Shown: positions 1-64,000 of the stretch, in pieces
Numbering within the stretch: position 1 is the stretch's first letter
Layout of the letters: every line of letters starts with the position of its first letter
Assembly (NCBI GenBank): GCA_964539385.1
Contig: CAZIJC010000001.1
Location: 16,860 to 80,859 of the forward strand
Reading direction: 5' to 3'
Length of the DNA: 64,000 nt
Source of the DNA: an uncultured Anaerolineales bacterium
GTDB taxonomy: Bacteria > Planctomycetota > Phycisphaerae > FEN-1346
Translations under genes and position numbers: made by a program
Notes under the pieces: generated by a model
Database searches by the model: none
Seen by the model: only the letters and a program-made list of their open reading frames with translations
Told to the model about the DNA's origin: nothing

Positions 1-1209
1 GCCGACGAGAGGCACCGCCGGCCAGTCGTCGCCGACCAGCGGGCGGGCGTAGTCGAGGAAGGCGTCGGTCACGTCGCGGCGGTTCGGGGCGATCCAGGCG
101 TCGGGGAACTTTCGCTCGGAGTTCGCCATCTCCTCCAGGGGCACCTTGTCGTACCGGACGCGATAGACGGCGCCGGGTTCGCGCAAAATGGTGGCCATCC
201 ATCCGGTGCCTTCACGAGCGGCGATGAGGGCGGCCTGCCGGCCCACCTTGTACGCCTCGTCCAGGTCCACCGTGGAGGCGTAGATCATGCTGTGCCGCTG
301 GTCGGTGCCGGGGATGTTGCACCGCGGCGCCCCGCGCACCGCCAGGCCCGCCTCGGCCAGGTAGTTGACGATCGTCTGGGCGGCGGTCGTGCCGCTTGAG
401 GAGAACTGGACGTGGCCGAAGGAGTCGCGGCGTGCGCCGAGGTCGCCCACGTCAAAGCCTTCGCTGACGACCACCAGGCACCGGCCGCAACATTTCAGTT
501 CATCGTTGACGGCGTCGGCAAGTTCTTCGAGCGTGACGCCCGCCTCGGCCAGGTAGATGTGCAGCGGAAACCGCCGCTCGGGATCCGCCAGGCGCGCCGC
601 GGCCGGAATGAAACCTATCCGCCGGCCCATCGCCTGCATCACCAGCACCGGGTCGGCCGGGCACGAGCCGGCGTTCTCCTCGTTCGCGCCCTGCACCGCG
701 AGGGCCCAGTACCGTGCGACGCTGCCGTAGCCCGGCGTGTGGTCGATGAGTTGGAACGCCGAGTCGCCGACGTCGTTGTCGATGGTCTTCGGGACGCCCG
801 TGGCCACCAGGTCCAGGCCGCGCTCCTTGGCCAAGCCAGCGATCTTGTTCGCGGTGTCCATCGAGTCGTTGCCGCCCGTGTAGAAGAAGGTGCCGATGTC
901 GTGGGCCTTCAGGACACAGATGACGCGCTCGAAGTCCTCGTCCTGGCCCGCTTTGAGTTTGTAGCGGCAGGTGCCGATGGCGCCGGCGGCGGGCGTGGTG
1001 CGCAGCAGCGCGATCTGGTCGCGCGGCTGGGCCGAGAGGTCCAGGAGTTCCTCCTTCAGGACGCCCTCGATGCCGTGCCATGCGGCGTAAACGGTGCCGA
1101 ACGTTTCGGGCATCTCGAAGCACGTCTCCACGACGCCGCGCACCGAGTTGTTGATGACCGGCGAGGGCCCGCCCGATTGGGCGACGATGACGTTTCGCGG
1201 GTTCGCCAT
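1..1209 (-). CDS. pfp: 6-phosphofructokinase, pyrophosphate-dependent type; partial, C-terminus runs off the window start
   Basis: Reverse-strand ATG at 1207-1209 preceded by a GAAGGAG Shine-Dalgarno (SD) motif. Translation starts MANPRNVIVAQSGGPSPVINN. PFK motifs GGNDS (Asp where ATP-PFKs have Gly) and PKTIDND (Lys at the E. coli G124 position) are the PPi-type signature. The plus-strand tool ORFs 412..1245 and 1258..2508 are antisense artefacts. Confidence 0.7.
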   Translation of the reverse strand, partial: MANPRNVIVAQSGGPSPVINNSVRGVVETCFEMPETFGTVYAAWHGIEGVLKEELLDLSAQPRDQIALLRTTPAAGAIGTCRYKLKAGQDEDFERVICVLKAHDIGTFFYTGGNDSMDTANKIAGLAKERGLDLVATGVPKTIDNDVGDSAFQLIDHTPGYGSVARYWALAVQGANEENAGSCPADPVLVMQAMGRRIGFIPAAARLADPERRFPLHIYLAEAGVTLEELADAVNDELKCCGRCLVVVSEGFDVGDLGARRDSFGHVQFSSSGTTAAQTIVNYLAEAGLAVRGAPRCNIPGTDQRHSMIYASTVDLDEAYKVGRQAALIAAREGTGWMATILREPGAVYRVRYDKVPLEEMANSERKFPDAWIAPNRRDVTDAFLDYARPLVGDDWPAVPLVG

Positions 1210-1215
1210 GCTCGC

Positions 1216-2475
1216 TTACTCCTTCTCCGATTTCAGGCGATATAACGTCTCGCCGGCGTGATCGACAAGCAGAATTCCCTCGTCCTGGCGGCCGATCCAT
1301 TCGGCGGCGCGGATTTCGCGCGGGTCCAGGTAGCCGAGGTTGATCCGCGCGCACCGCTCCTTCGGGATGCCGGTGGCAAGCGTGACTTTGATGCGCGGCT
1401 GCTCGACGCCGCCCGAGTACGTGCCCAGGCCCTTGACGTGCGTCGAGTGGGCCATCACACCGGCGGGCACGTCGGCGAACTTCTCCATCTGCTCGCGGAA
1501 GTAGTCGAGGCAGTGGTAGCCGATCTTATCCAGGATGCGCCCGTGCGTGTAGGAGACCTCGGTGATGTGCGGGGCGTAGATGATGAGTTCGCCGCCGTCG
1601 GCGACGACCGGCTCAAGTTTGTACATCACCTTGCCGGCGGTCCAGAGGTCGTCGTACATTTCGGGTGCGATGCCGAGGACGCGCTTCAGCGGCCGGTCCA
1701 CGTACCGGATGTGGACCTGGGCCGAGAGGTCGGCGGCGGCGCTGAAGGCCTCCTTCGCGTCGCCGATGAACAGGCCCTTGAGGCCCTCGCGCGCCACGAC
1801 CATGTCGAAGTTCGTGACGGGCAGGTCCACCAGTTCGACGGCCCGGTCGATGACCCGCCGCACCACGGTGTCCTTGACGCCGTTGATCTTCCAGTTCGTG
1901 ACCAGCGCGCCCAGCCAGTGGAAGAAGTGGATAATCTCGGGGCCCGCAACGCCGGGGAACAGGTACTTGTGTCCGCCGGAGAAGCCGACCACCTCGTGCG
2001 GGAAGGTGGGCCCGACGATGAAGAGGTGATCGTAGTCGAAGAGCAGCGCGTTCACCTCGACCGGCACGTCGCGGGCGCAGCGGCCCCCCGTCAGGCGGTC
2101 CATCTCGGCCGCCGCCAGCGTGCCGATGACTCTGAGGGCCTCGGGATTGTCCCACTCGTGGTTGAAGATGCGGGCGCCGCCGTACGGGTCGGCCCGTTCT
2201 TCGGGCGTCATCTCCATCAGGCGCAGGACCTTCTCGTCGTCCATCGGCATGTGCGTGCCGAGGGCGATGAGGAAGTCGATCTTCGCGACGCGCCCGAGCA
2301 GCAGGTCGCACAGCGTACGGAACATGAGGCCCACCGGCGCCGTCCGCGTCGAATCGGGAATCAGCGCCAGGACCCGCTTCCCGTCGAGCGGGAGGCCGGC
2401 GAGCGCCTGCTTGCAGAACTCGCGGACTTCCGTATCGGAGAGAACGCCTTCGGTGTGGCCGCGGCCGATGATCAC
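1216..2475 (-). CDS. LarA-like nickel-pincer lactate racemase family protein (DUF2088)
   Basis: Tool ORF 1216..2730, with the likely true start at GTG 2473-2475 (VIIGRGH...) because the upstream part overlaps pdxB. Conserved LarA-family blocks GFSGGHKYLFPG, DSTRTAP and ALGTHMP. TAA stop is 6 nt before the pfp ATG, so the genes are coupled. Confidence 0.6.
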   Translation of the reverse strand: MIIGRGHTEGVLSDTEVREFCKQALAGLPLDGKRVLALIPDSTRTAPVGLMFRTLCDLLLGRVAKIDFLIALGTHMPMDDEKVLRLMEMTPEERADPYGGARIFNHEWDNPEALRVIGTLAAAEMDRLTGGRCARDVPVEVNALLFDYDHLFIVGPTFPHEVVGFSGGHKYLFPGVAGPEIIHFFHWLGALVTNWKINGVKDTVVRRVIDRAVELVDLPVTNFDMVVAREGLKGLFIGDAKEAFSAAADLSAQVHIRYVDRPLKRVLGIAPEMYDDLWTAGKVMYKLEPVVADGGELIIYAPHITEVSYTHGRILDKIGYHCLDYFREQMEKFADVPAGVMAHSTHVKGLGTYSGGVEQPRIKVTLATGIPKERCARINLGYLDPREIRAAEWIGRQDEGILLVDHAGETLYRLKSEKE

Positions 2476-2488
2476 GGCAGGTCCTTTT

Positions 2489-3646
2489 CTATTGCCCGCG
2501 CTCTGTGACGACAGGAAACGCCAGGCCCTCCAGCGCCGCCGCAACGTCCGGGTCCGGCGCGGCCAGTTCGACGGTCGTTTGCGGGAACTCACGGCGGACG
2601 GGGTAGCCCCGGCGGAGCGACGTGAAGTAGTCGCCCCGCTCCCCGGCCGCCCGCGCGAGCATCTTGCGCAGGCGAGCGTCGTCGGCCTCGATATCGTACG
2701 CCGCCGTGATGGCGCCGCCAAGGGCTTCATCGACCGTCAGGCCTGCGGGCAGGGCGACGCGCGGATGGGCGGCCGGCGGCATCAGCGGCGCCGGGTCCCA
2801 CTCGCGCTGGAGGCCGAAATGGCGGCACAGCGCCGCCAGCACCATCCGCGTGCCGTTTACCTTGCCGTCGTAAGAGTACCCGGCGACGTGCGGCGTGGCC
2901 AGGTCCACCTGTTTGAGCAGTTCGGCGTCGATGTTCGGCTCGTTCTCCCACACGTCCAGGACGAGCGGGCCGATGGATCCGGAGCCGATGGCGGCCTTCA
3001 GCGCGCCGGTGTCGGCCACGGCGCCGCGCGACGTGTTGATGAGCGTCACGCCGCGCTTCAGGCCGGCGAGCAGCGGAGCGTCGATCATATGGAACGTGGC
3101 GTCGGGTCCGTCGCGCGTAAGCGGCACGTGCAGCGTCACGACGTCGGCGTCGGCCAGCGCGTCGATGGGCACGTAACACGGGTCGCAGGTCCGCCGCGCC
3201 AGCGGGGGATCGTTGCGAAGGACCGTCATGCCGAGCGCTTCGGCCATCCGGGCCAGGCGCCCGCCGACGTTGCCGACGCCGACGATGCCGAGCACCTGCC
3301 CGGTCATCCGGATGCCTTGCCGTGCCGCCACGACGGCCATCGCCGCCATGACGTATTCCGCCACGCTGCGTGCGTTGGATCCCTGGGCGCTGGCAAACCC
3401 GACGCCGCGCGAGGCAAGGTACTCCAGGTCGACGTGGTCGGTGCCGATCGTCGCGGTGGCGACAAAGCGGACACCGCTGCCGTCGAGCAACGGGGCGTCC
3501 ACGCGTGTGACGCTTCGGACGATCAAGGCGTCGGCGTCGGCGATGGTCTGCGGCGTGATGCGGTCGGCTGGCAAGGCGTGGACCCGGCCCAGGGCGCCGA
3601 AGGCGCCGGCGAGCAGCGGGATGTTCGCGTCGGCGACGATCTTCAC
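2489..3646 (-). CDS. pdxB: Erythronate-4-phosphate dehydrogenase (D-2-hydroxyacid dehydrogenase family with PdxB-type C-terminal domain)
   Basis: 385 aa. N-terminus MKIVADANIPLL is typical of PdxB, with an NAD-binding GIVGVGNVGGRL motif. It is 17 bp downstream of gnd. Confidence 0.6.
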   Translation of the reverse strand: MKIVADANIPLLAGAFGALGRVHALPADRITPQTIADADALIVRSVTRVDAPLLDGSGVRFVATATIGTDHVDLEYLASRGVGFASAQGSNARSVAEYVMAAMAVVAARQGIRMTGQVLGIVGVGNVGGRLARMAEALGMTVLRNDPPLARRTCDPCYVPIDALADADVVTLHVPLTRDGPDATFHMIDAPLLAGLKRGVTLINTSRGAVADTGALKAAIGSGSIGPLVLDVWENEPNIDAELLKQVDLATPHVAGYSYDGKVNGTRMVLAALCRHFGLQREWDPAPLMPPAAHPRVALPAGLTVDEALGGAITAAYDIEADDARLRKMLARAAGERGDYFTSLRRGYPVRREFPQTTVELAAPDPDVAAALEGLAFPVVTERGQ

Positions 3647-3665
3647 GCGCTTGCCCCGGGCCGCG

Positions 3666-5081
3666 TCAGGACGAATCGGTCCAGTGCGTGTGGAAGGCGC
3701 CCTTGCGGTCGGTCCGTTCGTAGGTGTGGGCGCCGAAGTAGTCTCGCTGAGCCTGGGTCAGATTCTGAGGCAGCCGGGCCGTGCGATACGAGTCGATATA
3801 CCCCAGGACGGACGAGAGGCCGAGAACCGGCACGCCGGCCGTCATCGCCTCGGCAATGACTTTCCGCAGGGACCGGGTGCGGGCGTTGATGATTTTCGCC
3901 AACCGCTTGTCCACGAGGAGGTTGGCCAGTTTCGGGTTTCCTTTGTACGCCGACGCTATCGCCTCCAGCAGTTTCGACCGGATGATGCACCCGCCTTTCC
4001 AGATGCGGGCGACCGCGTCGAGCGCCAGGTTGTAGTCGTACTCGTTCGAGGCGGCCCGCAGCAGCGCCATTCCCTGGGCGTAACAGGAGATGACGGCCAC
4101 GTAGAGGGCGTCGCGGGAGGCCCGGATGAACTGCGTCCGGTGCATGGACGCGCGGTGGACGCGCGGGCCCTTGAGAATCTTCGACGCCGCCACACGCTCG
4201 TCCTTGAACGCCGAGAGGATGCGGCCCTCGACGGCCATGTCGATCGTCGGGACGGCGATGCCGAGGTCCAGCGCGCTCTGGCTGGTCCACTTGCCGGTGC
4301 CTTTCTGGCCGGCCTTGTCGAGGATAACATCGACGAGCGGCTTGCCGGTGTCGGGGTCCACGCGTGCGAGGCAGGCCGTTGTAATCTCCACCAGGTAGCC
4401 GCCCAGTTCGGCTTTGTTCCACTTGCCGAAGGTCTGGCTTATCTCGGCGGGCTTCATGCGGAGGACCGCCTGGAGGGTGTCGTAGACCTCGGCGATGCAC
4501 TGCATCATGCCGTACTCGATGCCGTTGTGGACCATCTTGACGTAGTGGCCGGCGCCGCGCGGACCGATGTGGGTGCAGCAGGGCCCGTCGAGCTGGGCGG
4601 CGCATTTCTCCAGGACGTTTCTGACGAGGGCGTAGGCCTTCTTCGACCCGCCCGGCATGATGCACGGGCCGTGCAGGGCGCCTTCCTCGCCGCCCGAGAC
4701 GCCGGTGCCGATGTAGAGGATGCCGTCGGCGGCAAGGTCGTCGAGGCGCCGCTCGGTGTCTTTGAAGAACGAGTTGCCGCCGTCTATCAAAAGGTCGCCC
4801 TTCTGAAGATGCGGACGGAATTGCGCGATCATCGAATCGACGGCCTCGCCGGCCTTGACCATGAGGATGATTCTGCGCGGCCGCTCCAGCACGCTGCACA
4901 GTTCCTCCGGGCTGTAAGCGCCGACGATGTTCCTGCCTGCTGCCTGGTTCTCGATGAACCGCGTAACCTTGGCGACGGTTCGGTTGAAGACAGCGACCGA
5001 GAACCCGTTGCTTTCGATGTTGAGGGCGAGGTTCTCGCCCATGACGGCCAAGCCGACGAGCCCAACCTGTTGTTTCGCCAT
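3666..5081 (-). CDS. gnd: 6-phosphogluconate dehydrogenase, decarboxylating
   Basis: Tool ORF 3666..5207. The internal Met MAKQQVGLVGLAVMGENLALN matches the canonical Gnd N-terminus (NAD(P)-binding GLxVMG). Strong full-length similarity to the Gnd family. Confidence 0.85.
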   Translation of the reverse strand: MAKQQVGLVGLAVMGENLALNIESNGFSVAVFNRTVAKVTRFIENQAAGRNIVGAYSPEELCSVLERPRRIILMVKAGEAVDSMIAQFRPHLQKGDLLIDGGNSFFKDTERRLDDLAADGILYIGTGVSGGEEGALHGPCIMPGGSKKAYALVRNVLEKCAAQLDGPCCTHIGPRGAGHYVKMVHNGIEYGMMQCIAEVYDTLQAVLRMKPAEISQTFGKWNKAELGGYLVEITTACLARVDPDTGKPLVDVILDKAGQKGTGKWTSQSALDLGIAVPTIDMAVEGRILSAFKDERVAASKILKGPRVHRASMHRTQFIRASRDALYVAVISCYAQGMALLRAASNEYDYNLALDAVARIWKGGCIIRSKLLEAIASAYKGNPKLANLLVDKRLAKIINARTRSLRKVIAEAMTAGVPVLGLSSVLGYIDSYRTARLPQNLTQAQRDYFGAHTYERTDRKGAFHTHWTDSS

Positions 5082-5206
5082 CGTTGCAGCCTCCTTCAGC
5101 GTTTCTGTCTCACCCGGCCGGTCACAAGTGTGCCGTCGCGCCGTCCGCAGAGACGGGTATTCTATCAGCCCGGTACCGACTGTCAAGATAACGGCGGCTG
5201 GAGGCA

Positions 5207-5236
5207 ATTGACATCTGCCACCTGCCTCGCGTACGA
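5207..5236 (+). promoter_or_regulatory. Candidate sigma-70 promoter (TTGACA, 18 bp spacer, TACGAT) for the ferredoxin-terpenoid operon
   Basis: TTGACAtctgccacctgcctcgcgTACGAT lies about 200 nt upstream of the GTG at 5442, in the divergent region between gnd and the plus-strand operon. Confidence 0.3.
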
Positions 5237-5383
5237 TACAGTGAGTGACCGGCGGTCCACCGCCGCCCTCTCAGGCGGACGCATCTATTGTCGCAACCAT
5301 CCCGGCGAGATGGTCTGCCTGGACGTGCGGGGCAAGTGGCACGGTCGGCCGAGAAGATGAGCGACACTGCGAGCGGCCCGACG

Positions 5384-5421
5384 CCGTTTCGGGCCTCCCG
5401 AAAACGGGGGTTGATCTTTTT
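5384..5421 (+). other. Leader hairpin followed by a T7 tract (terminator-like or attenuator-like) in the 5' UTR of the terpenoid operon
   Basis: ccgTTTCGGGcctCCCGAAAacgg forms a stem; it is followed 9 nt later by tcttttttt. This is not a canonical intrinsic terminator geometry. Confidence 0.25.
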
Positions 5422-5441
5422 TTCGCGCAAAGGACTTTCAC

Positions 5442-6266
5442 GTGAGTTCGTCGCCTACCATACTTTACTGCAATTGCACGTACGGCGGCGCTGTGCCCCT
5501 CGACGTGCGAGAGGCCGTGTTGGAGGGGCTCGTGGCGTCGGGCGTGCCGTTCGAGCCGGTGGCCGACCTGTGCGAACTGGCCGCACGACGCGACCCGTCG
5601 CTGGAGCGCCTCGCCCGGTGCGACGACCTGCATGTCATCGCGTGCTATCCGCGAGCGGTCAGGTGGCTGTTCGCTTGCGCCGGTGCGCCGCTGGCCGACG
5701 GCGCCGTCATCCACAACATGCGCGAGCAAAGCGCGGACGACATCCTGGCTCATTTAGCCCCCCACACTCATTTAGCCCCCCGTGAAGACACCACTTATTT
5801 AACCCCCCGTGAACACACGGGGGGCAACCCCCAAACAACCCACAAGCCCCCCCAACCGACACCGACTTTCCCCGAGAGGCAGCCCGGCGAGTGGATCGCC
5901 TGGTATCCGGTCATCGACTACGACCGGTGCCGGAACTGCAAACAGTGCCTGGAGTTCTGCCTGTTCGGCGCGTTCGCGCTCGATGATGCCGGCACGGTCC
6001 GCGTCGCGGCGCCCGACCGCTGCAAACTGAACTGCCCGGCGTGCGCGCGGGTGTGCCCGGCGTCGGCCATCATCTTCCCGAAGTTCCGCGAGGGCGGCCC
6101 CATCGCCGGCAACGAGGGCGTGCTGACCGAATCGGCCGAAGAAGGCATAAAGGCCGACATCAAACGCCTCTCGAAAGGTGACGTCATGGACGTGCTCCGC
6201 AAACGCGCCGCTCGCGCCCGCGCCGAGGCCGCCAAAAAGCACTCGACGGAGCAACCCGACCGGTGA
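5442..6266 (+). CDS. 2[4Fe-4S] ferredoxin-domain protein with an N-terminal Cys-containing domain and a His/Pro/Thr-rich linker
   Basis: GTG start. C-terminal [11 protein letters not shown] and [13 protein letters not shown] are classic CxxCxxCxxxC(P) motifs. N-terminal [10 protein letters not shown] weakly resembles MvhD/FlpD-type domains. The linker is encoded by a short nucleotide tandem repeat at about 5750-5800. Its stop overlaps the next gene start (GTGA). Confidence 0.6.
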
Positions 6267-7834
6267 CCGCGTCCCTGAAACCCGCTGTCGTTCTCGTGGC
6301 CGACCGCACGCTCAGCGCGCGGTACAACGTGCTGTTCGAGGGCATCTTCGCCACGATGCAGACCACCCACGTCCCGGAAATCGCGATGCGGCGCCTCATC
6401 GCGCCGCAGACACACGTAGATTCGCACGGCCGTGCCCGCACCGTCCCGATCGGTCTGCGGCGCGTGGAATCGGCGCTGCTGGCCCGGACGCCGCTCACCC
6501 CGCGCGACGTCGTGTGCACCACCCCGGAAGCCCTGCCGCGGCTGCTCGGACCGTGGACGCGCCTCGTGGGCGTCAGTTCTTCCGACCCGCTCGGCCACGG
6601 CATGAGCAACACCACAACCACCCAGTTCTGGAAGGGCAGTCTGTACACCCGCGTCTGGACCGACCGGCTGATGCATAACCTGGCCGACGCCAGGCGCCGC
6701 TACAGGTTCCACATCGTCGGCGGCGGGGCCGGTGCATGGCAGTGGGTCCGGTACCCGCGGGAAGCGGCGCGCCACGGCCTCGATACCATTTTCGAAGGCC
6801 ACTTCGAAGACGACGGACCCGACACGTTCATGCAACTGGTGGGCGGCCAGGCGGCGCCGCCACACGTGGTCGCCTCTTCGTGCGCCACCGACCGCATTGA
6901 GCCCATGTGCGGGGCGTCGCTGCTCGGCGTCGTCGAACTCTCACGTGGATGCGGCAAAGGGTGCAGGTTTTGCGTCATGGCCCGCCAGAAGATGGAACAC
7001 CTGCCGGCCGAGACGATCCTGGCCGACGTCGAGACAAACCTGGCGGCCGGCGTCCGGTCGGTCGTTTCGGGCAGCGAGGATTTCTTCCGTTACGGCGCCC
7101 GGGGCCCGCGGGTTAACTTTGGGCGGCTGCGGTCGCTGCTGGAGCAGATGCGCAGGCTTCGCGGCCCCGGCTTCATGCAGATTAACCACGCGAACGTCTC
7201 GTCGGTCCTCCAGTTGGAGGAGGACGAACTCCGCGAGATCCGACGCCTGCTCGAGTGGGAAAGCAAGACGGATTACCTGTGGGTCAACCTGGGCGTCGAA
7301 AGTGCCAGCGGCCGCCTCGTCCATGCCAACGGCCCCGGCAAGATCGCCCCGTTTGACCCCGACGACTGGGAGGACATGGTTCACCAGACGGCCGACCGTT
7401 TGACCCGGACCGGTTTCTTCCCGGTCTTCAGCATCATTCTGGGACTGCCGGGCGAAACACCCGACGACGTGGACCGCACGCGCCGCCTGGTCGCGCACCT
7501 GGCCACCCGGCGGGTGGCCGTGTTCCCCGTGTTTTACGAGCCCGTAGGCGTCGGAGAACCCGCTGACGGCGAGCCGTTCGGCATCCCGGCGATGACCGAG
7601 CAGCACCTGGACCTGTACACGGCGTGCTACGAGATCAATTTCAAGTGGATTCCGCGGCTGTATTGGGATAATCAGAAGGCGGGAGGCGTCGGCCCGCTGA
7701 AGCGCCTCCTGGTCCAGGTGCTCGGACGGGCCGAGGTCCGCTCGTGGCGCCGCAACTTCGCCCGTGTCCGTCGCCGCATCGCCCAGCGCGATGCCCACGC
7801 CGCTGGGGCGCGAAAAAAGGGCGAGGCCGCTTAG
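6263..7834 (+). CDS. Radical SAM protein with an N-terminal Rossmann-like, B12-binding-like domain
   Basis: 523 aa. Cys triad in [13 protein letters not shown] (C-x3-C-x2-C). N-terminal AVVLVAD...[13 protein letters not shown] resembles cobalamin-binding domains of class B rSAM enzymes. GTG start overlaps the ferredoxin stop, indicating translational coupling. Confidence 0.6.
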
Positions 7835-7840
7835 CCGCGC

Positions 7841-7868
7841 GGTTAGCCGCCGGGCTTGCCCGGCGCGT
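7841..7868. repeat. REP-like GC-rich hairpin (CGCCGGGC-ttg-GCCCGGCG), copy 1
   Basis: ggttagccgccgggcttgcccggcgcg sits immediately after the rSAM stop. An identical 27-mer recurs at 13646-13672. Confidence 0.6.
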
Positions 7869-7908
7869 TACGTGACCCGCCCGTACGGGCGCATTATGAA
7901 GGATACCT

Positions 7909-9564
7909 ATGACCGCACCCCTCGAAACAACCGGCCCCCTTCACCTGCCGGAAGCGGCCAAACCGTCGGCGCCCAACCGCGACCAGGTTCCACAGGCCAA
8001 GGCCGAGCGCCGGCGATTGCGCGCCGCCGTCCGTGAATACGTCGTGACGCACCGGCCCGTGCCGCCGTTCACGATGGACGACCTGGCCCTGCATTCCGGC
8101 CGCGTGCTCGACGCCACCGGCGCCGACGAAAAGCACCGTAAATGGATCTCCGTCCTGATAAGCAACGCCGCCTGGCGTGACTGGGTCGCCGCCGTCCCGT
8201 TCGACCGTCGCCTGCTGCTCCTGCCGAAATGCCTGCGCGACGACCGCGACTGCGAGGGAACGTTCGACGAGTTCGGCCTGCTGTGCGCCGACTGCGGCCG
8301 GTGCCCCATCACCGACCTCAAGAACGAGGCCGAGGCCCTCGGTTACGTCGTTCTGATCGCCGAAGGCACACCCGCCGTCATATCGCTCCTGGAGACCGGC
8401 AGCATCGACGCCGTCGTGGGCGTCAGTTGCATGTCGGCGCTCGAGAGCGTTTACCCCTTGATGGAAGCCGCCGCCATCCCCGGCATAGCCATCCCGCTGC
8501 TGTACGACGGGTGTGTCAACACCGCCGTGGACCTGGACTGGGTGCGCGAGGCCATTCACCTGAACGGTGGCCCGGACCGGCCCCCGCTCGACCTCGACGC
8601 CCTCCGCCGCCAGGTTCAGTCCTGGTTCACCGCCGAGGCGCTCGACGAGGTGCTCGGACCGCCGACCGGCGAGACCCAGCGCCTTGCCCGCGACTGGCTC
8701 GCCCGGTCGGGCAAACGATGGAGGCCGCTGCTGGCCGTCTGCGCTTTCAAAGCACTCCAGGACGCGGCCGACGCACCGCTGCCGGAGGAAATCCACCGCC
8801 TTGCCCTGGCCATTGAGTGTTTTCACAAAGCGTCGCTGATTCACGACGACATCGAAGACGGCGACGACCTGCGCTACGGCCAGTTGACACTCCACAACGA
8901 ATATGGCCTGCCGGTGGCGCTGAACGTGGGTGACTTCCTGGTCGGCGAAGGCTACCGGCTCATCGCCGAGTCGGGCCGGCCGGCCGAAGAGCGGGCCGAG
9001 ATGCTGCTTGCGGCAGCCCACGGCCACCGCGACCTGACGATCGGCCAGGGCTCCGAACTGTGCTGGGCCCGCAAGCCCCTGCCGCTCTCGGTTGATGCCG
9101 TCATCGACATCTTCCGCCGCAAAACCTCCCCTGCCTTCGAGGTGGCGCTGCGCCTGGGCGCCATCGCCGCCGGCGCCCGCGACGAGGTCTGGGACGTCCT
9201 CCACCGTTGCAGCGAGGCACTCGGCATCGCCTACCAGATCGCCGACGACCTGAAGGACCTCAACAGTGACGACGGGCCGAGCGACGTGACCGCAATGCGT
9301 CCGTCGATACTGCTGGCCATCGCCTACGAGCAGGCCGGTGCAGGCGACCGCGAGTTTTTCGAGGCCGTATGGCGGCGGTCCTCCGATGCGCCGGCCGACG
9401 AGATCCGCCGGCGGTTCCGGGCCATGGGTGTCGAGGACGAGGCCCGCCGACTCCTTGAAGACTACGAAGACCAGGCCACACGATGCCTGCGACCGCTGAC
9501 CAGCACCGACCTGAAAAGCCTGCTCCGCCGCGTCGTTTTCAAGATCTTCCGTCGCCGGCCATGA
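7909..9564 (+). CDS. DUF116-domain::polyprenyl diphosphate synthase (trans-isoprenyl diphosphate synthase, trans-IPPS) fusion protein
   Basis: 551 aa, ATG with an AAGGA SD. The N-terminal ~270 aa carries a Cys cluster LLLPKCLRDDRDCEGTFDEFGLLCADCGRCP, consistent with DUF116. The C-terminal half has GKRWRP, the first Asp-rich motif LIHDDIEDGDD and the second Asp-rich motif YQIADDLKD. Small residues (A, S) at -5/-4 of the first motif suggest a product of C20 or longer. Confidence 0.7.
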   Translation: MTAPLETTGPLHLPEAAKPSAPNRDQVPQAKAERRRLRAAVREYVVTHRPVPPFTMDDLALHSGRVLDATGADEKHRKWISVLISNAAWRDWVAAVPFDRRLLLLPKCLRDDRDCEGTFDEFGLLCADCGRCPITDLKNEAEALGYVVLIAEGTPAVISLLETGSIDAVVGVSCMSALESVYPLMEAAAIPGIAIPLLYDGCVNTAVDLDWVREAIHLNGGPDRPPLDLDALRRQVQSWFTAEALDEVLGPPTGETQRLARDWLARSGKRWRPLLAVCAFKALQDAADAPLPEEIHRLALAIECFHKASLIHDDIEDGDDLRYGQLTLHNEYGLPVALNVGDFLVGEGYRLIAESGRPAEERAEMLLAAAHGHRDLTIGQGSELCWARKPLPLSVDAVIDIFRRKTSPAFEVALRLGAIAAGARDEVWDVLHRCSEALGIAYQIADDLKDLNSDDGPSDVTAMRPSILLAIAYEQAGAGDREFFEAVWRRSSDAPADEIRRRFRAMGVEDEARRLLEDYEDQATRCLRPLTSTDLKSLLRRVVFKIFRRRP

Positions 9565-9577
9565 GGAACGTCGCCCC

Positions 9578-10516
9578 GTGAGTCTGAGGCTCGACATGCT
9601 CCGGGCCGCTGCCAGGGCGCGACGCCTGCGTCCCGGCGCCGCCCGGGGCATCGCCCGTTTCCTCCAATCCTGTGCCATGTCCGACGGCGGGTTTGCCGGC
9701 CGCGGCGCTGCCAGCGACCTCTACTACACCGTCTTCGGGATGCAGGGTCTGGCCGCGCTCGGCCAAGCCCTGCCCTCACCCGCCGTCGAGTCCGCCGTCG
9801 AACCCGCCGCGGAAGCGGCGGGTCACGCCCATCCCGCAACGCTTCACTACCTGCGCCAATTCGCTGACGGCGCGTCACTCGACCTCGTGCATCTGGCCTG
9901 CCTGGCACGGTGCTGGGCCTTGCTGGGCGCCGACGAGCCGGCGCCCGACGTGCGGGCGGCCATCCTTAAACGCCTGGAGGCCTTCCGCTCGCCCGACGGC
10001 GGATACCACGCGACGCCGGGCGCCAACCGCGGCTCGGCCTACGCCGCGTTTCTCGCGCTCGGGGCGTACGAGGACTTCCAGACGCCACTGCCCGAGCCGG
10101 CCGCCCTGGTGCGAGGCGTGCGGGCGCTGCGCACCGACGGCGGCGGATACGCCAACACGCCGGGGATGCCACAGGGCTCAAGCCCCGCGACGGCGGCCGC
10201 CGTTGTCGTCCTCAACGAACTAGGCGAGACGGTCGGGCAAGACGTTATCGGCTGGCTTGCCGCCCAGATGCGCCCGGACGGCGGGTGGACCGCGATGCCC
10301 GCGGCGCCGGTCGCCGACTTGCTCTCGACGGCCACCGCCATCCACGCCCTCGCGGTCGCAGGCGCACCATTGGATGAAGGGAGAATCCCCTGTCTTCAAT
10401 TCGTTGAGAACCTCTGGTCCGGCGAAGGCGGCTTTCGCGGCCACGGCTTCGACGACCGACTCGACTGCGAGTACACCTTCTACGGGCTGCTTGCCCTGGG
10501 CCATCTGGCTGGCTGA
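9578..10516 (+). CDS. Prenyltransferase/squalene-oxidase repeat (alpha/alpha-toroid) protein
   Basis: 312 aa, GTG start 14 nt after the upstream stop. It has five xDGG[FWY] repeats (SDGGFAG, PDGGYHA, TDGGGYAN, PDGGWTA, GEGGFRG) typical of the prenyltransferase beta-subunit/terpene cyclase toroid. Its stop is 2 nt before the next ATG. Confidence 0.6.
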   Translation: MSLRLDMLRAAARARRLRPGAARGIARFLQSCAMSDGGFAGRGAASDLYYTVFGMQGLAALGQALPSPAVESAVEPAAEAAGHAHPATLHYLRQFADGASLDLVHLACLARCWALLGADEPAPDVRAAILKRLEAFRSPDGGYHATPGANRGSAYAAFLALGAYEDFQTPLPEPAALVRGVRALRTDGGGYANTPGMPQGSSPATAAAVVVLNELGETVGQDVIGWLAAQMRPDGGWTAMPAAPVADLLSTATAIHALAVAGAPLDEGRIPCLQFVENLWSGEGGFRGHGFDDRLDCEYTFYGLLALGHLAG

Positions 10517-10518
10517 CC

Positions 10519-12339
10519 ATGCCCATCGACCGACGTCGACTCCGCAAGACCCTCCACACCGCCCGGCACCACCTGCTGGCGCTCCGTACCCGCGAGGGCC
10601 ACTGGGAAGGTCAACTGGCCTCCAGCGCCCTTTCAACCGCCACAGCCGTCTGGGCCCTCCACGTCGTGGCCCAGAAAAAGGTACCAGGTCCCTTTTCGGC
10701 GCTCATTCGACGCGGCCTCGACTGGCTGGCAGACCATCAGAACCACGACGGCGGGTGGGGCGACACGCCACGCTCCAAGAGCAACCTGAGCACCACCATG
10801 CTCGCCTGGGCGGCCCTGGCAGCCTCCGGCGGCGCAGGCGCGCACGCGAAGGCCGCCGCCCGCGCCGAAGCGTACCTGGCGCGCGAAGCCGGCGGTCTCG
10901 AACCCCAGCGCCTGGCTCATGCTGCAGACAGATGCTACGGCAACGACCGGACGTTCTCCGCGCCGATCCTCACCATGTGCGCCCTCGCCGGGCGACTCGG
11001 CAACGGGCGCGAGGCGTGGCGGCACGTCAGACCCCTACCCTTTGAACTGGCCGTGTGCCCGCCCACGTGGTGGAAACGGCTGCGCCTGCCGGTCGTCAGT
11101 TACGCCCTGCCGGCGCTGATCGCCGTCGGCCAGGCGCGGTGCCACTTTCGCCCGCCCGTCTGTCCGCTGACGCGACTGGTGCGGCGCCTGGCGCGGCGGC
11201 CGACGCTGAAGCGGCTGCTCTCGCTTCAACCTGAGAGCGGCGGGTTCCTGGAGGCGACGCCGCTGACGAGTTTCGTCACGATGAGTCTGGCTGCCGTCGG
11301 CCAGGTTCACCACGAGGTCGTGGCCCGCGGTGCGGAGTTCCTCACCCGCTCGGCGCGTGACGACGGCTCCTGGCCCATCGACACGAACCTCGCCACCTGG
11401 GTGACCACGCTCGCGACGTGCGCCCTGGCTGCCGCACCCGACTTTACCACGGTGCTCCGGTCTGAGGATCGCCGGCGGATTCTCGACTGGCTCCTCGGCC
11501 AACAGTACCGCCGCGTCCACCCCTACACGCATGCCGCGCCGGGCGGATGGGCGTGGACCGACCTTTCGGGCGGGGTTCCCGACGCAGACGACACGGCCGG
11601 GGCCCTGCTTGCCCTCAGGCACTTGGCGCCCGACGACCCGCGCGCCCGCGAGGCCGCCCGAATCGGCGTCGCGTGGCTCCTCGACCTTCAGAACCGCGAC
11701 GGCGGCATCCCCACCTTTTGCCGCGGATGGGGCAAACTGCCGTTTGACCGCAGCAGCCCCGACCTCACCGCCCACGCCTTGGCCGCATGGACGGCATGGC
11801 GCGACGACCTGCCGCCCGACCTGGCCCGGCGCGTCCGCGCGGCGGCGGACCGGGCGCTCGCCTATCTGAAGGCGCAGCAGTCGCCGCACGGCGCGTGGGT
11901 GCCTCTCTGGTTCGGCAACCAGGACGCTCCGGGCGAAGCGAACCCCGTGTACGGCACGGCCCGTGTCGTGGCGGCCCTCGAGGCGCTCGAGCGAGACGGC
12001 AACGAGGTCGCCGGCCACATGAGGGCACGCGGGATGGCGTACCTGTTGTCGGCCCAGAACGAAGACGGCGGGTGGGGCGGCGCGGCAGGCGCCGCGTCGT
12101 CCATCGAAGAGACGGCCCTGGCGGTTTACGCGCTGGCTCGGGGGGCGGCTCGGGAGCGGACTCGGGCGGCTACCGAGCGAGGGGCGACGTGGCTCATCGA
12201 ACAGACCCGCGAGGGAACGGCCTTCGCGCCGGCGCCCATCGGACTCTATTTCGCCAAACTCTGGTACTTCGAGCGGCTCTATCCGGCGGTCTTCACGGTG
12301 GCGGCGCTGGAGCGCGTACGGGCGGCGGGTGACTCGTGA
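10519..12339 (+). CDS. Squalene-hopene cyclase family class II terpene cyclase
   Basis: 606 aa. DxDDTA catalytic motif (VPDADDTAGALLAL), QW-type repeats, and blocks aligning to SHC (SPDLTAHALAAW, QSPHGAWVPLWFGN, QNEDGGWGG). It is shorter than canonical SHCs of about 630-680 aa. Confidence 0.75.
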   Translation: MPIDRRRLRKTLHTARHHLLALRTREGHWEGQLASSALSTATAVWALHVVAQKKVPGPFSALIRRGLDWLADHQNHDGGWGDTPRSKSNLSTTMLAWAALAASGGAGAHAKAAARAEAYLAREAGGLEPQRLAHAADRCYGNDRTFSAPILTMCALAGRLGNGREAWRHVRPLPFELAVCPPTWWKRLRLPVVSYALPALIAVGQARCHFRPPVCPLTRLVRRLARRPTLKRLLSLQPESGGFLEATPLTSFVTMSLAAVGQVHHEVVARGAEFLTRSARDDGSWPIDTNLATWVTTLATCALAAAPDFTTVLRSEDRRRILDWLLGQQYRRVHPYTHAAPGGWAWTDLSGGVPDADDTAGALLALRHLAPDDPRAREAARIGVAWLLDLQNRDGGIPTFCRGWGKLPFDRSSPDLTAHALAAWTAWRDDLPPDLARRVRAAADRALAYLKAQQSPHGAWVPLWFGNQDAPGEANPVYGTARVVAALEALERDGNEVAGHMRARGMAYLLSAQNEDGGWGGAAGAASSIEETALAVYALARGAARERTRAATERGATWLIEQTREGTAFAPAPIGLYFAKLWYFERLYPAVFTVAALERVRAAGDS

Positions 12340-12427
12340 CACCGCGGCGCGGCCGGCGCCGATAAGCCCTGTCCGAGCGGCCTGCCGTCCTGATATACTT
12401 GTTGAGGCACCTTTGGAGGTTGGCGCC

Positions 12428-13624
12428 ATGAGACGACACGCCGCGCTTACCGCCTGCGTGGTGCTGGTCGTATGGTCGATGGGCTGCGAGCAGCCGGAGC
12501 CGCCCGCACCTGCGCCGGCATACGGCAAGATGTCACCCGACTGGCCGATGTTTCGCGGCGCCCCCGGCATGAGAAGCGTCGCAGAGGGCAATTTGCCCGA
12601 CGCGCTGACTCTGAAGTGGAAGTTCGAGACACAGGACGCCGTCCGCTCATCCGCTGCCATCGTCGGCGGCCGCGCCTTCGTCGGCTCCGACGACGCTCGC
12701 CTGTACGCCATCGATCTGGCCTCCGGCAAGATGGTCTGGGCCTTCAAGACCGACGACACCGTTGAGGCCTCGCCGCTCGTCCTCGACGGCGTCGTGTACG
12801 TCGGCTCATCCGACGGTTTCCTCTACGCCATCGACGCCGCCAGCGGCACGCTGAACTGGAAATACGAGACGGACGACAAGATCCTGGGCGCGGCCAACTG
12901 GACGACCTCGCCCGACGGCGGCCGCAAGTGGATCCTCGTCGGCGGTTACGACACGCGGCTGCACTGCGTCGAGGCTGCCGACGGCAAAGCCGTCTGGACG
13001 CTCGAGACCGCCAACTTCATCAACGGGGCCGCCGCCGTCTCGGCCGGCAGGACCGTCTTCGGCAGTTGCGACGCCCGGATTCACGTCGTCGGCGTCGCCG
13101 ACGGGGTAGAGATGGCGTCGATCGAGGCGGGTGCGTACATCGCCGGCTCGGCCGCCATGGCCGCCGGCCGCGTCTACGTGGGGCACTACGAAGGCGAACT
13201 CCTGTGCGCCGACCTGGCCACGTCCAAAGTCATCTGGCGGTACGGCGATGGCGAGGCCGCATTTTACTCCTCGCCGGCGGTCGGCGAGCGGACGGTTGTC
13301 ATCGGCGCTCGCGATCAGCGTCTCCATGCGGTGGACCGCGCGAGCGGCAAGCGCCTCTGGAGGTTCGCGACACGCGGCGACGTCGACTCCTCGCCCGTCA
13401 TCTGCGGCGACAAGGTCGTGGTCGGCTCGAACGACGGGCGGATCTACTTGGTGCGATTGGCCGACGGCAGGGAGGTCTGGTCGTTCGAGACGGGCAAACC
13501 CGTGTCGGCCTCGCCGGCGGTAGCGGCCGACCGCGTGGTCGTCGGCGGCGAGGACGGCGTCGTTTACTGCTTCGGACCCAAGAGCACCACGAGCACCGTG
13601 CGCCGAACTCTCCGTGGTTTGTAA
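12428..13624 (+). CDS. PQQ-like beta-propeller repeat lipoprotein (BamB-like family)
   Basis: Tool ORF 12329..13624. Internal start MRRHAALTACVVLVVWSMGC has a lipoprotein-type signal and a GGAGG SD 8 nt upstream. Repeated blocks like GSxDGxLYAxDaasGkxxW. Confidence 0.7.
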   Translation: MRRHAALTACVVLVVWSMGCEQPEPPAPAPAYGKMSPDWPMFRGAPGMRSVAEGNLPDALTLKWKFETQDAVRSSAAIVGGRAFVGSDDARLYAIDLASGKMVWAFKTDDTVEASPLVLDGVVYVGSSDGFLYAIDAASGTLNWKYETDDKILGAANWTTSPDGGRKWILVGGYDTRLHCVEAADGKAVWTLETANFINGAAAVSAGRTVFGSCDARIHVVGVADGVEMASIEAGAYIAGSAAMAAGRVYVGHYEGELLCADLATSKVIWRYGDGEAAFYSSPAVGERTVVIGARDQRLHAVDRASGKRLWRFATRGDVDSSPVICGDKVVVGSNDGRIYLVRLADGREVWSFETGKPVSASPAVAADRVVVGGEDGVVYCFGPKSTTSTVRRTLRGL

Positions 13625-13645
13625 GCAAAGCGCCGGCACACGTCT

Positions 13646-13672
13646 GGTTAGCCGCCGGGCTTGCCCGGCGCG
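13646..13672. repeat. REP-like GC-rich hairpin, copy 2 (identical to 7841-7868)
   Basis: ggttagccgccgggcttgcccggcgcg sits immediately after the stop of the PQQ lipoprotein gene. Confidence 0.6.
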
Positions 13673-13690
13673 TCTGCGATGGAGGTGACC

Positions 13691-14395
13691 ATGGCCGACA
13701 CACCGTCGCTGGTCAAACTCGAACACGTGACCAAGACGTACGAGACGCCCGGCGGCGAGCAGTTGACCGTCCTGGACGATGTCTCGCTGACCGTCGCCGG
13801 CGGTGAATCGCTCGCCGTCGTCGGGCCGTCCGGAAGCGGCAAGAGCACGCTCCTGAACATCATCGGGACACTCGACCGCCCGACGAGCGGCCGCGTGCTG
13901 CTCGACGGCCTGGACCTGTCGCACCTGACCGACGACGACCTGGCCGCCATCCGCAGCGGCCGCATCGGGTTCGTCTTTCAGTTGCATCACCTGCTGCCGC
14001 AGTGCACGGCCCTGGAGAACGTTCTGGTGCCCGCGATGGCCGGGGGCGGCGCGGTGAGCCCGCAGAGGGAGCAGCGCGGGCGGCAGTTGCTCCAGCGCGT
14101 GGGCCTCTCGGACCGTATGGCGTACCGGCCGGGACATCTCTCGGGCGGCGAGCGGCAGCGGGTGGCGGTGGCGCGGGCACTCATCAACGAGCCGACGCTG
14201 CTCCTGGCCGACGAACCCACCGGGTCGCTCGACCGGGCGGCGTCGGAGAACCTGGAGGAGTTGCTCGTGGAACTCAACCGCGAGGAAGGCGTCACGCTCA
14301 TCGTCGTCACGCACGCCGCGGCGCTGGCGGCGCACATGGCGCGGGCGATGGAACTTCGCGACGGCCGCCTCGAACGCCTGGAACAGACGGGATGA
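13691..14395 (+). CDS. ABC transporter ATP-binding protein (LolD/MacB family)
   Basis: Walker A motif GPSGSGKST, signature LSGGERQRVAVARAL, Walker B LLLADEPT. Start ATG 13691 has a GGAGGTGA SD. Confidence 0.85.
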   Translation: MADTPSLVKLEHVTKTYETPGGEQLTVLDDVSLTVAGGESLAVVGPSGSGKSTLLNIIGTLDRPTSGRVLLDGLDLSHLTDDDLAAIRSGRIGFVFQLHHLLPQCTALENVLVPAMAGGGAVSPQREQRGRQLLQRVGLSDRMAYRPGHLSGGERQRVAVARALINEPTLLLADEPTGSLDRAASENLEELLVELNREEGVTLIVVTHAAALAAHMARAMELRDGRLERLEQTG

Positions 14396-14399
14396 GTCC

Positions 14400-14472
14400 C
14401 GCGCGGTGGGCAATCCTGCCCACCGCGCGTGCCGTATCGTAAAGGCGCGGCGGGCAGGATTGCCCGCCGCGC
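14400..14472. repeat. Pair of near-identical 12-13 bp-stem palindromic hairpins in opposite orientation (BIME/REP-like) between the ABC ATPase and permease genes
   Basis: Hairpin 1 is cgcgcggtgggca-atcc-tgcccaccgcgcg (14400-14429). Hairpin 2 is gcgcggcgggca-ggat-tgcccgccgcgc (14445-14472). The loops are reverse complements of each other. Confidence 0.6.
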
Positions 14473-14484
14473 GGGGACTGGGTC

Positions 14485-17400
14485 ATGAACCTTCGGACAC
14501 TGGTGGCGCGGAGCCTGCGGTTCCACTGGCGAAGCCACCTGGGCGTCGTCCTGGGCGCCGCGGTGGCCACGACGGTTCTGGTCGGGGCGCTGGTGGTGGG
14601 CGACTCGGTCCGCTGGAGCCTGCGTCGGATGGCGCTGGCGCGGCTGGGCGAGACGGACCGTGCACTGGTTGCGTCGGAGCGGTTCTTCCGCGCCGCCCTT
14701 GCCGCGCAACTTTCTACTGCGGTTCGCGCCCCGGCGGCCGCCGTGTTGCAGGTGCGCGGCATGGCGGCACGCGAGGACGGGGCGGCCCGAGTCGGCGATG
14801 CCCAGGTGCTCGGCGTCGATGGCGGCTTCTGGGCAATGGGCGACCTGCAGCCGCCGCTCGCCGCCGGCGCAAAAGCCGCCGCCGTCATCAATGAGCGCTG
14901 CGCACGGGCGCTTCGCGTCAGGGCGGGCGACCGGATCTTCGTGCGGTTCGCAAAGCCGACCGCGGTCTCGCTCGACGCGCCCCTTTCGGGCGAGTCCGAG
15001 CGGGCGGAGGGGTTCCATCTGCCGGTGGCATTCGTGGCCCCCGACTCAGGAGTCGGCCGCTTCAGCCTCGCCGCCAACCAGGTGCCGCCCTACAACGTCA
15101 TCGTGCCGCTGGCGTGGCTCCAGGACCAACTCGACCTGGCGGGCAAGGCCAACGTCCTGCTGCTGGGCGCGCCGGCGCCCGGCAAGGGTGGATCGAGCGC
15201 GTCCGGCGCATTGGCCGAGAAGTTCCAACTCGCGGATGCCGAACACGAGGTCCGCTCCGTGCCCGGCCGCAACACGGCGGAACTGCGCACCAGCCGCGTC
15301 TTTCTCGACCCGCCTGTGGTGCGGGCGGCGGCTGAGGCCAACCCTGCCGCCGTCGGCGTCCTGACGTATCTGGTGAACGAACTCCGTGTAGGCGACCGGA
15401 CGACGCCGTACTCGATGGTCACGGCCATCGGTCCGCTAAGCGCCGGCGAAGAGTCGGCCAAAGGCGAATCGGTCGCGGGTCTGCTTCCAGGCAACATGGC
15501 CGACAACGAGATCGTCATTAACACGTGGCTGGCCGACGACTTGGGCGCCAAGGTCGGCGACGAACTTACTCTTGTCTACTTCGTGCCTGGGCCCATGCGG
15601 AAGTTGGAGACGCGGTCGAGCACGTTTCGCATCCGCGCGGTCGTGGCCATCGAAGGCGCGGCCGCCGACCGCACGCTAACGCCTGATTTCCCGGACCTTT
15701 CGGACATCGATAACTGCCGCGACTGGAGGCCAGGCTTCGAACCCGACTACGATAAAATCCGGACGAAGGACGAACAGTATTGGGATGACTACCGCGGCAC
15801 ACCGAAGGCGTTTATCACACTGGCAGCAGGGCAGCGGATGTGGAAGAACCGTTTCGGCGACCTGACGGCGGTACGCTTCCCGGGCATGAGCAAGGCCGAT
15901 GCCGAAGGCGCCATCCTGGGCCGCCTCCGGCCGGCGGCGCTCGGTTTCTTCTTCCAGCCGGTCCGCAAGCAGGCCCTTGCGGCAAGCGGCCAGGCCATGG
16001 ACTTCGGCCAACTGTTCCTGGGCCTGAGTTTTTTCCTCATCATCGCAGCGCTGGTGCTGACGGGCCTCTTGTTCGCTCTCGGCGCCGAGCAGCGGGCCGA
16101 AGAAACGGGCGTGCTGATGGCGGTCGGATTCCCGGCAAAGCGGGTGCGGCGGCTCATGCTGGCCGAGGGCGGGACGCTGACGCTCATTGGCGCCGTCGTC
16201 GGGACGGTCGGCGGCGTCGCGTACACGCGGCTGGTTCTCTGGGGTCTGGCCACGGTGTGGCAGAGCGCCGTCGGGGCGTCGGACATCGTGTACCACGGGT
16301 CGAGCACCACGCTGCTGGTGGGCGGCGGGGCGGGCGTCATCGTGGCTCTGCTCGCGATCTGGCTGACGTTGCGGCGGCAGGCTCGGACCCCGGCTCGCGA
16401 ACTCCTGACGGCGGGTGCGGATGCCCAACGGCGGGTCGGCCTGCCGCCGGGTGTGCGGCCGCTGCTGGGCTTGGGGCTGGCCTTGGCGTGCGCCCTCGGG
16501 GCGGCGATCCTGCTCATCGTCATGGGCTCCGCCAAAGGGCGGGCCCAGGCGGGCGTGTTCTTCGGCGCCGGGGCGCTGCTGCTGGTGGCGGGCCTCGCCC
16601 TGTGCCACGCGGCGCTGGCGCGGATGGCCGCATCGAGCGAGCGGCGGCGCCTGTCGCCCGTCGGCTTGGGCCTGCGGAACGCCACGCGGCGACGTGGCCG
16701 GAGCCTGGCAACCATCTCGCTGGTGGCGTTCGGGGCGTTCCTGGTCGTCGCCATCGGCGCGAACCGGCGGCCGCCGGTTGAAGATGCCGGTATCCGGTCG
16801 TCGGGCACGGGCGGCTTCCGGCTTTGGGGCCAGGCCACGCTGCCCGTCCATCACGATCTGCTGAGCAAGGACGGCCGCACACAATATGCCCTGCCGGACG
16901 ATCTGCCCCAGAAGGTGACCGAGATTGTGCCGATGCGGGTACACGAAGGCGACGACGCCTCGTGCCTGAATCTGAACCGCGTCCAGAGGCCGCGCCTGGT
17001 GGGCGTGCAGCCGGAGATGCTCGCGCATCGCAAGTCATTCACGTTTGCCGAGACGCTCGGGCAACTTGAAAAAGGCGAAAACGCATGGATGCTGCTCGCA
17101 AAGCGCGACCAGCCGGACGTCGTGCCGGCCATCGGCGACGCCGCCACCATCCAGTGGTCGCTCGGCAAGCAGGTCGGCGACGAGATGGCCTACACCGACG
17201 GCCGTGGCCGCGAGTTCCGGCTGCGCCTCGTCGGCGCGCTGGCCGGGTCGATCCTTCAGGGGTCGCTCCTCATCTCGGAGGAGGCGTTTCTGGAGCGGTT
17301 CCCATCCGAGAGCGGCTACCGCATGCTTTTGATTGATACGCCGCCTGAAAACACGAAAGAGGTCTCGGGAATCCTCTCGAAACAACTCGCCGACGTGGGG

Positions 17401-17835
17401 CTTGCCATTACGCCGACGGCCGACCGGCTGGCCGAACTGGCCGCCATGCAGAACACGTACCTGGCCATCTTCCAGACGCTCGGCGCACTGGGCCTGTTGC
17501 TGGGGAGCGTCGGCCTGGGGGTCGTCGTTCTGCGGAACGTTCTGGAACGGCGCGGGGAATTGGCGCTGGCGCGGGCGGTGGGCTTTCGGACACGGTCGCT
17601 CGACTGGCTGGTCCTGGCCGAGCACTGGGGCCTTCTGGCCATGGGCCTCGTCTGTGGCGTCGTGGCAGCCCTGGTCGCCGTGGCGCCGGTGATCTGGTCG
17701 GCAGCAGCGGCGGTGCCGTACCTGTCGCTGTCGGCGACGCTGGCGGCGGTGGCCGGAAGCGGCGTGCTGTGGACGTGGCTCGCCACGCGGTTCGCGCTTC
17801 GCGGCCCGCTGCTGGCAGCGTTGCGGAACGAATAG
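14485..17835 (+). CDS. ABC transporter permease with two FtsX-like domains and large extracytoplasmic domains (MacB-type, 1116 aa)
   Basis: N-terminal TM MNLRTLVARSLRFHWRSHLGVVLGAAV. Two four-helix FtsX-like blocks at about residues 500-650 and in the C-terminal 150 residues. It follows the ATPase gene. Confidence 0.7.
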   Translation: MNLRTLVARSLRFHWRSHLGVVLGAAVATTVLVGALVVGDSVRWSLRRMALARLGETDRALVASERFFRAALAAQLSTAVRAPAAAVLQVRGMAAREDGAARVGDAQVLGVDGGFWAMGDLQPPLAAGAKAAAVINERCARALRVRAGDRIFVRFAKPTAVSLDAPLSGESERAEGFHLPVAFVAPDSGVGRFSLAANQVPPYNVIVPLAWLQDQLDLAGKANVLLLGAPAPGKGGSSASGALAEKFQLADAEHEVRSVPGRNTAELRTSRVFLDPPVVRAAAEANPAAVGVLTYLVNELRVGDRTTPYSMVTAIGPLSAGEESAKGESVAGLLPGNMADNEIVINTWLADDLGAKVGDELTLVYFVPGPMRKLETRSSTFRIRAVVAIEGAAADRTLTPDFPDLSDIDNCRDWRPGFEPDYDKIRTKDEQYWDDYRGTPKAFITLAAGQRMWKNRFGDLTAVRFPGMSKADAEGAILGRLRPAALGFFFQPVRKQALAASGQAMDFGQLFLGLSFFLIIAALVLTGLLFALGAEQRAEETGVLMAVGFPAKRVRRLMLAEGGTLTLIGAVVGTVGGVAYTRLVLWGLATVWQSAVGASDIVYHGSSTTLLVGGGAGVIVALLAIWLTLRRQARTPARELLTAGADAQRRVGLPPGVRPLLGLGLALACALGAAILLIVMGSAKGRAQAGVFFGAGALLLVAGLALCHAALARMAASSERRRLSPVGLGLRNATRRRGRSLATISLVAFGAFLVVAIGANRRPPVEDAGIRSSGTGGFRLWGQATLPVHHDLLSKDGRTQYALPDDLPQKVTEIVPMRVHEGDDASCLNLNRVQRPRLVGVQPEMLAHRKSFTFAETLGQLEKGENAWMLLAKRDQPDVVPAIGDAATIQWSLGKQVGDEMAYTDGRGREFRLRLVGALAGSILQGSLLISEEAFLERFPSESGYRMLLIDTPPENTKEVSGILSKQLADVGLAITPTADRLAELAAMQNTYLAIFQTLGALGLLLGSVGLGVVVLRNVLERRGELALARAVGFRTRSLDWLVLAEHWGLLAMGLVCGVVAALVAVAPVIWSAAAAVPYLSLSATLAAVAGSGVLWTWLATRFALRGPLLAALRNE

Positions 17836-17933
17836 CCGGCCGGCGGGTTCAATCTCCCGGGAAAGCCCGCGCACCGCGCCGCACGGGTTGATTTCGCAGG
17901 GGTCCGGGGGTACGATAGTGCGGAAGCGAGACG

Positions 17934-17971
17934 GGGTCAGGCCCTTCCGAGACGGGGGCTGACCCTTTTTT
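17934..17971 (+). terminator. Rho-independent terminator-like hairpin with T6 tract
   Basis: GGGTCAG-(18 nt loop)-CTGACCC followed directly by TTTTTT. It lies about 100 nt after the permease stop and only 13 nt before the next ATG. Confidence 0.45.
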
Positions 17972-17983
17972 GCGGGGAGCCGT

Positions 17984-19420
17984 ATGAAGGCCTTTCTTCT
18001 GAGAGCGATTCCGGTCACCCTGGCGCTTGCGGGCATCCTGTCCGTGACGCTGTGGCTGAGGGCCACGCCGGCGTACGATCTGAAGAGGCGGACCGAGGTG
18101 GCGGGCCGGGGCGGGCTCCGGAAGGTGGAGGTCTCGTTCCCCGGAGACTTCCAGGCCGGCGACGGCCAACCGGCCGACCTGCGCGGTTCCTGGCCGCGCT
18201 TCCGCGGCGCCCGCTATGACGCCGTCAGCACGGAGGCCGTCCGGTTGGCCCGCACGTGGCCGCAGGGCGGGCCCAAGGCGCTGTGGAGCATCCCCGTGGG
18301 CATCGGGTACGCCGGGCCGGCGGTCAACCGCGGCCGCGTGTACCTGCTGGACTACGATGAAACGAAGGAGGCCGACACGCTGCGGTGCCTGTCGCTGGCC
18401 GACGGCGCCGAGATCTGGCGGCGATGGTACCAGATCCCCACCGTCAGCGATCACGGCATCTCGCGGACCGTCCCGGCCGTGACCGACCGGTCTGTGGTGA
18501 CGTTCGGCCCGAACTGCCACGTCATGTGCGTCGATGCCGAGACGGGCGACTTCCGCTGGGGCATCGACCTCGTGAAGGAGTACGGGGCCAGGGTGCCGAA
18601 GTGGTACGCCGGCCAGTGCCCGCTGATCGACGGCGGCCGGGCCATCCTTGCCCCGGCCGGCAAAGACGTCCTGATGATGGCCGTCGAGTGCGAGTCCGAC
18701 GGGGTGGTGGCCTGGAAAACGCCGAACCGTCGCGGCTGGAAGATGACCCATTCCTCGATCATCCCGATGGACTTGGGATCCTGGCGGATGTACATCTATT
18801 GCGCCAGCGGCGGCGTCGTTGGCGTGGCCGCCGAGGACGGGCCGGGCCACAAGGCCGGCGACGTCCTGTGGGAGTGCCCCCAGTGGCAGGTCCGTTTCGC
18901 CAACGCTCCGAGCCCCGTCGTCATCGGCGGCGGGCACGTGCTGCTGTCGGGCGGGTACGGCAGCGGCAGCATGATGATCCGAATCGTCGAGGAAGGCGAA
19001 GGGCTTGCCTGCAAGGTGGTTTGGCGGCTGGAGAAGTCCGGCCAGTTCGGTTCCGAGCAGCAGACGCCGCTGTTCTACAACGGACACATCTTCGGCGTTC
19101 TTCCGAAGGAGGCGCGGCCGCTCGGCGAGCAACTCATCTGCATGGACCTGGAGGGCAAACACCTCTGGACAAGCGGGCGGGCGAACCGGTTCGGTCTCGG
19201 CTCGTACATGATCGCCGATGGGCTGATCTTCGTGATGGATGACGAGGGCCTCTTGACGCTGGCCGAGGCCACGGCCGAAGGTTACAAACCGCTCGCCCGG
19301 GCCAAGGTGCTCGACGGGCACGAGACGTGGGCGCCGCTGGCCATCGCGGGCGGACGGCTCCTCGTTCGAGATCTGAAGAGGCTGCTCTGCCTGGACGTGC
19401 GCAAGGCGGGCCGGGAGTAG
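17984..19420 (+). CDS. PQQ-like beta-propeller repeat protein with N-terminal signal anchor
   Basis: 478 aa. N-terminal hydrophobic segment, then repeated propeller blades (GRVYLLDYD, VTFGPNCHVMCVDAETGDFRW and others). Confidence 0.65.
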   Translation: MKAFLLRAIPVTLALAGILSVTLWLRATPAYDLKRRTEVAGRGGLRKVEVSFPGDFQAGDGQPADLRGSWPRFRGARYDAVSTEAVRLARTWPQGGPKALWSIPVGIGYAGPAVNRGRVYLLDYDETKEADTLRCLSLADGAEIWRRWYQIPTVSDHGISRTVPAVTDRSVVTFGPNCHVMCVDAETGDFRWGIDLVKEYGARVPKWYAGQCPLIDGGRAILAPAGKDVLMMAVECESDGVVAWKTPNRRGWKMTHSSIIPMDLGSWRMYIYCASGGVVGVAAEDGPGHKAGDVLWECPQWQVRFANAPSPVVIGGGHVLLSGGYGSGSMMIRIVEEGEGLACKVVWRLEKSGQFGSEQQTPLFYNGHIFGVLPKEARPLGEQLICMDLEGKHLWTSGRANRFGLGSYMIADGLIFVMDDEGLLTLAEATAEGYKPLARAKVLDGHETWAPLAIAGGRLLVRDLKRLLCLDVRKAGRE

Positions 19421-19425
19421 CGGAC

Positions 19426-20388
19426 ATGGCACAGTGGAAACCGAGCGGCCTGGGGCCGGAGTTCACGTACGACCTGACGGAACTCAAGAAGGTCGATCCG
19501 GCGCTCATCCACTACGAGCAGGCCGCATCCGTGCCGACCGGCATGATGAAGCCGAAAGGCATCGCCGTCGGCGCAGACGGGCACCTGTTCGTCGCAGGCG
19601 ACGGGGGCGTGCGGGTGTTCGACCCCGCGGGCAAAACCGTCTTGCAGTTCGACGCCTCAAGGTTCGGAATTGCTAAAGGGGTGTTCGACGCCGCCGGCAA
19701 ACCCGTCTTGCAGTTCAAGACGGGCGGCGAGCCGCACTGCATCGCCCTCGGCAAGACCGGCACGGTTTACGTCGGGATGAAAGACCACGTCGAAGTGTAC
19801 GACGTATCGCTCAAACGCACGGCCGCATGGAAGGGCCTGGGCGAGAGAGCATACGTGACGAGTGTGGCCGCCGGCGAGGCCGACGTGTTCGTGGCCGACG
19901 CCGGCAACCGGGTGCTGCTGCGGTACGATACGTCGGGGAAGTTGCTGAACCGAATCGGCGAGGAAGATGCCGCGAAACATGCCCCGGGTCTCGTTGTGCC
20001 AAGCCCGTACTTCGACGTGGCCCTCGGGCCGGAAGGGATGCTGTGGCTCACCAACCCCGGTCGGCGGCGCGTGGAGTGCTACACGTACGACGGTGCGTTT
20101 CGCTTCGCGTGGGGGAAGTTCTCGATGAAGATCGAGGGCTTTTGCGGATGCTGCAACCCGACGCACCTGGCCATCGACACCGACGGCAACTTCATCACCA
20201 GCGAGAAAGGACTGCCGCGCGTCAAGGTGCACGACGACGAGGGTAACTTCAAGAGCGTCGTGGCGGCGCCCGCCGACTTCGCCGACGGCACCGTGGGTCT
20301 GGACCTGGCGGTGGACGCGAAAGGGCGAATCCTGGTGCTCGACCCCAAGCGGCGCGAGGTGCGCATCTTTGTGAAAAAGCGATCGTGA
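19426..20388 (+). CDS. NHL/YVTN-type six-bladed beta-propeller repeat protein
   Basis: Tool ORF 19327..20388. Start at MAQWKPSG (ATG 19426) is 5 nt after the upstream stop. There are six repeats of the [VI]A.(D/G).G..[FY]V.D type. It contains the unusual run GFCGCCNP. Confidence 0.55.
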   Translation: MAQWKPSGLGPEFTYDLTELKKVDPALIHYEQAASVPTGMMKPKGIAVGADGHLFVAGDGGVRVFDPAGKTVLQFDASRFGIAKGVFDAAGKPVLQFKTGGEPHCIALGKTGTVYVGMKDHVEVYDVSLKRTAAWKGLGERAYVTSVAAGEADVFVADAGNRVLLRYDTSGKLLNRIGEEDAAKHAPGLVVPSPYFDVALGPEGMLWLTNPGRRRVECYTYDGAFRFAWGKFSMKIEGFCGCCNPTHLAIDTDGNFITSEKGLPRVKVHDDEGNFKSVVAAPADFADGTVGLDLAVDAKGRILVLDPKRREVRIFVKKRS

Positions 20389-20566
20389 ATTTGAGATTTG
20401 AGACTTGAAATTCTCTGAGATCTGAGATGTGAAATCTCAGGATTTGAGATTTGAGACTTGAAATCTTCTGAGATCTGAGATGTGAAGTCTCAGGATTTGA
20501 GATTTGAAATTTCCTGAGATGTGAGATGTGAAATCTCAGGATTTGAGATTTCAGATAGCAGATTTG
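20389..20566. repeat. AT-rich tandem repeat, about 54 bp x 3.5, each unit containing a perfect hairpin CTGAGAT-gtgaa-ATCTCAG
   Basis: Unit ATTTGAGATTTGAGACTTGAAAT(T)CTCTGAGATCTGAGATGTGAA(A/G)TCTCAGG repeats starting immediately after the NHL gene stop. GC is far below the window average. The long minus-strand tool ORF 20249..21559 merely translates this repeat. Confidence 0.8.
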
Positions 20567-20595
20567 CGACGGCAGACGGCTGGAAGGAGTAGCGC

Positions 20596-20859
20596 ATGAC
20601 CAGACACAGGGACCGGTCCGAGCGGCGGCGCGAGTTCCTGCGCAGCCTCGTGCGGTACCCCGTCCTGGGTGCGCTGGGACTCTTGGGAGGCCGCCTGGTG
20701 AACAGGCAGGCCGGCACGGGCCCCATCCGGGCCGGCCGGAAGTGCAGCAACCGCGGCATCTGCCGGGGATGCCTCCGGCTCTCAACGTGCTGCCTGCCGC
20801 AGGCGTTGATGGCCCGCAACGTCCTCGACCGTGATGGGCCAAGGCGTCCCACTTTTTAG
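20596..20859 (+). CDS. Small Tat-signal-like, Cys-rich protein (87 aa), hypothetical
   Basis: Strong GGAAGGAG SD 7 nt before the ATG. SERRREFLRSL matches the twin-arginine motif, followed by a hydrophobic stretch. Cys pattern C-x5-C-x2-C-x6-CC. No recognisable family. Confidence 0.4.
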   Translation: MTRHRDRSERRREFLRSLVRYPVLGALGLLGGRLVNRQAGTGPIRAGRKCSNRGICRGCLRLSTCCLPQALMARNVLDRDGPRRPTF

Positions 20860-20934
20860 CCGCGACCCGCCCGGCAGGCCGATCGCGCACGGCGCCGGGA
20901 TGCCAGGCAGCACCTTTTAGCCGCGACCCGCTTG
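20852..20934. repeat. Two 17-19 bp direct repeats (cttttagccgcgacccgc) flanking an about 45 bp spacer
   Basis: The copies lie at about 20852-20870 and about 20916-20934, in the intergenic region before the Tat ferredoxin gene. The TTAGCCGCG core also occurs in the REP element at 7831-7850. Confidence 0.5.
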
Positions 20935-20977
20935 TCCGCCGAAGCCTTGGCGGAGGCGGAAAGGGGAGCGCGTAACG

Positions 20978-21562
20978 ATGCCGACAGACAACGCCACCGA
21001 CACCACGATCACCCGCCGCAACCTGTTCCGCAAAGGCGGTCTGGCCGCCGGCGCAGCAGTTGTGACCGGGACGGCCGCCGCCCTGGCTGCAAAAGGACGC
21101 TCGGACGGAACGGTCTGGCAGATCGATCCGGAAAAGTGCATCCAGTGCGGCAACTGCGCGACGTACTGCGTGCTGGACCCGAGCGCGGTCAAGTGCGTGC
21201 ACGCGCTCAAACTGTGCGGCTACTGCGACCTGTGCTTCGCCTACTTTTCGCCGGGCTTCGAACCGGAAGCCGGCATCGAGGTGCCCGCCGTCGAGAGCCA
21301 GTTGTGCCCGACCGAGGCCATCAAGCGGCGCTGGATCGAAGGACCACACTACGAGTACACCATCGACGAGGAACTGTGCATCGGGTGCGGCAAGTGCATC
21401 AAGGGATGCAACAATTTCGGCAACGGCTCGCTCTTCCTCCAGGTCATGCACAACCGCTGTGTGAACTGCAACGAGTGCTCCATCGCCGAAGCGTGCCCGT
21501 CGGATGCGTTTCAGCGCGTGCCCGCCGACCACCCCTACCTTCTGAAAGGCGAGGACCACTAA
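20978..21562 (+). CDS. Tat-exported 4Fe-4S ferredoxin-type protein (NapG/MauM-like)
   Basis: TRRNLFRKGGLAAGAAVV is a twin-arginine signal. Four Cys clusters are present (CIQCGNCATYC, CGYCDLC, CIGCGKCIKGC, CVNCNECSIAEACP). Confidence 0.7.
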   Translation: MPTDNATDTTITRRNLFRKGGLAAGAAVVTGTAAALAAKGRSDGTVWQIDPEKCIQCGNCATYCVLDPSAVKCVHALKLCGYCDLCFAYFSPGFEPEAGIEVPAVESQLCPTEAIKRRWIEGPHYEYTIDEELCIGCGKCIKGCNNFGNGSLFLQVMHNRCVNCNECSIAEACPSDAFQRVPADHPYLLKGEDH

Positions 21563-21564
21563 GT

Positions 21565-22899
21565 TTGAGACACTCTGTGCCCATTCTCGTGGCCCTCTTC
21601 CTGATGCCGGCGGCGTCGGCGCTTGGGGCCGAGCGTTTCGCGCTGCCCAAGTTCAAGAGCGGGTACGAGTTGCCGCCGCTTGAAGTCCCGCCGGCGAGTG
21701 CCGATGCGCTCGAGTACCTCGACGTCGCCGCCCTGGCGGCAGCGCTGGCGCTGGCATCGTACCTGGCGCTGCGTGCACGGTCGCGGCGGGCGCTGTGGGT
21801 GCTGATGGCCGCCTCGCTTGTGTACTTCGGTTTCTATCGCGGCGGGTGCATCTGCTCCATCGGCGCCATCCAGAACGTGGCCCTTGCGCTGTTGGACAAC
21901 GGATACGCGATACCGTTTACCGCCGTCGCGTTCTTCGTGATTCCGCTGGCGGTCACGCTTCTCGCCGGCCGAACGTTCTGCGCAGCCGTGTGCCCGCTGG
22001 GGGCGCTCCAGGACATCGTTGCGGTGCGGCCGCTTCGCGTGCCCGCGTGGCTGGACCACGGACTGGGACTCCTGGCCTACGTGTACCTTGGCGCGGCGGT
22101 GCTGTTCGCCGCCACAGGCGCGGCGTTTCTCATCTGCGAGTACGATCCGTTTGTGGCGATCTTCCGCCTGGTTCCTTTCACGCGCCCCAATGCCATGATG
22201 GAAGCGTTCGGCGGCAGCACGGGGATGCTGGTCCTCGGCGCGGGGTTCGTGCTGGTGGGCCTCTTTATCGCGCGGCCGTACTGCCGGTGGCTGTGTCCGT
22301 ATGGGGCGATCCTGCGGCTGCTGTCGCGCGCGTCGAAGTGGCACGTCACGATCACCCCGGACGATTGCGTCCACTGTACGCTGTGCGAAGATGCCTGCCC
22401 CTTCGGCGCGATCGCCAAACCGACGACCGACTTGCCACGCCCCGACCGCCTGATCGACCGCCGCCGCCTCGCACTGCTGCTGATCCTCGTCCCGCTGCTG
22501 CTGGCGGGCGGCGGCTACTTCGGACGGTGGCTCGGCGAACCGTTCTCGCGCGTGCACTTCACGGTGCAGCAGGCCCAGCGCGTCCGCCTCGAGGAGACCG
22601 GCCAAATCACCGGCACCGACGACATCAGCGACGCGTTCTACAAGACGCAGCGGCCGCGAGAGGAACTCTACGCCGAGGCCGACGCCATCCGCGGCCGCTT
22701 CGACATCGGCGGCACCCTCCTGGGGATCTGGGCCGGGCTGGTCGTCGCCGTGAAACTCATCCACCTGTCCGTCTATCGCACGCGGACTGATTACGAGCCC
22801 GACCGCGCCACGTGCCTGTCGTGCGGCCGATGTTTCAAATACTGCCCGGTTGAACGGAAGCGCCTCAAAACACTTAAGGGTGAACCGACAACGCCATGA
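21565..22899 (+). CDS. NapH/MauN-like integral membrane 4Fe-4S polyferredoxin
   Basis: In frame with tool ORF 20932..22899. The probable TTG/GTG start at about 21565-21577 gives the signal/TM stretch VPILVALFLMPAASALG. Motifs FCAAVCPLGALQD and YCRWLCPYGAIL sit in TM-flanked loops, with C-terminal CVHCTLCEDACP and CLSCGRCFKYCP. The stop overlaps the next gene's ATG. Confidence 0.65.
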   Translation: MRHSVPILVALFLMPAASALGAERFALPKFKSGYELPPLEVPPASADALEYLDVAALAAALALASYLALRARSRRALWVLMAASLVYFGFYRGGCICSIGAIQNVALALLDNGYAIPFTAVAFFVIPLAVTLLAGRTFCAAVCPLGALQDIVAVRPLRVPAWLDHGLGLLAYVYLGAAVLFAATGAAFLICEYDPFVAIFRLVPFTRPNAMMEAFGGSTGMLVLGAGFVLVGLFIARPYCRWLCPYGAILRLLSRASKWHVTITPDDCVHCTLCEDACPFGAIAKPTTDLPRPDRLIDRRRLALLLILVPLLLAGGGYFGRWLGEPFSRVHFTVQQAQRVRLEETGQITGTDDISDAFYKTQRPREELYAEADAIRGRFDIGGTLLGIWAGLVVAVKLIHLSVYRTRTDYEPDRATCLSCGRCFKYCPVERKRLKTLKGEPTTP

Positions 22900-24689
22900 C
22901 CGCCGACGCCAACAAACCGACCGACGCCGACAAGACCAACGATGCCCGGCAGGCCCGCCAGGACGAACTGGCCCGGGTCCGATACCAGGCGGCCGTGGGA
23001 ACCGCCATCGTGGCCGGCACGTTCTGCCTGCTGGTCGGCGTGACGCTGGCCGTCGCGCACTTCCAGAGAACGACGGTGGGGCTCGATGAATCCGAGGAAC
23101 TCAATAACCTGAGAAACGCGCTGCTCAAGGTCTCGGACCCCGAGGACCGCAAGGTCATTCGCGAAGACATCCGGCGGCGAGACCTCGAGTTGCGCCAGGA
23201 CTTCTTCGGCCGCCGCGCGTTCGCCAAGACCGGCGGGTACCTGCTCCTGGCCGGCCTGGCCGTCTTCATCGCCGGCGCGGGCCTTGCCGCCGCCTGCCGC
23301 AAACGGCTGCCGTCGCCGCTCCGCGCCGACCAGCGCAAGCCGGCCATCGGCGCCCAGGCGGCACGGTGGGCGGTGACCGTCGTCGCGGTAACGCTCGTCG
23401 CCGGCGGCGTCTTCGTGATCGCCTACTACGGCGGCGCACCGGACGGCGAAGCACTGGACGGCGGCGGTCAGGCGGTTGCCGTCAAGGACCCGCCCGGCCG
23501 CGAAGAGATCCGCAAACACTGGCCGCGTTTCCGCGGGCCGGACGGTTCCGGCCACAGCGCCTACACGAACATCCCCACCACCTGGAACGGCAAGACGGGC
23601 GAGAACATCCTCTGGAAGACGCCCGTGCCGCTGCCCGGCGAGAACTCGCCCGTCGTGTGGGGCGACCGTGTTTTCCTCTCCGGCGCGACGGAACAGCGGC
23701 GCGAGGTCTACTGCTTCAGCGCCGCCGACGGCAAACTCCTCTGGCAGAAACCGGTCTCGACACCCGCCGGGAGCATGACCGAGCCACCCGAAATCCTCGA
23801 AGATACCGGCTTTGCCTGCCCCACCTGTGCGACCGACGGTCGCTTCGTCTGCGCCATCTTCGCCAACGCCGACATCGCATGCTTCGACGTCGATGGCCGA
23901 GAGCGGTGGGTCCGCAACCTCGGCGCGTTCAAGAACACCTACGGCTACGCCTCGTCGCTCCATATCTACCGCAACACCCTCCTCGTGCTCGTGGACCAGG
24001 GCACACCGAGCAAGCCGCTGTCATACCTGCTGGCGCTCGACCTGGTGACGGGCAAGACGGCCTGGCGAACCGACCGGCCCGTCTCGGGTTCCTGGGCGAC
24101 GCCCATCCTCGCCCACACCGCCAAGCGCGAAGAGTTCATCGCCGTCGGCTGCCCGTGGGTCATCGCCTACAACCCCGCCGACGGGAAGGAACTGTGGCGG
24201 GCCAAGGTCCTCGACGGCGACGTGGCCCCCTCGCCCGTCTACCACTCCGGCACGGTTCTTGCGGTCAACACGGGGGCACAGTTAACCGCCATCCCGACGG
24301 GCGGCTCCGGCGACATCACCAAAACCGGCATCGCCTGGACCGCCGAGGACGGGCTGCCGGATATCGTCAGCCCCGTGACCGACGGCAAAGTGGTGCTCCT
24401 GGTGACCACCGACGGCCTCCTGACCTGCTACGCCGCCGCCGACGGCAAACTCCTGTGGGAACATGAGATCGACGCCGTCTTCATGTCGTCGCCCGGCCTG
24501 GTCGGCGATCGTGTCTACCTGATGGACGAGAAGGGCGTGATGCGCATCTTCACCGCCGCCGGCGGCTACAAGGAAGTGGCCAAGGCCGAACTGGGGGAGA
24601 AATCGCACTCCTCCCCCGCCTTTCTCAACGGACGCCTTTACCTGCACGGCAAGAAACACCTGTTCTGCATCGCAAAGAAGACCGACTAG
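22896..24689 (+). CDS. Membrane-anchored PQQ-like beta-propeller repeat protein
   Basis: 597 aa. Three predicted TM helices at the N-terminus, then propeller blades ([27 protein letters not shown] and others). ATG overlaps the upstream stop (ATGA). Confidence 0.65.
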
Positions 24690-24748
24690 CCCCGCCTGGC
24701 AAGGCGGGGTCGAAGCCCCGACCAGCCCCGCCTGGCAAGGCGGGGTCG
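24688..24748. repeat. Tandem pair of identical hairpin repeats (agCCCCGCCtggcaaGGCGGGGtcg) after the propeller gene
   Basis: Two copies at 24688-24712 and 24724-24748, each a 7 bp GC stem with a TGGCAA loop. Confidence 0.6.
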
Positions 24749-24763
24749 CAGTGTGGTTGACCC

Positions 24764-27136
24764 ATGACGCAAACAGACCTTGACCTGGCATTCGTGGATG
24801 AGGCGGTCGAGCGAATCGGTCGCGGCCCGGAGTCCGCCATCCCCATCCTCCAGGCCATCCAGGACCACTACCGCTACCTGCCCGCCGAAGCGCTGCGCCG
24901 CGTCTGCCGTCTGACCGAGATCACCCCCGCCCGGATCGTCGGCGTTGCGACGTTCTACACGCAGTTCCGCCATCGCCCTATGGGCAAACACCTGGTCCGC
25001 GTCTGCATCGGAACCGCCTGCCACGTCAAAGGCGCAGGGGTGATCCACGATGCCTTTCTCAAGCACCTCGGCGTCCCGGATGGCGAGGACACCGACCCGG
25101 ACGGTCTCTTCACGGTCGAGAGGGTCGCCTGCCTCGGCTGCTGCACGCTCGCGCCGGTCGCCCAGATCGGCGACCTCACCTACGGCCACCTGACGCCCGA
25201 GCGCACGGGGCAGGCCATCCACGACTTCCTGGAATCCGAGAAGCGCCGCGCCGACCGCCGGCCCGGCGAGGGCGGCCCGGCGAAACCCGGAGCCGAAGCC
25301 GCCCTGCCGGCGGGAGAGATCCGCATTACCCTGGACACCTGCTGCATAGCGCGCGGCAGCGGCTACGTGTACGAGGCACTCCTGGACGCCGTAGCCGACA
25401 CCGGCGCGCGGGCCGTCGTCAAGGGCGTCGGCTGTACCGGCATGACGTACCTGACGCCTCTGGTCACCGTAACCGAGCCCGGCCGCCCCCCTGCCCTGTA
25501 CGCCAACGTCGCGCCGCAGGACGCCGAGGCGATCGTGCTCCGTCATTTTCGGCCGCACGGACACCTCGCACGGGCCGGCAAGGCCGTCTCGCGGCTGCTT
25601 GACCAGGTTCTGACCGACGAGGCGTGGGAACCTCTCCAGCGCTACGCCGTCGATGTTCGCGATCCGCCGATCTCCGAGTTTCTCGGACCGCAAAAGCATA
25701 TCGCCACCGAGCACTCCGGCCGCGTGCAGCCGACGAACCTCGACGAATACCTCGACCGCGACGGGTTCCAGGCGCTCGAACGGTGCGTCACGGGCCGCTC
25801 GCCCGACGAGGTGATCGAGGAGGTTCGCGTCTCGGGCCTGCGCGGCCGCGGCGGCGCGGGGTACCCCACGAGCCTGAAGTGGCAGGCCGTCCGCCGCGCC
25901 GACGCCGACAAGAAGTACGTCGTCTGCAACGGCGACGAGGGCGACCCCGGCGCGTTCATGGACCGCATGATCCTCGAATCGCATCCGTACCGCGTCCTGG
26001 AGGGCATCGCGATTGCCGCCACGGCGGTCGGCGCCGAGGAAGGCGTGCTCTACATCCGGGCGGAGTATCCGCTGGCTGTCCGCCGCATCAGCGAGGCCAT
26101 CCGCCGCTCGACCGAGCGCGGCTTCCTGGGCGACGATATCCTGGGCACCGGCCGCCGGCTGCACCTGCGGATCATGCAAGGCGCCGGCGCGTTTGTGTGC
26201 GGCGAGGAGACGGCCCTGCTGGAATCGATCATGGGCCGCCGCGGCATGCCGCGACTCAGGCCGCCCTTCCCCGTTGAAAGCGGCCTCTGGGGCTGCCCGA
26301 CGCTCGTCAACAACGTCGAAACGCTTGCCCTGCTGCCGTGGATCATCCGAAACGGTGCGGCGGCCTTCGCCGAACTCGGCACCGACCACAGCAAAGGCAC
26401 GAAGGTTTTCTCGCTGGCCGGCAAGGTCAAGCGCGGCGGCCTGATCGAGGTGCCCATGGGGGTCACCATCCGCGAGATCGTCGAGGAGATCGGCGGCGGC
26501 ATGACGGGAGACCGCAAGTTCAAGGCCGTACAGATAGGCGGCCCTTCGGGCGGATGCCTCCCCGAGCGCCTGGCCGATATCCCGGTTGACTACGAGGCGC
26601 TGACCGAGGTCGGCGCCATGATGGGCTCGGGCGGCCTCGTGGTCCTCGACGACAAGGACTGCATCGTCGATATCGCCCGCTACTTCCTGGCGTTCACGCA
26701 GGACCAGTCGTGCGGCCGGTGCACGCCCTGCCGCGTCGGCACGCGCCGGATGCTCGACGTCCTGGACCGCCTGTGCGAGGGCCAGGGCAGGAAAGGCGAT
26801 ATCGAGGAACTTGAGGAACTGGCCTGGTACATCAAGAAGGCCAGTCTCTGTGGCCTCGGCAGCACGGCGCCCAATCCGGTCCTCACGACGATCGAGTATT
26901 TCCGCGATGAATACGAGGCCCACATCGATGGCCGCTGCCCCGCCGGACGCTGCAAGGCCCTCATCACCTACTCGATTACCGACGACTGCATCGGCTGCAC
27001 GCAGTGCGCCCAGCACTGCCCGTCCGAAGCGATCGCCATGCGCCCATACGAGAAACACGAGATCCAAGAGGACAAATGCGTCCGCTGCGACACCTGCCGC
27101 CAGGTCTGCCCGGTCGATGCCGTGGAAGTGACGTGA
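24764..27136 (+). CDS. NuoE-NuoF fusion flavoprotein (NADH-binding, FMN, Fe-S; HoxF/HndC/FdsB-like) with two C-terminal 4Fe-4S ferredoxin domains
   Basis: 790 aa. N-terminal NuoE-like thioredoxin-fold 2Fe-2S Cys residues (CIGTACH, CLGCC). NuoF motifs GRGGAGYPT, FVCGEETALLESI and SCGRCTPC. The C-terminal CIGCTQCAQHCP and CVRCDTCRQVCP are 4Fe-4S motifs. Confidence 0.8.
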   Translation: MTQTDLDLAFVDEAVERIGRGPESAIPILQAIQDHYRYLPAEALRRVCRLTEITPARIVGVATFYTQFRHRPMGKHLVRVCIGTACHVKGAGVIHDAFLKHLGVPDGEDTDPDGLFTVERVACLGCCTLAPVAQIGDLTYGHLTPERTGQAIHDFLESEKRRADRRPGEGGPAKPGAEAALPAGEIRITLDTCCIARGSGYVYEALLDAVADTGARAVVKGVGCTGMTYLTPLVTVTEPGRPPALYANVAPQDAEAIVLRHFRPHGHLARAGKAVSRLLDQVLTDEAWEPLQRYAVDVRDPPISEFLGPQKHIATEHSGRVQPTNLDEYLDRDGFQALERCVTGRSPDEVIEEVRVSGLRGRGGAGYPTSLKWQAVRRADADKKYVVCNGDEGDPGAFMDRMILESHPYRVLEGIAIAATAVGAEEGVLYIRAEYPLAVRRISEAIRRSTERGFLGDDILGTGRRLHLRIMQGAGAFVCGEETALLESIMGRRGMPRLRPPFPVESGLWGCPTLVNNVETLALLPWIIRNGAAAFAELGTDHSKGTKVFSLAGKVKRGGLIEVPMGVTIREIVEEIGGGMTGDRKFKAVQIGGPSGGCLPERLADIPVDYEALTEVGAMMGSGGLVVLDDKDCIVDIARYFLAFTQDQSCGRCTPCRVGTRRMLDVLDRLCEGQGRKGDIEELEELAWYIKKASLCGLGSTAPNPVLTTIEYFRDEYEAHIDGRCPAGRCKALITYSITDDCIGCTQCAQHCPSEAIAMRPYEKHEIQEDKCVRCDTCRQVCPVDAVEVT

Positions 27137-27149
27137 GGACGGACCATCT

Positions 27150-27693
27150 AACCGCAGAGAACGCAGAGAACGCAGAGCAACGGCAAAGAATCGGGCAACA
27201 GCAAAACCGCCTGATACAAAGGTGTCGGCGATGAACGAGGAACTCAACCGGATAACAGAGGCCATCATCGGCGCAGCAATGGACGTTCATCGCGAACTCG
27301 GTCCGGGGCTGCTTGAGTCCGCTTACGAAGCCTGCCTCGCCTATGAACTGATTCAACGCGGCTTCAAGGTCGAGCGGCAAAAGACGCTTCCCTTGAAATA
27401 CCGAGACGTCACATTGGACTGCGGCTACCGAATCGACCTGTTGGTCGAAGGGCAAGTGGTGGTAGAAGTCAAAGCGGTCGAGCAGTGGAACCCGGTTCAC
27501 CAGGCCCAGGTTCTCTCGTACTTGAAACTGTCCGGATGCAGAGTGGGGCTTATCATCAATTTTAACGTGAGGATGCTCAAGACGGGCATTAAGCGGTTCG
27601 TCCTTGGACTGAAGGAGTAACCACGCGCAGACCGTGTGCTCATGGCTGCACGCTTCTCAATTACCCTCTGCGTTCTCTGCGTTCTCTGCGGTT
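27150..27693. mobile_element. GxxExxY-gene cassette bounded by perfect 28-bp terminal inverted repeats (AACCGCAGAGAACGCAGAGAACGCAGAG), inserted between two flavoprotein subunit genes
   Basis: Left arm 27150-27177, right arm 27666-27693 (reverse complement). Each arm contains (AGAGAACGC)n. The RBS and ATG of the downstream gene lie immediately outside the right arm. Confidence 0.5.
27231..27620 (+). CDS. GxxExxY family protein (PD-(D/E)xK-like)
   Basis: 130 aa. GPGLLESAY matches the GxxExxY signature, and the C-terminal block YRIDLLVEGQVVVEVKAV is present. Confidence 0.7.
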   Translation: MNEELNRITEAIIGAAMDVHRELGPGLLESAYEACLAYELIQRGFKVERQKTLPLKYRDVTLDCGYRIDLLVEGQVVVEVKAVEQWNPVHQAQVLSYLKLSGCRVGLIINFNVRMLKTGIKRFVLGLKE

Positions 27694-27710
27694 AAAAGGA
27701 ATGGTCGATA

Positions 27711-29279
27711 ATGCCGAGACTGGTGATCGACAACCAGGATGTTGAAGTCCCTGAAGGCGCCACCATTCTTGATGCTGCACGCCAACTCGGAATCGAGATC
27801 CCGACGCTGTGCTTCCGCCAAGGCTGCGAGCCGTCAACCTCCTGCATGGTGTGCGTCGTCAAGGTGAAGAACCCCGACCGGTTCGTGGCTTCCTGCGGCG
27901 CGCGGGCCGCCGAGGGGATGATTGTTGAGAGCCGGACGGAAGAGGTCCGCGAGGCCCGGCGAACGGCGCTGGAACTGTTGCTCTCCGACCATCCGGCCGA
28001 TTGTATCGCCCCCTGCCAGACCGTGTGCCCGGCGCAGATGAACATCCCGCGCATGATCCGCCGGATCGCGGCCGGCGACGCCGCAGCAGCAGCCGAAACG
28101 GCCCGAACGGCGCTCGTCCTTCCCGCAACGCTCGGCCGCATCTGCCCTGCCCCATGCGAAAAAGGCTGCCGCCGTGCCCGCCACGACGCCGCCGTCTCCA
28201 TCCGCCTCCTGCACCGCCACGCCGCCGAAACCGACCTTGCGTCGGCCACTCCGTGGCTGCCTGCATGCCAACACGACACGGGCAAGCGCGTCGCCATCGT
28301 CGGCGCCGGGCCGGCGGGGCTGGCCGCCGCATGGCGCCTGCTTCAGGAAGGACACGGCGCGACGCTGTTCGACGATCGCGAAGCGCCCGGCGGCATGCTC
28401 CGCTACGGCGTTGAGGAAGACCTCCTGCCACGCAGCGTCCTCGATGCCGAGATCGCCCTCATCGAGCAACTCGGCGCCGAGTTCCGCGGCAGCACCAGGG
28501 TCGGACGCGATGTCGCCATCGTCGAACTGGCTGGCGATTTCGACGCCGTCCTCGTGGCCTGCGGCCGGATGGTGGAAGGCGACGCCGGGCAACTCGGCCT
28601 CGAAGCGGCCGAGAAGGGCCTCAAGACCACCCGGCAGACCTTCGAGACACCGACGGCCGGCGTGTTCGCCGCAGGCGATGCCCTCCAGCCCCGCCGGATG
28701 GCCGTCCGCGCCGTCGCCGACGGCAAAGCCGCCGCCCGTTCCATCATCCAGTACCTGGCCGGCCGGCCCGTCGTCGCACCGGAAAGGCCGTTTACGACGC
28801 ATCTCGGCCACCCGACCGACGAAGAAATGACACCGATGCTTGCCGCCGCAAGCCTCGACGCCCGCGTCGTTCCTTCCGGCGGCGAGGCCGCAGGCTTTAC
28901 ATCCGACGAGGCCTGCCGCGAAGCGCCGCGGTGCCTTCACTGCGACTGCCGCAAGGCCGACACCTGCCTCCTGCGCAAATGGGCGCTTGCGCTCGGCGCC
29001 AAACCGACCCGCCACAGCGGGACGCGGCGGCCGTTCGAACTCCACGTCTCGCACCCCGACGTCGTGTACGAGCCCGGCAAGTGCATCGCGTGCGGCCTAT
29101 GTATCCAGGTGGCGGCGCGAAGGGGCGAGGCACTCGGTCTGACGTTTATCGGCCGCGGCTTCGCTGTGCGGGTCGGCGTTCCCTTCAACGAAACCATTGC
29201 GGAGGCTCTGAAAGTAGCCGCCGCCGAATGTGTCGCAGCCTGTCCGACGGGGGCCCTGGCCTTCAAGAACCAAGCGTAA
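27711..29279 (+). CDS. 2Fe-2S ferredoxin (NuoG/HydA N-terminal-like) fused to GltD-like FAD/NAD(P)H-binding oxidoreductase, with C-terminal 4Fe-4S
   Basis: MPRLVIDNQDVEVPEGATILDAA is a NuoG-like start with Cys residues. VAIVGAGPAGLAAA is a dinucleotide-binding motif. GVFAAGD is present. C-terminal CIACGLC...CPTG. The AAAAGGA SD sits 10 nt upstream. Confidence 0.7.
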   Translation: MPRLVIDNQDVEVPEGATILDAARQLGIEIPTLCFRQGCEPSTSCMVCVVKVKNPDRFVASCGARAAEGMIVESRTEEVREARRTALELLLSDHPADCIAPCQTVCPAQMNIPRMIRRIAAGDAAAAAETARTALVLPATLGRICPAPCEKGCRRARHDAAVSIRLLHRHAAETDLASATPWLPACQHDTGKRVAIVGAGPAGLAAAWRLLQEGHGATLFDDREAPGGMLRYGVEEDLLPRSVLDAEIALIEQLGAEFRGSTRVGRDVAIVELAGDFDAVLVACGRMVEGDAGQLGLEAAEKGLKTTRQTFETPTAGVFAAGDALQPRRMAVRAVADGKAAARSIIQYLAGRPVVAPERPFTTHLGHPTDEEMTPMLAAASLDARVVPSGGEAAGFTSDEACREAPRCLHCDCRKADTCLLRKWALALGAKPTRHSGTRRPFELHVSHPDVVYEPGKCIACGLCIQVAARRGEALGLTFIGRGFAVRVGVPFNETIAEALKVAAAECVAACPTGALAFKNQA

Positions 29280-29317
29280 GGCGGGGGTCGAACGCCAATC
29301 CGCAATCCGAAATGCTG

Positions 29318-31309
29318 TCAGCACTCGGCGCCGGCGAAGCCGAGGTACTCGTCGAGCCAATCGTCGGCCCGCAAGACACCCTTGCGCTGGGCGAGGCTGA
29401 GGTGCTCGGCCCGCCGCTGGGCGGCGTTGAAGGCGTGGCGCGAGAGGTAACCGCTGACTTCCCGCTCGGTCCGCCCGTAGCGCCGGCGAAGCGACGCCGA
29501 CAGGTGCGGCGCGTGGCGGCGGACGAGTTCGTCTTCCAGGCTGACGACCGCCTGGGCCGAGCCGCGGTCGCCCTGGCGGGCACTTCGGCCGAAGAGTTGC
29601 CGGTCGATGCGCCCGGCCTCGTGACGTTCGGTAGCCAGGACGTGCAGGCCGCCGAGGTCCGCCACGCCGGCGCCCAGTTTGATGTCGGTCCCGCGTCCGG
29701 CCATGTTGGTCGCGACGGTGATCTTTCCGGGCTGGCCGGCGGCGGCAGTCACCTGGGCCTCCTCGCGGTGGCGGACGGCGTTCAGAACCTGATGGTCCAA
29801 GCCGGCGTCGGTCAGAAGGCGGCTCAGGTGCTCGCTCGCGCGGACGCTGCGGGTGCCGACGAGAATAGGCCGGCCGGTCTCGTGAAGGCGCCGAATCTGG
29901 CCGACGATGGCCTTCCACTTGGCGTCCTGGGTCGCGTACACGCGGTCGGGCAGGACCTTGCGGATGCACGGCCGGTTCGTCGGGATGGTGACAACCGGCG
30001 CGTGGTAAATCTGCCAGAACTCGCGCCAGGCCTCGGCGGCGGTGCCGGTCATGCCGCCGAGTTTGCGGTAGAGACGGAAGAACCGCTGAAAACTGACCCT
30101 GGCGTACGTGTCCTTGGGCGGCTGGACCTCGACCTGTTCCTTGGCCGAGACCGCCTGGTGCAGGCCGTCGCGCCATTCGCGGTCGGGCATGAGGCGGCCG
30201 GTAAACTCGTCGACGATGACGACCTTCTCCTCCTCGTCGATGATGTACTGCTTGTCGCGCAGGTAGAACTCGCGAGCGGTCAGGGCCTGGGTGACGAGTT
30301 CCTCGCGGCGTCTCGCCCCGGCCCACACGCCGCCCAGGTCGTCGGCCAGTTCCTCAAGGCGGTCCTTGCCGGCGGGCGTCAAGTCGACTTCGCGGTACCG
30401 CTGGTTCACGCGGAAGTCGCGCGCCGGATCCAACTGGGCCACCAGGTAGGCCGCCTGGCGGAAGGCTTCGACCTGTTCGGGGTTGGGCGCCTCGCCGGAG
30501 ATGATGAGCGGCGTGACGGCCTCGTCGATGAGAATGGAATCGGCCTCGTCGACGATCACGAAGTGCAGCCCGCGTTGAACGAGCCGGTCTGTGCCGCTGC
30601 CGGCGCCTTCGGCGATCTTGGCCATCAGGGCCGACGGCAGCCCCTGGAGCCGGCCCAGCGACAGGCGGTCGCGAAGGAAGTCGGCCGTCACCTCCTTGTT
30701 CGTGCAATAGGTGATGTCGGCCTGATAGGCCTCACGGCGATCGGGCGACTGCATGCCCTGCTCGACGGCAGCCACCCGCAGCCCGCAGAACCGGTAGATC
30801 GAACCCATCCAGTCGGCGTCGCGTGTGGCCAGGTAATCGTTGTGGGTGACGATGTGGCAGCCCTTGCCCCGCCATCCCTCGATGGTGGCGGGCAGCGTCG
30901 CGGCGAGGGTCTTGCCCTCGCCGGTGGCCATCTCGGCGATGCAGCCGGCCTCCAGCGCCAGTGCCCCGGCAACCTGAACGCGGAAGATGCTCATGCCGGT
31001 TTGGCGCCGGGCCACTTCGCGGACCAGGGCAAACGCGTGCTCCAGAACCTCATCCGTGGCGCCGCCGCGCCGGAAGCGATCGCGCATCTCGGCGGCGGCG
31101 TCGCGCAGCCGCCCGGAACCGAGGTCACGGTGCTCCTTTTCGAGGGCCAGCACACGCTCGGCCCGGCGCAGGAACCGCATGCGACGGGGCACGAAGGCCT
31201 TGGCGATGCCGACGGCGGCGTCCCAGGCGGCATCCACGCCCCTGGGCAGCGGCCTGTCGGGCGTACGTTGCGCCAGCGTTCGCCACGTTGTGCTTGGAAT
31301 ACGGACCAC
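29318..31309 (-). CDS. SecA-like preprotein translocase ATPase, short form (663 aa; SecA2-like, lacking the long C-terminal domains)
   Basis: Aligns to the SecA motor domains: MSIFRVQVAGALALEAGCIAEMATGEGKTLAATLPA, VTHNDYLATRD, YQADITYCTNKE, VDEADSILIDEA, ATNMAGRGTDIKLG. GTG start is 1 nt after the upstream gene's stop. Confidence 0.7.
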   Translation of the reverse strand: MVRIPSTTWRTLAQRTPDRPLPRGVDAAWDAAVGIAKAFVPRRMRFLRRAERVLALEKEHRDLGSGRLRDAAAEMRDRFRRGGATDEVLEHAFALVREVARRQTGMSIFRVQVAGALALEAGCIAEMATGEGKTLAATLPATIEGWRGKGCHIVTHNDYLATRDADWMGSIYRFCGLRVAAVEQGMQSPDRREAYQADITYCTNKEVTADFLRDRLSLGRLQGLPSALMAKIAEGAGSGTDRLVQRGLHFVIVDEADSILIDEAVTPLIISGEAPNPEQVEAFRQAAYLVAQLDPARDFRVNQRYREVDLTPAGKDRLEELADDLGGVWAGARRREELVTQALTAREFYLRDKQYIIDEEEKVVIVDEFTGRLMPDREWRDGLHQAVSAKEQVEVQPPKDTYARVSFQRFFRLYRKLGGMTGTAAEAWREFWQIYHAPVVTIPTNRPCIRKVLPDRVYATQDAKWKAIVGQIRRLHETGRPILVGTRSVRASEHLSRLLTDAGLDHQVLNAVRHREEAQVTAAAGQPGKITVATNMAGRGTDIKLGAGVADLGGLHVLATERHEAGRIDRQLFGRSARQGDRGSAQAVVSLEDELVRRHAPHLSASLRRRYGRTEREVSGYLSRHAFNAAQRRAEHLSLAQRKGVLRADDWLDEYLGFAGAEC

Positions 31310-31310
31310 G

Positions 31311-33488
31311 TCAGATCTGGAACCTCCGCTGCAACATCTGAAGCAGGGCGCGTTTCGCCTGCGACAGAAGCGGTTTGGGCGTGGTGTCGAAGCGGATGAC
31401 GACGCGCTGGCCTGCCAGCAGCCGCACGCCGTCGCTCGGGTCGGGAGTCACCTGGATCTCGAAGACGCGTTCGGCCGTCTGCGTGCCCGTGGGGTCGTCG
31501 GGCTTGGTGGCAATCGGTCCGCCGGCGGGGAACGACAGAGCCGGTGACGGCAGCCGGTCCCCGCCGGCCGGAAGGAACTGCTTGATGCGGCCGCCTATCT
31601 GCTTGTCCGGCCGCCCGTCCATGCGGATCTCGACGCGCTGGGCGGCGTCTTCCATCAGGGCGCCCGCAACGTCCTGGCCCGCCACGGCCCGCACGACAAG
31701 CGTGTCCATCGTCGCCACCAGCCCAATGGCCTGGCCGCGGGTCAGGTAGGCGCCCTTGAGGCGATCGATGTTCGGCGACACCCACATGCCGGCGAGGGGT
31801 GAGCGGATCTGGAGGGCGGCCAGTTGCTGGCGAATGCGGTCGAGTTTCTCGTCCACCGCGCCGATCTGTTCCTCGACGATCTGGACGGCTGCCGGCTCCT
31901 GGACGAGCGCCGCCCCGCGGCGGGCGACGAGTTCCCGCCGTTCCGCCAGGAGTTGCTCGTGCCCGGCCGTGAGCATCGGGTTGACCGACCGGGCGAGCAA
32001 CGGCCCGCCGGGCGTCACGTTCCGGCCGGAGGGAAAGAACTCGTCCAGAAACCCGTCGGCGCCGGCGTGGACGATCTGCATCTCGGCGGGTTCGACCACG
32101 GCCTCGACATAGAACGGATCGGGCGCCGGAACGAGGCCGAGCCCCGCCAGAATGAGTGCCGGCACCGCCACCGACGTCGTCACCGCCCAGGCCCGGACGC
32201 GCATCAGTTCGCCGCTTGAGACAAGATAGTAAATGAACTTGCCGATGGGGACCATGACCCACGCGATGACGGCCATGGCGGCCAGGATGACGCCGACGAA
32301 GGGCAGAAACCCCGACACGAACAGCAGAATCGCCACCGAAATAAAGATGCGGTACGCCGTCGAGGCCACGGCGTAGAACAGCAGCCACCCCTTCTCGCCC
32401 CTCGTGTGCGACGGGTCGCGGGGCTGGCGCGCCCGCCAGATGTACCGCTTGACCAGATAGTACAGGTACTCCTTCGACCGCTGCGCCAGGTTTGGTATCT
32501 CCAACACGTCCGAGAAGATGTAGTACCCGTCGTACCGGAGGAGCGGGTTGCCGTTGAACAGGAGCGACGAAACGCTCGCGATAAACATCACGTTATAGCA
32601 GATGGCGTGGATGGCGGCGGTCTCGGACGTCTGCGACCAGACGACCGCCGCCACCGCCGCGATGCCCAGTTCGACGAACATCCCCGAAGCGCCCACGACC
32701 ACGCGGTGCCACGTGCTGCGAAGCGCCCAGGCGCTCGATGCGTCCACGTACGGAAGGGGCGTAAAGACCAGGAACATGATGCCCATGACGTGGACCTCGC
32801 CGCCCGAGCCGCTCCCGCGCCCGAACTTCTTGCACGCAAAGGCGTGGCCGAACTCGTGGAAGACCTTGACCACCACGAAACTGGCGTACAGAAGGGGCAG
32901 GCTTTCGGGATCGAGGATGCTCGAGGCCCGGCTCACGAGGTCGCCCGCCCGACCGGCGATGAAGTAAACGCCCGTTGCCAGAAGCCCGAACCACAGGACC
33001 AGGCCCCACCAACTGAAGACCGCGCCGAAGACGCCCACAAAACGGTCCAGAAACCAGTCGGGGTCAATCAGCGGAACGCGGATGAACAGCAGATTCGTCA
33101 TGTACCCCTGCACTTCGCGGGTAACGCGTTTCTTGTATCGCCGGAACAGGCCCTCGGCATCGGGCGGCATGTCGCCGTGCAGAAGGTTCGATGTGTAGAG
33201 TTGCCCCAGAAGTTGGATGGCCTCGCCCTGGGTGGGTGCGCTGTCGCCCAACTGCTCGTTGCAGACGTTCCAGACCTGGGCGATGTTCCGCCGGCCGTCC
33301 AGCAGCCCCACGAAACGGTACGCCGCCTCGTTCAGGCGGAAAAACTGATTGTTCGACGGGTCCTGGATGACGTGCCACATCTGGCCGCGGTAGTGCTGCC
33401 GGTGCGTCTGCAGGGTGGACCTGAGGCGCGGCCGCAGATTCGACACGCGGTACCACGACTCGCTGAACGTGGGACGATCGACCGGCAT
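31311..33488 (-). CDS. Site-2-protease (peptidase M50, HExxH) domain fused to HlyD-like periplasmic adaptor domain, membrane protein
   Basis: 725 aa. HEFGHAF zinc motif within a multi-TM region. The C-terminal ~300 aa have the coiled-coil and beta-barrel pattern of HlyD/membrane-fusion proteins (RSPLAGMWVSP...LVVRAV). Confidence 0.6.
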   Translation of the reverse strand: MPVDRPTFSESWYRVSNLRPRLRSTLQTHRQHYRGQMWHVIQDPSNNQFFRLNEAAYRFVGLLDGRRNIAQVWNVCNEQLGDSAPTQGEAIQLLGQLYTSNLLHGDMPPDAEGLFRRYKKRVTREVQGYMTNLLFIRVPLIDPDWFLDRFVGVFGAVFSWWGLVLWFGLLATGVYFIAGRAGDLVSRASSILDPESLPLLYASFVVVKVFHEFGHAFACKKFGRGSGSGGEVHVMGIMFLVFTPLPYVDASSAWALRSTWHRVVVGASGMFVELGIAAVAAVVWSQTSETAAIHAICYNVMFIASVSSLLFNGNPLLRYDGYYIFSDVLEIPNLAQRSKEYLYYLVKRYIWRARQPRDPSHTRGEKGWLLFYAVASTAYRIFISVAILLFVSGFLPFVGVILAAMAVIAWVMVPIGKFIYYLVSSGELMRVRAWAVTTSVAVPALILAGLGLVPAPDPFYVEAVVEPAEMQIVHAGADGFLDEFFPSGRNVTPGGPLLARSVNPMLTAGHEQLLAERRELVARRGAALVQEPAAVQIVEEQIGAVDEKLDRIRQQLAALQIRSPLAGMWVSPNIDRLKGAYLTRGQAIGLVATMDTLVVRAVAGQDVAGALMEDAAQRVEIRMDGRPDKQIGGRIKQFLPAGGDRLPSPALSFPAGGPIATKPDDPTGTQTAERVFEIQVTPDPSDGVRLLAGQRVVIRFDTTPKPLLSQAKRALLQMLQRRFQI

Positions 33489-33536
33489 GGGTGTATCCGT
33501 TTGCGAGCCGCGAGCGCCAACGAGCGGGCGCCTTAC

Positions 33537-33584
33537 GGTCGCGGCTCGAAAAGGCTCATTGTCGCGGCTCGAAAAGGCTCATTT
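33537..33584. repeat. Perfect 24-bp tandem direct repeat (GTCGCGGCTCGAAAAGGCTCATT x2) between the two HlyD-like genes
   Basis: On the coding (minus) strand each copy starts with ATG and reads as an 8-codon micro-ORF (MSLFEPRQ*, MSLFEPRP*). The first begins 1 nt after the upstream gene's stop. Confidence 0.7.
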
Positions 33585-35473
33585 CAGATCCACAACTTCA
33601 TCCGCACCCACCGAACGATGGGGCGGGTCCAGATCCAGATGTAGGGGCGGCAGTCGATGCCCACCTTGGCAATCCCCTCAAGGCCAGGACGCATCCGGCC
33701 GTCCAGCCGTTTCAGCCGCACACGCACCTTGAACACGTTCTTCTGCTCGGCCACCTCGGCCACCGGGTTGATCCGCTCGACCACGAACCCGAAATGCACG
33801 TCCGGGAACGACGCCGTCGCCAGTTCCCCTTCCTGGCCCACCTCCAGATCCGAGACGTCCTCTTCGGGCACAGACAGTTCTGCACGCAGCGCCTCGAGCG
33901 GGGCCACCTCAAACAGCGTGTCCCCGGTCTTGACCGGCGCGCCGATCTGTCGCTCCAGGTCGCCCTTCACGACCACGCCGCTGATGGGTGCGATGATCTT
34001 CGCCTGAGAGATTTTGTAATCGATCAGGTTGATGCTTGCGGCCACCTTGTCGGCCTGCGCCTGGGCGATCTGGGACTCGACCGTCTTGTAATCGCGCCTC
34101 GCGGCGGCAGCCTGTTTCAGGTATGTCGCACGTTCGGCCTTGGCGGCGGCCAGTTGCAGGCGCAGGTCCGCCGTCTCGAGCGTCGCCATCACGCTCTTGC
34201 CGCCGACAACCTTTTTGTTCGGCTCCGTGGAAACGGTCTGGAGGTATCCGTCGAACGGGGCGGGCACGACCCGCAGTTCGATCGGCTCCAGGACAAACGG
34301 CGCTTCGATTCGGTAATCGCCCTGGATGAAGATCGTGAACGCCAGGAATCCGCAGATCGCAATGACGGCCAATTTGATCCAGGTGTGTTTCGGCCCCGCC
34401 ACCGCCGCAGCGCCTTTCCGGACGGCCGCCGCCATCCGGGCGCCGAACCAGCGGTCGTTCTCTTCGAGGTTCGCCAGGCGCGGCGTACAGAGGTCGGCCG
34501 CCAGCCGAAGCGACTCCACTTCCTCGACCGTAAACGCCTCCCCGCCCGGTCGCTCGAGCGTCAGGACGGCCGTGACCTCGCCGGCTCGTCTGAGCGGCAG
34601 GCTCAACGCCATCACCGCCCCGTGATGCTTCGCGAGTTCGTCCGCAGCCCGGCTGACGTACGTGGCCTCCGGCGGCGCCGGATACAGGATCTCGACGTCC
34701 TGGTCCAGGCACTCCTCCATCGCGGCTTCGATGTCTTGGACCAGTTTCATTTTGCGGCTGAACTTCTCGGTGTGGCTCATCGCACGCAGGTGCACGTACC
34801 TGCCCTTGAGGAAGCCGACGCTGACCCTCTCGCATTGCCATCGCGCGGCCACCTCGTTGGCGAGTGCCATCGCCATGCCGGCAAACCGTTCCTGGACGTT
34901 GACGGCGGCCAGCGTTTCCATAGCCGCACGCAGGCGCCTCAGGTCCGTCTGCCGGCGCTGAAGGAGCAGGCGCATCTCGTAGAGGCTGAGCAGGCCGACC
35001 GTCAACTCCAGCCGCCCGCGAACGCCGGCCAGAACGGTCGAATCCTGGGCATCGGCGTAAAACGCCGCCACCCCGCGAACCGCACGCTCCCCGCGAAGCG
35101 GCACCAGGATGAGGCTGCGGCGGGCGGGCTGGCCGTACAGGTCGTCCGGGCTGTGCACCGCCTGGACGGTCGTGGCGCCCCCGGCAACGACCGTGCGGCA
35201 GGCCTCGGCGGCCTGGGCCAGCCAGACGGGCGCTGCCGCGCCCTCGGGCAGCGGCGGATAGACCGCCAGGACGTCTGCTCCGCGCTGGCGCCCGGCCCGC
35301 AGGATCGCCCCGCATTCGGCCGGACCGATCTGGCACTGCACCGCGAGGAGGTTGGAGAGGAACTGCTCCGGCGGGCCGTCGAAACGGCTCAGCCGGTCGA
35401 TGACGTCGGCGGTCGTCAAGTGTATGGCGCCGCCGGGCTGCCGGGAAGCCTCCATCTGTGCCATTGCGGGCAC
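33584..35473 (-). CDS. GAF-domain(s) + single TM + HlyD-like membrane fusion/adaptor protein
   Basis: 629 aa. The N-terminal ~330 aa have two GAF-like segments. TM helix WIKLAVIAICGFLAFTIFI. The C-terminus has a beta-strand/coiled-coil/lipoyl-like HlyD pattern (RLQLAAAKAERATYLKQAAAARRDY, IIAPISGVVVKGD). Confidence 0.6.
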   Translation of the reverse strand: MPAMAQMEASRQPGGAIHLTTADVIDRLSRFDGPPEQFLSNLLAVQCQIGPAECGAILRAGRQRGADVLAVYPPLPEGAAAPVWLAQAAEACRTVVAGGATTVQAVHSPDDLYGQPARRSLILVPLRGERAVRGVAAFYADAQDSTVLAGVRGRLELTVGLLSLYEMRLLLQRRQTDLRRLRAAMETLAAVNVQERFAGMAMALANEVAARWQCERVSVGFLKGRYVHLRAMSHTEKFSRKMKLVQDIEAAMEECLDQDVEILYPAPPEATYVSRAADELAKHHGAVMALSLPLRRAGEVTAVLTLERPGGEAFTVEEVESLRLAADLCTPRLANLEENDRWFGARMAAAVRKGAAAVAGPKHTWIKLAVIAICGFLAFTIFIQGDYRIEAPFVLEPIELRVVPAPFDGYLQTVSTEPNKKVVGGKSVMATLETADLRLQLAAAKAERATYLKQAAAARRDYKTVESQIAQAQADKVAASINLIDYKISQAKIIAPISGVVVKGDLERQIGAPVKTGDTLFEVAPLEALRAELSVPEEDVSDLEVGQEGELATASFPDVHFGFVVERINPVAEVAEQKNVFKVRVRLKRLDGRMRPGLEGIAKVGIDCRPYIWIWTRPIVRWVRMKLWI

Positions 35474-35564
35474 CCACGTCAGGGAGACCGGAACAGGGCC
35501 ACGGGAACCGACAACCGTTCGCCGGACGGTCGCGAGCCCGGTCGCCTGATCTGCGATCGTCGCT

Positions 35565-35972
35565 CTACTGCGTGCCGGCCTGGTCGCCGGGCGGAACGCG
35601 GTCCAGCGAAATCTCGCCGAACTGCTCCTCGTGCCGACGAATCATCTGACCCAGCGCCAGCGCCAGCCGCTTCGTCATGCGGTAACTCATGACGATACGC
35701 TCGTTGACCTGAAAGATGAACTCCGGCTTGCCTTGCTGTGCGGCAACGGGGTCGATGAGGTTCAACCCGAAGTAGAGCATAACCTCGTCGGTCGTCGCGT
35801 CGGTGCGGAATGCGTTGGCGTAACTGGTGTTGAGGTTTCGCTCGTCGATCCGCAGGCGGATCTCCTGCTTCTGCCCCTCACCGGCGGGCTGCTCAGCAGC
35901 GGGCTGAGCCTCCGTGGGTTGAGGCTCGGCGGGCGGTTGGCCCTTTGCATCAGGATCGCTCTTGGCTGCCAT
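35565..35972 (-). CDS. DUF3467-like small protein
   Basis: 135 aa with a low-complexity Pro/Glu/Ala N-terminus. The conserved core NTSYANAFRTDATTDEVMLYFGLN...FIFQVNERIVMSYRMTKRL matches my recollection of DUF3467. It is first in the minus-strand operon. Confidence 0.45.
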   Translation of the reverse strand: MAAKSDPDAKGQPPAEPQPTEAQPAAEQPAGEGQKQEIRLRIDERNLNTSYANAFRTDATTDEVMLYFGLNLIDPVAAQQGKPEFIFQVNERIVMSYRMTKRLALALGQMIRRHEEQFGEISLDRVPPGDQAGTQ

Positions 35973-36207
35973 GAATGACTCCTTCCTGGATTGCGATTGT
36001 GGTTTCCAGACGGCTCACGTCCCCGCGACTGACAGGTGCGTTGGCCAAGACGTGAGCCCTGTAAACCACCGTACCCGTCCGCGAGGCTTCCTGCAAGGCA
36101 TTTGTCTCCCGCTGGTTAGGTGAATCGTCAATCGGAGGCCGTTCTCTTTAGCCAACCGCTGGCGCACACACGAAAACCCGTACCCCCCCCGCGACAAACA
36201 TACCAAA

Positions 36208-36236
36208 GGCCGGTCGCCCGCCGAGGGCGACCGGCC
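36208..36236 (-). terminator. Candidate intrinsic terminator for the CARDB-repeat gene (12 bp GC stem GGCCGGTCGCCC/GGGCGACCGGCC, then a T-rich tail on the minus strand)
   Basis: Perfect 12-bp inverted repeat with a GCCGA loop. The minus-strand downstream sequence is TTTGGTATGTTTGT. Confidence 0.35.
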
Positions 36237-36323
36237 GTACCGACATCGGGTAGCACCGTCAGGCCCGCCGTAACGAACCCCACAAGCGTGCCCGGTCTTC
36301 TCGCGGTCCTCCTGCTGCCCCCT

Positions 36324-38855
36324 TTACACAACGACCTCGTTCACGCCTGTCGGCAGGTTCCACGTGCGGCCGACCGTATTATAGGTGATGGTGCCGGTGC
36401 CGACCGACTCGGCGCCGAAGCACAACCGCCGGATCGTCCACACGTCCAACGTGCTATTGTTGATGAAGTAGTTGACGCCTACGCCGCGGACGTACATCAA
36501 GCCCAACGTGGCGTGCGTGCCGGCCGGGATCACCGTAGCCAGCGAAATGGCGGAGTTGTCGATCGCGCCGGCATAGATTGAACGGACATTCGCGTCAAGA
36601 GTCAGACCGGAACCGTTGATCGTGCCGAGCACGGCGACCCTTGCAGCCGAGCCATCGATGTCCCAGGCGGCATTGATCAGGTCGCCACCAACGCGGGCCG
36701 TGCCGAGCGTGTGCCGTCCCGCAATCAGATTCCCGGCCAGGGTCAGGTCCAGGCTGTTGACGTCGCCGGTGGCCCTGAAGTGGTTGATCGAGGGGGTCGT
36801 GATAACGTCGGCGACGCCGCCGCTGTCCGTCCAATCCTGGGCGATCAGCCAGCCGACGGGCGTGCCCGACGTGACAACCAGATCGATCACGCTGCCCAGG
36901 CGCATTGAGAGCGTATCCCTGGCCCCGACCTGCGCGCCGACCTGGACCTCGCCGCCGTTCACGTCGTTGAGCCAGAGTAACCTGAGCGTGCCCGGCACGT
37001 CGATCAGGCTGCCCCCGGCCCCATCGTCCACAAAATCAACGGTGGGGGCATGGATGCGGCCGAGCGAGCCGTCCCAGGCGAGCCCGACGTCGTCGTCCAC
37101 GGTAATGCTTTCGACCTCCGTCGTCACGCCCCGGGCCGTCCTCATGGCGAATGCCGACCGCCTCGTCGTTTCGTACAGGGTCACGTCGAAGCCGTTCACG
37201 CCGTTGGCCACCTCGGCCCAGGACCCCCTCATCACGAAGGTCACGAGGTCGCCGTTGGGGTCCTCGATCTGCATTCTGGAGTTGGGGTGGGCCGCGTCGA
37301 AACTGCCGAACTTCCACACGATGGCGGCCTGGTTGGCGGCCGCATCGGTGTTGTTGGTCTCGTCGGCTTCGGCGATGGTGTCGCCCGAATCCACGACGGC
37401 CAGGACGTTGTAGTTGCCGGCCGGGATGTCCGCCGGCACCTGGCTCACGAGCCAGTAGGTCCTGGCCTGTCCGGCCGTGAGGGAGATGCGGCACGTGCGC
37501 TGGCCGAACAGGTAGTCGCCGCCGTCAATGACGCCGTCTACGGACCCGTACAGTTGGATGGTGGCCAATCCGGACGCCGTTCCGGCGCCGCCGTTGGTAA
37601 CCGCGACGGGAATCCGCCACCTGTCGCCGGGAATCTGCTCGGCGCCCGTGACGAAGGCATCGTCAATCGCGATCGTCAGGTCCGGGCCGACGCCCAGGGT
37701 GCCGACGATCGAGGCATTGTTGGCCTCGGAGTACTCGGTGACGCCGCCGGGCTGATCGGCCACGCCGAACAGCGTGTACCCCTGGCCGCCCGCAGGCGCG
37801 TTGAACGAGATCGTGTCGGTCGTGTCGGCGCCGGCGGCGAGCGTGGTCACGTTGTAGGAGCCGACCTGGGTATCGGCGCCCGCGTCGAAGGTGCCGTCGG
37901 TCGAGGTCCAGAGCGACACCGTCCACGGAGTCACGCCTGGGTCGCCGTCGTCCTCGGCGACCGCGAAACCGGCATTGTTGACCTGCACGGGCACGTCAAC
38001 CTGTTGACCAGCAGCGGCCTGATACACGGTTGCCGCCGCCTCGATCGTCAGGTCCGGCCCGACCGACAGGGTCCCGAGCGACGCCGTGTTGTTGGCGTCG
38101 TCATCCTCGGTGACCTCGGTGTCGGAGTCGGCGTAGCCGAACAGCGTGTACTCGCCGGGCACGGGCGCGGCAAAGGAGATCTGGTTCGCCGTGCTGTCCT
38201 GGCCATCAAGGGTCGTCAGGTTGTAGGAGCCGACCTGCGTATCGCCCGCGTCCCAGATGCCGTCGGTCGAGGTCCACAGCGACACCGTCCACTGGCCCAC
38301 CCCCGGGTCCACGTCCGTGACGGCCTGGGCGAAGCCGGTGTTCTCGACCGTGACGTCAACGTCCACGTTGGCGCCCTCCGCCGCCTCGTACGCGCCGGCC
38401 GCGCCCTGGATCTCCAGGTCGATGCCGACCAGCAGCGTCCCGACGATCGACGTGTTGTTGACCTCGGAGTTTTCGGCAACCTCCTCGTCGGAGTCGGCAA
38501 AGCCGAACAGCGTGTACGTGCCGGCCGCAGGGGCGTTGAAGGTGACCGTGTCGGTGGTGTCGCCCGCGGCAGCAAGGGTCACCACCTCGTAGTTGCCGAC
38601 GTTGGTGTCTTCCCCGGCGTCGAAGACCGCGTCGGCCGAGGTCCAGAGCGACACCGTCCAGAATCCGTCAACGGCTTCCGCGGCGGCATCGCCGATATTG
38701 TTCACCTGAATGTCAACATCGACACCCACGGCACCGCTGAGCGCCTCGTACGTGTCTGCCGCCGCCGTGATCGTCAGGTCTGCCGCCAATAGCAGGCGCG
38801 ACTCCAACGCCTCAAAACCGGGCTTTATGCCGCTTTTGTCGCTGTTTCTGTACAT
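36324..38855 (-). CDS. Secreted repetitive protein with four CARDB-like repeats of about 100 aa and a C-terminal beta-rich domain
   Basis: 843 aa. N-terminus MYRNSDKSGIKPGFEALESRLLLAADL. Internal repeats of the pattern WTVSLWTSTDG..DAGDTQVGSYN.TTL...FNAP..G.YTLFG.AD. No Cys-rich motifs. Confidence 0.6.
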   Translation of the reverse strand: MYRNSDKSGIKPGFEALESRLLLAADLTITAAADTYEALSGAVGVDVDIQVNNIGDAAAEAVDGFWTVSLWTSADAVFDAGEDTNVGNYEVVTLAAAGDTTDTVTFNAPAAGTYTLFGFADSDEEVAENSEVNNTSIVGTLLVGIDLEIQGAAGAYEAAEGANVDVDVTVENTGFAQAVTDVDPGVGQWTVSLWTSTDGIWDAGDTQVGSYNLTTLDGQDSTANQISFAAPVPGEYTLFGYADSDTEVTEDDDANNTASLGTLSVGPDLTIEAAATVYQAAAGQQVDVPVQVNNAGFAVAEDDGDPGVTPWTVSLWTSTDGTFDAGADTQVGSYNVTTLAAGADTTDTISFNAPAGGQGYTLFGVADQPGGVTEYSEANNASIVGTLGVGPDLTIAIDDAFVTGAEQIPGDRWRIPVAVTNGGAGTASGLATIQLYGSVDGVIDGGDYLFGQRTCRISLTAGQARTYWLVSQVPADIPAGNYNVLAVVDSGDTIAEADETNNTDAAANQAAIVWKFGSFDAAHPNSRMQIEDPNGDLVTFVMRGSWAEVANGVNGFDVTLYETTRRSAFAMRTARGVTTEVESITVDDDVGLAWDGSLGRIHAPTVDFVDDGAGGSLIDVPGTLRLLWLNDVNGGEVQVGAQVGARDTLSMRLGSVIDLVVTSGTPVGWLIAQDWTDSGGVADVITTPSINHFRATGDVNSLDLTLAGNLIAGRHTLGTARVGGDLINAAWDIDGSAARVAVLGTINGSGLTLDANVRSIYAGAIDNSAISLATVIPAGTHATLGLMYVRGVGVNYFINNSTLDVWTIRRLCFGAESVGTGTITYNTVGRTWNLPTGVNEVVV

Positions 38856-39123
38856 GGCAGTCTCCTATCCAGCATCAGAGATTATCCCAGCCTAGATTGC
38901 TTTGGGAGCGCTTTTCCTGTTTCGGCAACATCGCGCGCGGCCGGCCACTTTTTTCTTAAAAAAGGGCGAATTATCCTGACGACCTGCGGCCAAGCCTCAA
39001 GCGCCCGAAAACCACGCCTCAAGACACGCCGCCGGCCACTCTTTGCATTAAAAACCTTGGAATCGCTGTTTGCGAGAACGTGGAGTGCCTTCGGGGCTCC
39101 AACTCCGGGTTGCGAAACTGTCC

Positions 39124-39152
39124 TTGACAGGCCCCAGGCCATTCAGTCTAGT
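39124..39152 (+). promoter_or_regulatory. Candidate sigma-70 promoter (TTGACA, 17 bp spacer, TCTAGT) for the TolB/cytochrome gene
   Basis: Perfect -35 and a 4/6 match at -10, about 50 nt upstream of the ATG at 39201. Confidence 0.3.
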
Positions 39153-39200
39153 GAACTTGCCGCTTTGACGTGCCATCGAACCGTGCAGGACGCCGCTGCC

Positions 39201-41669
39201 ATGATGCGCTCAGTCCTCCGTTTTCGTGCCCGCGGCATCCCGGCCCTGGCTGCTGCGGCCCTGATGACGTCCGTGGCGACGACGGCAGCCGTTGGGGAGA
39301 CCTACACCTGGCAAGACGAGAATCAGGCTCAGTTCGCTACCCTGCAGCGTCTCATCACTGAGTTCAAGAAGAACCCGTCGGGCCACCTTGCGGCCCAGAC
39401 GTTCCGGTCCGAAGCGCTGATCCTGGCCTCCGACCGCGACCCGGCCGACGTCGTCCTTCGCCGAACGGCCGCCCTGCTTGCTGCGCTGAAACGCATGGCC
39501 GGCGCCCCGGACCTGGCTGCCGAAGCGGGCACACTCGAGCGTCTCCAGGCCGAAAGCGCCGCCATCAACGTCAAGGAGACACAGGCGCGGCGCGACCTGT
39601 TCGACAAGGCATTGCGTCTGCGCCGCACGATCGCCTTCTCGAACCCGCTGCTGGACTTCGACCGGATCCTCTTCATCAAGCGACACTTCCTGCCCGGCTC
39701 GCACCGCCAGGGCAACCATATGTGTGACCAGTACTACGGCTTTCATGCGATTCGCGGCGGCGGGGTGTTTGTTTTGGAGGACGCCCTCTCGTCCAAGCCG
39801 ACCGCGCGGAACGTCTTGGCCGACTCGCTCTGCGCAAGCGGCCGCTTCAAAGGCAAGCCGCTCCCTCCCGGCGGGTACCTGTCGCCGGAACTCTCTTTCG
39901 ACGCCCGGACCGTCCTGTTCGCCTTCACGGAGGCCGAGCCGTCGCACTACAAGTGGAGCGAGCGGAGCACGTATCACATCTTCAAGGTGAACGTCGACGG
40001 ATCGAATCTCGTGCAACTCACCGACGGTCCTGCCGGCGACTTCGACCCCTGCTGGCTGCCGAACGGGCGGATCGTGTTCATCTCGGAACGCCGCGGCGGC
40101 TACGGCCGGTGCCACGCCCGGCCCGTACCCATCTTCACCCTCCACACGATGGAAAGCGACGGCACCGACATCGTCTGTATCAGCCGCAACGAGTCCAACG
40201 AATGGCATCCCAGCGTGGACGCGAGCGGCATGATCGTCTACACGCGGTGGGACTACGTGGACCGCGGCCACAGCCAGGCCCACCACCCGTGGATCACCAC
40301 GCCCGACGGCCGCGACGCACGCGCCATCCAGGGCAACTTCGGCAAATCGATGCGTGTCCGGCCGTTCATGGAAATGGACATGCGGGCCATCCCGGGGTCG
40401 CACAAGTACATCGCCACGGCGGCGGCCCATCACGGTCAGGCGTACGGGTCGCTCGTCGTGCTCGACCCGTGGATCGAGGACGACGACGCCATGGCGCCGC
40501 TGAAGCGTCTGACGCCCGACGTCTGGTTCCCCGAGGCGGAGCGCGGCGAGACGGTCTACGCCAGCGCCTGGCCGCTCGGCGAGGCGTTCTACCTGTGCGT
40601 CTGCGACTTTAACGCCACCCGCGGGGGCGGGCCGAAGAACAACTTCGGCATCTACCTGCTCGACGCGTGGGGCAACAAGGAACTCCTTTACCGCGACCCG
40701 GCCATCTCGTGCCTGAGCCCCATCCCGCTACGGCCGCGCAGGCGCCCGCCCGTCATTCCGCACGTCACCGCTGAGGGCAGGCCGCAGGTGACCCGGGCGA
40801 CACCCGACACGTCGGGACCGCCCCCATCGGATCCGCCCCGGACGGCTCCCGTCGGCCTGATCAACGTGTACGACGGCTTCAAGCCCTGGCCCGAGGGCAC
40901 CATCATCAAGGCCCTGCGCATCATCCAGGTGCTGCCGAAAGCCACGCCTGTCCACAACGTGCCCCGCATCGGATATGGTTCCGAGAAAGGCGCGCGGGCC
41001 GTCCTCGGCACCGTGCCGGTCGAGGCCGACGGCAGCGCCTATTTCAGCGTGCCGACGGGCAAGGTCGTCTTCTTCCAGGCACTGGACGCGCGCGGCCTGG
41101 CGGTCCAGTCGATGCGCAGTTGCACGTACGTCCATCCGGGCCAGCGGCTGGTGTGCCAGGGCTGCCACGAACCGCGTCACCGCGCGCCGGCGCCGCCGAA
41201 GCGGTTTGCGCTGGCCATGCGCCGGCCACCGTCAGACATTCAGCCGGACGTGGCGGGCTCGAACCCGTTCAGTTTCCCGCGACTCGTTCAGCCCGTGCTC
41301 GAGCGCCACTGCGTGGCGTGCCACGCCAAGGAACCCAAGGCGATGGACCTCGGCAAGGGCGATGCCGGAAAGAACCGCTACGGCTGGTACACCTCCTACG
41401 CCAACCTGAGGACCTACGCGTTCTATTTCGGGAAGTTCGAAGCGACTTACGACGGATGGACCCTGCCGCGGACCACGCCGGGCGAGTTCGGCGCACGGGC
41501 CTCGAAACTCTTCGCGCTTCTTGAGAAGGACCACTACGCAGTCAAACTCTCGAAGGCGGACCTCCATCGCATCACCCTGTGGCTGGACTGCAACTCCGAC
41601 TTCCTCGGCTCCTACGACGACCCCGAAGCCCAGGCGCGCGGCCAGATCGTCCGCCCGACGCTCCAGTAG
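39201..41669 (+). CDS. TolB-like (PD40/WD40-like) beta-propeller protein with C-terminal diheme c-type cytochrome domain
   Basis: Tool ORF 39057..41669. Start at MMRSVLRFRARGIPALAAAALMTSVATTAAVG, a signal peptide. PD40-like blocks (NGRIVFISERRGG, SDGTDIVCIS). Two CxxCH heme-binding motifs (CQGCH, CVACH) in the last about 200 aa. Confidence 0.65.
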   Translation: MMRSVLRFRARGIPALAAAALMTSVATTAAVGETYTWQDENQAQFATLQRLITEFKKNPSGHLAAQTFRSEALILASDRDPADVVLRRTAALLAALKRMAGAPDLAAEAGTLERLQAESAAINVKETQARRDLFDKALRLRRTIAFSNPLLDFDRILFIKRHFLPGSHRQGNHMCDQYYGFHAIRGGGVFVLEDALSSKPTARNVLADSLCASGRFKGKPLPPGGYLSPELSFDARTVLFAFTEAEPSHYKWSERSTYHIFKVNVDGSNLVQLTDGPAGDFDPCWLPNGRIVFISERRGGYGRCHARPVPIFTLHTMESDGTDIVCISRNESNEWHPSVDASGMIVYTRWDYVDRGHSQAHHPWITTPDGRDARAIQGNFGKSMRVRPFMEMDMRAIPGSHKYIATAAAHHGQAYGSLVVLDPWIEDDDAMAPLKRLTPDVWFPEAERGETVYASAWPLGEAFYLCVCDFNATRGGGPKNNFGIYLLDAWGNKELLYRDPAISCLSPIPLRPRRRPPVIPHVTAEGRPQVTRATPDTSGPPPSDPPRTAPVGLINVYDGFKPWPEGTIIKALRIIQVLPKATPVHNVPRIGYGSEKGARAVLGTVPVEADGSAYFSVPTGKVVFFQALDARGLAVQSMRSCTYVHPGQRLVCQGCHEPRHRAPAPPKRFALAMRRPPSDIQPDVAGSNPFSFPRLVQPVLERHCVACHAKEPKAMDLGKGDAGKNRYGWYTSYANLRTYAFYFGKFEATYDGWTLPRTTPGEFGARASKLFALLEKDHYAVKLSKADLHRITLWLDCNSDFLGSYDDPEAQARGQIVRPTLQ

Positions 41670-41963
41670 CCAGCGAAGAACGCAGGAGACGAGCGGGGCT
41701 GGGTAAGTCTCACCCGGTCGGCCTCCGCACCGACCGGGCAAACGCCAAGATGACGCGGCGGCTGCGGAGGCCCGCCGTGCACCAGGTGAGCACAGCCTGC
41801 CTGAACCCGCTTGGGGCGCAAGCGCATCCGGGAACCGGCGCCCGGTTGCCTGGAACGCCGGGCGGTGCCGGCGCGTCTAACTCCGTGAGACGGCGCTTCA
41901 TTTGGGCGACCGAAGGCGCCACACTCAGCCGTATAAGAGGATGGACACGCAGGAGGCAGAGCC

Positions 41964-43454
41964 ATGGCAAGCGATTTCAGGCCCGTTGAGCAGCCGGCGG
42001 TCAAGACCACGATCGTTGGAGGGCGCCCGCCCGGCAGCGGCAAGGCGGTCGGCCCCATCCCGCGCGGCATCGAAGTGCTCATCAAGAAGGCCGCCGTGGA
42101 CCCCGACTTCAGGGCGCTCCTGCTCGCCAAGCGCGATGAAGCGGCCGGCCAGATCGGCCTGACGCTGGACCCGGCCGAGGCGATGATGCTCAAGGCCGCC
42201 CCCACCGCACAACTCGAAGCGATCATCGCTCAGACAAACGTCCACCCCAGCGTGCTGCCAGCGTTCCTCGGCCGTGCGGCCGCCGTCATGCTCGTGGCCC
42301 TCGGCGCCGGAACACTCGGCTGCGAGGACGACGTCGCAACTTTGGACATCGAACCCGACCGGCCGTCGGCCAAGAAGGTCGAGCCGCCCCAGAACATCCC
42401 CGCACCGGAAGGCGTCCGCCCCGACCGGCCCCAGGCAGTTGAACGGTCGCCGGGCATCCGGCCTGATCGGATTCCCACGCCGCAGCCGCCGAAGCCGGCC
42501 GAGCCCCGGATCAAGGCGCCCCAACGCATCGAGCCGACCGACGGCATCCGTCCCACGCGCCCCCCCGAGGCCAAGCCGAAGGCCGAGACGCCGAAGCCTC
42601 CCGCGCCCACGGGCATCCGCCCGGACAGACCGCCGACCGCCAGGCCGCCCGACGCCGCCGAGAACAAGCAGTCTCAGGCGCCCCGATCGACGGCCACAGA
42701 ACCGGTCACCTCGACGCCCGTCTCCGACGAACGGATCACGCGCGGCATCCGGCCCGACCGGCCGCCCACGACCAAGGGCATCCGGCCCGACAAGCCGCAG
42801 ACCAAGCCCAAAGAAGACGCGCCCCCCGAGAAGAAGCCGATCATCAGCCGGACCCTCACGCTCCCGGCCAAGTGGAACGAAAAGGCGGCCTACGACAACC
42901 TCGCCAAGGGCCTGAAGCGCCTGGCCGACAAGCACCTGCCGAAACACAAGTTCATCTACTCGGTGGCCGACTCCGGGCAGCGGTACATCCGCGTCGAATT
43001 CAAACCGAAGGTGCACGACGTACCGACCACAGACCGCAAAACCGGCGAGACGGAAATCCGCCGCAAGACCGGGCCCGAGGCCGATGGCCTCCTGCTGACT
43101 GTCTGGATCGAAAAGCGTCTGATCGAAGCCGACCGGCCCCACGTCCGCGACAACGCCGGCCTCTGGAAGACGAAGGTCGACCAAGTCTTCCTGCGACCGC
43201 GGAAGACGTACCTGAAGTTCAACCTGCATTACGGCCCGAAGACGGACAAGGGGCTGATCGCAACGTTCTCGTCGCCGTCCGGGTGGGTCAACAGCGCATC
43301 GGAAGCAGCCCTGACGACCAAGGTGTATGCGCCGACCGTAGCGGCTGCACCTTCTTCTGCAGGGGGTGCTGCCTGGAAGTTCGAGACCCCCGGCAGGGTG
43401 AACCAGCGGGCCACGTACGCCGGCTCGTTCGGCATATCGCCGGATCGGCCGTAA
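41964..43454 (+). CDS. Pro-rich repeat protein with at least eight G[IV]RP[DT][RK]P heptapeptide repeats, an internal TM/lipobox-like segment and a C-terminal globular domain, hypothetical
   Basis: AGGAGG SD 6 nt before the ATG. Repeats GVRPDRP, GIRPDRI, GIRPTRP, GIRPDRP x3, GIRPDKP, plus a terminal GISPDRP. Hydrophobic AAAVMLVALGAGTLGC lies at about residue 100. Confidence 0.55.
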   Translation: MASDFRPVEQPAVKTTIVGGRPPGSGKAVGPIPRGIEVLIKKAAVDPDFRALLLAKRDEAAGQIGLTLDPAEAMMLKAAPTAQLEAIIAQTNVHPSVLPAFLGRAAAVMLVALGAGTLGCEDDVATLDIEPDRPSAKKVEPPQNIPAPEGVRPDRPQAVERSPGIRPDRIPTPQPPKPAEPRIKAPQRIEPTDGIRPTRPPEAKPKAETPKPPAPTGIRPDRPPTARPPDAAENKQSQAPRSTATEPVTSTPVSDERITRGIRPDRPPTTKGIRPDKPQTKPKEDAPPEKKPIISRTLTLPAKWNEKAAYDNLAKGLKRLADKHLPKHKFIYSVADSGQRYIRVEFKPKVHDVPTTDRKTGETEIRRKTGPEADGLLLTVWIEKRLIEADRPHVRDNAGLWKTKVDQVFLRPRKTYLKFNLHYGPKTDKGLIATFSSPSGWVNSASEAALTTKVYAPTVAAAPSSAGGAAWKFETPGRVNQRATYAGSFGISPDRP

Positions 43455-43502
43455 GTAACAGGAGCGCCCGTCCGCTTCGGTGACACGCAAGGGACGCGTA
43501 AC

Positions 43503-44981
43503 ATGGCCGCCGACATCACGCTCGTCAACCTGAACATGCTCTTCATGCGGTACGGCGAGGAGGTCGAGCGGGAACTGCACGTGCCGCTCGGGCCACTGTA
43601 CCTCACGCGGGCCCTGGAGGATGCCGGGTTCGAGGTCGATTTCCGCGACTACCAGGCCGCCCCCTACGACGACCCGTTCGACTTGGAGAACTTTCTGGAG
43701 TTTCTCTCTCGGCCCGCCCCCATCATCGGTTTCTCGTGCATGGCCAACCTGCTGCCGTTCACGATCCACGCCATGCGGACGGTGAAGCAGCGGTGGCCCG
43801 ACCGCACGCTCGTTCTCGGCGGCGTGGGATCGAAGGCCGTCGAAGAGAAGATCCTGGCGCGGTTCCCGTGGGTCGGCATCATCTCGCGCGGCGAGAGCGA
43901 ACGCACGGGGCCGGAACTGGTGCGCACGCTGCGGGACGGCGGCGACCTGGGCGCTGTCAAGGGCATCTCCTGGCGCGCGGGCGGCACCGTTCATCACAAC
44001 CCGCGGCGCGAACGGATCACGGACCTCGACTCCATCCCCTTCCCGGCGTTCCACAAGGTGGCCCTCTCGGCCTACGCCGGCTACGGCATGATGACGAGCC
44101 GCGGCTGCCCGTATCCGTGTACGTTCTGTTCGGTCGCCCCGGTCTGGAACCACGAGAGTTACTCGCGCTCTGCCGAGAACATCGTCGCCGAAATGGTCCA
44201 TCTGCACCGCGAGGCGGGGGTGGACCTGTTCCTGTTCCAGGACGAGTTCTTCGTCTCGGGCAAGCAGCAGGTGATGGACTTCTGCCGCGAACTCCGCGGG
44301 ACGGGCCTCGCCCTGGAATGGAAGGCCTTCGGCCGCGTCAACCTGGTCGATACCGAGATGATGCAGGCGATGGCCGACGCCGGGTGCCTGGAACTGAGGT
44401 TCGGCATCGAGTCGGGCAGCGACCGCGTGCTCAAGCGGATCAAGAAAGGCTTCACGGCGGCCGAGGCCCTGGACGTGGTGCCGAAGGCCGTCGGAATCTT
44501 CCCCCGGGTCGATACGTTCTTCGTCTGGGGGTTTCCGTTCGAGACGATGGACGATTTCAACCGAAGCCTGTTCCAGATGGTGAGTTTCCGAATGATGGGG
44601 GCGCGGATTCTGCCGAGCCTCCTCTCGCTCCTGCCCCAGACCGAACTCTATAAAGAGTGGGCGCCGAAGGTGGACCTGGAGTTCTGCCCGCACCTGCTGC
44701 CCGAGTTCGTGTTCACGGGGCACGAAATCTGCCGCGGCGGCGACGTGGAGATACCGGACCGTTACCAGGAGTACTTCGATCTGATCCTGGCGAACCCGGA
44801 TATCTTCGCCGGGTTCTTCCACATCGCCCTCGAAGGAAACGTGCTGCCGAAACTGGCGCTGCTGCGGCAGTTCGGTTTCTATCCCGTTCCCGAGGGCGAA
44901 GAGGAGCCGAGCACTGAATCGTGCGGCGCCCACTCGCCCCGCATCGAACCGCAGGAACTCGCCACCAGGACCGAGCGGTAG
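43503..44981 (+). CDS. B12-binding domain radical SAM protein (class B rSAM, putative methyltransferase)
   Basis: 492 aa. N-terminal cobalamin-binding Rossmann domain (ITLVNLN...PLGPLYLTRALEDAGFEVDFRD). Radical SAM cluster motif SRGCPYPCTFCS. Confidence 0.8.
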   Translation: MAADITLVNLNMLFMRYGEEVERELHVPLGPLYLTRALEDAGFEVDFRDYQAAPYDDPFDLENFLEFLSRPAPIIGFSCMANLLPFTIHAMRTVKQRWPDRTLVLGGVGSKAVEEKILARFPWVGIISRGESERTGPELVRTLRDGGDLGAVKGISWRAGGTVHHNPRRERITDLDSIPFPAFHKVALSAYAGYGMMTSRGCPYPCTFCSVAPVWNHESYSRSAENIVAEMVHLHREAGVDLFLFQDEFFVSGKQQVMDFCRELRGTGLALEWKAFGRVNLVDTEMMQAMADAGCLELRFGIESGSDRVLKRIKKGFTAAEALDVVPKAVGIFPRVDTFFVWGFPFETMDDFNRSLFQMVSFRMMGARILPSLLSLLPQTELYKEWAPKVDLEFCPHLLPEFVFTGHEICRGGDVEIPDRYQEYFDLILANPDIFAGFFHIALEGNVLPKLALLRQFGFYPVPEGEEEPSTESCGAHSPRIEPQELATRTER

Positions 44982-45050
44982 AGACGCCGGGTGGCACTGG
45001 CGGCTTGTCCGCCCGTGGGCCGCGCAAGAGAGTGACATGGCGTTGCAGGG

Positions 45051-46178
45051 TTACACGCCGACGGCATCGAGGACGGCGTCGGCGACTTCGTTTTGTTGGG
45101 CCAGCGAGAGTTCCGGATAGATCGGAAGCGCCAGGACCTCACGCGACGCCGCCTCCGACTCGGGCAAGCCGCCTTCCTGGTACCCCAGGTCGGCAAAACA
45201 TGCCTGAAGGTGCAGCGGCACCGGGTAATAGATGGCGTGGCCGATCTTCTTCTCCTTCAGGTGCTCGACCACGCGGTCGCGCATGCCCGCCCCGCCGCCT
45301 GAGTCGGTGATGCGGATGACGTATTGGTTGTATATCATGCGGTTGTGTTGCCGGACGTGCGGCGTCACGATTGTCTCCCGCGCCGCGAACGCTTCGTCGT
45401 AGCGAGCCGCGTTGGCTCGACGCGCCTCGTGCCACTGTTCCAGATACTTCAGTTTGGCCGTAATGACGACCGCCTGGATCGGATCGAGGCGGAAGTTCCC
45501 GCCCACGTACCGGTGATAGTACTTGGGTTTGGAGCCGTGATTGCGCAGGACCGTGCACTGCTCGGCCAGCGTCGCGTCGTTCGTCACGATCATGCCGCCG
45601 TCGCCCACCCCGCCGAGGTTCTTGGAGGGGAAGAACGAAAAACACCCCGCCGTCCCAATCGAGCCGGCCTTGCGTCCCTTGTACGTGGCGCCGATGGCCT
45701 GTGCGGCGTCCTCGACTACCGCCAGACCGCGCGGCCGCGCCACCTCCATAATCGGGTCCATGTCCGCCGCCTGACCGAACAGGTGCACCGGCAGGATCGC
45801 CTTCGTGCGGTCCGTCACCGCCCCCTCCACCAGCAAGGGGTCGATGTTGAACGTCTTCGGATCGATGTCCACGAAGACGGGCCTGGCGCCCGTCCGCACG
45901 ATGCAGCCGGCCGTGGCAAAGAACGAAAACGGCGTCGTGACCACCTCGTCGCCGGCCCCGATGCCCAGGCTCATCAGGGCGTTCAGGATGGCGTCGGTGC
46001 CGCTGGAGGCGCCGATGCCGTACTTGCATTCGGAGTAAGCGGCCACGGCCTTCTCGCACTCGACCACCTTCGGGCCGCCTATGCAGCGCTGCGTTTCCAG
46101 CACCTCATCCACCGCCGCACGCACCTCCTTGCGAATCTCGTCGTACTGCGCCACCAGGTCGAGCAACGGAACCGCCAT
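45051..46178 (-). CDS. DegT/DnrJ/EryC1/StrS family PLP-dependent aminotransferase (sugar aminotransferase)
   Basis: Tool ORF 45051..46193, start at MAVPLLDL. Full-length similarity to ArnB/WecE-type enzymes (GASSGTDAILNALMSLG, FSFFPSKNLG). Confidence 0.8.
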   Translation of the reverse strand: MAVPLLDLVAQYDEIRKEVRAAVDEVLETQRCIGGPKVVECEKAVAAYSECKYGIGASSGTDAILNALMSLGIGAGDEVVTTPFSFFATAGCIVRTGARPVFVDIDPKTFNIDPLLVEGAVTDRTKAILPVHLFGQAADMDPIMEVARPRGLAVVEDAAQAIGATYKGRKAGSIGTAGCFSFFPSKNLGGVGDGGMIVTNDATLAEQCTVLRNHGSKPKYYHRYVGGNFRLDPIQAVVITAKLKYLEQWHEARRANAARYDEAFAARETIVTPHVRQHNRMIYNQYVIRITDSGGGAGMRDRVVEHLKEKKIGHAIYYPVPLHLQACFADLGYQEGGLPESEAASREVLALPIYPELSLAQQNEVADAVLDAVGV

Positions 46179-46270
46179 GGGTTCTCCTTCCATTTACGTG
46201 GGATCAATCGGCATCCACCGGATAAAAGGGGGAGTTCCAACGCGTGCACGCGAAATCCTGCAGAATCCTC

Positions 46271-47170
46271 TCACAGTAAAGCCGGCGCAACTCGCCTCGC
46301 CATCAGCCAGGCATCCAAAACGAAGGCGGCATCCATTGCGATGAACCAGTAGAGCATGCGCTGGATGAATGGCTCGTATTGCTTGGGCTCGCGAACCGGC
46401 CCCGCCGCCGACCAGAGCCCTCCCGGCCACAGGCCGGCCAGAAGGAGGGCGGCGAAAACCCGGGCCACCGGAGCCATGAAGCGCGCCGACTCGGTCGCCA
46501 CACTGAAGGCAATCATCGCGAACCCCCCCACAGCGGCAACCATAAACGCCACCGACCAAGGCCGAGTCGATACCTTGGCGCCCAGCCGGGCGCAAATGCT
46601 ATAGCCGGTTACGCACGCGCCGGCGAAGAACAGGGCGAGCCCATGGCGCACCCACAGCGGCCCGCTCGGAAGCAACAGTTCGATGCCGATGTCCCTGGGC
46701 ACACCCACCACGGCGGTTACGCCGATACCGAAGTTCAGAAATCGGCACAGCCCCATCACCGGCACAGCAACGTAGGCCGGGCCGCGCTTGGCGGCCATGT
46801 TGTACAGGTTGATGGCGGCAAACGTCCCGATGGCCAGCACGAGCGCCCCGTGGCCAACCATCACGGCACAGACGGCCGCCACGGCGCCCGTCAGGATTAG
46901 GAGCACAACGGCGGTGCCGATCCCGAGTTCACCCGTGACAAGCGGGCGTGGCACCTTCAGAAGACGGTCGCGGCGGACATCGACCAGATCGTTCTGGACC
47001 ATGCCAAACAGGTATAACCCCGCCGACGTGCCGCCGAGCAGCGCCGCCAGGTGCCAGTTGAACGGCAGGCCCCGGTAAAGGATAGCCACGGTGTAGCCGG
47101 CGACGACGTCGGCCACGGCGGTCACGAACAGCGGCAGGCGCAGAATTCGATATATACCGCGCACGCTCAT
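46271..47170 (-). CDS. UbiA-family prenyltransferase, integral membrane
   Basis: 299 aa with about 8 TM segments. Asp-rich motif NDLVDVRRDR. Confidence 0.7.
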   Translation of the reverse strand: MSVRGIYRILRLPLFVTAVADVVAGYTVAILYRGLPFNWHLAALLGGTSAGLYLFGMVQNDLVDVRRDRLLKVPRPLVTGELGIGTAVVLLILTGAVAAVCAVMVGHGALVLAIGTFAAINLYNMAAKRGPAYVAVPVMGLCRFLNFGIGVTAVVGVPRDIGIELLLPSGPLWVRHGLALFFAGACVTGYSICARLGAKVSTRPWSVAFMVAAVGGFAMIAFSVATESARFMAPVARVFAALLLAGLWPGGLWSAAGPVREPKQYEPFIQRMLYWFIAMDAAFVLDAWLMARRVAPALL

Positions 47171-47309
47171 CGTGCCGGCAGTCTATACCGAAGCCGCCGC
47201 GCTTTCCAGTGTTTTCACATTTCGCACGTGTTTAGCGTGTCATTCCGAGCGAGCGAAGCGAGTCGAGGAATCTCGCCGTTGGCCTGGAGTTTGCCGCCGC
47301 CGAAGCCGA

Positions 47310-47999
47310 TCAGCCGGCGAGGTGCTCCTTCAGGCCGTCGATTGCTCGCAGTTCATCGAGGCTTCGGATGACATGATCCGGGGGGCATGACGGGTCGGCT
47401 TCCGTCTCGGCGAACTTCGCCCCAGGACGAACGATCCGCACCGTCGTCCAGCCCAACTGCTTCGGCGCCGGGAAGTCCAAGGCGGGGTTATCGCCCACAA
47501 AAAGGGCCGGTCCCTCGAAGCCAATCCGCTGCTGAACCAGGCGAAACGGCGTCAGGCTCGGCTTAATGCCGTCCTGCCCGAGATCGTGCGTGAAGACAAC
47601 TTCGCGGAAGTACCGCGCCAAGCCGACGCAAGCGAGTTTCGCCCGCTGCGTCGGCCCGAAGCCGTCCGTGATGAGTGCAAGCGGAAGGCGGCGGCTCCAG
47701 AACTCCAGCGCGGGCTCGGCGTCCGGGTACGCATCGACTTGAACCGGCCGGCTGCGGTACAGGCCCACCAGTTCGCGGATGACCGCCTGGTCCGGCTCAA
47801 GCCCCGCCCGCTCAAGGACCGTGTCGAAGACCTTCGTCCGCAGGTCCGCCTCGTAGCACGCCACCAGTTCCCACTCGAAGTCGATCCGCGGCCCGTAAAG
47901 GTCCTCCAGCCGGCGGGCAACCGCAGCCAGCCGCGCCACGACAAACTCACGCTCCGGGCAGAGCGTGTCGTCCATGTCAAAGACAAGGCACTCGACCAT
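47310..47999 (-). CDS. HAD-superfamily hydrolase
   Basis: Tool ORF 47310..48188. Internal start MVECLVFDMDDTL gives motif I DxDxT. Motif IV GDNPALD. Confidence 0.6.
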   Translation of the reverse strand: MVECLVFDMDDTLCPEREFVVARLAAVARRLEDLYGPRIDFEWELVACYEADLRTKVFDTVLERAGLEPDQAVIRELVGLYRSRPVQVDAYPDAEPALEFWSRRLPLALITDGFGPTQRAKLACVGLARYFREVVFTHDLGQDGIKPSLTPFRLVQQRIGFEGPALFVGDNPALDFPAPKQLGWTTVRIVRPGAKFAETEADPSCPPDHVIRSLDELRAIDGLKEHLAG

Positions 48000-48027
48000 G
48001 CGCAGTCCCAGACCTCCCCCAAGCGCA

Positions 48028-48975
48028 TCACTCCGGCGGCAGCGGCTCCACGAGCGCCGCCACGTGAGCCGCAACGCTCCGGCCGAGGGCGTCCAGGTCG
48101 TACCCCCCTTCCAGGAGGCTGACGATGCGGCCGCGCGCCGTCTGATCGGCCAACCGTCGGATGCGGCGGGTCGCTTCGGCGTACGCATCCTCCGTAAATC
48201 CCAGACCGGCCAGCGGGTCGTCGCGGTGTGCGTCGAAACCGGCGGAGATGAAGACGAACTCCGGCCCGAAATCCTCGGCCCGGCTCAGACCGTCGTCGAG
48301 GGCGGCCAGGAACTCCCCGTCGCCGTCTCCGTGTGACAGCGGATAGTTCAGCGTCAGTCCCAAGCCGGCCCCCTCCCCCGTTTCGTCGGCCGCCCCCGTC
48401 CCGGGATAGAACGGCCACTGGTGCATCGAGACGTACATCACGCCGCCGTCAGAGTAGAAGATCGCCTGCGTCCCGTTGCCGTGGTGCACGTCCCAGTCGA
48501 TGATGAGGACGCGGGCGATGCCGTGAGCGGCCTGCGCGTACCGCGCTGCGACCGCCACGTTGTTCAGCAAACAGAACCCCATCGCCCGATCGCGGAGCGC
48601 GTGGTGCCCCGGCGGCCGCACGGCACAGAAGGCGCCGGAGACGGCGCCGTCCATCACGGCGTCCACGGCCGCGCACACACCGCCCGCCGCAAGATACGCC
48701 GCCTCTGCCGACGCCGGGCAGGCGTACGTGTCGGCGTCAAACCAGACGGTCCGGCCCGCCTCGGCGGAGCGTCGGACCCGCTCGATGTGCTCAATCGAAT
48801 GGACGCGCGCGAGGTCGGCCTCCTCGGCGGGCCGAACGGGAATCGGCGTCAGGCGGTTCCACAGGCCGGCCTCCGAGAGGGCCTCGCGCACGGCCGACAG
48901 CCGTGCCGCCCGTTCGGGGTGACCCGGGGCGTCGTGCGCAAGGTATCGCTCGTCGTAAACGATGCCGACCATCAT
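48028..48975 (-). CDS. Histone deacetylase-family (AcuC/acetylpolyamine amidohydrolase-like) zinc hydrolase
   Basis: Tool ORF 48028..49155, start at MMVGIVYDERY. Conserved PPGHHA and IDWDVHHGNGTQ blocks. The start overlaps the upstream stop (ATGA). Confidence 0.75.
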   Translation of the reverse strand: MMVGIVYDERYLAHDAPGHPERAARLSAVREALSEAGLWNRLTPIPVRPAEEADLARVHSIEHIERVRRSAEAGRTVWFDADTYACPASAEAAYLAAGGVCAAVDAVMDGAVSGAFCAVRPPGHHALRDRAMGFCLLNNVAVAARYAQAAHGIARVLIIDWDVHHGNGTQAIFYSDGGVMYVSMHQWPFYPGTGAADETGEGAGLGLTLNYPLSHGDGDGEFLAALDDGLSRAEDFGPEFVFISAGFDAHRDDPLAGLGFTEDAYAEATRRIRRLADQTARGRIVSLLEGGYDLDALGRSVAAHVAALVEPLPPE

Positions 48976-49268
48976 GAACTCGGCACCGGCGGCTGAGGCT
49001 GCGACCCGCCGTGCCACTGTTTCAGGTGCTCCAACTCGCGGTGGATCGGCCACTGGCCGAACGCGAGGACGAGCAACATGATGAAGTTCACGAGCGGCAC
49101 GAGCATCAGAAGACCCATCGCGCCCGGGTAACCGGCCTTTGAGAAGATCTTCCACCAGATGATGACCGTCAGAACGAGCATCAGCAGTGCGACCAGCAGC
49201 ACGATGACCAGGCCGATGCCTCCGGCGATCAGTTCCGCAGAGTCGGCGCCACTCGAATGGTATTGCAT
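48972..49268 (-). CDS. Small two-TM membrane protein, hypothetical
   Basis: Start MQYHSSGADSAELIAGGIGLVIVLLVALL. Two hydrophobic helices. Confidence 0.4.
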   Translation of the reverse strand: MQYHSSGADSAELIAGGIGLVIVLLVALLMLVLTVIIWWKIFSKAGYPGAMGLLMLVPLVNFIMLLVLAFGQWPIHRELEHLKQWHGGSQPQPPVPSS

Positions 49269-49364
49269 GCGTTTCTCCTTGTCAACGCCGGACGCAAGCC
49301 CGGGCTCCACCTGCCTATATTAACCGGCCGCACGCGATATTCGAGCAATAAGTCCGCCGCCGCA

Positions 49365-49835
49365 CTACCCTGCCGCGCCGACCTCCGCCAGCACCGTCTC
49401 GATGAGACCGTCGAGCGCGGCTTCGACGGCCGACGTCAGTCCCTCGCCAAGCGCCACCTCGCCGGCTTCGACGCCGAAGACGATGGTCGGCGGCAGGCGG
49501 GTGCCGGTCATCTGGGCCAAGCGGACCGCCGTCACGACCGTCAAGTCGTGGGCCGAGCGCCACTCGGGCGCATCGGCCGCCTTCTCAAGGAGTTCGTCGA
49601 GCGTGAAACGGTGGACCGTGCCGGGCTCGCGGCCGGCCTGAACGGCGTCGATGAGGATGACGCGCTCGGCCGCTTCGAGTTCGGGGATGACGGCCAGCAG
49701 GTCCGTCCCGGCGTCGATGGCGTCCACGTCCTCCGGCAGGCCGCGTCGCTGGAGCACCTCGATCGCCCGCGGTCCGATCCCCTCATCCCGCGCCAGGGGA
49801 TTGCCGACACCGACGATGACGGTTCGCGAGCCCAT
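49365..49835 (-). CDS. Hydrogenase maturation protease (HyaD/HybD/HycI family)
   Basis: Tool ORF 49365..49907. Internal start MGSRTVIVGVGNPLARDEGIGPRAIE aligns with the HybD N-terminus (ILVLGVGNILLTDEAIGVR). Conserved Asp and His metal ligands are present. Confidence 0.65.
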   Translation of the reverse strand: MGSRTVIVGVGNPLARDEGIGPRAIEVLQRRGLPEDVDAIDAGTDLLAVIPELEAAERVILIDAVQAGREPGTVHRFTLDELLEKAADAPEWRSAHDLTVVTAVRLAQMTGTRLPPTIVFGVEAGEVALGEGLTSAVEAALDGLIETVLAEVGAAG

Positions 49836-50125
49836 CGCACCCCGCACGGAAGCCGGGACCTCAAAGGCCGAAGGGCGCCATTCTACGGAGGGCGAATCGC
49901 CTGTCAAGCAACCGGCCTTTGGCGAGGCGGTCCAGCGCCGGCAGGTTCAGGGTTGCGGCGGCCGGAGGCGCCGGGACACCTGGGATTCGGGACGGTTGCG
50001 TCCCCCCTTTCCGCCAAGGCGGGCGTTGGCCAACCGCGCCGGTGCGATCACAGGACGCTTTGCGGCGGCCCTCGTGCTTTCGGCGCCGTTCGGCCTTCCA
50101 AAGGGCCTGTGAGAACGCATAATTG

Positions 50126-50154
50126 TTGCTGAGCAAACCTGCCGCCGCTATAAT
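50126..50154 (+). promoter_or_regulatory. Sigma-70-type promoter (TTGCTG, 17 bp spacer, TATAAT) upstream of the pseudopilin cluster
   Basis: Perfect TATAAT at about 50149-50154 with a TTGCTG -35. It lies about 50 nt upstream of the AAGGAG SD and GTG at 50202. Confidence 0.45.
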
Positions 50155-50201
50155 GCCGATAGGGAAGCGAGAGAACCTTGGCACCAACAAGGAGCAGCGC
50201 C

Positions 50202-51179
50202 GTGACTGGAACAGGTAAAGCCCGGGCGGGGTTCAGCCTGATGGAAATCCTCATGGCCGTCGGAATCCTCGGCGTCGGGATGACCATGGTGGCCTCGGTG
50301 TTCCCCGTGGCGGTGGACCAGAGCCGCCGCAGTCGCGACCTGACCATGGCGGCCCTGAGCGCGCGCAGCGTGGCGGCGGCCTTGCGCGCTCGCCGCCAGG
50401 AAGTGGTCAATGCGCTGCGAGATGCGAATACGGAGAGTGCGTGGGGAACCTTTGAGGATGGCGCTGATGCGAAGACACCCAGGACGGCGCGGTTAGACTC
50501 AGACCAAACGCCGACAGGCTCGCAGGCAGGGCTACTACCGCCACTTCCGCGGGAACTGCGGTCTTACAACCCCAGGGGTTTCCTTTACGACGACAGTGCC
50601 GATGGCGGTGGAACAAAGAGCGCCCGCCAGTACAGCGCCAACCTGGAAGGGATAGACGGCCTGTGGAGCGCCGGCAGTTATGTCCCGGTCGTTTTCGCCA
50701 CACCCATCAGCAACGACCCGAACGATAACGAGACCAACAAGGCGGGCCACGGCCCCTGGCGGATCACCATCATGATTTACAAATCGCGAGGGCAACAGCC
50801 CGACTACCTCAATCAGAATCCGTCGTCCAGTTGGGTCTGGAACCAGAGAAAGGCGAGCGCCAAGAACCCCGGAGGCGCCGGCAGTTACGTCATGGACTGG
50901 CGGTTTTCGGGCGGCTCCCAACAGATGAACAACCGCGGCGAGGCGTACAAGGTGCAGCGGCATGTTCCGCTGACAACGCGGCAGGACGCTGTCGTTCCCG
51001 CCGTCGCATTCAAGAAGGCCCCGGGAGCAAGACCCGGCTTCCCCTTTTTTAATGCATTCGTGGCCGGCGGCGACCAGAGCAAAGGCACGGACTGCTACAG
51101 CCTGACCAACAGCATTCCCTCCGAGTGGGTCAGCCTGCCCGGGGCCATCGCCGCCTATCACACCATATTGGGAGACTGA
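50202..51179 (+). CDS. Pseudopilin / prepilin-type N-terminal cleavage-methylation domain protein
   Basis: GTG start with an AAGGAG SD. N-terminal KARAGFSLMEILMAVGILGVGMTMVASVF is the class III signal (GFxLxE plus a hydrophobic helix). Confidence 0.65.
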   Translation: MTGTGKARAGFSLMEILMAVGILGVGMTMVASVFPVAVDQSRRSRDLTMAALSARSVAAALRARRQEVVNALRDANTESAWGTFEDGADAKTPRTARLDSDQTPTGSQAGLLPPLPRELRSYNPRGFLYDDSADGGGTKSARQYSANLEGIDGLWSAGSYVPVVFATPISNDPNDNETNKAGHGPWRITIMIYKSRGQQPDYLNQNPSSSWVWNQRKASAKNPGGAGSYVMDWRFSGGSQQMNNRGEAYKVQRHVPLTTRQDAVVPAVAFKKAPGARPGFPFFNAFVAGGDQSKGTDCYSLTNSIPSEWVSLPGAIAAYHTILGD

Positions 51180-51181
51180 CC

Positions 51182-52180
51182 GTGAAGCGAGCGCGACCAG
51201 TCAGGCGAGCAGGCCGCCGCACGGCCTTCACACTCGTCGAACTCGTGACCGCAGCGTCTCTGATGACGGTCATCATGCTCGGCGTTGTCCAGGTGTTCGG
51301 CATCGTCATGCAAACGGCCTCCGACGCCGAGGGCATTCACTTCGCCCAGCAGCAACTGCGGGCGCTGCTCAACCGGCTTCACAACGACCTGCGCGGCATG
51401 ACCCGCGAGGGGTATCTGCAGATCAGGCGCGGCAGCACCCAGCCGACGGGCGCCTCCTACACCTTCAACCCGTCTCCGGGCAACCCGATGCCCGCAAGCG
51501 CGTACGCTTGCGATACGCTGGCCTTCGTCACGATCGGCCAATGCGCCAGCGCTTTTCACGGAAACGCCGACGCCAACACCGCCGAGGTCGTCTATACCAA
51601 CAACGTGAAGACCCCTGAGAACCCCCTCCATGTCGACGGCAGGCCGGTAGACGCGCGGCGCGGCATCCTCGCCCGCGGCGAGTGGATCATAGCAGGCAAC
51701 AGCAGTCTCGCCGGTAATGCCACCGATGGGGACGATATCTCGGCGGCGACGTTTCTCTACGACATGTTCAGAAACCAGCAGAACTTCGGCAGCGACGACC
51801 GGATCTCGATGTCCGGCGGGCACGTCGTCGTCCACCCGTGGATCGCCACAGAGAACCTCCCCCCCGATCAATGGCGCACCTTGAAGCGCGTCATGGCCTC
51901 CTGCGTCAGCGAGTTCCACGTCGAGGTCTTCGATCCGAATGCAGACACCACCGGAACGCTCACCGGGTATTTCAACACCCCCGAGAACCAGTACAGGTAC
52001 ACGTGGTCATGGAGACCGAACGCCAACGATACCATCACCACCTGGCCCCGCGCCATTCGCGTCACGGTGGCCGTCCACGATCCGGCCGACACCGACCTGC
52101 CCCAAACAGACCGCACCGGCGCGGTCAAACGTTTCCGCGGCTTTGCCTTGCAGGAGGTCTTCTGGCTGACCGACCCGTAG
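51182..52180 (+). CDS. Pseudopilin / prepilin-type N-terminal cleavage-methylation domain protein
   Basis: GTG start 2 nt after the upstream TGA. N-terminal RRTAFTLVELVTAASLMTVIMLGV. Confidence 0.65.
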   Translation: MKRARPVRRAGRRTAFTLVELVTAASLMTVIMLGVVQVFGIVMQTASDAEGIHFAQQQLRALLNRLHNDLRGMTREGYLQIRRGSTQPTGASYTFNPSPGNPMPASAYACDTLAFVTIGQCASAFHGNADANTAEVVYTNNVKTPENPLHVDGRPVDARRGILARGEWIIAGNSSLAGNATDGDDISAATFLYDMFRNQQNFGSDDRISMSGGHVVVHPWIATENLPPDQWRTLKRVMASCVSEFHVEVFDPNADTTGTLTGYFNTPENQYRYTWSWRPNANDTITTWPRAIRVTVAVHDPADTDLPQTDRTGAVKRFRGFALQEVFWLTDP

Positions 52181-52193
52181 GGCGGGACGGCAA

Positions 52194-52362
52194 GCAAATG
52201 CCTAATGACTAATGACTAATGAATGACCAGACCACAATGGCGAATGACGGCGAAAAGCATCCAACGCCCCGCGTCGCCCCAGGCCATTCGTCATTCGCCA
52301 TTGCCTTTTGATTAGTCATTAGACATTAGTCATTGGGTATCGGGCATTAGGCATTCATGCAG
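52194..52362. repeat. Large AT-rich imperfect palindrome (about 165 bp, arms about 50-60 bp built from TAATGAC heptamers; inner perfect 15-bp inverted repeat CAATGGCGAATGACG), MITE-like
   Basis: Left arm aaatgcctaatgactaatgactaatgaatgacc...caatggcgaatgacg. Right arm cgtcattcgccattg...gattagtcattagacattagtcattgg...gcattaggcatt. It sits between the second pseudopilin gene and the GspK-like gene. Confidence 0.7.
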
Positions 52363-52384
52363 CATGCGCCGGCAAGGAGAACCC

Positions 52385-55342
52385 ATGAGGTCACCTGGTT
52401 CGGTCCTGATCGTCGTGCTTGGCCTGCTCGCCATCCTGGCGGTCGTGGGCCTCACGTTCGTGACGATGAGCAGCATCGACCGCCGCAGCGCCGCCAACTT
52501 CGCCCTCCAGAGCCAGTTCATGCTGGCTGCCGACGGCACCGTCGACTACGTCTGCCACCACCTCATCCAGGACCTCTGGTACTATGACCCCAAGACCGAA
52601 CTCTACCACGACCGCCTTCTGACCAACCAGAACGGCGGGGCCGGCGAGGAAGTGCCACTGGCCCGAAACGAGCCTTTCGATTGCCCGAGGCTCGAGTACG
52701 ACCCCTGGCTGTCGACCACGCCGAACGGCGAGTCGATTCCCGACACAGGCCAGTTCTCCTACGGCAACCAGGGCGGCGCCCACTACGGCCTGACCGCTTG
52801 GGGCCTCGGTACGCCCCAGAATCAGCGCCCCAACAACCTCGGCTGGCCGACCAACCGCCAGGTCCGGCCGTACACCCAAGGCAACGGACACGGCGTCTGG
52901 ATTCCCCATCTGTCGTTCCCGTTCGACGTCGGCCTCATCCGCGTCAGCGTCACCGTCCTGGACCACGGGGCCATGACCAACCTGAATGCCCACGGCAGGA
53001 ACAGCAACAGCGTCCAGGAGTGCGACAGGTACGGGTACCTCGTCAGCGACGTGGACCCGTCGCATTTTGCCTTCAACGTCGAGGCTCTGCTGAACGGCTC
53101 CGGCTACCCGCCCGGCCTGTGGAGCGGGCAAGACAAGCCGTATAACGATCATCTGTACGAGGCCATCGCCGAGAACCCCGGCCGCTACGGCGATAAGCCG
53201 TTCACCCTGGACGAGGAGTTTGAACTGAGGCGCCTTATCGGCACGCATTTCCAGAGCCGCCTGGAGAGATTCGGCGGTGGCAACCTGGATTCCGCACCCG
53301 ACACGGCCAGCGACACGAAAGCCCGGAAGCGCCTCAGCCTGACAACCGTCAGTTGGACCAGCGAGGTGCGACCCGACTACGAGGACCCAACCGGCCAGAT
53401 ACGCGACGTCGTCTCTCCGCTGCCCAGAGAAACGGCGGACGCCGCGCTGCAGACCACAGACTGGTCCCCGCGCAAGATCGACCTGAACCTCGACGAGCCC
53501 GCCGAGATCCGAAAGGCGCTGAGGTACGGCTACGTTTTTGATTTCGATCCGAGCGCTACCGACGACCCCAAGACAAAATTGGTCAATCAACTGGTCGCCA
53601 ACATCGACGCGTTCCGCGACGGCAGCGACGACAAGGACCCCATCACGAGTTGCCCCGGCGCGGATAGCGCAGTCGGGGCGGCCCCACAGCCCGTCTTCAG
53701 CAAGATCGAGGTGCATAGAGAGCCGGAAATCGATGCGAGCGGCGACGCAACGTCCATGAAGTGGACGATCAAAGTCCAGATCATCAGCCCCTGGCCCGGC
53801 AACGTCTATGGCGACATGGGAGGGCTTAGAGTCGAGAACGTTAGCCTGAAGCCCGTTGAGAGACAGGGGAGTACCGAGAACATAGATTTTGACAAGATAT
53901 TCCCCGAGGAAGACACGATGCCCCCGGACCCCACAAGCAAGCCGTGGGTCTATACGGCCGAGTTGACGACCGATAAGGACCCACTGACGGGTAAGTTCGA
54001 ACTCTATACCGCCCACCTGGACAAGATACAACTTGTGGCCGCCGGCGCGGTCCTCGACGAGATCGACGCCTCCGTGCTGAACGACCTTTGCACGGAGGGC
54101 GACATGGGCATGTCGAAGACCGAATCGAAGTGGCGCATGATCCACCGCGAGCAAGAGAAGCGCCCCCCCGAAGCAGGAGGAGCACCGGACCCCAAGGACA
54201 GCATTTGGGTGGTTTACATCGGCGATTGGAAAGACCAGGCAGGGGACATCACCCAGTTCGCTTTCGCCAACAAGCCGCCCGGTGCGATCCCCATCTGGTT
54301 TCTACGCTCCGTCGGCAGCCGACTCCGACCGAACCTGCACGAAAAGGGCCTGCCCCCGTACCCGATGCAGAACGTTGTGCGGCAGGGCGGTACCGGTGCC
54401 AACCATCCGTTCCGGGCCTTCGCCCGCGTCGGCGACCTCAACCAGGTCCTCTGCCCCAGGCTGGAAGACATCCAGGCGGCGCAGGGAGACAACGGCGAAG
54501 AGAGACACTTCTTCTGGCCATGGGTACCGAGGGTCGCCAGGGCCGCCACAAGGATTGCGGAGCAAGGCTCGGACCTTATCCGCGAAGAAAAAAGACTGAA
54601 ATTCGACTGGAACGACCCCACGCTCCCCATGCCCGGCAACTGCAGCCGCATGAACGCCGCAAACGTCCTCTGCGTAGGCGGGCCGTGGCTCGATGAACTC
54701 GACAACGACGGCGACGGCACGATCGATGATGTCAAACCCGACCCGGCGCCTCCCGGGTGGAGCCAGGCTCCCCCCGCCGACAGAGGCATGAGCCCCGATC
54801 AAGCCGTGGGCGACGAGGGTGGCGATGGCCGCTTCGGCGGACCCGAACTCAGGGTCGCCGGAAAGATCAACCTCAACACCGCCACCGACGACACCCTCAG
54901 GGCACTCGCCAAGGGCGTGGATCTGCCCGACGCAGGCATGTCAGAGACGCAATTCGTCAATGCCGTGAGGACCAGACGCGCTGACACCGACCGCGAGCCC
55001 ATGGGCAGCCCGGTTGAGGTATTCAAAAACCACCTCGACGCAGAAAACGGAGTCACCCAGGCTGACGCCACGAGTAAACTCCAGCAACGCGACCTCGTCT
55101 TCACGCGGATATCGAATATCGCCACCCTTCGCAGCGACACGTTCTCCATCTACGGCACGATCGAGTACGGCCTCATCCAGGGCGACAACCCGCCGAACAA
55201 CACGTCGTTCCAGGCGATGCGGCGGCGGCGGTTCTGGGCCCTGGTGGACCGCAGCCCGTGCCTCGCATACTACCCCGGCCTTCGCGGCCGCGACCCGAAG
55301 TTCATCCGCCCGCGCATCCTGAATTTCCAGTGGCTCGACTGA
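52385..55342 (+). CDS. Large GspK-like minor pseudopilin-type protein (986 aa)
   Basis: Tool ORF 52364..55342. Start MRSPGSVLIVVLGLLAILAVVGLTFV has an AAGGAG SD and is a GspK/PilX-like N-terminus. A long extracellular domain follows. Confidence 0.5.
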   Translation: MRSPGSVLIVVLGLLAILAVVGLTFVTMSSIDRRSAANFALQSQFMLAADGTVDYVCHHLIQDLWYYDPKTELYHDRLLTNQNGGAGEEVPLARNEPFDCPRLEYDPWLSTTPNGESIPDTGQFSYGNQGGAHYGLTAWGLGTPQNQRPNNLGWPTNRQVRPYTQGNGHGVWIPHLSFPFDVGLIRVSVTVLDHGAMTNLNAHGRNSNSVQECDRYGYLVSDVDPSHFAFNVEALLNGSGYPPGLWSGQDKPYNDHLYEAIAENPGRYGDKPFTLDEEFELRRLIGTHFQSRLERFGGGNLDSAPDTASDTKARKRLSLTTVSWTSEVRPDYEDPTGQIRDVVSPLPRETADAALQTTDWSPRKIDLNLDEPAEIRKALRYGYVFDFDPSATDDPKTKLVNQLVANIDAFRDGSDDKDPITSCPGADSAVGAAPQPVFSKIEVHREPEIDASGDATSMKWTIKVQIISPWPGNVYGDMGGLRVENVSLKPVERQGSTENIDFDKIFPEEDTMPPDPTSKPWVYTAELTTDKDPLTGKFELYTAHLDKIQLVAAGAVLDEIDASVLNDLCTEGDMGMSKTESKWRMIHREQEKRPPEAGGAPDPKDSIWVVYIGDWKDQAGDITQFAFANKPPGAIPIWFLRSVGSRLRPNLHEKGLPPYPMQNVVRQGGTGANHPFRAFARVGDLNQVLCPRLEDIQAAQGDNGEERHFFWPWVPRVARAATRIAEQGSDLIREEKRLKFDWNDPTLPMPGNCSRMNAANVLCVGGPWLDELDNDGDGTIDDVKPDPAPPGWSQAPPADRGMSPDQAVGDEGGDGRFGGPELRVAGKINLNTATDDTLRALAKGVDLPDAGMSETQFVNAVRTRRADTDREPMGSPVEVFKNHLDAENGVTQADATSKLQQRDLVFTRISNIATLRSDTFSIYGTIEYGLIQGDNPPNNTSFQAMRRRRFWALVDRSPCLAYYPGLRGRDPKFIRPRILNFQWLD

Positions 55343-55353
55343 GCCCTGTTATC

Positions 55354-55383
55354 TTGTCATCCTGAGCGAGTCCTGCCTATAAT
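55354..55383 (+). promoter_or_regulatory. Sigma-70-type promoter (TTGTCA, 18 bp spacer, TATAAT) placing the TSS within about 1-2 nt of the VWA gene ATG (leaderless-type)
   Basis: TATAAT at about 55378-55383, ATG at 55391, and no SD in between. Confidence 0.4.
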
Positions 55384-55390
55384 CACACTC

Positions 55391-57889
55391 ATGGACCTCG
55401 TGCGTCTGGTCAGCCCGTGGGTGCTCGCCGGCCTGCTGCCGCTCTGGGCACTTATCCTGCATGCCGTGCTCGCGTCCGGCCGGCGTCGCGACGGTGCGCC
55501 CGCTCGCGCCGCCCTGGCCTGCCTCGCGGCCGCTCTGCTGGCGGCGGCATTGGCCGGACCATCGGTTCGCGTCTCGCGCGAAGGGGTCTGTCCGGTCGTT
55601 CTCGCTCGCGACGTCTCCCCCAGCATGTCGGCGGCCACCGGCAAGAAGTCCCCCGCCGAGACCCTCGCCCCGTGGACCGCCGCCCTGCCACTCGGACAGG
55701 TCATCCTGCACCCCTTCACGGACGGCGCCGCGACGGATATCGAGCGCGGCATCGAGGCGGCCGCACGAACACTGCCCGACGCACCAGGCATCCTCCTGCT
55801 TTACACCGACGCCCGCCAGACGCACGGCGACGCCGTTGCCGCCGCCACCCGCATGGCCGCCGCGGGTATCCAGGTCCACGCCATCATGCCCGACCTGCGT
55901 CCGCGCGACGTCGCGATTACCTCACTGGCCCCTGTGGGCGAGGCGGTCCCGGGCCGACCCGTCCGCGTTCGGGTCCAACTCGCCTCGACCGTCCGGGCCA
56001 AGGCGCAGGTCGTCCTCGCGCGTCCGGCCGCCGGCGAGCGGCCGGAGCGAACCTGGCGCCGCCGGGTGACGGTCGATCCCGTCGCGGGCGCCGTCCTGCT
56101 CTTTGACGACGCCGCCCTGCCCTCCGGCCTGTACCGCTACGACGCCGAGGTCCGCACGTCCGACGACTGCTGCTCCGAGAACGACCGGGCGGCGTGCGCC
56201 GTGCGAGTCGGCCGCCCACAGGAGATCCTCTACGTCCACGGCCCGGATGAGCCCGCTCCGCTCGCGACCATCCTCGCCAGGAACGCTCCCACCGACGCCC
56301 GGCTGCGGACCGTTCCGGCCGCCTCAGGGGTCACCGTCGCAGGCGCCTCGGTCGTGGTTCTCGACAACGTGTCGGCCTGGACGCTCGGCACGCGAGCCTG
56401 CCACATCCTGGCCCGCCGCGTCACGGACGGCGGGGTGGGCCTGCTCGTCCTGGGCGGCGATGCGGCCTTTGCCGCCGGCGGGTACGCCGAGTCGCCGCTC
56501 GAGGACCTTCTGCCCGTCAGCAGCCGCACGGGCGACCGGCCGCCGCTTGACATGGTCCTCGTCGTGGACGCGAGCGGTTCGATGAACGAGACGGTCGGTG
56601 GCGTCCGCAAACTCGCCCTCGCCAAGCAGGCGGTGCTGGCGCTTCGGCCGGCCCTGGCCGATGCCGACCGCATCGGCATCGTCGCTTTTGCCGGCGAGCC
56701 CCGCGTCGTCTCGCCTCTCGCGCCGGCCGCCAGGTGGGACGACCTGCGGGCACGGCTGGTGGCCATCCAGGCGGGCGGCGGCACGCGAATCACCCCCGCC
56801 GTCGAGGCGGCCGCCGACCTGTTTGCCCCTCCCCAGGAAGGCGACACCCAAGTCCGTCACCTTATGCTGCTGAGCGATGGTCGAAGCGAGGACTTCGACG
56901 CGGCCCGCCTGACCCTCCTTTGCCGCCGGCGCCGCGTGAGCGCCAGCGCCGTCGCGACGGGGGCCGACGCCCAGCGCGATCACCTCGGCCGCCTAGCACG
57001 TGAGACCGGCGGACGTCTCTACGCGGGCGGCGATCTCGGCCGCCTGGCCGAAACGTTTCTCAAGGACATGGCGTTTGCGCGCGGCGAGGGACTGCACAAG
57101 GTCATCCGCGCAACCGTGTGGGGCCGGCCGCAGCCCATCTGGAAAACCACTGCGCCTGCGCTTCCGCCCGTCCCGGCCCACAACGTTACCAGGGCCAAGC
57201 AAGGCGCGGACCTGCACTGGGTCACCGGCCCGCGCGAAGGCGAGACCGACGCTTCGCCGCTGCTCGCCTCCTGGCGGCGCGGCCTTGGGAAGGTGGCGGC
57301 CATGCCGTGGCCCGTCGGGACGGGGGGCGAGGAGTGGTTGAGCGAAGAAGCGGCGCCGTCGCATTTCGCGCGGCTGCTGGCGTGGCTCTCCGCCACGACC
57401 CTGCCGACCGACTGGTCGGCCCGTTTGATTCGCGTCAGCGGCGGGTGGCGGGTCCGGGCCGAGGAACGCACCGAAGCGATCGGCAGATCCTCAGCGCGGT
57501 TCGTCGCAACGCCGCTCGGTGACTCTTCCGGCGACCTGCCGCCACTCGTTCTGCGGCAGATGGCGCCGGGAATCCACGAGGCAGAGGTCGGGGCGGGCGG
57601 CGGCGCGGTCGTTGTCGTTCACCGCCGGGATGACTCCCGCGCAGCGGTTTCCCTGTCGGCGCCGGGCCGTCCGCCACGGGAGTTCGAGCACCTTGGCGTG
57701 GACCGGGCGAAACTGGCGGCCATCGTCAAGGCGGGGGGAGGACGGGTCCACACCTCGCCCGGCTCGCTCATCCAGGCCGTCGAACGAATCCGGGTGAGAG
57801 GCTACAAACCGGTGGGCATCCACTTCGTCTGGGCGGCCGCGGCGGTGGTAGTCCTTCAGGTAATCCTTCGGCTACTTGGGCGCCTGTAG
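55391..57889 (+). CDS. BatA-like membrane protein with von Willebrand factor A domain (832 aa)
   Basis: N-terminal MDLVRLVSPWVLAGLLPLWALILHAVLASGRRR is a BatA-type TM pattern. VWA MIDAS motif LVVDASGSMN. C-terminal TM. Confidence 0.7.
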   Translation: MDLVRLVSPWVLAGLLPLWALILHAVLASGRRRDGAPARAALACLAAALLAAALAGPSVRVSREGVCPVVLARDVSPSMSAATGKKSPAETLAPWTAALPLGQVILHPFTDGAATDIERGIEAAARTLPDAPGILLLYTDARQTHGDAVAAATRMAAAGIQVHAIMPDLRPRDVAITSLAPVGEAVPGRPVRVRVQLASTVRAKAQVVLARPAAGERPERTWRRRVTVDPVAGAVLLFDDAALPSGLYRYDAEVRTSDDCCSENDRAACAVRVGRPQEILYVHGPDEPAPLATILARNAPTDARLRTVPAASGVTVAGASVVVLDNVSAWTLGTRACHILARRVTDGGVGLLVLGGDAAFAAGGYAESPLEDLLPVSSRTGDRPPLDMVLVVDASGSMNETVGGVRKLALAKQAVLALRPALADADRIGIVAFAGEPRVVSPLAPAARWDDLRARLVAIQAGGGTRITPAVEAAADLFAPPQEGDTQVRHLMLLSDGRSEDFDAARLTLLCRRRRVSASAVATGADAQRDHLGRLARETGGRLYAGGDLGRLAETFLKDMAFARGEGLHKVIRATVWGRPQPIWKTTAPALPPVPAHNVTRAKQGADLHWVTGPREGETDASPLLASWRRGLGKVAAMPWPVGTGGEEWLSEEAAPSHFARLLAWLSATTLPTDWSARLIRVSGGWRVRAEERTEAIGRSSARFVATPLGDSSGDLPPLVLRQMAPGIHEAEVGAGGGAVVVVHRRDDSRAAVSLSAPGRPPREFEHLGVDRAKLAAIVKAGGGRVHTSPGSLIQAVERIRVRGYKPVGIHFVWAAAAVVVLQVILRLLGRL

Positions 57890-57898
57890 CGGCCAGCC

Positions 57899-58240
57899 TC
57901 ACAGACAAGACGGCGAGACACTCTTCGAGAGATCGTTCTCGGTGATGACGACGATGACGCTCTTCCAGTCGCCCATATCCGTGATGCGGCGGATGTAGCC
58001 GCGCTGCTTGACCACACGGCTCCGCGGCCCGTTCGGACGCGGGTTCGGAATCTTCATTTCCAGCCACACGTCCAGCCCTTCCGAAACCGCCGCCGGCGGC
58101 GGGCCGACCACCTTCACGCCGCACGGCGTCAGGTCCGCCGACCGCCCCTTGAAAATAACCCTGCCGGTCTTGTCCTTCAGCACGACCGGACAAGTGAATG
58201 ACACCCGCTCGTGCCGGCGCCGATTCTGAACGTGAAGCAT
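57899..58240 (-). CDS. PilZ-domain protein (c-di-GMP-binding-type)
   Basis: Tool ORF 57899..58279, start MLHVQNRRRHERV. RxxxR and D-x-T-x-x-G-like (DLTPCG) motifs. Confidence 0.45.
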   Translation of the reverse strand: MLHVQNRRRHERVSFTCPVVLKDKTGRVIFKGRSADLTPCGVKVVGPPPAAVSEGLDVWLEMKIPNPRPNGPRSRVVKQRGYIRRITDMGDWKSVIVVITENDLSKSVSPSCL

Positions 58241-58408
58241 TGTCACACCCCCTAGAATAGGGCCCGCACCCGGCAGCACACGTCACCGCCGATGCCATCT
58301 TTGCGCAAAGGTCCTATCGGCGCAGGAGAAGCACGTGCTTAAAGGAAATCGGCCTACGCCGCGGCGCATGCGGCGACACCTTGGCAAGAGGCGCCTCCCG
58401 CGCCCGCT

Positions 58409-60271
58409 CTACCGCGCCGCCGCGCCGCGGGCATCGAGATAGATCATGAGGATCGCCTGGTCGGCGGGGCCGATGCCGGCGATACGGCTTGCCTGGCCGA
58501 GCGACCGCGGGCGAACGCGGGCCAGTTTCTCGCGGGCCTCCGTCCGAAGGTGGGGAACCTGCGAGTAATCCATGTCGGGCGGCATCGGCCGGTCCTCCAT
58601 CCGACGGGCCCGCTGCACCTGCGCCTCCTGCCGCACGAGGTACCCGGCGTATTTCGTCTCGATCTCGACCTGACGGGCCGCCTCGTCGGAGATGTCGAGC
58701 AACGCCAGGTCCGGCGCCTCACCCACGAGCGTCTGCCACGTGACCTCCGGCCGCCGCAGCAGACTATCGAGCGTCCGTCCGCCGCGTCGCACGCGCCGCA
58801 GCACCGCCTGGGCCGACGCGATCTGCCGCTCCTTTTCCCGGACCCGCCGCCACGCGGCGTCCGAGACGAGGCCGACCTCTCGACCGACAGGCGCGAGACG
58901 CCGATCGGCGTTGTCGTGGCGCAGCAGCAGCCGATACTCCGCGAGGCTCGTAAACATCCGGTACGGCTCTTCCGTGCCCTTCGTCACGAGGTCATCGACA
59001 AGAACGCCGATGTAAGCCTGGTCGCGTCGCAGGACGACCGGGTCGCGGCCCGCCAGCGCCCGGGCGGCGTTGATGCCGGCCAAAAGACCCTGCCCGGCCG
59101 CCTCTTCGTAGCCGCTCGTGCCGTTGATCTGCCCGGCCAGGTAGAGCCCGGAGACGACCTTCGACTCCAGCGTGGCCTGCGTCTGCGTGGGCGGCACGAA
59201 ATCGTACTCAATCGCATAACCGTACCGGAGGATCTTCGCTCCCTCCATGCCGGGGATACCGTGAACGATTCGGTCCTGAAGGTCCTCAGGCACACTCGTT
59301 GCGATACCGTTGCAGTACACGACGTGGGTGTTGCGTCCCTCGGGCTCCAGGAACACCAGGTGATGGTCCCGGTCGGGGAACCGGACGACCTTGACCTCGA
59401 TGCTCGGGCAGTATCGCGGCCCGGTGGAGGTAATCTGGCCGGAATACAGCGGCGCCCGGCCGAGGTTCGCGAGGATCGCCTCATGTATGGCGGGCGTCGT
59501 CCGCGTCAGCCAGCACGAGACGCCGTCGAACGGCTCGCCGCCCGAGTCGAAGGCGAACCGCACGGGTTCCGGATCGCCGGGCTGCTCAGTCAGAGAGCGA
59601 TAGTCGAGTGTGCGGCCGTCCACGCGCGGCGGCGTGCCGGTCTTGAGGCGGCCGAGGCGGACGCCCAACTGCTGGAGGCTGTCCGAGAGACGCTCGGCCG
59701 CCGGCTCACCAAACCGCCCGCCGGACCACGCCCGGCTGCCCAGATGGAGCATGCCTCGCAGAAACGTGCCGGTCGTCAGGACAACGGCGCGAGCGCGATA
59801 CGCGCGGCCGCTTCCACACCGGATGCCGGCAACCCGGTCGCCGTGTGTCAGGATCCCGGCGGCAGCGTCCTCGATGATCGACAGATTCTGCTGGCGCCCC
59901 AGGACCTCCTGCATGGCGCGGGCGTAACCCCGGCGGTCGCACTGTGCCCGCGGGCTTTGGACGGCAGGCCCCTTGCTGCGGTTCAGCAGGCGGTACTGAA
60001 TGGCGGCGGCGTCGGCTACACGTGCCATTTCGCCGCCGAGGGCGTCGATTTCGCGGACGATCTGGCCCTTCGCCAGCCCGCCGATCGCCGGGTTGCACGA
60101 CATCTCGGCGATGCGGTCTTTGCGGATCGTCACGAGGGCGGTCCGCGCCCCCAGCCGCGCCGCCGCCAGCGCCGACTCGCAGCCGGCGTGTCCGCCTCCC
60201 ACCACCACGATATCGAAGGTCGGCTCTTCCACTGCCCTTGCATCCCTCAGGTGCGTCTCAGGTGGCGGCAT
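58409..60271 (-). CDS. mnmG: tRNA uridine 5-carboxymethylaminomethyl modification enzyme
   Basis: Tool ORF 58409..60298, start [21 protein letters not shown] is the FAD motif. Full-length GidA/MnmG similarity. Confidence 0.85.
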
Positions 60272-60448
60272 TATACACCCGCCAGCCGGTGCAACCAAGC
60301 CGGGCGGCGCGCCACACTTCGCGCGGCGGGTCTGCGGCCCCGGCGAGCCACAGGCTCTCCGGCGTGCCAGAATGGCAGGGCCTCAAGGCCAAAACCGCCC
60401 ATACGGCATACAGAACCCCCTGTCGCCGCCCAGGAACGGCCATGCGTT

Positions 60449-60464
60449 TGGCATCAACTTTGCA
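60449..60464 (+). promoter_or_regulatory. Sigma-54 (-24/-12) promoter-like element TGGCAT-N5-TTGCA upstream of the first Hsp20 gene
   Basis: tggcatcaactttgca matches the consensus TGGCAC-N5-TTGCW in 10/11 positions with exact spacing. It lies about 50 nt upstream of the ATG at 60516. Confidence 0.45.
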
Positions 60465-60515
60465 TTTTTGTAAAGCGCAGGCACAAGGAAGCACGACAAG
60501 GCAAGGAGGACGGAC

Positions 60516-60971
60516 ATGGCTATGAAGGCATGGGTACCAGCAGCGGGACCTTTCGCCCAACTTCAGCGCGAAATGAACCGCGTGTTCGATTCCGTTTTCG
60601 GACGGCACTTCCAGCCGGTAGGCCGCATACGCTCCGGCTATGTGTATCCACCCACGAACGTCCGGGAGACCGACGACACCTACACGGTGCAGTGCGAGGT
60701 CCCCGGTCTGGAAATGGCCGACCTGGAGGTGTACGTAACCGGCGATCAGTTGACCGTTTCGGGCTCGCGCACCAGCAGGTTCCCGGAGGAAGAGGTCACG
60801 CTGCACCGCCGGGAGCGTGACTGCGGCCGGTTCAGCCGGGCGGTCACGCTGCCCGGTCCGGTGGACAGCAGCGGGACGGAGGCAACGCTCGCCGACGGCA
60901 TCCTGACGGTCCGCATCCCGAAAACGGAGGAAGCGAAACCGAAACGCGTCGAGGTCCACGTCGGAGACTGA
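60516..60971 (+). CDS. Hsp20/alpha-crystallin family small heat-shock protein
   Basis: AAGGAGGA SD. The alpha-crystallin domain is present. Confidence 0.8.
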   Translation: MAMKAWVPAAGPFAQLQREMNRVFDSVFGRHFQPVGRIRSGYVYPPTNVRETDDTYTVQCEVPGLEMADLEVYVTGDQLTVSGSRTSRFPEEEVTLHRRERDCGRFSRAVTLPGPVDSSGTEATLADGILTVRIPKTEEAKPKRVEVHVGD

Positions 60972-61003
60972 CGCGGCACACCACAGGCAGGGAGGTACGA
61001 ACC

Positions 61004-61393
61004 ATGACCAAGCCAATTGACGCAACGGTTGAGACGAACCACGATCCGCTCGAGCCGCCGGAGAGTTACTTCGTCCCGGCCACGGACGTGTACGAGACAG
61101 CGGACGAACTGACGCTGGTCGCCGAGATGCCGGGCATCAAGGCGGACGGCCTGTCCGTAACCGTCGAGGACAACGTTCTGGTGATCCGCGGCAAGCCGGG
61201 GGCGAAGAGCGAGGCCGGCGGCGAGGTGCTCCTGAAGGAGTTCACGGGCGGCGAGTTCTACCGGGCCTTTCAACTGCCGGCCGACTACGACACCGAGAAG
61301 ATGGAGGCCGGCCTGCGGCAGGGCGTCCTGACGCTCAGGCTGCCCAGGTCCGAGAGGCTCAAGCCCCGGCGCATCGAGGTCAAGGTGGAATAG
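61004..61393 (+). CDS. Hsp20/alpha-crystallin family small heat-shock protein
   Basis: GGGAGG SD. Alpha-crystallin domain; contains motif VAEMPGIKADGLSV. Confidence 0.8.
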   Translation: MTKPIDATVETNHDPLEPPESYFVPATDVYETADELTLVAEMPGIKADGLSVTVEDNVLVIRGKPGAKSEAGGEVLLKEFTGGEFYRAFQLPADYDTEKMEAGLRQGVLTLRLPRSERLKPRRIEVKVE

Positions 61394-61456
61394 CGCCGGG
61401 GGCGACGCGCCGAACGCACACGCGCACGCATCGTAACCCGGAAGGAGGTGCGAAGA

Positions 61457-61909
61457 ATGGCTATCATTCCATGGAGAGGCCGAACGCTGCCGGTTGCCAC
61501 GCTCGCGTCGCTCCGCGAGGACATGAACGACCTGCTCGCCCGGTTCTGGTCGCACACGAGCGAACCGTTCGGTCTGGCCGACTGGTCGCCCGCGCTGGAC
61601 GTCTCGGAGACCGACGACGCCGTGCTGGTGCATGCCGAGATCCCCGGGATCGATCCCAAGGAACTCAACATCGCCGTCGTCGGCGACACCCTGACGATCC
61701 GCGGCGAGAAGAAAGACGAGACCGAACGGGAAGACCGCAACTTCCACCGCGTGGAGCGACGGTACGGATCCTTTACCCGAAGTCTGAGGCTGCCGACGCC
61801 GGTGGATGCGGAACACGTCACCGCCAGGGCCGCCGCGGGCGTTCTCGAGGTCCGTCTGCCCAAGAAGGAAGCGGCCAAGCCGAAGCGAATTCAGATCAAG
61901 ACCGACTGA
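61457..61909 (+). CDS. Hsp20/alpha-crystallin family small heat-shock protein
   Basis: GGAAGGAGG SD 9 nt before ATG 61457 (the tool's GTG at 61448 has no spacer). Alpha-crystallin domain; contains motif AEIPGIDPKEL. Confidence 0.8.
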   Translation: MAIIPWRGRTLPVATLASLREDMNDLLARFWSHTSEPFGLADWSPALDVSETDDAVLVHAEIPGIDPKELNIAVVGDTLTIRGEKKDETEREDRNFHRVERRYGSFTRSLRLPTPVDAEHVTARAAAGVLEVRLPKKEAAKPKRIQIKTD

Positions 61910-62074
61910 CCGGCGCAGGCAACCGCAGGCGTGGAACCGTTCATGGAGGCGAGGCGGGCGCTTGCGCGCGTGGCCGCTTTGCTGGTTCTTACGTTCGGCG
62001 CGGCTTGTTGCGTGGGGCGTGGGCGGCGGTTATGATAAATGGTGTTCCTGCCGCCTTCGGAAAAGGAGCCTTTC

Positions 62075-62482
62075 ATGCGCCACGCGATTCTGACGCAGAG
62101 CCATCAGGACCTGGGCCACCTGGCCCGGCACATGACCGACATCATGCACCGCGTTCTGCACTCGAGTTTCTCGACGGGGCAGAAGCCCCCGGACTGGGTA
62201 CCGGCGGTCGATATCTGCGAGATGTGCGACCATTGGGAGGTTATCGTCGAACTGGCCGGCGTCCGCAGGGAAGACATCGAGGTTTATACCGAGAACCGTC
62301 ACCTGACGATTACGGGTTGGCGGCACGATCCGACGTCGCCGGAGAAGATCGGCCTGCACCAGATGGAGATCGAGCAGGGCCAGTTCCGCCGACGGATTCT
62401 TCTGCCGGCGGGCGTGGACAACGACGCCATCACCGCGCGATATCGCGACGGCCTGCTGCGAATCCGGATTCCCAAGCGCTGA
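62075..62482 (+). CDS. Hsp20/alpha-crystallin family small heat-shock protein
   Basis: AAAAGGAG SD. Start at MRHAILTQ within tool ORF 62039..62482. Confidence 0.75.
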   Translation: MRHAILTQSHQDLGHLARHMTDIMHRVLHSSFSTGQKPPDWVPAVDICEMCDHWEVIVELAGVRREDIEVYTENRHLTITGWRHDPTSPEKIGLHQMEIEQGQFRRRILLPAGVDNDAITARYRDGLLRIRIPKR

Positions 62483-62515
62483 GGCGCCCGGCCCTGAAGC
62501 CAGGAGGGCGATGCC

Positions 62516-64000
62516 GTGCCCGATAGCATCGAAATCCGCAAGCCTCCCCCCGAAACGGCCATCGCCCGACCGGAGGAATCCGCCGTCATTCCCGAGAACA
62601 TGGCGGTCATGCCGGTCCGCGAGATGGTCCTGTTCCCGGGCATCATCCAGCCGCTCACGGTCGGGCGCACGCGCAGCCTGGCGCTCATCCAGGACGCCGT
62701 GATGGGCGACCGCATCTTCGCCGTCATGACCCAGAAGGACGCGGCGGAAGAAGAACCGACGTTCGACCGTCTGTATCACGTGGGTTGCGCCGTGAGGATT
62801 CTGAAACTGGTGCGGCTGCCGGACGACAATCAGACGGTCATCGTCCAGGCCATCGGCCGCATCCGTGCCGAGGAACTGACGCAGGCGAACCCGTTCTTCC
62901 GCATCGAGGCGACCCCCGTGCCCGACGTCGCGGATGAGAGCACCGAACTGGACGCGCTGGTCATCAGCGCCCGCGAACTTATCAGCCGCATCATCGAACT
63001 CTCGCCGCGCATTCCCGAGCAAGCCATCGCGGTGGTGGCCTCCATCGAGTCACCCGGCCAACTGGCGGACTTCATCGCGGCCAACCTGAGCGTGGACGTC
63101 ACCCAGAAGCAGGCCCTGCTGGCGGAACCGCGCGTCGTCGAGCGTCTGCGAATCGCCCACGACCTGATGCAGCGCGAGATCGAGGTGCTGGAACTGGCCG
63201 ACAAGATCCAGTCCGACGCGCGCGGACGCATCGAGGAAAGCCAACGCGAGTACTACCTGAGAGAGCAACTCAAGTCCATCCAGGATGAACTCGGCCAGAA
63301 AGACGAGAAGACCATCCTGATCGAGCAGTTGCGCAAGGACCTCGACGCCACCGGCATGCCCCGGAAGGTCCGCGACGAGGCCGAGCGGGAATTGAAGCGC
63401 CTGGCGGTCATGCCGATCCACGCGCCGGATTTCAACGTCGTCCGGACGTACCTGGAATACGTGGCCGAGATGCCGTGGGCGAAGAGCACCCACGACCGGC
63501 TCGACCTCACGAAAGCCGAAGAGATCCTCGACCACGACCACTACGGCCTGGCGGAGCCGAAGAAACGGATCCTGGAGTTCCTGGCCGTGCGGAAACTGAA
63601 GGCGAACCTGCGCGGACCGATCCTCTGTTTCGTCGGGCCGCCCGGCGTGGGCAAGACCAGCCTCGGCCGCAGCATCGCCCGGGCCATGGGCCGCAAGTTT
63701 ATCCGCATCAGCCTGGGCGGCATGCGCGACGAGGCGGAAATCCGCGGCCACCGGCGGACCTACGTCGGCGCCCTGCCCGGGCGGATCATCCTGGAACTGA
63801 GAAAGTGCGCCGTCAACAACCCCGTCTTCATGCTCGACGAGGTGGACAAACTCGGCACCGATTGGCGAGGCGACCCCACGTCGGCCCTGCTCGAGGTCCT
63901 GGACCCCGAGCAGAACTTCTCGTTCACCGACCATTACCTCGACGTGCCGTTCGACCTGTCGAAGGTGCTGTTCATCGCGACGGCCAACATTCTGGATCCC
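62516..64000 (+). CDS. lon: ATP-dependent protease La (Lon), N-terminal and AAA+ part; 3' end beyond window
   Basis: GTG start with an AGGAGG SD. Lon N-domain (MPVREMVLFPGIIQPLTVGR). Walker A motif GPPGVGKTSLG at about 63640. The frame stays open to 64000. Minus-strand tool ORFs here are antisense artefacts. Confidence 0.8.
   Translation, partial: MPDSIEIRKPPPETAIARPEESAVIPENMAVMPVREMVLFPGIIQPLTVGRTRSLALIQDAVMGDRIFAVMTQKDAAEEEPTFDRLYHVGCAVRILKLVRLPDDNQTVIVQAIGRIRAEELTQANPFFRIEATPVPDVADESTELDALVISARELISRIIELSPRIPEQAIAVVASIESPGQLADFIAANLSVDVTQKQALLAEPRVVERLRIAHDLMQREIEVLELADKIQSDARGRIEESQREYYLREQLKSIQDELGQKDEKTILIEQLRKDLDATGMPRKVRDEAERELKRLAVMPIHAPDFNVVRTYLEYVAEMPWAKSTHDRLDLTKAEEILDHDHYGLAEPKKRILEFLAVRKLKANLRGPILCFVGPPGVGKTSLGRSIARAMGRKFIRISLGGMRDEAEIRGHRRTYVGALPGRIILELRKCAVNNPVFMLDEVDKLGTDWRGDPTSALLEVLDPEQNFSFTDHYLDVPFDLSKVLFIATANILDP

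Follow-up and report, generated by a model that had tools for sequence, protein, structure and literature searches.

What does a cyclase of the squalene-hopene cyclase (SHC) family act on when it is encoded beside a polyprenyl diphosphate synthase rather than a squalene synthase? The question is raised by a locus in a 64,000-nucleotide stretch of DNA (the window) from an uncultured Anaerolineales bacterium. Positions 5442-12339 of its plus strand hold a genuine operon of five genes, tightly packed as a single unit and centered on an SHC-like cyclase (Table 1). Third-position GC is 0.81-0.85 in all five. Pfam searches, which a first-pass annotation of this DNA had proposed as a check, matched each of the domains: the Fer4 dicluster, Radical_SAM, DUF116 with polyprenyl_synt, Prenyltrans, and SQHop_cyclase_N and _C. 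That annotation had also named decay into pseudogenes as a way to be wrong, and none of the five genes is degraded: all the proteins align over their full length with homologs of 40-95% identity.

Table 1 Features of the cyclase operon and its surroundings in the window.
Feature	Position	Strand	Basis or remark
Divergent intergenic region and leader	5208..5441	+	consensus scan
Fe-S protein (ferredoxin) gene, 274 aa	5442..6266	+	start GTG 5442
Radical SAM gene, type A, 523 aa	6263..7834	+	
28-nt intergenic hairpin element, copy 1, GGTTAGCCGCCGGGCTTGCCCGGCGCGT	7841..7868	+	conserved
DUF116::polyprenyl synthase fusion gene, 551 aa	7909..9564	+	
Stand-alone alpha/alpha toroid gene, 312 aa	9578..10516	+	start GTG 9578
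SHC-like class II terpenoid cyclase gene, 606 aa	10519..12339	+	
Envelope block, possibly associated	12428..20388	+	Pfam, NCBIfam
Lipoprotein PQQ-like beta-propeller	12428-13624	+	lipobox WSMGC, transmembrane scan
28-nt hairpin element, copy 2	13646..13673	+	between lipoprotein beta-propeller and ABC ATPase genes
LolD-like ABC ATPase	13661-14395	+	
MacB/FtsX-type permease, 1116 aa	14485-17835	+	
Second beta-propeller	17984-19420	+	
NHL-repeat protein	19426-20388	+	

The co-direction and junctions read from the sequence bear out the earlier description of one packed unit. The stop codon of the Fe-S protein gene overlaps the start of the radical SAM gene (GTGA, 6263-6266), and the toroid and cyclase genes meet at TGAccATG (10514-10521), both as first described. 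The fusion and toroid genes are indeed closely spaced, but the gap between TGA 9562-9564 and GTG 9578 is 13 nt, not 14; a further 74-nt gap, between the radical SAM and fusion genes (7835-7908), had gone unmentioned. Position 5207, formerly given as the start of the locus, is in fact the end of a divergent gnd gene, and 5208-5441 is intergenic. Within this leader, 5208-5237 resembles a sigma-70 promoter, and a hairpin with a T-run after it lies at 5392-5412. As it gave zero Rfam matches, has a fold z-score of -1.14 and lacks a counterpart in one relative (L087), we regard it as a promoter region only, with a riboswitch unsupported. The 28-nt hairpin element stands in identical form at two places in the window, where chance alone would give 0 copies, and its core is found at the same two junctions in a relative of 83% identity. 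Downstream, a lipoprotein beta-propeller gene, likely starting at ATG 12428, begins 88 nt past the cyclase gene. The envelope block that it opens adjoins the cyclase cluster again in L022, L076, L077, L087 and L088 and is rearranged in L055; it possibly belongs with the operon, by a weaker link than that among the five core genes.

The cyclase is widespread, with carriers in at least 585 species genomes of GTDB, a lower bound. Its homologs number thousands at ~60% identity and occur in Planctomycetota, Verrucomicrobiota, Acidobacteriota, Sumerlaeota, Hydrogenedentales and Armatimonadota; a Gemmataceae MAG is among the carriers. The cross-genome survey of synteny that the first-pass annotation had suggested covered 52 informative loci, those with enough upstream sequence. 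The complete five-gene order was found in 21 of them, from Planctomycetota, Verrucomicrobiota, Acidobacteriota and Hydrogenedentales. Counted singly, the toroid gene directly precedes the cyclase gene in 29/52, the DUF116::polyprenyl synthase gene is found upstream in 27/52 and the ferredoxin gene in 26/52, and 31/52 contain a radical SAM gene. Since the same order recurs in several phyla, the arrangement exceeds chance. The synthase is a conserved partner of the cyclase, in line with its earlier description as dedicated, and the ferredoxin and radical SAM pair is likewise conserved, the former gene being kept directly upstream of the latter in related loci. In fuller operons there are also genes for a CobW GTPase, an IscS-like desulfurase and a lipoyl-type H-protein whose lipoyl Lys is invariant, and a DCC1-like oxidoreductase and thioredoxin recur around the cyclase as well; the window's own operon has no H-protein. 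A minimal variant has neither radical SAM nor toroid nearby, and the cyclase stands apart from the remaining genes in Ca. Uabimicrobium and many Verrucomicrobia. A similar domain content (DUF116, IspH, SHC, radical SAM and polyprenyl synthase) has been listed for a Bipolaricaulota isolate (10.1101/2025.11.21.689855).

The cyclase comprises gamma and beta domains (SQHop_cyclase_N and SQHop_cyclase_C). Its general acid motif, reported intact from the outset, is DADDTA (aa 355-360, nt 11581-11598), and it has counterparts of H451, Y495, W312 and the C-terminal aromatic motif of the Alicyclobacillus acidocaldarius enzyme (AaSHC). The simplest explanation would be an ordinary hopanoid SHC among unrelated neighbors, as the DxDDTA motif and the database name "squalene--hopene cyclase" of some homologs might suggest. 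However, the protein scores 104.8 bits against the SHC equivalog TIGR01507 (cutoff 431.1) and 148.3 bits against the subfamily model TIGR01787 (cutoff 322.7). AaSHC (1gsz) is matched at only E 3e-24 from the single sequence (1e-32 from the family profile); the alignment covers residues 10-128 and 236-591, and residues ~140-260 are highly conserved and family-specific. By these scores the cyclase falls outside the hopene cyclases, and the sub-cutoff HMM scores together with neighbors conserved across phyla effectively refute this explanation. The locus also differs from a canonical hopanoid locus, as first stated: none of the ORFs called across the window is a squalene synthase (hpnCDE/sqs), hpnH or hpnG gene, and squalene synthase and hpn genes are likewise missing from the recurrent neighbors in 80 related loci.

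The enzyme most probably belongs instead to the published SHC-like/unknown clade, an assignment resting on taxonomy, length and score patterns rather than a tree: its taxonomic range and its length (606 aa, against 550-700 aa) agree with those of the clade, and it keeps the catalytic residues. This clade, which the first-pass annotation missed, was already named, with its function uncharacterized (PMC7306690, PMC12324236). A non-squalene precursor has been inferred for its planctomycete members (PMC7306690), and its substrate has been termed unknown (PMC12324236).

The stand-alone toroid matches Pfam Prenyltrans (PF00432) at 46.2 bits (cutoff 26.5) and the cyclase family at 86% probability (hhalign). 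Its counterpart of the cyclase's DADDTA is DLLSTA (nt 10316-10333), of which DLLST is almost invariant across 27 orthologs, so that the DxDD general acid of class II terpene cyclases is absent. This replacement points to an accessory role: the toroid is not one part of a divided cyclase but an extra partner, probably a non-catalytic one. The two proteins had been proposed to form a split or augmented cyclase; the split version is rejected, as the 606-aa protein spans both SHC domains and the toroid lacks the acid, while augmentation may still hold. The stem of the SHC-like clade carries an unusual density of substitutions at the SHC-type dimer surface (PMC12324236), which would fit the toroid, for instance, as a newly gained partner.

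A different role for the toroid would be prenyl transfer, in which it would join a polyprenyl chain to an acceptor, either a thiol or a protein (the H-protein being one possibility), and the cyclase would act on the attached chain in the manner of meroterpenoid synthesis. In a PDB search with its family profile, the toroid comes closest to protein prenyltransferases, matching the beta subunits of RabGGTase at 2e-9 and of FTase at 5e-8 (class II cyclases also at 5e-8), and residues D296, E298 and Y299 are invariant, with D296 aligning with the Zn ligand D297 of FTase beta. The thiol and sulfur proteins around the cyclase (H-protein, desulfurase, oxidoreductase and thioredoxin) would suit such chemistry, and a sister clade of the SHC-like group cyclizes meroterpenoid polyprenyl chains (PMC12324236). 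Yet the Asp-Cys-His zinc site is incomplete: the Cys is only ~60% conserved, and the protein stops ~50 residues short of the position of the third ligand, His. With no alpha-subunit-like gene seen and the H-protein missing from the window's operon, we hold prenyl transfer to be highly improbable.

In the fusion protein, the DUF116 domain (PF01976, aa ~68-216; 112 bits, above cutoff) has seven conserved Cys, including those of CADCGRC (nt 8284-8304). DUF116 has no solved homolog and no informative structural neighbor; its cysteines, the only pointer to a metal, make a redox role through Fe-S or thiol chemistry probable. The trans-polyprenyl diphosphate synthase domain (aa ~259-492; PF00348, 140.5 bits, cutoff 27) retains both Asp-rich motifs, DDIED (aa 313-317, nt 8845-8859) and DDLKD (aa 446-450, nt 9244-9258), which are conserved across 37 orthologs. 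No NCBIfam equivalog reaches its cutoff, and the closest PDB relatives range from FPP to decaprenyl enzymes. The small Ala/Ser at positions -5/-4 before DDIED argues only against an FPP product.

Bacterial diterpene clusters classically pair a GGPP synthase with a class II cyclase bearing DxDD. The operon could accordingly be read as a diterpenoid-type specialized-metabolite cluster, with the synthase making GGPP, the cyclase a bicyclic (copalyl-like) diphosphate and the radical SAM enzyme tailoring it. DDIED with its preceding Ala/Ser resembles type III GGPP synthases, and the PDB matches of the cyclase include class II cyclases of 500-540 aa (7xq4, 8zg1) at 1e-14. However, the family profile fits SHC (1e-32) far better than these smaller enzymes (~1e-12), and the SHC-like clade has a "triterpenoid-type" gamma domain (PMC12324236). 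Genes for a class I terpene synthase, a P450 or other usual tailoring enzymes are missing from the recurrent neighbors, and the spread at ~60% identity over several phyla and at least 585 genomes is more like that of a core lipid pathway than that of a patchily distributed secondary-metabolite cluster. We thus consider a diterpenoid product unlikely.

The two remaining genes encode the Fe-S protein and the radical SAM enzyme. The Fe-S protein is a two-domain fusion, which had been overlooked: an N-terminal "u132" domain with four invariant Cys (CxC ... DLC ... ACYPRA), whose homolog in another operon type is encoded by a gene of its own (~130 aa), precedes a 2x[4Fe-4S] ferredoxin domain (aa 156-210; Pfam Fer4_7/Fer4_6). 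The metagenome's 248-aa ferredoxin call drops the four-Cys domain, and the start at GTG 5442 restores it. The radical SAM enzyme (type A) consists of an N-terminal Rossmann-like domain, a core with the motif CGKGCRFC (aa 230-237, nt 6950-6973; PF04055, 41 bits) and a long C-terminal helical region. Its former label, class B-like, agrees with the CxxxCxxC core and may hold for the fold, which among solved structures comes nearest to the B12 methylase MgmA, but the accompanying B12-binding domain (PF02310) gave no Pfam match, and hhalign alignment with the window's own B12-radical SAM protein is confined to the core. Among lineages this slot is filled by two unrelated, non-homologous radical SAM types; together with the minimal variant, this suggests that the radical SAM step may be optional tailoring or lineage-dependent.

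This wealth of Fe-S and reductant proteins, with Sqs and HpnCDE absent nearby, might also indicate a squalene-synthase-independent route, in which DUF116, the radical SAM enzyme or both reductively couple two polyprenyl diphosphates and the cyclase forms a hopanoid-like polycycle. SHC-bearing anaerobes without known squalene synthases have been noted, and undiscovered precursor pathways suggested (PMC7306690). Such coupling is without precedent, however, and wholly inferential: the sequences are unlike any head-to-head prenyl-coupling enzyme, and radical SAM is missing from the minimal variant. We judge it very unlikely.

We favor, at a probability of roughly 0.6, the explanation that the genes form a translationally coupled operon, built around a cyclase of the SHC-like clade, whose product is a cyclic polyprenoid lipid made independently of oxygen and from a precursor other than squalene. 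The polyprenyl synthase domain would make a polyprenyl diphosphate, all-trans and at least C20 in length. The DUF116 domain and the ferredoxin, with its four-Cys domain and two [4Fe-4S] clusters, would serve in chain processing or electron supply, and the class-B-like radical SAM enzyme would alter an unactivated carbon, with C-methylation the leading guess. The cyclase would then protonate the terminal isoprene unit to form rings, with the DxDD-less toroid as its substrate-binding or structural partner, and the MacB-type ABC system encoded downstream may carry the lipid out. Intact genes and motifs, tight junctions, cross-phylum synteny, retained catalytic residues and the anaerobe-type redox proteins encoded in the surrounding window support this polyprenoid pathway. 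Counting against it are the two radical SAM families, the minimal variant and the non-adjacent cyclase of some lineages, as well as the H-protein, CobW and IscS-like genes of the fuller operons, which fall outside the scheme.

Among known systems, the SHC-like/Unk clade (Santana-Molina et al. 2020, PMC7306690; PMC12324236) is the one to which our cyclase most probably belongs: it spans the same taxa (PVC group, Acidobacteriota) and has a similarly SHC-divergent sequence and a context pointing away from squalene, and none of the features compared contradicts membership. AaSHC shares the beta-gamma didomain fold and catalytic residues, but the window enzyme reaches a quarter of the family cutoff and differs in the family-specific region noted above. 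Unlike hpn hopanoid loci, the operon has a dedicated head-to-tail polyprenyl synthase. The Bacillus C35 sesquarterpene pathway (HepS/HepT, YtpB, SqhC) follows the same logic of a synthase feeding a non-squalene chain to an SHC-family cyclase, but the operon has no YtpB-like class I enzyme, the Fe-S, DUF116 and radical SAM proteins would act in between, and the cyclase lies outside the SqhC group. The epoxy-polyprenyl cyclases Lon15 and AtoE, the reported sister or nearest clade, also cyclize head-to-tail polyprenyl chains (PMC12324236); they require an O2-derived epoxide, whereas the operon has a full DxDD acid, no epoxidase and an anaerobe-type, Fe-S-rich context. In fold the radical SAM enzyme is as close to the methylthiotransferases RimO and MiaB as to MgmA, and it differs from cobalamin-dependent methylases such as the latter in having no detectable B12-binding signature; the hopanoid methylases HpnP and HpnR offer a functional analogy, with no sequence match to either, and other lineages replace type A with an unrelated SPASM-like enzyme. 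New relative to the main text of PMC7306690 and PMC12324236 are the two types of radical SAM enzyme, the arrangement of cysteines in DUF116, the toroid that lacks DxDD and the addition of H-protein, CobW and IscS-like genes, and the operon provides a concrete gene set for identifying the ring-shaped lipid of these widespread bacteria.

At a GC content of ~68% the window is rich in open reading frames, and genuine genes were picked out by third-position GC. The first-pass annotation had proposed a non-canonical terpenoid operon of five genes, whose junctions are as it described: a GTGA stop/start overlap at 6263-6266 and TGAccATG at 10514-10521, with a gap before the GTG at 9578 that is present and measures 13 nt rather than 14. 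A further 74 nt lie between the radical SAM and DUF116::synthase genes. The proposed operon start at 5207 had to be moved, as that position is merely the end of gnd and the ferredoxin gene begins with its own GTG (see the table).

Coordinates of the operon, the gene that precedes it and the block that follows it
Feature	Position in the window	Strand	Basis or remark
gnd gene	3666-5207	-	divergent, precedes the operon
Ferredoxin gene	5442-6266	+	third-position GC
Radical SAM gene	6263-7834	+	third-position GC
DUF116::synthase gene	7909-9564	+	third-position GC
Toroid gene	9578-10516	+	third-position GC
SHC-like cyclase gene	10519-12339	+	third-position GC
Possible exporter block	12428-20388		includes a 1116-aa permease

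A riboswitch or attenuator in the leader (5208-5441) was considered and dropped, although the leader contains a T-run hairpin and a site resembling a promoter: it has no Rfam match, its fold z-score is -1.14, and it is missing from a relative with 73% identity (locus L087). The terminator-like hairpin and T-run lie at 5392-5412, 30 nt upstream of the ferredoxin start; relatives do not share the hairpin, and the leader as such shows no significant structure.

Every domain that had been proposed was recovered by Pfam: a 4Fe-4S dicluster domain, Radical_SAM, DUF116 and polyprenyl_synt in a single 551-aa protein, a Prenyltrans toroid, and a cyclase with both SQHop_cyclase domains. The motifs CGKGCRFC (radical SAM), DDIED and DDLKD (synthase) and DADDTA (cyclase) are all intact, and the closest named relatives are from Phycisphaerae.

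The cyclase scores 104.8 bits against the hopene-cyclase equivalog model (cutoff 431.1) and 148.3 bits against the squalene/oxidosqualene cyclase subfamily model (cutoff 322.7); judged by these scores, it is not a hopene cyclase. Its best match of solved structure is the squalene-hopene cyclase (SHC) of A. acidocaldarius, at only E 3e-24, and the family profile matches this enzyme to 1e-32 and lanosterol synthase at 1e-14. Aligned to SHC, it keeps the DxDD acid (SHC D374/D376/D377), H451, Y495, W312, aromatics at F363/F365 and the C-terminal aromatic motif, and thus, at the level of the alignment, the catalytic apparatus. With scores far below both cutoffs, the notion that it is an ordinary SHC is so improbable as to be nearly negligible. 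Residues ~140-260 form a family-specific, extremely conserved segment, and the Cys in the motif PTFCRGWG is invariant in the family. Homologues number in the thousands, with ~60% identity across phyla, and when one genome was scanned for each GTDB species, at least 585 carriers came to light in Planctomycetota, Verrucomicrobiota, Acidobacteriota, Sumerlaeota, Hydrogenedentales and Armatimonadota, including the cultured Planctomycetaceae bacterium SH248 and one Gemmataceae MAG. By taxonomy, length and score pattern the window cyclase most probably belongs to the “SHC-like” cyclases of Santana-Molina et al. (2020, PMC7306690); that work describes the Planctomycetes members as retaining catalytic residues and having a genomic context suggestive of a non-squalene precursor. 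A later preprint names the substrate of this clade as a key unknown and reports an unusual density of substitutions, on the clade stem, at the surface used for SHC-type dimerization (PMC12324236).

A survey of the five-gene synteny compared 80 related loci by tblastn and clustering of all open reading frames, and found the order conserved: a locus counted as informative if 5.5 kb or more of sequence preceded the cyclase, and all five genes stand in order in 21 of the 52 such loci. Upstream of the cyclase, the toroid occurs in 29/52, the DUF116::synthase fusion in 27/52 and the ferredoxin in 26/52, and one or the other of two radical SAM types is encoded anywhere in the locus in 31/52. The end of the toroid gene is usually 3-60 nt ahead of the cyclase start. 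Type A loci (Phycisphaerae, Sedimentisphaerales and some Planctomycetia) have the architecture of the window, with a 523-aa radical SAM protein. Type B loci (Acidobacteriota, Planctomycetaceae, Verrucomicrobiota and Hydrogenedentales) have a SPASM/NirJ-like radical SAM protein of 396-421 aa and additionally encode a GcvH-like protein (lipoyl-lysine invariant in 18/18 sequences), a CobW-type GTPase with a GCxCC motif, an IscS/NifS/DndA-like cysteine desulfurase and a ~130-aa protein homologous to the N-terminal domain of the window ferredoxin. Fuller operons occur at L043 (3225-12951) and at L013, L027, L047, L053, L062, L066, L070, L090 and other loci, with the GcvH-like, CobW-type and desulfurase additions found in four phyla; that of L090 is a ten-gene version with overlapping genes. 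Candidatus Uabimicrobium amorphum (L085) combines H-protein and CobW with a type A radical SAM, and its cyclase is not adjacent, and a minimal variant (L082/L083) is made up of H-protein, ferredoxin, cyclase and DUF116::synthase alone.

Other loci are arranged differently: in many Verrucomicrobia the only gene kept beside the cyclase is one for a DCC1-like thiol oxidoreductase or for a deaminase, and Sedimentisphaerales loci add a MarR regulator and a thioredoxin. The DCC1-like gene is directly beside the cyclase in L007, L011, L019, L024, L051, L056, L075 and L079, and MarR with a DUF6132-thioredoxin in L029, L030, L033, L045, L046, L052 and L054; thiol-disulfide proteins thus adjoin the cyclase in lineages where the remaining cluster is elsewhere.

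The N-terminal ~100 aa of the ferredoxin (aa 1-105, window 5442-5760) make up a previously unannotated domain that Pfam does not match and in which four Cys are invariant (CxC, DLC, ACYPRA...LF...NMR); the 248-aa ferredoxin gene call of JGI metagenome 3300008517 removes it. In other lineages this domain is a separate gene with the same invariant cysteines, and because the ~130-aa type B protein is its homologue, the window ferredoxin is a fusion. The two radical SAM types fill the same slot between ferredoxin and DUF116::synthase (window 6263-7834 for type A, L043 6148-7338 for type B), and BLASTP finds no similarity between them, so homology of the two was rejected. A B12-binding domain in the type A protein was likewise not found by sequence: Pfam returns no such match for the window radical SAM, and in a profile comparison with the other B12-radical SAM protein of the window the core alone aligns. 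RimO and MiaB are its best PDB sequence matches, but its N-terminal domain is without the three-Cys auxiliary cluster site, C85 being the sole conserved Cys there, and a methylthiotransferase was therefore also rejected. DUF116 is a probable redox partner of isoprenoid synthesis; one stand-alone DUF116 match (P0155) was set aside, as its surroundings are unrelated and the gene is probably broken.

In the synthase, conservation of both Asp-rich motifs holds across 37 orthologues, and positions -5/-4 carry Ala/Ser, which argues against an FPP synthase. It reaches no NCBIfam equivalog, and its PDB neighbours range from FPP through decaprenyl synthases. We think a diterpene-type cluster unlikely, and a squalene-synthase-independent coupling route quite unlikely. 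Among solved structures, the toroid comes closest to protein prenyltransferase beta subunits and to class II cyclases, with E-values that are weak and much alike for both. A system for the prenylation of thiols or proteins, which the former relatives might call to mind, is decidedly unlikely: the toroid is without a complete prenyltransferase zinc site. In a profile-profile alignment with the cyclase family (probability 86%), its DLLSTA faces DADDTA, and it thus has no catalytic Asp pair, so we rejected it as a second active cyclase. Nor is the suggested split cyclase supported, because the cyclase is a complete didomain by itself. The toroid is plausibly an accessory subunit, which would fit the altered dimer surface reported for the clade.

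The best-supported interpretation is that the operon encodes a dedicated pathway that needs no oxygen and leads to a cyclic polyprenoid not made from squalene; the observation of the first-pass annotation is confirmed, and its interpretation is borne out in broad terms. Gene content, motif integrity and conservation are observed; we infer step order, chain length and chemistry: the synthase would make a polyprenyl chain, and the cyclase, helped by the toroid, would protonate the terminal isoprene unit so that the rings close. The Fe-S module of ferredoxin, DUF116 and radical SAM would carry out a reduction or functionalise a C-H bond, either ahead of ring closure or following it. As the radical SAM types are interchangeable and a minimal variant exists, the radical SAM step is suggested to be tailoring rather than core. 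The H-protein, CobW and desulfurase could possibly serve dedicated Fe-S maturation, as a dithiol reductant, or as a one-carbon/sulfur donor.

Downstream, a lipoprotein beta-propeller (lipobox WSMGC) starts 88 nt after the cyclase; the genes behind it encode, in order, a LolD-like ATPase, a MacB/FtsX permease with ten helices, another propeller and an NHL protein. This block, which may be a lipid exporter, lies beside the cyclase cluster in the close relatives L087 and L088 and in L022, L076 and L077, and is rearranged in the verrucomicrobial locus L055; that this ABC system exports the lipid is a reasonable, if weakly supported, extension. Altogether the block recurs in several Phycisphaerae, one Planctomycetaceae and one verrucomicrobial locus, with a GT4 glycosyltransferase inserted in that of one relative. 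An identical 28-nt element, GGTTAGCCGCCGGGCTTGCCCGGCGCGT, which folds into a 6-bp stem with a CUUG loop, is present in the radical SAM/synthase gap (7841-7868) and the beta-propeller/ABC ATPase gap (13646-13673). Its core is found at the same two junctions, with diverged flanks, in a relative with 83% identity (L088 2076-2091 and 7953-7968). This hints at shared regulation or RNA processing of the two gene blocks, which the element may join as an RNA processing/stability hairpin or an operator.

Anaerobe-type redox genes lie at 20978-29279 and 49365-49907: two polyferredoxins, a fused NuoE/NuoF-like 790-aa protein, a HycI hydrogenase maturation protease and a 2Fe-2S/Fer4_20/pyridine-nucleotide oxidoreductase. 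The host is probably an anaerobe, and these enzymes are consistent with oxygen-free chemistry. Elsewhere, 41964-48188 is a possible second lipid or natural-product cluster, with a 496-aa protein with a faint “Frankia_peptide” match, a DegT-type aminotransferase, a HAD hydrolase, a genuine B12-binding radical SAM protein (43503-44981) and a borderline UbiA-family prenyltransferase (46271-47170). An 870-aa protein (39057-41669) whose context is not that of anammox carries PF18582, a hydrazine-synthase-alpha middle domain, and at 61004-64000 three tandem HSP20 genes precede a Lon protease gene that runs past the window end.

A more specific and doubtful reading is that the conserved module cyclises head-to-tail polyprenyl chains anaerobically into membrane polycyclics of the tricyclohexaprenol or polycyclic-polyprenoid type. 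The tricyclohexaprenol hypothesis, on which the polycyclic polyprenoid extension rests, is reportedly Ourisson's. The literature treats tricyclohexaprenol as the parent of tricyclic terpanes, and the literature searched names no biological source for these. If true, the abundant Planctomycetota, Verrucomicrobiota and Acidobacteriota of sediment and soil would give tricyclic terpanes (cheilanthanes) and related orphan biomarkers the biological origin that has long been looked for, and DUF116 would be a new Fe-S enzyme of isoprenoid metabolism.

Solving the substrate and product of the SHC-like clade would constrain the evolution of hopanoid and sterol cyclases (PMC12324236) and could tie new lipid biomarkers to specific bacteria (PMC7306690). 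The locus and its relatives define a minimal gene set (ferredoxin, radical SAM, DUF116::synthase, toroid and cyclase) that makes this acknowledged question directly testable; because these partners accompany the cyclase, expressing it by itself with squalene has little chance of success. Genetics is feasible since there are cultured carriers: Planctomycetaceae SH248, Ca. Uabimicrobium amorphum and, per the literature, Gemmata. Further leads are DUF116 as a redox partner, the two unrelated radical SAMs and the unexpected link to H-protein, CobW and desulfurase.

A literature search for this gene combination that covered the main text of PMC7306690, whose supplement shows the synteny, found nothing. 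A preprint lists DUF116, IspH, SHC, radical SAM and polyprenyl synthase together in one cluster of a Bipolaricaulota isolate (10.1101/2025.11.21.689855). The cyclase family has been flagged before, and pathways that pair a class II cyclase with a prenyl synthase are a known kind; what is unusual here is the complement of Fe-S, radical SAM and DUF116 proteins that accompanies them.

Follow-up and report, generated by a model that had tools for sequence, protein, structure and literature searches.

What does a DUF116 domain do on the same polypeptide as a prenyl-chain-elongating enzyme, inside a terpene cyclase operon? The question is raised by one gene in the window, meaning the whole 64,000-nt stretch of DNA that was analysed. 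A sequence-only reading took this gene to be a DUF116 domain fused to a trans-isoprenyl diphosphate synthase, placed it in a cyclase operon, and suggested that DUF116 is a metal, Fe-S or regulatory domain acting on prenyl diphosphate metabolism. That reading knew of no described function for DUF116, and indeed the searchable literature describes none.

The gene is a single open reading frame of 551 codons with no in-frame stop, and its ATG is preceded by a Shine-Dalgarno-like AAGGA (features are collected in Table 1). Both domain assignments hold. The N-terminal half matches the DUF116 family of Pfam (PF01976) with 112.1 bits (cut-off 25; E 2e-32, profile positions 8-155 of 155), and the C-terminal half matches polyprenyl_synt with 140.5 bits (cut-off 27; E 7e-41), with both Asp-rich motifs in place. 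The fusion gene does lie in an operon with a class II cyclase gene, two genes downstream on the same strand.

Table 1. Features of the fusion gene and its neighbors, in window coordinates
Feature	Position (nt)	Strand	Basis or remark
Ferredoxin-like protein: N-terminal small Cys-containing domain and 2x[4Fe-4S] dicluster	5442..6266	+	Pfam Fer4 families, residues 154-215
Radical SAM enzyme, 523 aa, CxxxCxxC	6263..7834	+	Pfam Radical_SAM; weak matches to RimO/MiaB core
DUF116-trans-isoprenyl diphosphate synthase fusion gene, 551 aa	7909..9564	+	Single ORF; both Pfam domains above gathering cut-offs
DUF116 domain, residues 68-216	8110..8556	+	Predicted four-strand alpha/beta (flavodoxin/Rossmann-like) core
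Cys cluster C108-x6-C115-x10-C126-x2-C129-x2-C132	8230..8304	+	Invariant in alignments
Two further invariant DUF116 cysteines, C174 and C202	8428-8430 and 8512-8514	+	Downstream of the Cys cluster
polyprenyl_synt (trans-IPPS) domain, residues 259-492	8683..9384	+	Pfam PF00348; catalytic fold runs on to about residue 548
First Asp-rich motif DDIED, residues 313-317	8845..8859	+	D313, D314, I315, E316 and D317 all invariant (32 homologues)
Second Asp-rich motif DDLKD, residues 446-450	9244..9258	+	D446, D447 and D450 invariant (32 homologues)
Small single alpha/alpha-toroid protein, 312 aa, prenyltransferase/terpene-cyclase fold	9578..10516	+	Pfam Prenyltrans, 46 bits
Divergent class II terpene cyclase, 606 aa	10519..12339	+	Pfam SQHop_cyclase_N and _C
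Cyclase DADDTA motif, residues 355-360	11581-11598	+	Agrees with the catalytic DxDD(TA) acid motif
PQQ/BamB-like beta-propeller protein	12329..13624	+	Pfam; overlaps cyclase gene by 11 nt

The cysteine cluster described in the sequence-only reading is present and invariant, although the spacing given as x11 is actually x10, and C174 and C202 bring the number of cysteines to seven. None of the seven varies among 32 homologues or another 30 domain sequences, in agreement with the published pattern for DUF116 of at least six conserved cysteines that include CxxCxxC (PMC5898192). Mean column identity of the domain across phyla is 71%, and the charged residues R101, R110, D120 and E152 around the cysteines are invariant as well. 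AF2 models of the full-length fusion (pLDDT 84, pTM 0.80) show a confident inter-domain arrangement and give DUF116 a four-strand alpha/beta core, with the invariant cysteines apparently lying in the first loop and at the ends of strands. The pair of N-terminal transmembrane helices characteristic of arCOG02078 was not found: the first 100 residues contain no hydrophobic segment, three soluble helices are modelled ahead of the core, and the best 19-residue hydropathy window (1.76, residues 143-161) falls inside the predicted core. A fold search returned no specific relative of the domain, and no likeness to known Fe-S enzymes was seen in sequence or fold.

The synthase half has both Asp-rich motifs of its family together with some deviations. 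In addition to the Asp-rich motifs, K405/T406 and Q443 are invariant in the 32 homologues. In these synthases, the canonical sequences are RRG after the first Asp-rich motif and GK after the second; the fusion protein instead has RYG and GP. The half had been called compact, at about 280 aa, but it measures about 290-315 aa, which is normal next to matched PDB chains of 296-345 aa. The best of those matches are 3oyr, 1wy0 and 5jfq (E ~1e-24), and the alignments, which span residues 258 to 548, show a usual size for a short-chain trans-prenyl synthase. What is its product? The sequence-only reading was correct that the residues at −5 and −4 of the first Asp-rich motif are small (A308 and S309); its prediction of a long-chain product fared less well. 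Archaeal C20 synthases have an aromatic residue at −5 (Tyr in 1wy0, Phe in 5jfq), and A308/S309 offer none there. The invariant Phe305 at −8, however, could serve as a chain-length floor. Moreover, the NCBIfam short-chain models score higher than the long-chain ones, and all scores are far below their cut-offs: 103 bits for FPP synthase (cut-off 275), 102 for IdsA and 90 for GGPP synthase (cut-off 500), versus 78 for heptaprenyl (HepT; cut-off 457), 60 for octaprenyl (cut-off 412) and 60 for solanesyl synthase. The top product-specific score, 126 bits against 450, belongs to an encapsulin cargo polyprenyl transferase model, and not one of the FPP, GGPP, heptaprenyl, octaprenyl, solanesyl or encapsulin-cargo cut-offs is reached. 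A long-chain product is only a possibility, the sequence giving no reading of chain length.

Could the fusion be an artefact of sequencing or assembly that joins two ORFs? Split gene calls do occur among relatives: locus L090 has a TAA stop in frame, right where the two domains meet, and locus L089 is fragmented. Nonetheless, the probability of an artefact is negligible. The window gene has no frameshift or stop to repair, and the identical 551-aa protein is encoded on three contigs, two of which were read and come from different JGI metagenome samples (3300008516 and 3300028837). Both Pfam domains are present in 120/120 best homologues, and both halves lie within one ORF in all 83 related loci examined. 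The search for the fusion in other genomes, proposed in the sequence-only reading, found relatives with conserved prenyl-synthase peptide motifs encoded in at least 595 species genomes, and every relative examined is the fusion. Neither of the two outcomes that the earlier reading had set against itself, a failed DUF116 match and an artefactual fusion, was found. The fusion is not a new observation: a DUF116-polyprenyl synthetase fusion has been on record since 2015 for Psta_0175 of Pirellula staleyi (Makarova et al. 2015, PMC5898192).

Genuine standalone DUF116 proteins were sought among short relatives, most of which are contig-end fragments labelled “partial”. L089 and L090 were rejected: L089 looks degraded, and L090 has a stop in the same frame. 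The only clean split is in locus L091, where DUF116 and synthase are separate genes of the same cluster. Here, the 282-aa DUF116 gene adjoins a Fer4 gene and a toroid gene, and the orthologous 331-aa synthase gene is about 3 kb away. No link was found between the C-terminal GWCxEFE tail of the fusion and the presence of a CobW gene.

The fusion gene is accompanied by a conserved set of neighbors, in the order ferredoxin-like Fe-S protein, radical SAM enzyme (one of two families), fusion, toroid protein and class II cyclase. A literature search on this cluster turned up Makarova et al. (2015) alone. The stop of the ferredoxin-like gene overlaps the start of the radical SAM gene by 4 nt. In locus L005, the two halves of the ferredoxin-like protein match different proteins, the N-terminal half a separate 138-aa gene (E 2e-33) and the C-terminal half a 321-aa Fer4 protein (E 1e-36). 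A likeness of its small Cys domain to MvhD was considered and dropped, Pfam giving no support even at E up to 10. A Fer4 homologue occurs in 49 of the 63 loci with enough upstream sequence. The 523-aa radical SAM enzyme falls under the family names “B12-binding domain-containing radical SAM” or “YgiQ-like”, whereas other loci have instead a 397-aa radical SAM gene, usually directly upstream of the fusion, whose match to HpnH is weak (37 bits for the 397-aa protein). Homology between these two radical SAM genes was considered, but they proved unrelated (BLASTP E 0.42, with different NCBIfam profiles). Among 50 loci with both flanks covered, radical SAM, Fer4, toroid and cyclase genes are all present in 27, radical SAM or Fer4 in 40, and toroid or cyclase in 34; in 9, mostly from Verrucomicrobiota, the fusion has no cluster gene within 10 kb. 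Other genes are less constant. Of the 55 loci with 6 kb or more of upstream sequence, 28 have a CobW-type metallochaperone GTPase gene alongside the cluster. A cysteine desulfurase gene turned up in 21/83 loci, and the beta-propeller gene is a variable link, found near the fusion in a minority of loci only.

The downstream half of the cluster consists of the toroid and cyclase genes. The toroid gene is present in 44 of the 63 loci with at least 4 kb downstream, and its product weakly matches farnesyltransferase beta (E 1e-4). The zinc site of farnesyltransferase beta is an Asp/Cys/His triad. A zinc-dependent protein prenyltransferase was considered for the toroid protein and rejected, no Cys being conserved at 95% or above in 54 orthologues. 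The cyclase retains its acid motif (D355, D357, D358 and T359 conserved at 95% or above in 38 orthologues), and its best PDB match is the squalene-hopene cyclase (SHC) 1gsz (E 3e-24). It is not a true squalene-hopene cyclase, scoring 104.8 bits on TIGR01507 against a cut-off of 431. Rather, it is probably a member of the “SHC-like” clade of Santana-Molina et al. (2020), an assignment made by matching traits, not by tree placement: the score below the SHC cut-off, the retained DxDD motif, the occurrence in PVC bacteria and Acidobacteriota, and the non-squalene gene context. PMC7306690 and PMC12324236 both describe the clade, and the latter makes head-to-tail epoxy-polyprenyl cyclases its sister group. 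Its genomic context suggests “different precursors to squalene” (PMC7306690), and the 2020 and 2025 papers name its substrate and product as open questions. Among the scanned cluster genes there is no YtpB-like class I synthase or epoxidase, and the cluster contains no obvious enzyme to remove a diphosphate before SHC-type cyclization.

How might these genes work together? We tentatively propose that the synthase makes a polyprenyl precursor other than squalene and that DUF116 is an Fe-S electron-transfer adaptor in a conserved terpenoid pathway, one found mainly in Planctomycetota, Verrucomicrobiota and Acidobacteriota, a reading to which we give somewhat less than an even chance. Specifically, the C-terminal synthase would condense IPP onto an allylic diphosphate to make an all-trans polyprenyl diphosphate, probably longer than C20, and this product, rather than squalene, would be the precursor that the toroid protein and the DxDD cyclase convert to a polycyclic terpenoid. 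DUF116 would be a soluble alpha/beta domain in which one or two iron-sulfur clusters are probably bound by the seven invariant cysteines. Electrons would reach it from the operon's ferredoxin-like protein and go on to the neighboring radical SAM enzyme or to the intermediate on which that enzyme works. Radical tailoring would then occur at the site of prenyl-chain synthesis. The analysis shows what the domains are and that motifs, fusion and gene cluster are conserved, whereas metal content, electron flow, chain length and substrate channelling are inferred.

There is evidence on both sides of this electron-transfer proposal. Fe-S binding by DUF116 is suggested because the cysteines are conserved, the fold is predicted and the gene neighbors are Fe-S proteins. 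The metal or Fe-S idea of the sequence-only reading fits the modelled four-strand core and agrees with the sole published analysis, which predicted DUF116 to be a metal-binding flavodoxin-like domain and proposed an electron-transfer role (PMC5898192). The alternation of two radical SAM families beside a constant Fer4 and DUF116 is what would be expected of a generic electron supply to radical SAM enzymes. The wider conservation of the cluster, the cyclase with its retained acid motif and “SHC-like” traits, and the split locus L091, with DUF116 next to Fer4, also favor the proposal. In addition, an isolate of the Bipolaricaulota encodes a standalone DUF116 in a terpenoid gene cluster that also includes IspH, SHC, the radical SAM protein HpnH and a polyprenyl synthetase (bioRxiv 2025.11.21.689855). 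Counting against the proposal are the cluster-free fusions of the 9 loci mentioned above, the RYG and GP deviations, the product-specific NCBIfam scores far under their cut-offs, the lack of a specific fold relative, and the archaeal DUF116 proteins, which are membrane-anchored and encoded beside sulfite/nitrite reductase or ArsA-type ATPase genes rather than isoprenoid genes (PMC5898192). The prenyl-synthase reaction itself requires no electrons, so the fusion alone does not demand a redox role.

A different assignment of labor would make DUF116 itself the catalyst: an Fe-S domain, fed by the ferredoxin-like protein, that acts directly on the prenyl diphosphate or a derivative. For example, an IspH-like reductive elimination of diphosphate, or the saturation of a double bond, could generate a non-squalene hydrocarbon for the SHC-like cyclase. 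Seven invariant cysteines exceed the need of one four-Cys cluster and may leave a free iron site, and the very high conservation of the domain and of the charged residues around its cysteines count for this reading, as does the covalent link to the maker of the putative substrate. The cluster's lack of an obvious diphosphate-removing enzyme and the adjacency of the Bipolaricaulota DUF116 to IspH point the same way. We nevertheless consider this doubtful, since DUF116 resembles no known Fe-S enzyme, class II cyclases can take prenyl diphosphates directly, which means that diphosphate removal is not required, and the archaeal contexts of the domain are unrelated to isoprenoids (PMC5898192). A further suggestion is that DUF116 works jointly with the ferredoxin-like protein and the radical SAM enzyme to convert a head-to-tail polyprenyl diphosphate, by reductive or radical chemistry not described so far, into the substrate of the “SHC-like” cyclase; this is unlikely, if well short of negligible. 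If true, polycyclic terpenoid lipids of a new class, neither hopanoids nor sterols, would be made by Planctomycetota, Verrucomicrobiota and Acidobacteriota, and DUF116 would have its first assigned biochemical function.

Two readings without electron transfer are both improbable. Fe-S clusters are common as sensors, and DUF116 could sense redox state, oxygen or iron, with the state of its cluster switching the fused synthase on and off. This matches the “regulatory” option of the sequence-only reading, and the confident inter-domain arrangement in the AF2 model would permit allosteric coupling. However, in L091 DUF116 is a protein of its own, and its gene adjoins the ferredoxin-like gene rather than the synthase gene, other standalone DUF116 proteins likewise have no enzyme attached, and Fer4, the tightest gene neighbor of the fusion, suggests electron flow. 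The domain could instead bind zinc or another structural metal and act as a docking scaffold for synthase, toroid protein and cyclase, with no redox role. Cys-rich motifs such as CxxCxxC are able to bind zinc, and a CobW-type metallochaperone gene goes with the cluster in 28/55 loci. Yet the constant 2x[4Fe-4S] and radical SAM companions, along with the cysteine desulfurase (21/83 loci), point to Fe-S chemistry, and seven cysteines on an alpha/beta core are not a known zinc-finger layout.

What are the implications of the fusion? DUF116 is an old family of archaea and bacteria. Its fusion to the synthase and the split genes of L091 link it genetically with isoprenoid metabolism, Fe-S proteins and radical SAM enzymes. 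The “SHC-like” clade is considered relevant to the interpretation of terpenoid biomarkers and to cyclase evolution (2020 and 2025 papers), and the five-gene core of the window (5442-12339) is a compact, directly expressible set with which to address the cyclase-substrate question. Both the fusion and the odd context of the cyclase are already in print; the present results are comparative inference from sequences.

The window cluster can be compared with several known systems. Its DUF116 domain resembles DUF116/COG1852/arCOG02078 (PF01976) in its HMM match, its CxxCxxC-bearing cysteine pattern and its predicted flavodoxin-like fold, and the architecture of the whole protein is that of Psta_0175. 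Archaeal DUF116 proteins differ in having two N-terminal transmembrane helices where the window protein has three modelled soluble helices, and in a context of sulfite reductase or ArsA rather than terpenoid genes. The synthase half shares its fold, both DDxxD motifs and an uninserted first motif with known short- and medium-chain trans-isoprenyl diphosphate synthases such as the Pyrococcus horikoshii GGPP synthase (1wy0) and the Caulobacter enzyme (3oyr), but it adds DUF116, has Ala/Ser at −5/−4 where the archaeal C20 enzymes have Tyr/Phe at −5, and carries RYG. Hopanoid clusters (SHC with HpnH, HpnP and HpnR) likewise combine a DxDD class II cyclase with radical SAM and isoprenoid precursor genes. 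The window differs from them in a cyclase far under the hopene-cyclase cut-off and probably of the “SHC-like” clade, in a head-to-tail prenyl synthase instead of squalene synthase, and in dedicated Fe-S partners and a toroid protein. The Bacillus sesquarterpene pathway (HepS/HepT, YtpB, SqhC), Lon15 and AtoE have no counterpart of the Fe-S and radical SAM genes of the window. In these systems, as proposed for the window, an SHC-family cyclase acts on an all head-to-tail polyprenyl-derived substrate that a dedicated trans-prenyl synthase provides (PMC7306690, PMC12324236), the role suggested here for the synthase half of the fusion.

The gene under study encodes DUF116 and a trans-isoprenyl diphosphate synthase in one uninterrupted ORF of 551 codons. 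It lies within a tight plus-strand operon, with successive gaps or overlaps of -4, 74, 13, 2 and -11 nt between genes, and an AAGGA motif precedes its ATG by a few bases. The window has a G+C content of 67%, and a GC3-based filter identified this ORF, not a 594-aa antisense ORF, as the coding one. Pfam matches establish the N-terminal half as DUF116 and the C-terminal half as a polyprenyl synthase with both Asp-rich motifs, and an SHC-related cyclase gene follows on the same strand. Hence, the sequence-only reading was right about the fusion and its place in a cyclase operon; its interpretation is partly supported.

Features of the operon, its surroundings and the fusion protein
Feature	Position	Strand	Remarks
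Three divergent genes	1216-5207	-	Lar_N domain protein, D-2-hydroxyacid dehydrogenase with DUF3410, 6-phosphogluconate dehydrogenase
Ferredoxin-like (Fer4) protein	5442-6266	+	
Radical SAM enzyme, 523 aa	6263-7834	+	Named "B12-binding domain-containing radical SAM" or "YgiQ-like" by different sources
DUF116-synthase fusion	7909-9564	+	
DUF116 (PF01976)	residues 68-216		Pfam; E 2.2e-32; profile positions 8-155 of 155
polyprenyl_synt (PF00348)	residues 259-492		Pfam; E 7.3e-41
First Asp-rich motif, DDIED	residues 313-317		Fusion protein
Second Asp-rich motif, DDLKD	residues 446-450		Fusion protein
Alpha/alpha-toroid protein, 312 aa	9578-10516	+	
SHC-related cyclase, 606 aa	10519-12339	+	
PQQ-like propeller	12329-13624	+	Followed by ABC/FtsX transporter genes
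ABC ATPase	13661-14395		
FtsX-type permease, 1116 aa	14485-17835		Unusually long
PQQ/BamB-like propeller	17984-19420		
655-aa protein	20932-22899	+	Fer4_5 and several 4Fe-4S dicluster motifs
PQQ/BamB-like propeller	22896-24689		

Is the fusion genuine? Three contigs encode an identical protein, and two of these contigs come from different JGI metagenome samples. Both Pfam domains are present in all 120 of the best database homologues (53-94% identical), and a single ORF carries both halves in 83/83 related loci. These observations rule out a sequencing or assembly artefact, the probability of which is negligible. Two conserved synthase peptides were used to seed a scan that took one genome from each species; it found a relative in at least 595 genomes, mostly Planctomycetota, Verrucomicrobiota and Acidobacteriota among the matches listed. 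When the DUF116 part alone served as query in an exhaustive search, 793 cluster representatives matched at E ≤0.001; among the best 150, most have the length of a fusion (480-690 aa). Short DUF116 matches are mostly contig-end fragments. Closer inspection for split arrangements covered three loci, each on a longer contig. One of these, L091, is a clean split: an orthologous synthase of 331 aa, linker helix included, and a standalone DUF116 gene (282 aa) are ~3 kb apart, and the DUF116 gene has a Fer4 gene on one side and the toroid and cyclase genes on the other. Therefore, DUF116 and the synthase are separable modules of one pathway, and DUF116, once apart from the synthase, still adjoins its Fe-S partner. 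At L090, a single same-frame TAA falls exactly at the DUF116/synthase boundary, with an ATG 18 nt later (8577-8600); this may reflect a true split, a nonsense mutation or an error in sequencing. The third locus, L089, looks degraded.

The DUF116 domain is very strongly conserved, with a mean column identity of 71% across phyla. The Cys cluster described from sequence is present, although its spacing is C-x6-C-x10-C-x2-C-x2-C, with x10 in place of x11; C174 and C202 are also invariant, giving seven invariant Cys in all. AlphaFold2 models are confident for the whole protein (mean pLDDT 84, pTM 0.80) and for the N-terminal part alone (pLDDT 80), and consist of three helices (residues 31-95) followed by a four-strand alpha/beta core. 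As we read the models, the invariant Cys would occupy the long loop that follows strand 1 and the termini of strands 1, 3 and 4. In flavodoxin-like folds, strand ends and loops of this kind are usually the cofactor side. Archaeal DUF116 proteins have an N-terminal transmembrane segment, whereas the fusion protein has none. The DUF116 profile matched no PDB sequence at E values up to 10, and searches for relatives of the domain returned nothing specific.

The synthase half, at ~290-315 aa (PDB alignments extend to residue 548), is of normal size for these enzymes and not compact, as had been suggested. K405/T406 and Q443 are conserved, as are both Asp-rich motifs. The closest solved structures are short-chain or unassigned trans-prenyl synthases (E ~1e-24). 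How long is the product likely to be? A long chain had been predicted from small residues at -5 and -4 of the first Asp-rich motif, and these residues are indeed A308 and S309. The aligned archaeal C20 synthases 1wy0 and 5jfq have Tyr or Phe at -5; the Ala in the fusion protein, shared with the Caulobacter enzyme 3oyr, argues for a product above C20. However, the protein is closer overall to short-chain than to long-chain NCBIfam models, which counts against such a product, and Phe305, which is invariant and lies deeper by one helical turn, could form a chain-length floor. Small residues at -5/-4 also occur in eukaryote-type GGPP synthases. A long-chain product is therefore possible rather than established. 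Scores are far under the cut-off of every product-specific NCBIfam model.

Genomic context was compared by tblastn against the 83 related loci, 50 of which are well covered (≥3.5 kb upstream and ≥4 kb downstream). Radical SAM, Fer4, toroid and cyclase genes occur together in 27 of these 50; at least one of radical SAM and Fer4 is present in 40, at least one of toroid and cyclase in 34, and nine lack all four. The radical SAM slot, usually directly upstream of the fusion, alternates between two unrelated families. One, of 523-563 aa ("B12-binding domain"/"YgiQ-like"), is found in the window and 13 other loci; the other, of 397 aa and SPASM/NirJ/HpnH-like, is found in 42 (e.g., L005, 8083-9276). 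The 523-aa family has few members (786 database proteins at E ≤1e-5), among them proteins of Candidatus Uabimicrobium amorphum, Candidatus Brocadiia, Omnitrophota and Sumerlaeota. The 397-aa variant is usually accompanied, upstream of the Fer4 gene, by a GcvH-like protein that keeps the lipoyl-lysine position (VEGFKA) and a CobW-type GTPase (L003, L005 and many others); a DndA/IscS-like cysteine desulfurase is less frequent (21/83 loci). None of these three genes is found in the window. A conserved C-terminal tail that includes a Cys, KGWCSEFEARNA, ends 40/83 fusion orthologues (e.g., P0083, P0099, P0111, P0115, P0118 and P0120). It is absent from the window's fusion and nearly absent alongside the 523-aa radical SAM type (1/13), and shows no link to CobW presence. 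The Fer4 protein of the window likewise arose by fusion, joining a 2x[4Fe-4S] domain to a small domain that has conserved Cys (YCxC...C...C) and matches no Pfam family; the two parts are adjacent genes in many genomes (e.g., L005, 6708-7124 and 7121-8086).

The window's three PQQ/BamB-like beta-propeller proteins lie in the operon and beyond it, and some of the other loci have similar propellers beside the cluster. The ABC ATPase/FtsX-type permease pair directly downstream of the operon also follows the cluster in L001 and is rare elsewhere; it could export the pathway product. The divergent genes are of housekeeping type, and the first-listed plus-strand ORFs of that region are spurious by GC3.

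What might the fusion do? The synthase half would make an all-trans polyprenyl diphosphate, a precursor other than squalene, for use by the toroid protein and the cyclase. DUF116, for its part, would be an Fe-S electron-transfer adaptor between the ferredoxin-like protein and the radical SAM enzyme, working where the prenyl chain is made. The comparisons show the identity of the domains and the conservation of the motifs, the fusion and the cluster, from which we infer metal content, the direction of electron flow, chain length and any channelling. As a whole this is the best explanation, held tentatively and at somewhat under an even chance. There are rival readings. DUF116 might be a catalytic Fe-S domain acting on the prenyl diphosphate, which is unlikely, or, at a probability we consider low in each case, a redox-sensing regulator or a zinc scaffold. 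The strongest comparative argument for the electron adaptor has two parts: one radical SAM family can replace the other with Fer4 and DUF116 still in place, and DUF116 remains with Fer4 in L091. The lack of any conserved Cys shows that the toroid is no protein prenyltransferase of the zinc type. The fusion gene is a well-defined handle on two questions, the role of DUF116 and the substrate of SHC-like cyclases, and it would be of high value only if its chemistry on the prenyl chain, by Fe-S and radical SAM partners, turns out to be new.

A literature search for DUF116/COG1852/PF01976/arCOG02078/Psta_0175 found one analysis (Makarova et al. 2015, PMC5898192), which predicted a metal-binding, flavodoxin-like fold with a CxxCxxC motif and proposed a role in electron transfer. 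Because it covers the DUF116 fusion, the fusion to a polyprenyl synthase is an already published observation, and this gene adds a member to a fusion family that is catalogued but uncharacterised. In a Bipolaricaulota isolate, a standalone DUF116 gene lies within a terpenoid cluster, with neighbours that include IspH, squalene-hopene cyclase, HpnH and polyprenyl synthetase (2025 preprint, bioRxiv 2025.11.21.689855). The window's cyclase scores far under the hopene-cyclase cut-off, and residues D355, D357, D358 and T359 of its DADDTA motif are ≥95% conserved in 38 orthologues. To judge from matching traits, it probably belongs to the "SHC-like" clade. The function of that clade is undemonstrated, and it is sister to head-to-tail epoxy-polyprenyl cyclases (2025 preprint, PMC12324236). 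The shared traits are occurrence in PVC and Acidobacteriota, retained catalytic residues and a non-squalene context; indeed, the genomic context of Planctomycete "SHC-like" enzymes suggests "different precursors to squalene" (Santana-Molina et al. 2020, PMC7306690).

Follow-up and report, generated by a model that had tools for sequence, protein, structure and literature searches.

A conserved set of envelope beta-propellers, Fe-S proteins and an ABC transporter suggests an NADH-linked transmembrane electron conduit in uncultured anaerobic bacteria

The window analysed here, a 64,000-nucleotide stretch of DNA, carries a gene set that is hosted by hundreds of uncultured anaerobic bacteria and of which no description was found in the literature. 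A modest balance of probability favours the reading that the set specifies one multi-subunit system, a transmembrane conduit composed entirely of Fe-S and flavin centres that would convey electrons from NADH, alone or together with ferredoxin, to an NHL propeller exported by the Tat route. 'Envelope redox system', the label proposed in a preliminary description of the locus, is a fair one. The eight plus-strand genes that it delimited within 12428-24689 are all present, and the unit was drawn too small: the same-strand run reaches 5442 upstream and 29279 downstream, and the larger set to which the eight genes belong includes three that had been missed, namely an 87-aa Tat ORF (20596-20859), a NuoE-NuoF fusion (24764-27136) and a GltD/NfnA-like gene (27711-29279). 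All these genes, and the terpenoid block described below, lie on the plus strand.

Across 160 related loci, drawn from more than 10 phyla (among them Planctomycetota, Aminicenantes, Bacteroidota, Verrucomicrobiota, KSB1 and Latescibacterota), gene order and composition are kept; this synteny in related genomes, envisaged earlier as a check on the grouping, points to one functional module. The domain content of the proteins, their topology signals, their conserved cysteine motifs and the linkage of their genes are directly observed features of the set. In GTDB genomes the NHL gene has nearby the Tat ferredoxin (63/64), the NapH-like gene (56/59), Prop3 (51/54), NuoEF (46/50), the GltD-like gene (38/45) and Prop2 (64/71). 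A second, independent anchor, the GltD-like gene in metagenomes, recovered the same set; a few GltD-like homologues lie outside the cluster (loci L130, L153 and L160). The Prop1-(GT4)-ABC-FtsX block is located upstream of Prop2 in Planctomycetota and downstream of the GltD-like gene in Aminicenantes-type loci (L085, L087, L091, L092, L095, L112, L156 and L157), so that the linkage between transporter and redox genes outlasts rearrangement, which argues for function. The minimal core found in Verrucomicrobia has neither the ABC transporter nor Prop2 nearby; both may therefore be dispensable or encoded elsewhere.

Spacers within the set range from -4 to +207 nt and three exceed 100 nt, so the junctions, reported earlier as short or overlapping, are so in most cases and not in all. 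Terminator-like sites show no excess over shuffled sequence (13 found versus 10.5 ± 3.4 expected). A 168-bp AT-rich tandem repeat (20389-20556) separates the NHL gene from the small Tat ORF, and a PDDEXK_3 gene is interposed between NuoEF and the GltD-like gene. These insertions, together with the longer spacers, would fit a chance juxtaposition of unrelated same-strand genes, a reading that the synteny data contradict and that is scarcely credible.

The cytoplasmic end of the putative conduit is represented by two proteins. The fused NuoE-NuoF, of the BfuC-BfuB or HydC-HydB type (PF01257, PF01512, PF10589 and Fer4_21), keeps the C-terminal 2x[4Fe-4S] domain with its eight cysteines. Residues 185-789 match structurally characterised BfuB subunits with E-values of ~1e-200, the PDB sequence matches being 9bov_B (5.8e-212), 8oh5_B (2.1e-205), NfnB 9n5u_B (2.3e-202) and HydB 7q4v_B. 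Identity across phyla is at least 55%, and among 48 orthologues conservation reaches 90% or more at 291 positions. The second protein is a BfuA-like (GltD/NfnA-like) Fe-S flavoprotein (PF13510, PF14691 and PF07992) with NuoG-like clusters at the N-terminus, a GltD-like FAD domain and Fe-S clusters at the C-terminus. It matches NfnA/StnA-type BfuA with the NADPH domain skipped: stretches 5-296 and 420-674 of 9bov_A are aligned and ~125 residues are passed over, while the PF07992 match spans residues 193-228 only and the NADPH Rossmann domain is missing. All 11 orthologues aligned are ~520 aa long. Judging from their sequences, the two proteins appear to be the core subunits of an electron-bifurcating enzyme of the Bfu type (HydABC/NfnABC-like), which would oxidise NADH, would probably exchange electrons with ferredoxin too, and would dock on the cytoplasmic [4Fe-4S] clusters of the membrane polyferredoxin. 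In the proposed system the subunits would form a physical complex.

That polyferredoxin is a NapH-like integral-membrane protein (21577-22899) with PF12801 (Fer4_5) in two stretches and ~7 hydrophobic spans. Its conserved motifs comprise two CX3CP elements (C135xxxC139P and C236xxxC240P) and two ferredoxin-type motifs (C264/267/270/274P and C413/416/419/423P), the latter taken as cytoplasmic because they sit in Lys/Arg-rich loops. Electrons would pass through the membrane to a NapG-like ferredoxin (20978-21562; Fer4 families), predicted from its TRRNLF Tat motif and its 17 cysteines in four cluster motifs to be Tat-exported and to hold 4x[4Fe-4S]; R13, R14 and the 17 cysteines are at least 90% conserved among 70 orthologues. 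The pair had been described as quinol-linked NapG/NapH, and the membrane subunit does have the NapH/MauN family as its best NCBIfam match, as well as the CX3CP motifs, just as the ferredoxin has the Tat signal and four cluster motifs of NapG. NapH-family proteins are classically quinol dehydrogenases. The scores, however, fall far below the family cut-offs (52.5 bits against 213 for TIGR02163, and 47.5 against 234 for a second NapH model), so that the likeness holds at domain level only; the gene set contains no NapA-type reductase, no NapA/B/C and no cytochrome, and none of its proteins has a CxxCH heme motif. BfuBC follows the NapGH-like pair almost invariably (46/50 loci), and this succession makes NADH and/or ferredoxin more likely redox partners than quinol. 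Quinol was thus probably the wrong electron source, and a quinone step in the electron path may exist. It is quite unlikely that a NapG/NapH-type quinol dehydrogenase feeds the propellers, coupled to a MacB-type exporter, with NuoEF and the GltD-like protein constituting an unrelated cytoplasmic enzyme: both genes come after Prop3 across phyla (46/50 and 38/45 loci), with spacers usually of ~10 nt, and the conserved set, as detailed below, has a duplicated FtsX-type permease and no membrane-fusion protein.

On the periplasmic side, the endpoint would be a catalytic module made up of the NHL protein and the small Tat protein. The NHL gene (19426-20388; PF01436) encodes a six-bladed propeller with an invariant GCCNP motif containing vicinal cysteines; F239, G241, C242, C243, N244 and P245 are invariant in alignment A1. 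In the AF2 model (pLDDT 84.6) the loop 232-241, of low confidence, carries the Cys motif, and Foldseek returned generic NHL domains and nothing else. Most orthologues are TM-anchored and some have a Tat signal; the window's protein has neither signal peptide nor TM anchor, and its clade has no signal peptide. The 87-aa protein (JGI gene call, GC3 0.86) displays an invariant C-x5-C-x2-C-x5-C-x-(L/E)-P-x-A motif; RR, the four cysteines, P and A are invariant in alignment A4, RR being invariant in the ferredoxin too. The motif adjoins NHL in at least 51/80 related loci, and the protein has no match in Pfam, NCBIfam or the PDB. The NHL protein of the window's clade may piggy-back out of the cell on this Tat-dependent partner. 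Thiol or Fe-S chemistry would take place at the NHL site. The small 4-Cys protein could bind Zn or form disulfides instead of holding an Fe-S cluster. As to the substrate, an oxidised compound, extracellular or of the envelope, such as a disulfide or a polysulfide, is the preferred guess, and a tentative one, with the odds against it.

Outward flow along this path is how we infer the electrons to move, and the same anatomy would serve a flow in the opposite direction, in which the propeller/NHL module takes electrons from an external low-potential donor and the NapG/NapH-like pair hands them to the Bfu module, which would bifurcate them to NAD+ and ferredoxin. Bfu enzymes are reversible, and Hyd-Bfu and Fdh-Bfu work in this direction in vivo (PMC9304861). 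Such an arrangement would conserve energy as a redox loop, in the manner of periplasmic hydrogenases or formate dehydrogenases, with protons released outside and consumed inside generating a proton-motive force. This direction is unlikely, as no donor-oxidising catalytic subunit is recognisable in the set (no hydrogenase, molybdopterin, Ni or Cu site). In addition, the host lineages are, as far as is known, mostly fermentative heterotrophs, and these would profit more from an electron sink.

Three membrane-tethered, PQQ-less 8-bladed propellers would complete the proposed outward conduit as scaffold or substrate-handling subunits. Prop1 (12428-13624) is a PQQ_2-type/Beta-prop_ACSF4 propeller (PF13570 8.7e-64, PF13360 1.3e-42) whose signal peptide ends in VVWSMGC, a borderline non-canonical lipobox; its orthologues (n=34) have a clear lipobox or a TM anchor at the N-terminus, and the window's protein is a probable lipoprotein. 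Prop2 (17984-19420; PQQ_2) is signal-anchored by an N-terminal TM helix, has conserved His/Cys/Arg/Gln in its loops and has YxaL, BamB and Rv3035 as its closest folds. Prop3 (22896-24689; PQQ_2, PF13360 4.8e-28) possesses three TM spans (36-54, 108-126 and 158-176), and its first 4 nt overlap the end of the NapH-like gene. All three propellers score below the cut-offs of the BamB and PQQ-dehydrogenase families, Prop1 with 141 bits against 285 for BamB TIGR03300. The window has no pqq biosynthesis genes, save that an unrelated HlyD protein carries a weak PqqD-like domain. The propellers differ from BamB and PQQ-dependent dehydrogenases also in being TM-anchored and in sitting in a putative redox operon instead of among BAM genes. 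The conserved gene order bears out the earlier view that these are not canonical, scattered BamB paralogues.

Prop1 always adjoins the GT4/ABC/FtsX block in related loci. The ATPase (13679-14395; 238 aa by the JGI call) is of the LolD/MacB/FtsE type (type VII ABC), with matches to PF00005 (1.9e-35) and to LolD TIGR02211 (255.7 bits, under the cut-off of 307.75). The permease (14485-17835; 1116 aa) is a duplicated protein of the FtsX family, with two FtsX domains, two large periplasmic domains and nine or more hydrophobic spans; it matches PF02687 (FtsX) in two stretches, MacB_PCD weakly, the C-terminus of ADOP duplicated permeases (4.2e-8) and, in the PDB, YtrF alone (0.0096). A MacB-type exporter, as first proposed, is not supported by these data: the ATPase and the permease are two distinct proteins, the latter being a duplicated FtsX protein of the 10-TM type, and the conserved set includes no membrane-fusion protein (MacA/HlyD adaptor) across the compared loci. 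From its sequences the transporter is closer in style to the LolCDE/FtsEX/YbbAP mechanotransducers than to a MacAB-TolC efflux pump. It may constitute a type VII 'mechanotransmission' machine operating without an adaptor protein which, with Prop1 and in most lineages GT4, would supply ATP-driven periplasmic work, either extracting or delivering a hydrophobic or envelope-bound substrate or assembling the propeller enzyme.

A possibly associated terpenoid block of five genes, assigned by Pfam and NCBIfam, precedes Prop1 (5442-12339). It encodes a Fer4 protein, a B12/radical-SAM-like enzyme, a DUF116-polyprenyl synthase fusion, a prenyltransferase-toroid protein and an SHC-like class II cyclase (DADDTA motif). 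Linkage of this block is confined to PVC lineages and takes three different arrangements: in L100, L103, L110 and L152 the five genes flank the redox block on its opposite side, whereas in L007 and L022 they immediately precede Prop2. In a Bipolaricaulota isolate, DUF116, SHC and polyprenyl synthase lie together in one terpenoid cluster. These linkages, the closest folds of Prop2 and the GT4 glycosyltransferase that follows Prop1 in 26 GTDB and 16 metagenome loci are consistent with an envelope-biogenesis machine, in which BamB-like propellers, a Lol/FtsEX-like ABC machine, GT4 and, in PVC bacteria, a hopanoid-like terpenoid pathway would serve to build an outer-envelope glycolipid or lipoprotein or to export it. 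The redox module would then only service this process, for instance by periplasmic disulfide reduction or cofactor maturation. This reading is very unlikely, since the redox genes are the most conserved and least dispensable (NuoEF identity; the Verrucomicrobia core without ABC), GT4 is absent from this window, the terpenoid block is PVC-only, and an eight-protein Fe-S chain is oversized for housekeeping supply of reductant.

Among known systems, the Bfu family (HydABC, NfnABC/Stn; 9n5u, 8oh5, 7q4v and 9bov) shares with the window the NuoE-/NuoF-like core with its C-terminal 2x[4Fe-4S] and a BfuA-type subunit with N-terminal [2Fe-2S], His-ligated [4Fe-4S] and GltD-like FAD domain. Here BfuB and BfuC are fused, and BfuA lacks the NADPH-binding and the C-terminal molybdopterin-like domains, so that a third-substrate site is not recognisable. 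The Bfu genes are linked instead to genes for a membrane polyferredoxin and for proteins of the periplasm, an arrangement that is neither of the membrane-bound types predicted so far, Mbh-Bfu and Nuo-Bfu (PMC9304861). NapGH, MauMN and NosGH likewise combine a Tat ferredoxin having four cluster motifs with a membrane partner bearing two CX3CP and two cytoplasmic ferredoxin-type motifs. In contrast to NapGH, the membrane subunit of the window carries a signal-like segment at its N-terminus and has ~7 spans; an extension at its C-terminus puts the second cluster motif past two extra helices, and the NADH-oxidising module is linked in place of a Nap, Mau or Nos catalytic partner.

In the Nos system the NosZ propeller enzyme receives electrons through NosR or NosGH and is accompanied by the ABC machine NosDFY and the lipoprotein NosL. 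The overall logic is alike, with a propeller, a NapH-family donor, a periplasm-acting ABC machine and a lipoprotein; however, NosY belongs to the ABC-2 class and NosD folds as a beta-helix, the catalytic and ABC parts are not homologous, and the ligand candidates here are cysteines instead of histidine-rich Cu sites. The type VII transporters MacB, LolCDE, FtsEX, YbbAP and YtrEF share the LolD/MacB/FtsE-like ATPase, the FtsX-fold permease and large periplasmic domains, whereas here the permease is a single duplicated protein, the adaptor is not part of the conserved set and the constant neighbour is the Prop1 propeller lipoprotein, usually with GT4. Finally, Rnf and Nqr are heme-free, NADH/ferredoxin-linked membrane complexes with a NuoF-like (RnfC) module, polyferredoxins and Cys-ligated centres. 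Weak RnfB and RnfC profile matches occur in the set, and heme-free electron transfer toward the periplasmic side would be a common trait; unlike Rnf and Nqr, the set lacks ion-translocating subunits as well as homologues of RnfA, D, E and G, and periplasmic propellers take the place of the FMN-binding subunits.

The ORF listing, a GC3-based prediction and the gene calls of JGI all delineate a plus-strand run of genes from 5442 to 29279; the window is identical in sequence to JGI 3300008517 Ga0111034_1081972, a metagenome contig with 68% GC. The cluster proper opens with Prop1, a PQQ_2-type propeller (12428-13624) whose signal peptide terminates at VVWSMGC, a lipobox that is borderline and non-canonical, and which is followed by a LolD/MacB-like ABC ATPase (13679-14395) and an 1116-residue permease with two FtsX domains (14485-17835). 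Further along lie Prop2, a signal-anchored PQQ_2 propeller (17984-19420), an NHL propeller (19426-20388), a small protein of 87 residues endowed with a twin-arginine signal, four conserved cysteines and a fifth cysteine (20596-20859), a Tat ferredoxin with four cluster motifs (20978-21562), a NapH-like polyferredoxin with two Fer4_5/CX3CP motifs (21577-22899) and Prop3, in which three transmembrane spans precede a PQQ_2 propeller (22896-24689). The last members are NuoEF, a NuoE-NuoF fusion whose C-terminal domain is of the 2x[4Fe-4S] kind (24764-27136), and a GltD-like protein (27711-29279) with N-terminal [2Fe-2S] and NuoG-type [4Fe-4S] motifs, a Fer4_20 domain and the beginning of an FAD domain of GltD type. 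All are encoded on the plus strand, and from Prop1 to Prop3 the intergenic spacers measure -4 to +207 nt. Terminator-like sites show no excess over shuffled sequence, and the number of internal terminators or promoters in the window does not differ from that in shuffled sequence.

The preliminary description had treated eight of these genes as one unit. Gene calls and family searches recovered all eight with the domain content ascribed to them; the limits of the unit were drawn too narrowly, omitting the 87-residue ORF (20596-20859; GC3 0.86, called as a gene by JGI), a 168-bp repeat and the same-strand neighbours. Searches of Pfam, NCBIfam and PDB sequences returned nothing for the small protein and domain-level matches only for all other cluster proteins, none of which is named at equivalog level by any family model, and the CxxCH motif is absent from every one of them.

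The expectation that synteny would be conserved in related genomes was borne out, as searches from two anchors recover the same gene set at loci of many phyla. The NHL protein has more than 4600 homologues at E ≤1e-5, and a GTDB scan with one genome per species yielded at least 583 coding stretches related to it. All window proteins were compared by tblastn with the best 80 of these loci, which include Planctomycetota (Pirellulales, Phycisphaerae, Sedimentisphaerales and Brocadiia), Aminicenantes, Bacteroidota, Verrucomicrobiota, Kiritimatiellae, Latescibacterota, KSB1, Calditrichota, Armatimonadota, Spirochaetes and Aegiribacteria. When each gene is scored only in loci long enough to hold it, the NHL gene is accompanied by the Tat ferredoxin in 63/64 loci, the NapH-like protein in 56/59, Prop3 in 51/54, NuoEF in 46/50 and the GltD-like protein in 38/45, and Prop2 lies upstream of it in 64 of 71; most misses are split matches or insertions that displace a gene past the locus end. 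The second, independent anchor, the GltD-like protein searched against metagenome contigs, identified 543 related stretches with the same gene set. The 240 best NHL homologues, retrieved with planctomycete and Bacteroidota queries, carry MAG or metagenome names only, with no cultured host among them. Taken together, the evidence best fits one conserved system.

Two principal arrangements are observed. The planctomycetotal order is Prop1-(GT4)-ABC-FtsX-Prop2-NHL-small protein-ferredoxin-NapH-Prop3-NuoEF-GltD-like. The order typical of Aminicenantes, Bacteroidota and Latescibacterota (for example related loci L085, L087, L091, L092, L095, L112, L156 and L157) is (Prop2 paralogues)-Prop2-NHL-small protein-ferredoxin-NapH-Prop3-NuoEF-GltD-like-Prop1-GT4-ABC-FtsX. 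The transporter and redox blocks thus remain linked in spite of their different relative order. A minimal core, small protein-NHL-ferredoxin-NapH-Prop3-NuoEF-GltD-like, occurs in Verrucomicrobiota, where Prop2 and the ABC block are not nearby. Prop1 is followed by the GT4 glycosyltransferase at 26 loci from GTDB and 16 from metagenomes; this window lacks it.

Variant loci carry additional genes. Two to four Prop2 paralogues of 22-30% identity stand in tandem upstream of the orthologous Prop2 in Aminicenantes and Bacteroidota, and planctomycetotal versions have two after the GltD-like gene (L085-L095, L016, L036, L047, L070 and L165 are the loci with tandem paralogues), so that a cluster may contain up to six or seven propeller genes. 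A TonB-dependent receptor gene resides inside a KSB1 cluster (L039, 13563-15728), a DUF5916/CBM9 protein and a radical SAM enzyme are inserted in L007 (15898-18717), and a MaoC dehydratase and an RDD-family membrane protein in the Bacteroidota loci L047 and L165. These accessory genes, among them also Sde182-like proteins and radical SAM enzymes, are heterogeneous and give no consistent functional hint.

Two extra elements lie within the cluster of the window. An AT-rich tandem repeat of 168 bp (20389-20556), made of 3.3 copies of a 53-bp unit with TGAGATYTGAGA-like words, occupies the spacer between the NHL gene and the small ORF, which is short or overlapping in relatives. Seven copies of the word lie in the repeat and none in the rest of the window, against 0.09 expected. 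Each unit contains an inverted repeat, CTGAGAT...ATCTCAG, and the predicted RNA fold reaches -71 kcal/mol (z = -4.07); the element looks like an inserted REP/MITE-like sequence or an mRNA-processing or stabilising structure. A PDDEXK_3-family ORF of 129-132 residues (27222-27620), probably a selfish or mobile small gene, separates the NuoEF and GltD-like genes, which are ∼8-15 nt apart in most related loci examined. Beyond the cluster and convergent to it lies a truncated SecA-like protein of 663 residues (29318-31309, minus strand; SecA_DEAD, PP_bind and P-loop_SecA), a neighbour that recurs on the 552-kb contig L084. Then come two HlyD-type membrane-fusion-like proteins (31311-35473, minus strand), one bearing GAF domains and the other, at its N-terminus, a weak PqqD-like (RiPP-recognition) domain; neither protein is conserved with the cluster. 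They are followed by an 843-residue CARDB-repeat protein (36324-38855, minus strand) and an 870-residue protein with a hydrazine-synthase-alpha middle domain (PF18582, 4.3e-20) and a PD40 repeat (39057-41669, plus strand).

Upstream of Prop1, on the plus strand, a terpenoid block (5442-12339) encodes a Fer4 protein, a radical SAM enzyme weakly similar to B12 domains, a fusion of DUF116 and polyprenyl synthase, a prenyltransferase-toroid protein and an SHC-like class II cyclase of 606 residues that carries a DADDTA motif. The block holds this position in the window and L003, lies downstream of the GltD-like gene in L100, L103, L110 and L152 and directly upstream of Prop2 in L007 and L022; among the loci examined, it is only in PVC lineages that the block is linked to the redox cluster. 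A gene cluster combining DUF116, SHC and polyprenyl synthase has been reported in a Bipolaricaulota isolate.

Residues 185-789 of NuoEF align full-length with the BfuB subunits, which are NuoF-like FMN/NADH proteins, of solved complexes (9bov, Stn 8oh5, NfnABC 9n5u, HydABC 7q4v and 8a6t) at E values of 1e-180 to 1e-212. These subunits share with NuoEF a C-terminal eight-cysteine domain, represented here by Fer4_21 (residues 740-788), whose cysteines C742, C745, C748, C752, C772, C775, C778 and C782 are at least 90% conserved across 48 orthologues; to our knowledge, respiratory NuoF lacks this domain. A BfuC-type PF01257 domain of the NuoE-like, thioredoxin-fold [2Fe-2S] kind (residues 12-154) with conserved C81, C86, C123 and C127 is fused to the BfuB part. 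In the GltD-like protein the cluster-binding N-terminus ([2Fe-2S] and NuoG/HydA-type [4Fe-4S]) is present and conserved. NfnA/StnA-type A subunits align with it and are 963-1178 residues long, compared with 522 for the GltD-like protein, a short form of ∼520 residues common to all 11 aligned orthologues. Its alignment to 9bov_A breaks off at residue 296 of that chain and resumes at 420, skipping ∼125 residues that, from GltD-type folds, we take to be the position of the NADPH Rossmann domain, and the protein stops before the molybdopterin-like domain. Its identification as the A subunit of an Nfn-Bfu/Stn transhydrogenase was rejected, the NADPH-binding Rossmann domain being missing, and neither domain searches nor PDB alignments located a third-substrate domain. 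The two sets of alignments point to a BfuBC core accompanied by a BfuA-like Fe-S/FAD subunit devoid of a third-substrate site, a candidate module for electron bifurcation or confurcation.

The N-terminus of the NapH-like protein resembles a signal sequence, and its chain contains ∼7 hydrophobic spans. The two CX3CP and two ferredoxin-type motifs fall within loops rich in Lys and Arg that are presumed to be cytoplasmic, and the conserved cysteines 91, 93 and 187 are located in the other loops; orthologues of the Tat ferredoxin retain the twin arginine and 17 cysteines. The CX3CP and [4Fe-4S] motifs that characterise NapH are present, and the family scores fall below the cut-offs (52.5 versus 213 for TIGR02163, 47.5 versus 234 for PRK09477). 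A quinol-linked NapGH-type role is an alternative reading; neither the window cluster nor 160 related loci encode napA, napB, napC or another known terminal reductase.

On the periplasmic side, alignment of the NHL family reveals an invariant F-x-G-C-C-N-P motif, and the AF2 model, confident overall (pLDDT 84.6), has a low-confidence loop directly before GCCNP; Foldseek against the PDB retrieves generic NHL domains only (TRIM2, Thin, Brat). Most orthologues have an N-terminal transmembrane anchor and four have a clear Tat signal (L019, L039, L074 and L077); these Tat signals suggest that the family is exported folded. The NHL protein of the window clade has neither, and co-export with the adjacent Tat-signal small protein would be the simplest explanation. 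Phmmer and a motif search, the latter used in place of jackhmmer, which drifted into the Tat ferredoxin when started from the small ORF, locate the small protein beside the NHL gene at no fewer than 51 of the 80 loci; its aligned invariants are RR, C-x5-C-x2-C-x5-C and P-x-A, and it has no relative in Pfam, NCBIfam or the PDB.

As had been anticipated, the remaining propellers are not canonical BamB: Prop1, Prop2 and Prop3 score 141, 23.4 and 72.2 against the TIGR03300 cut-off of 285.2, with no equivalog-level match to TIGR03300 or PRK11138. They were likewise rejected as PQQ-dependent dehydrogenases (best score 88.5 versus a cut-off of 480, TIGR03075/TIGR03074), and no pqqA, B, C or E gene occurs within the window, where only the weak PqqD-like domain of the HlyD-like protein was found. 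The labels "BamB" and "PQQ-binding" are thus misleading for these proteins. Prop1 orthologues carry a lipobox or a transmembrane anchor at the N-terminus. In the blade-connecting loops of Prop2, residues of His, Arg and Gln are invariant and a Cys is nearly so; the Prop2 model (pLDDT 88.7) displays fold-level likeness only to YxaL, BamB, Rv3035 and tetrathionate hydrolase.

The transporter, initially described as a MacB-type ATPase and permease pair, does not fit a tripartite MacAB-TolC efflux pump. Such a pump requires a fused NBD-TMD MacB with four transmembrane helices and the membrane-fusion adaptor MacA; here the ATPase is a protein of its own, the permease contains two FtsX domains and no fewer than nine spans, and the conserved gene set of related loci contains no HlyD/MFP gene. 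Models of LolD, MacB and FtsE hit the ATPase with E values between 1e-57 and 1e-76, and PF02687 matches the permease in two stretches (6.4e-19); together these place the machine in the type VII ABC superfamily of FtsX-fold mechanotransmission systems. A role of the cluster in envelope biogenesis is a further alternative. In the proposed conserved redox system, this adaptor-less machine, together with Prop1 and usually GT4, would perform mechanical work in the periplasm.

Electrons from NADH and/or ferredoxin would enter BfuBC and pass through the BfuA-like subunit to the cytoplasmic clusters of the NapH-like protein, from which the Tat ferredoxin would convey them to the 4-Cys mini-protein and on to the Cys-Cys site of NHL, with the tethered propellers acting as scaffold or substrate handlers. 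Inward flow along the same chain is an alternative. With modest confidence we favour outward flow, which would provide fermentative hosts with an electron sink and, given that the candidate active sites consist of cysteines only, would have an oxidised compound reactive with thiols as its target.

Bfu-type enzymes play a central part in the energy conservation of anaerobes. The cluster ties one Bfu form of no assigned function, with an A subunit that lacks any substrate domain, to a membrane and periplasmic module, which implies that reactions outside the cytoplasm could be linked to electron bifurcation or confurcation. Hundreds of genomes at species level encode the system. Its host lineages Planctomycetota, Aminicenantes, Bacteroidota, KSB1, Latescibacterota and Verrucomicrobiota are abundant in anoxic sediments, and the redox metabolism of these lineages is mostly inferred from annotation. 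Tentatively, and as a possibility rather than an expectation, the cluster may define a new class: a membrane-integral Bfu-type complex, flavin-based and electron-bifurcating, with an extracytoplasmic "third substrate". In it a NapH/NapG-like Fe-S wire would connect the NADH/ferredoxin reactions of BfuBC with a hitherto unrecognised Tat-exported enzyme, composed of the NHL propeller with its vicinal Cys-Cys site and the 4-Cys mini-subunit and assisted by an FtsX-type machine powered by ATP. If so, a widespread and unstudied mode of periplasmic or extracellular redox metabolism would exist in uncultured anaerobic phyla. The gene set is specific enough for direct testing.

Literature searches on the propeller, Bfu, NapH, FtsX and terpenoid aspects found no description of this gene set; the NHL proteins of the occ cluster, described in a preprint on Mn(III) reduction, are cytochrome-linked and their context is unrelated to that of the present NHL protein. 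A review of the Bfu family lists 17 BfuB clades of no assigned function and predicts Mbh- and Nuo-linked membrane forms only (PMC9304861). The components of the cluster belong to known superfamilies and their combination is new, as are the hitherto unannotated GCCNP NHL and Tat 4-Cys families; the whole is rated as a complex of the Bfu family whose membrane and periplasmic module is new.
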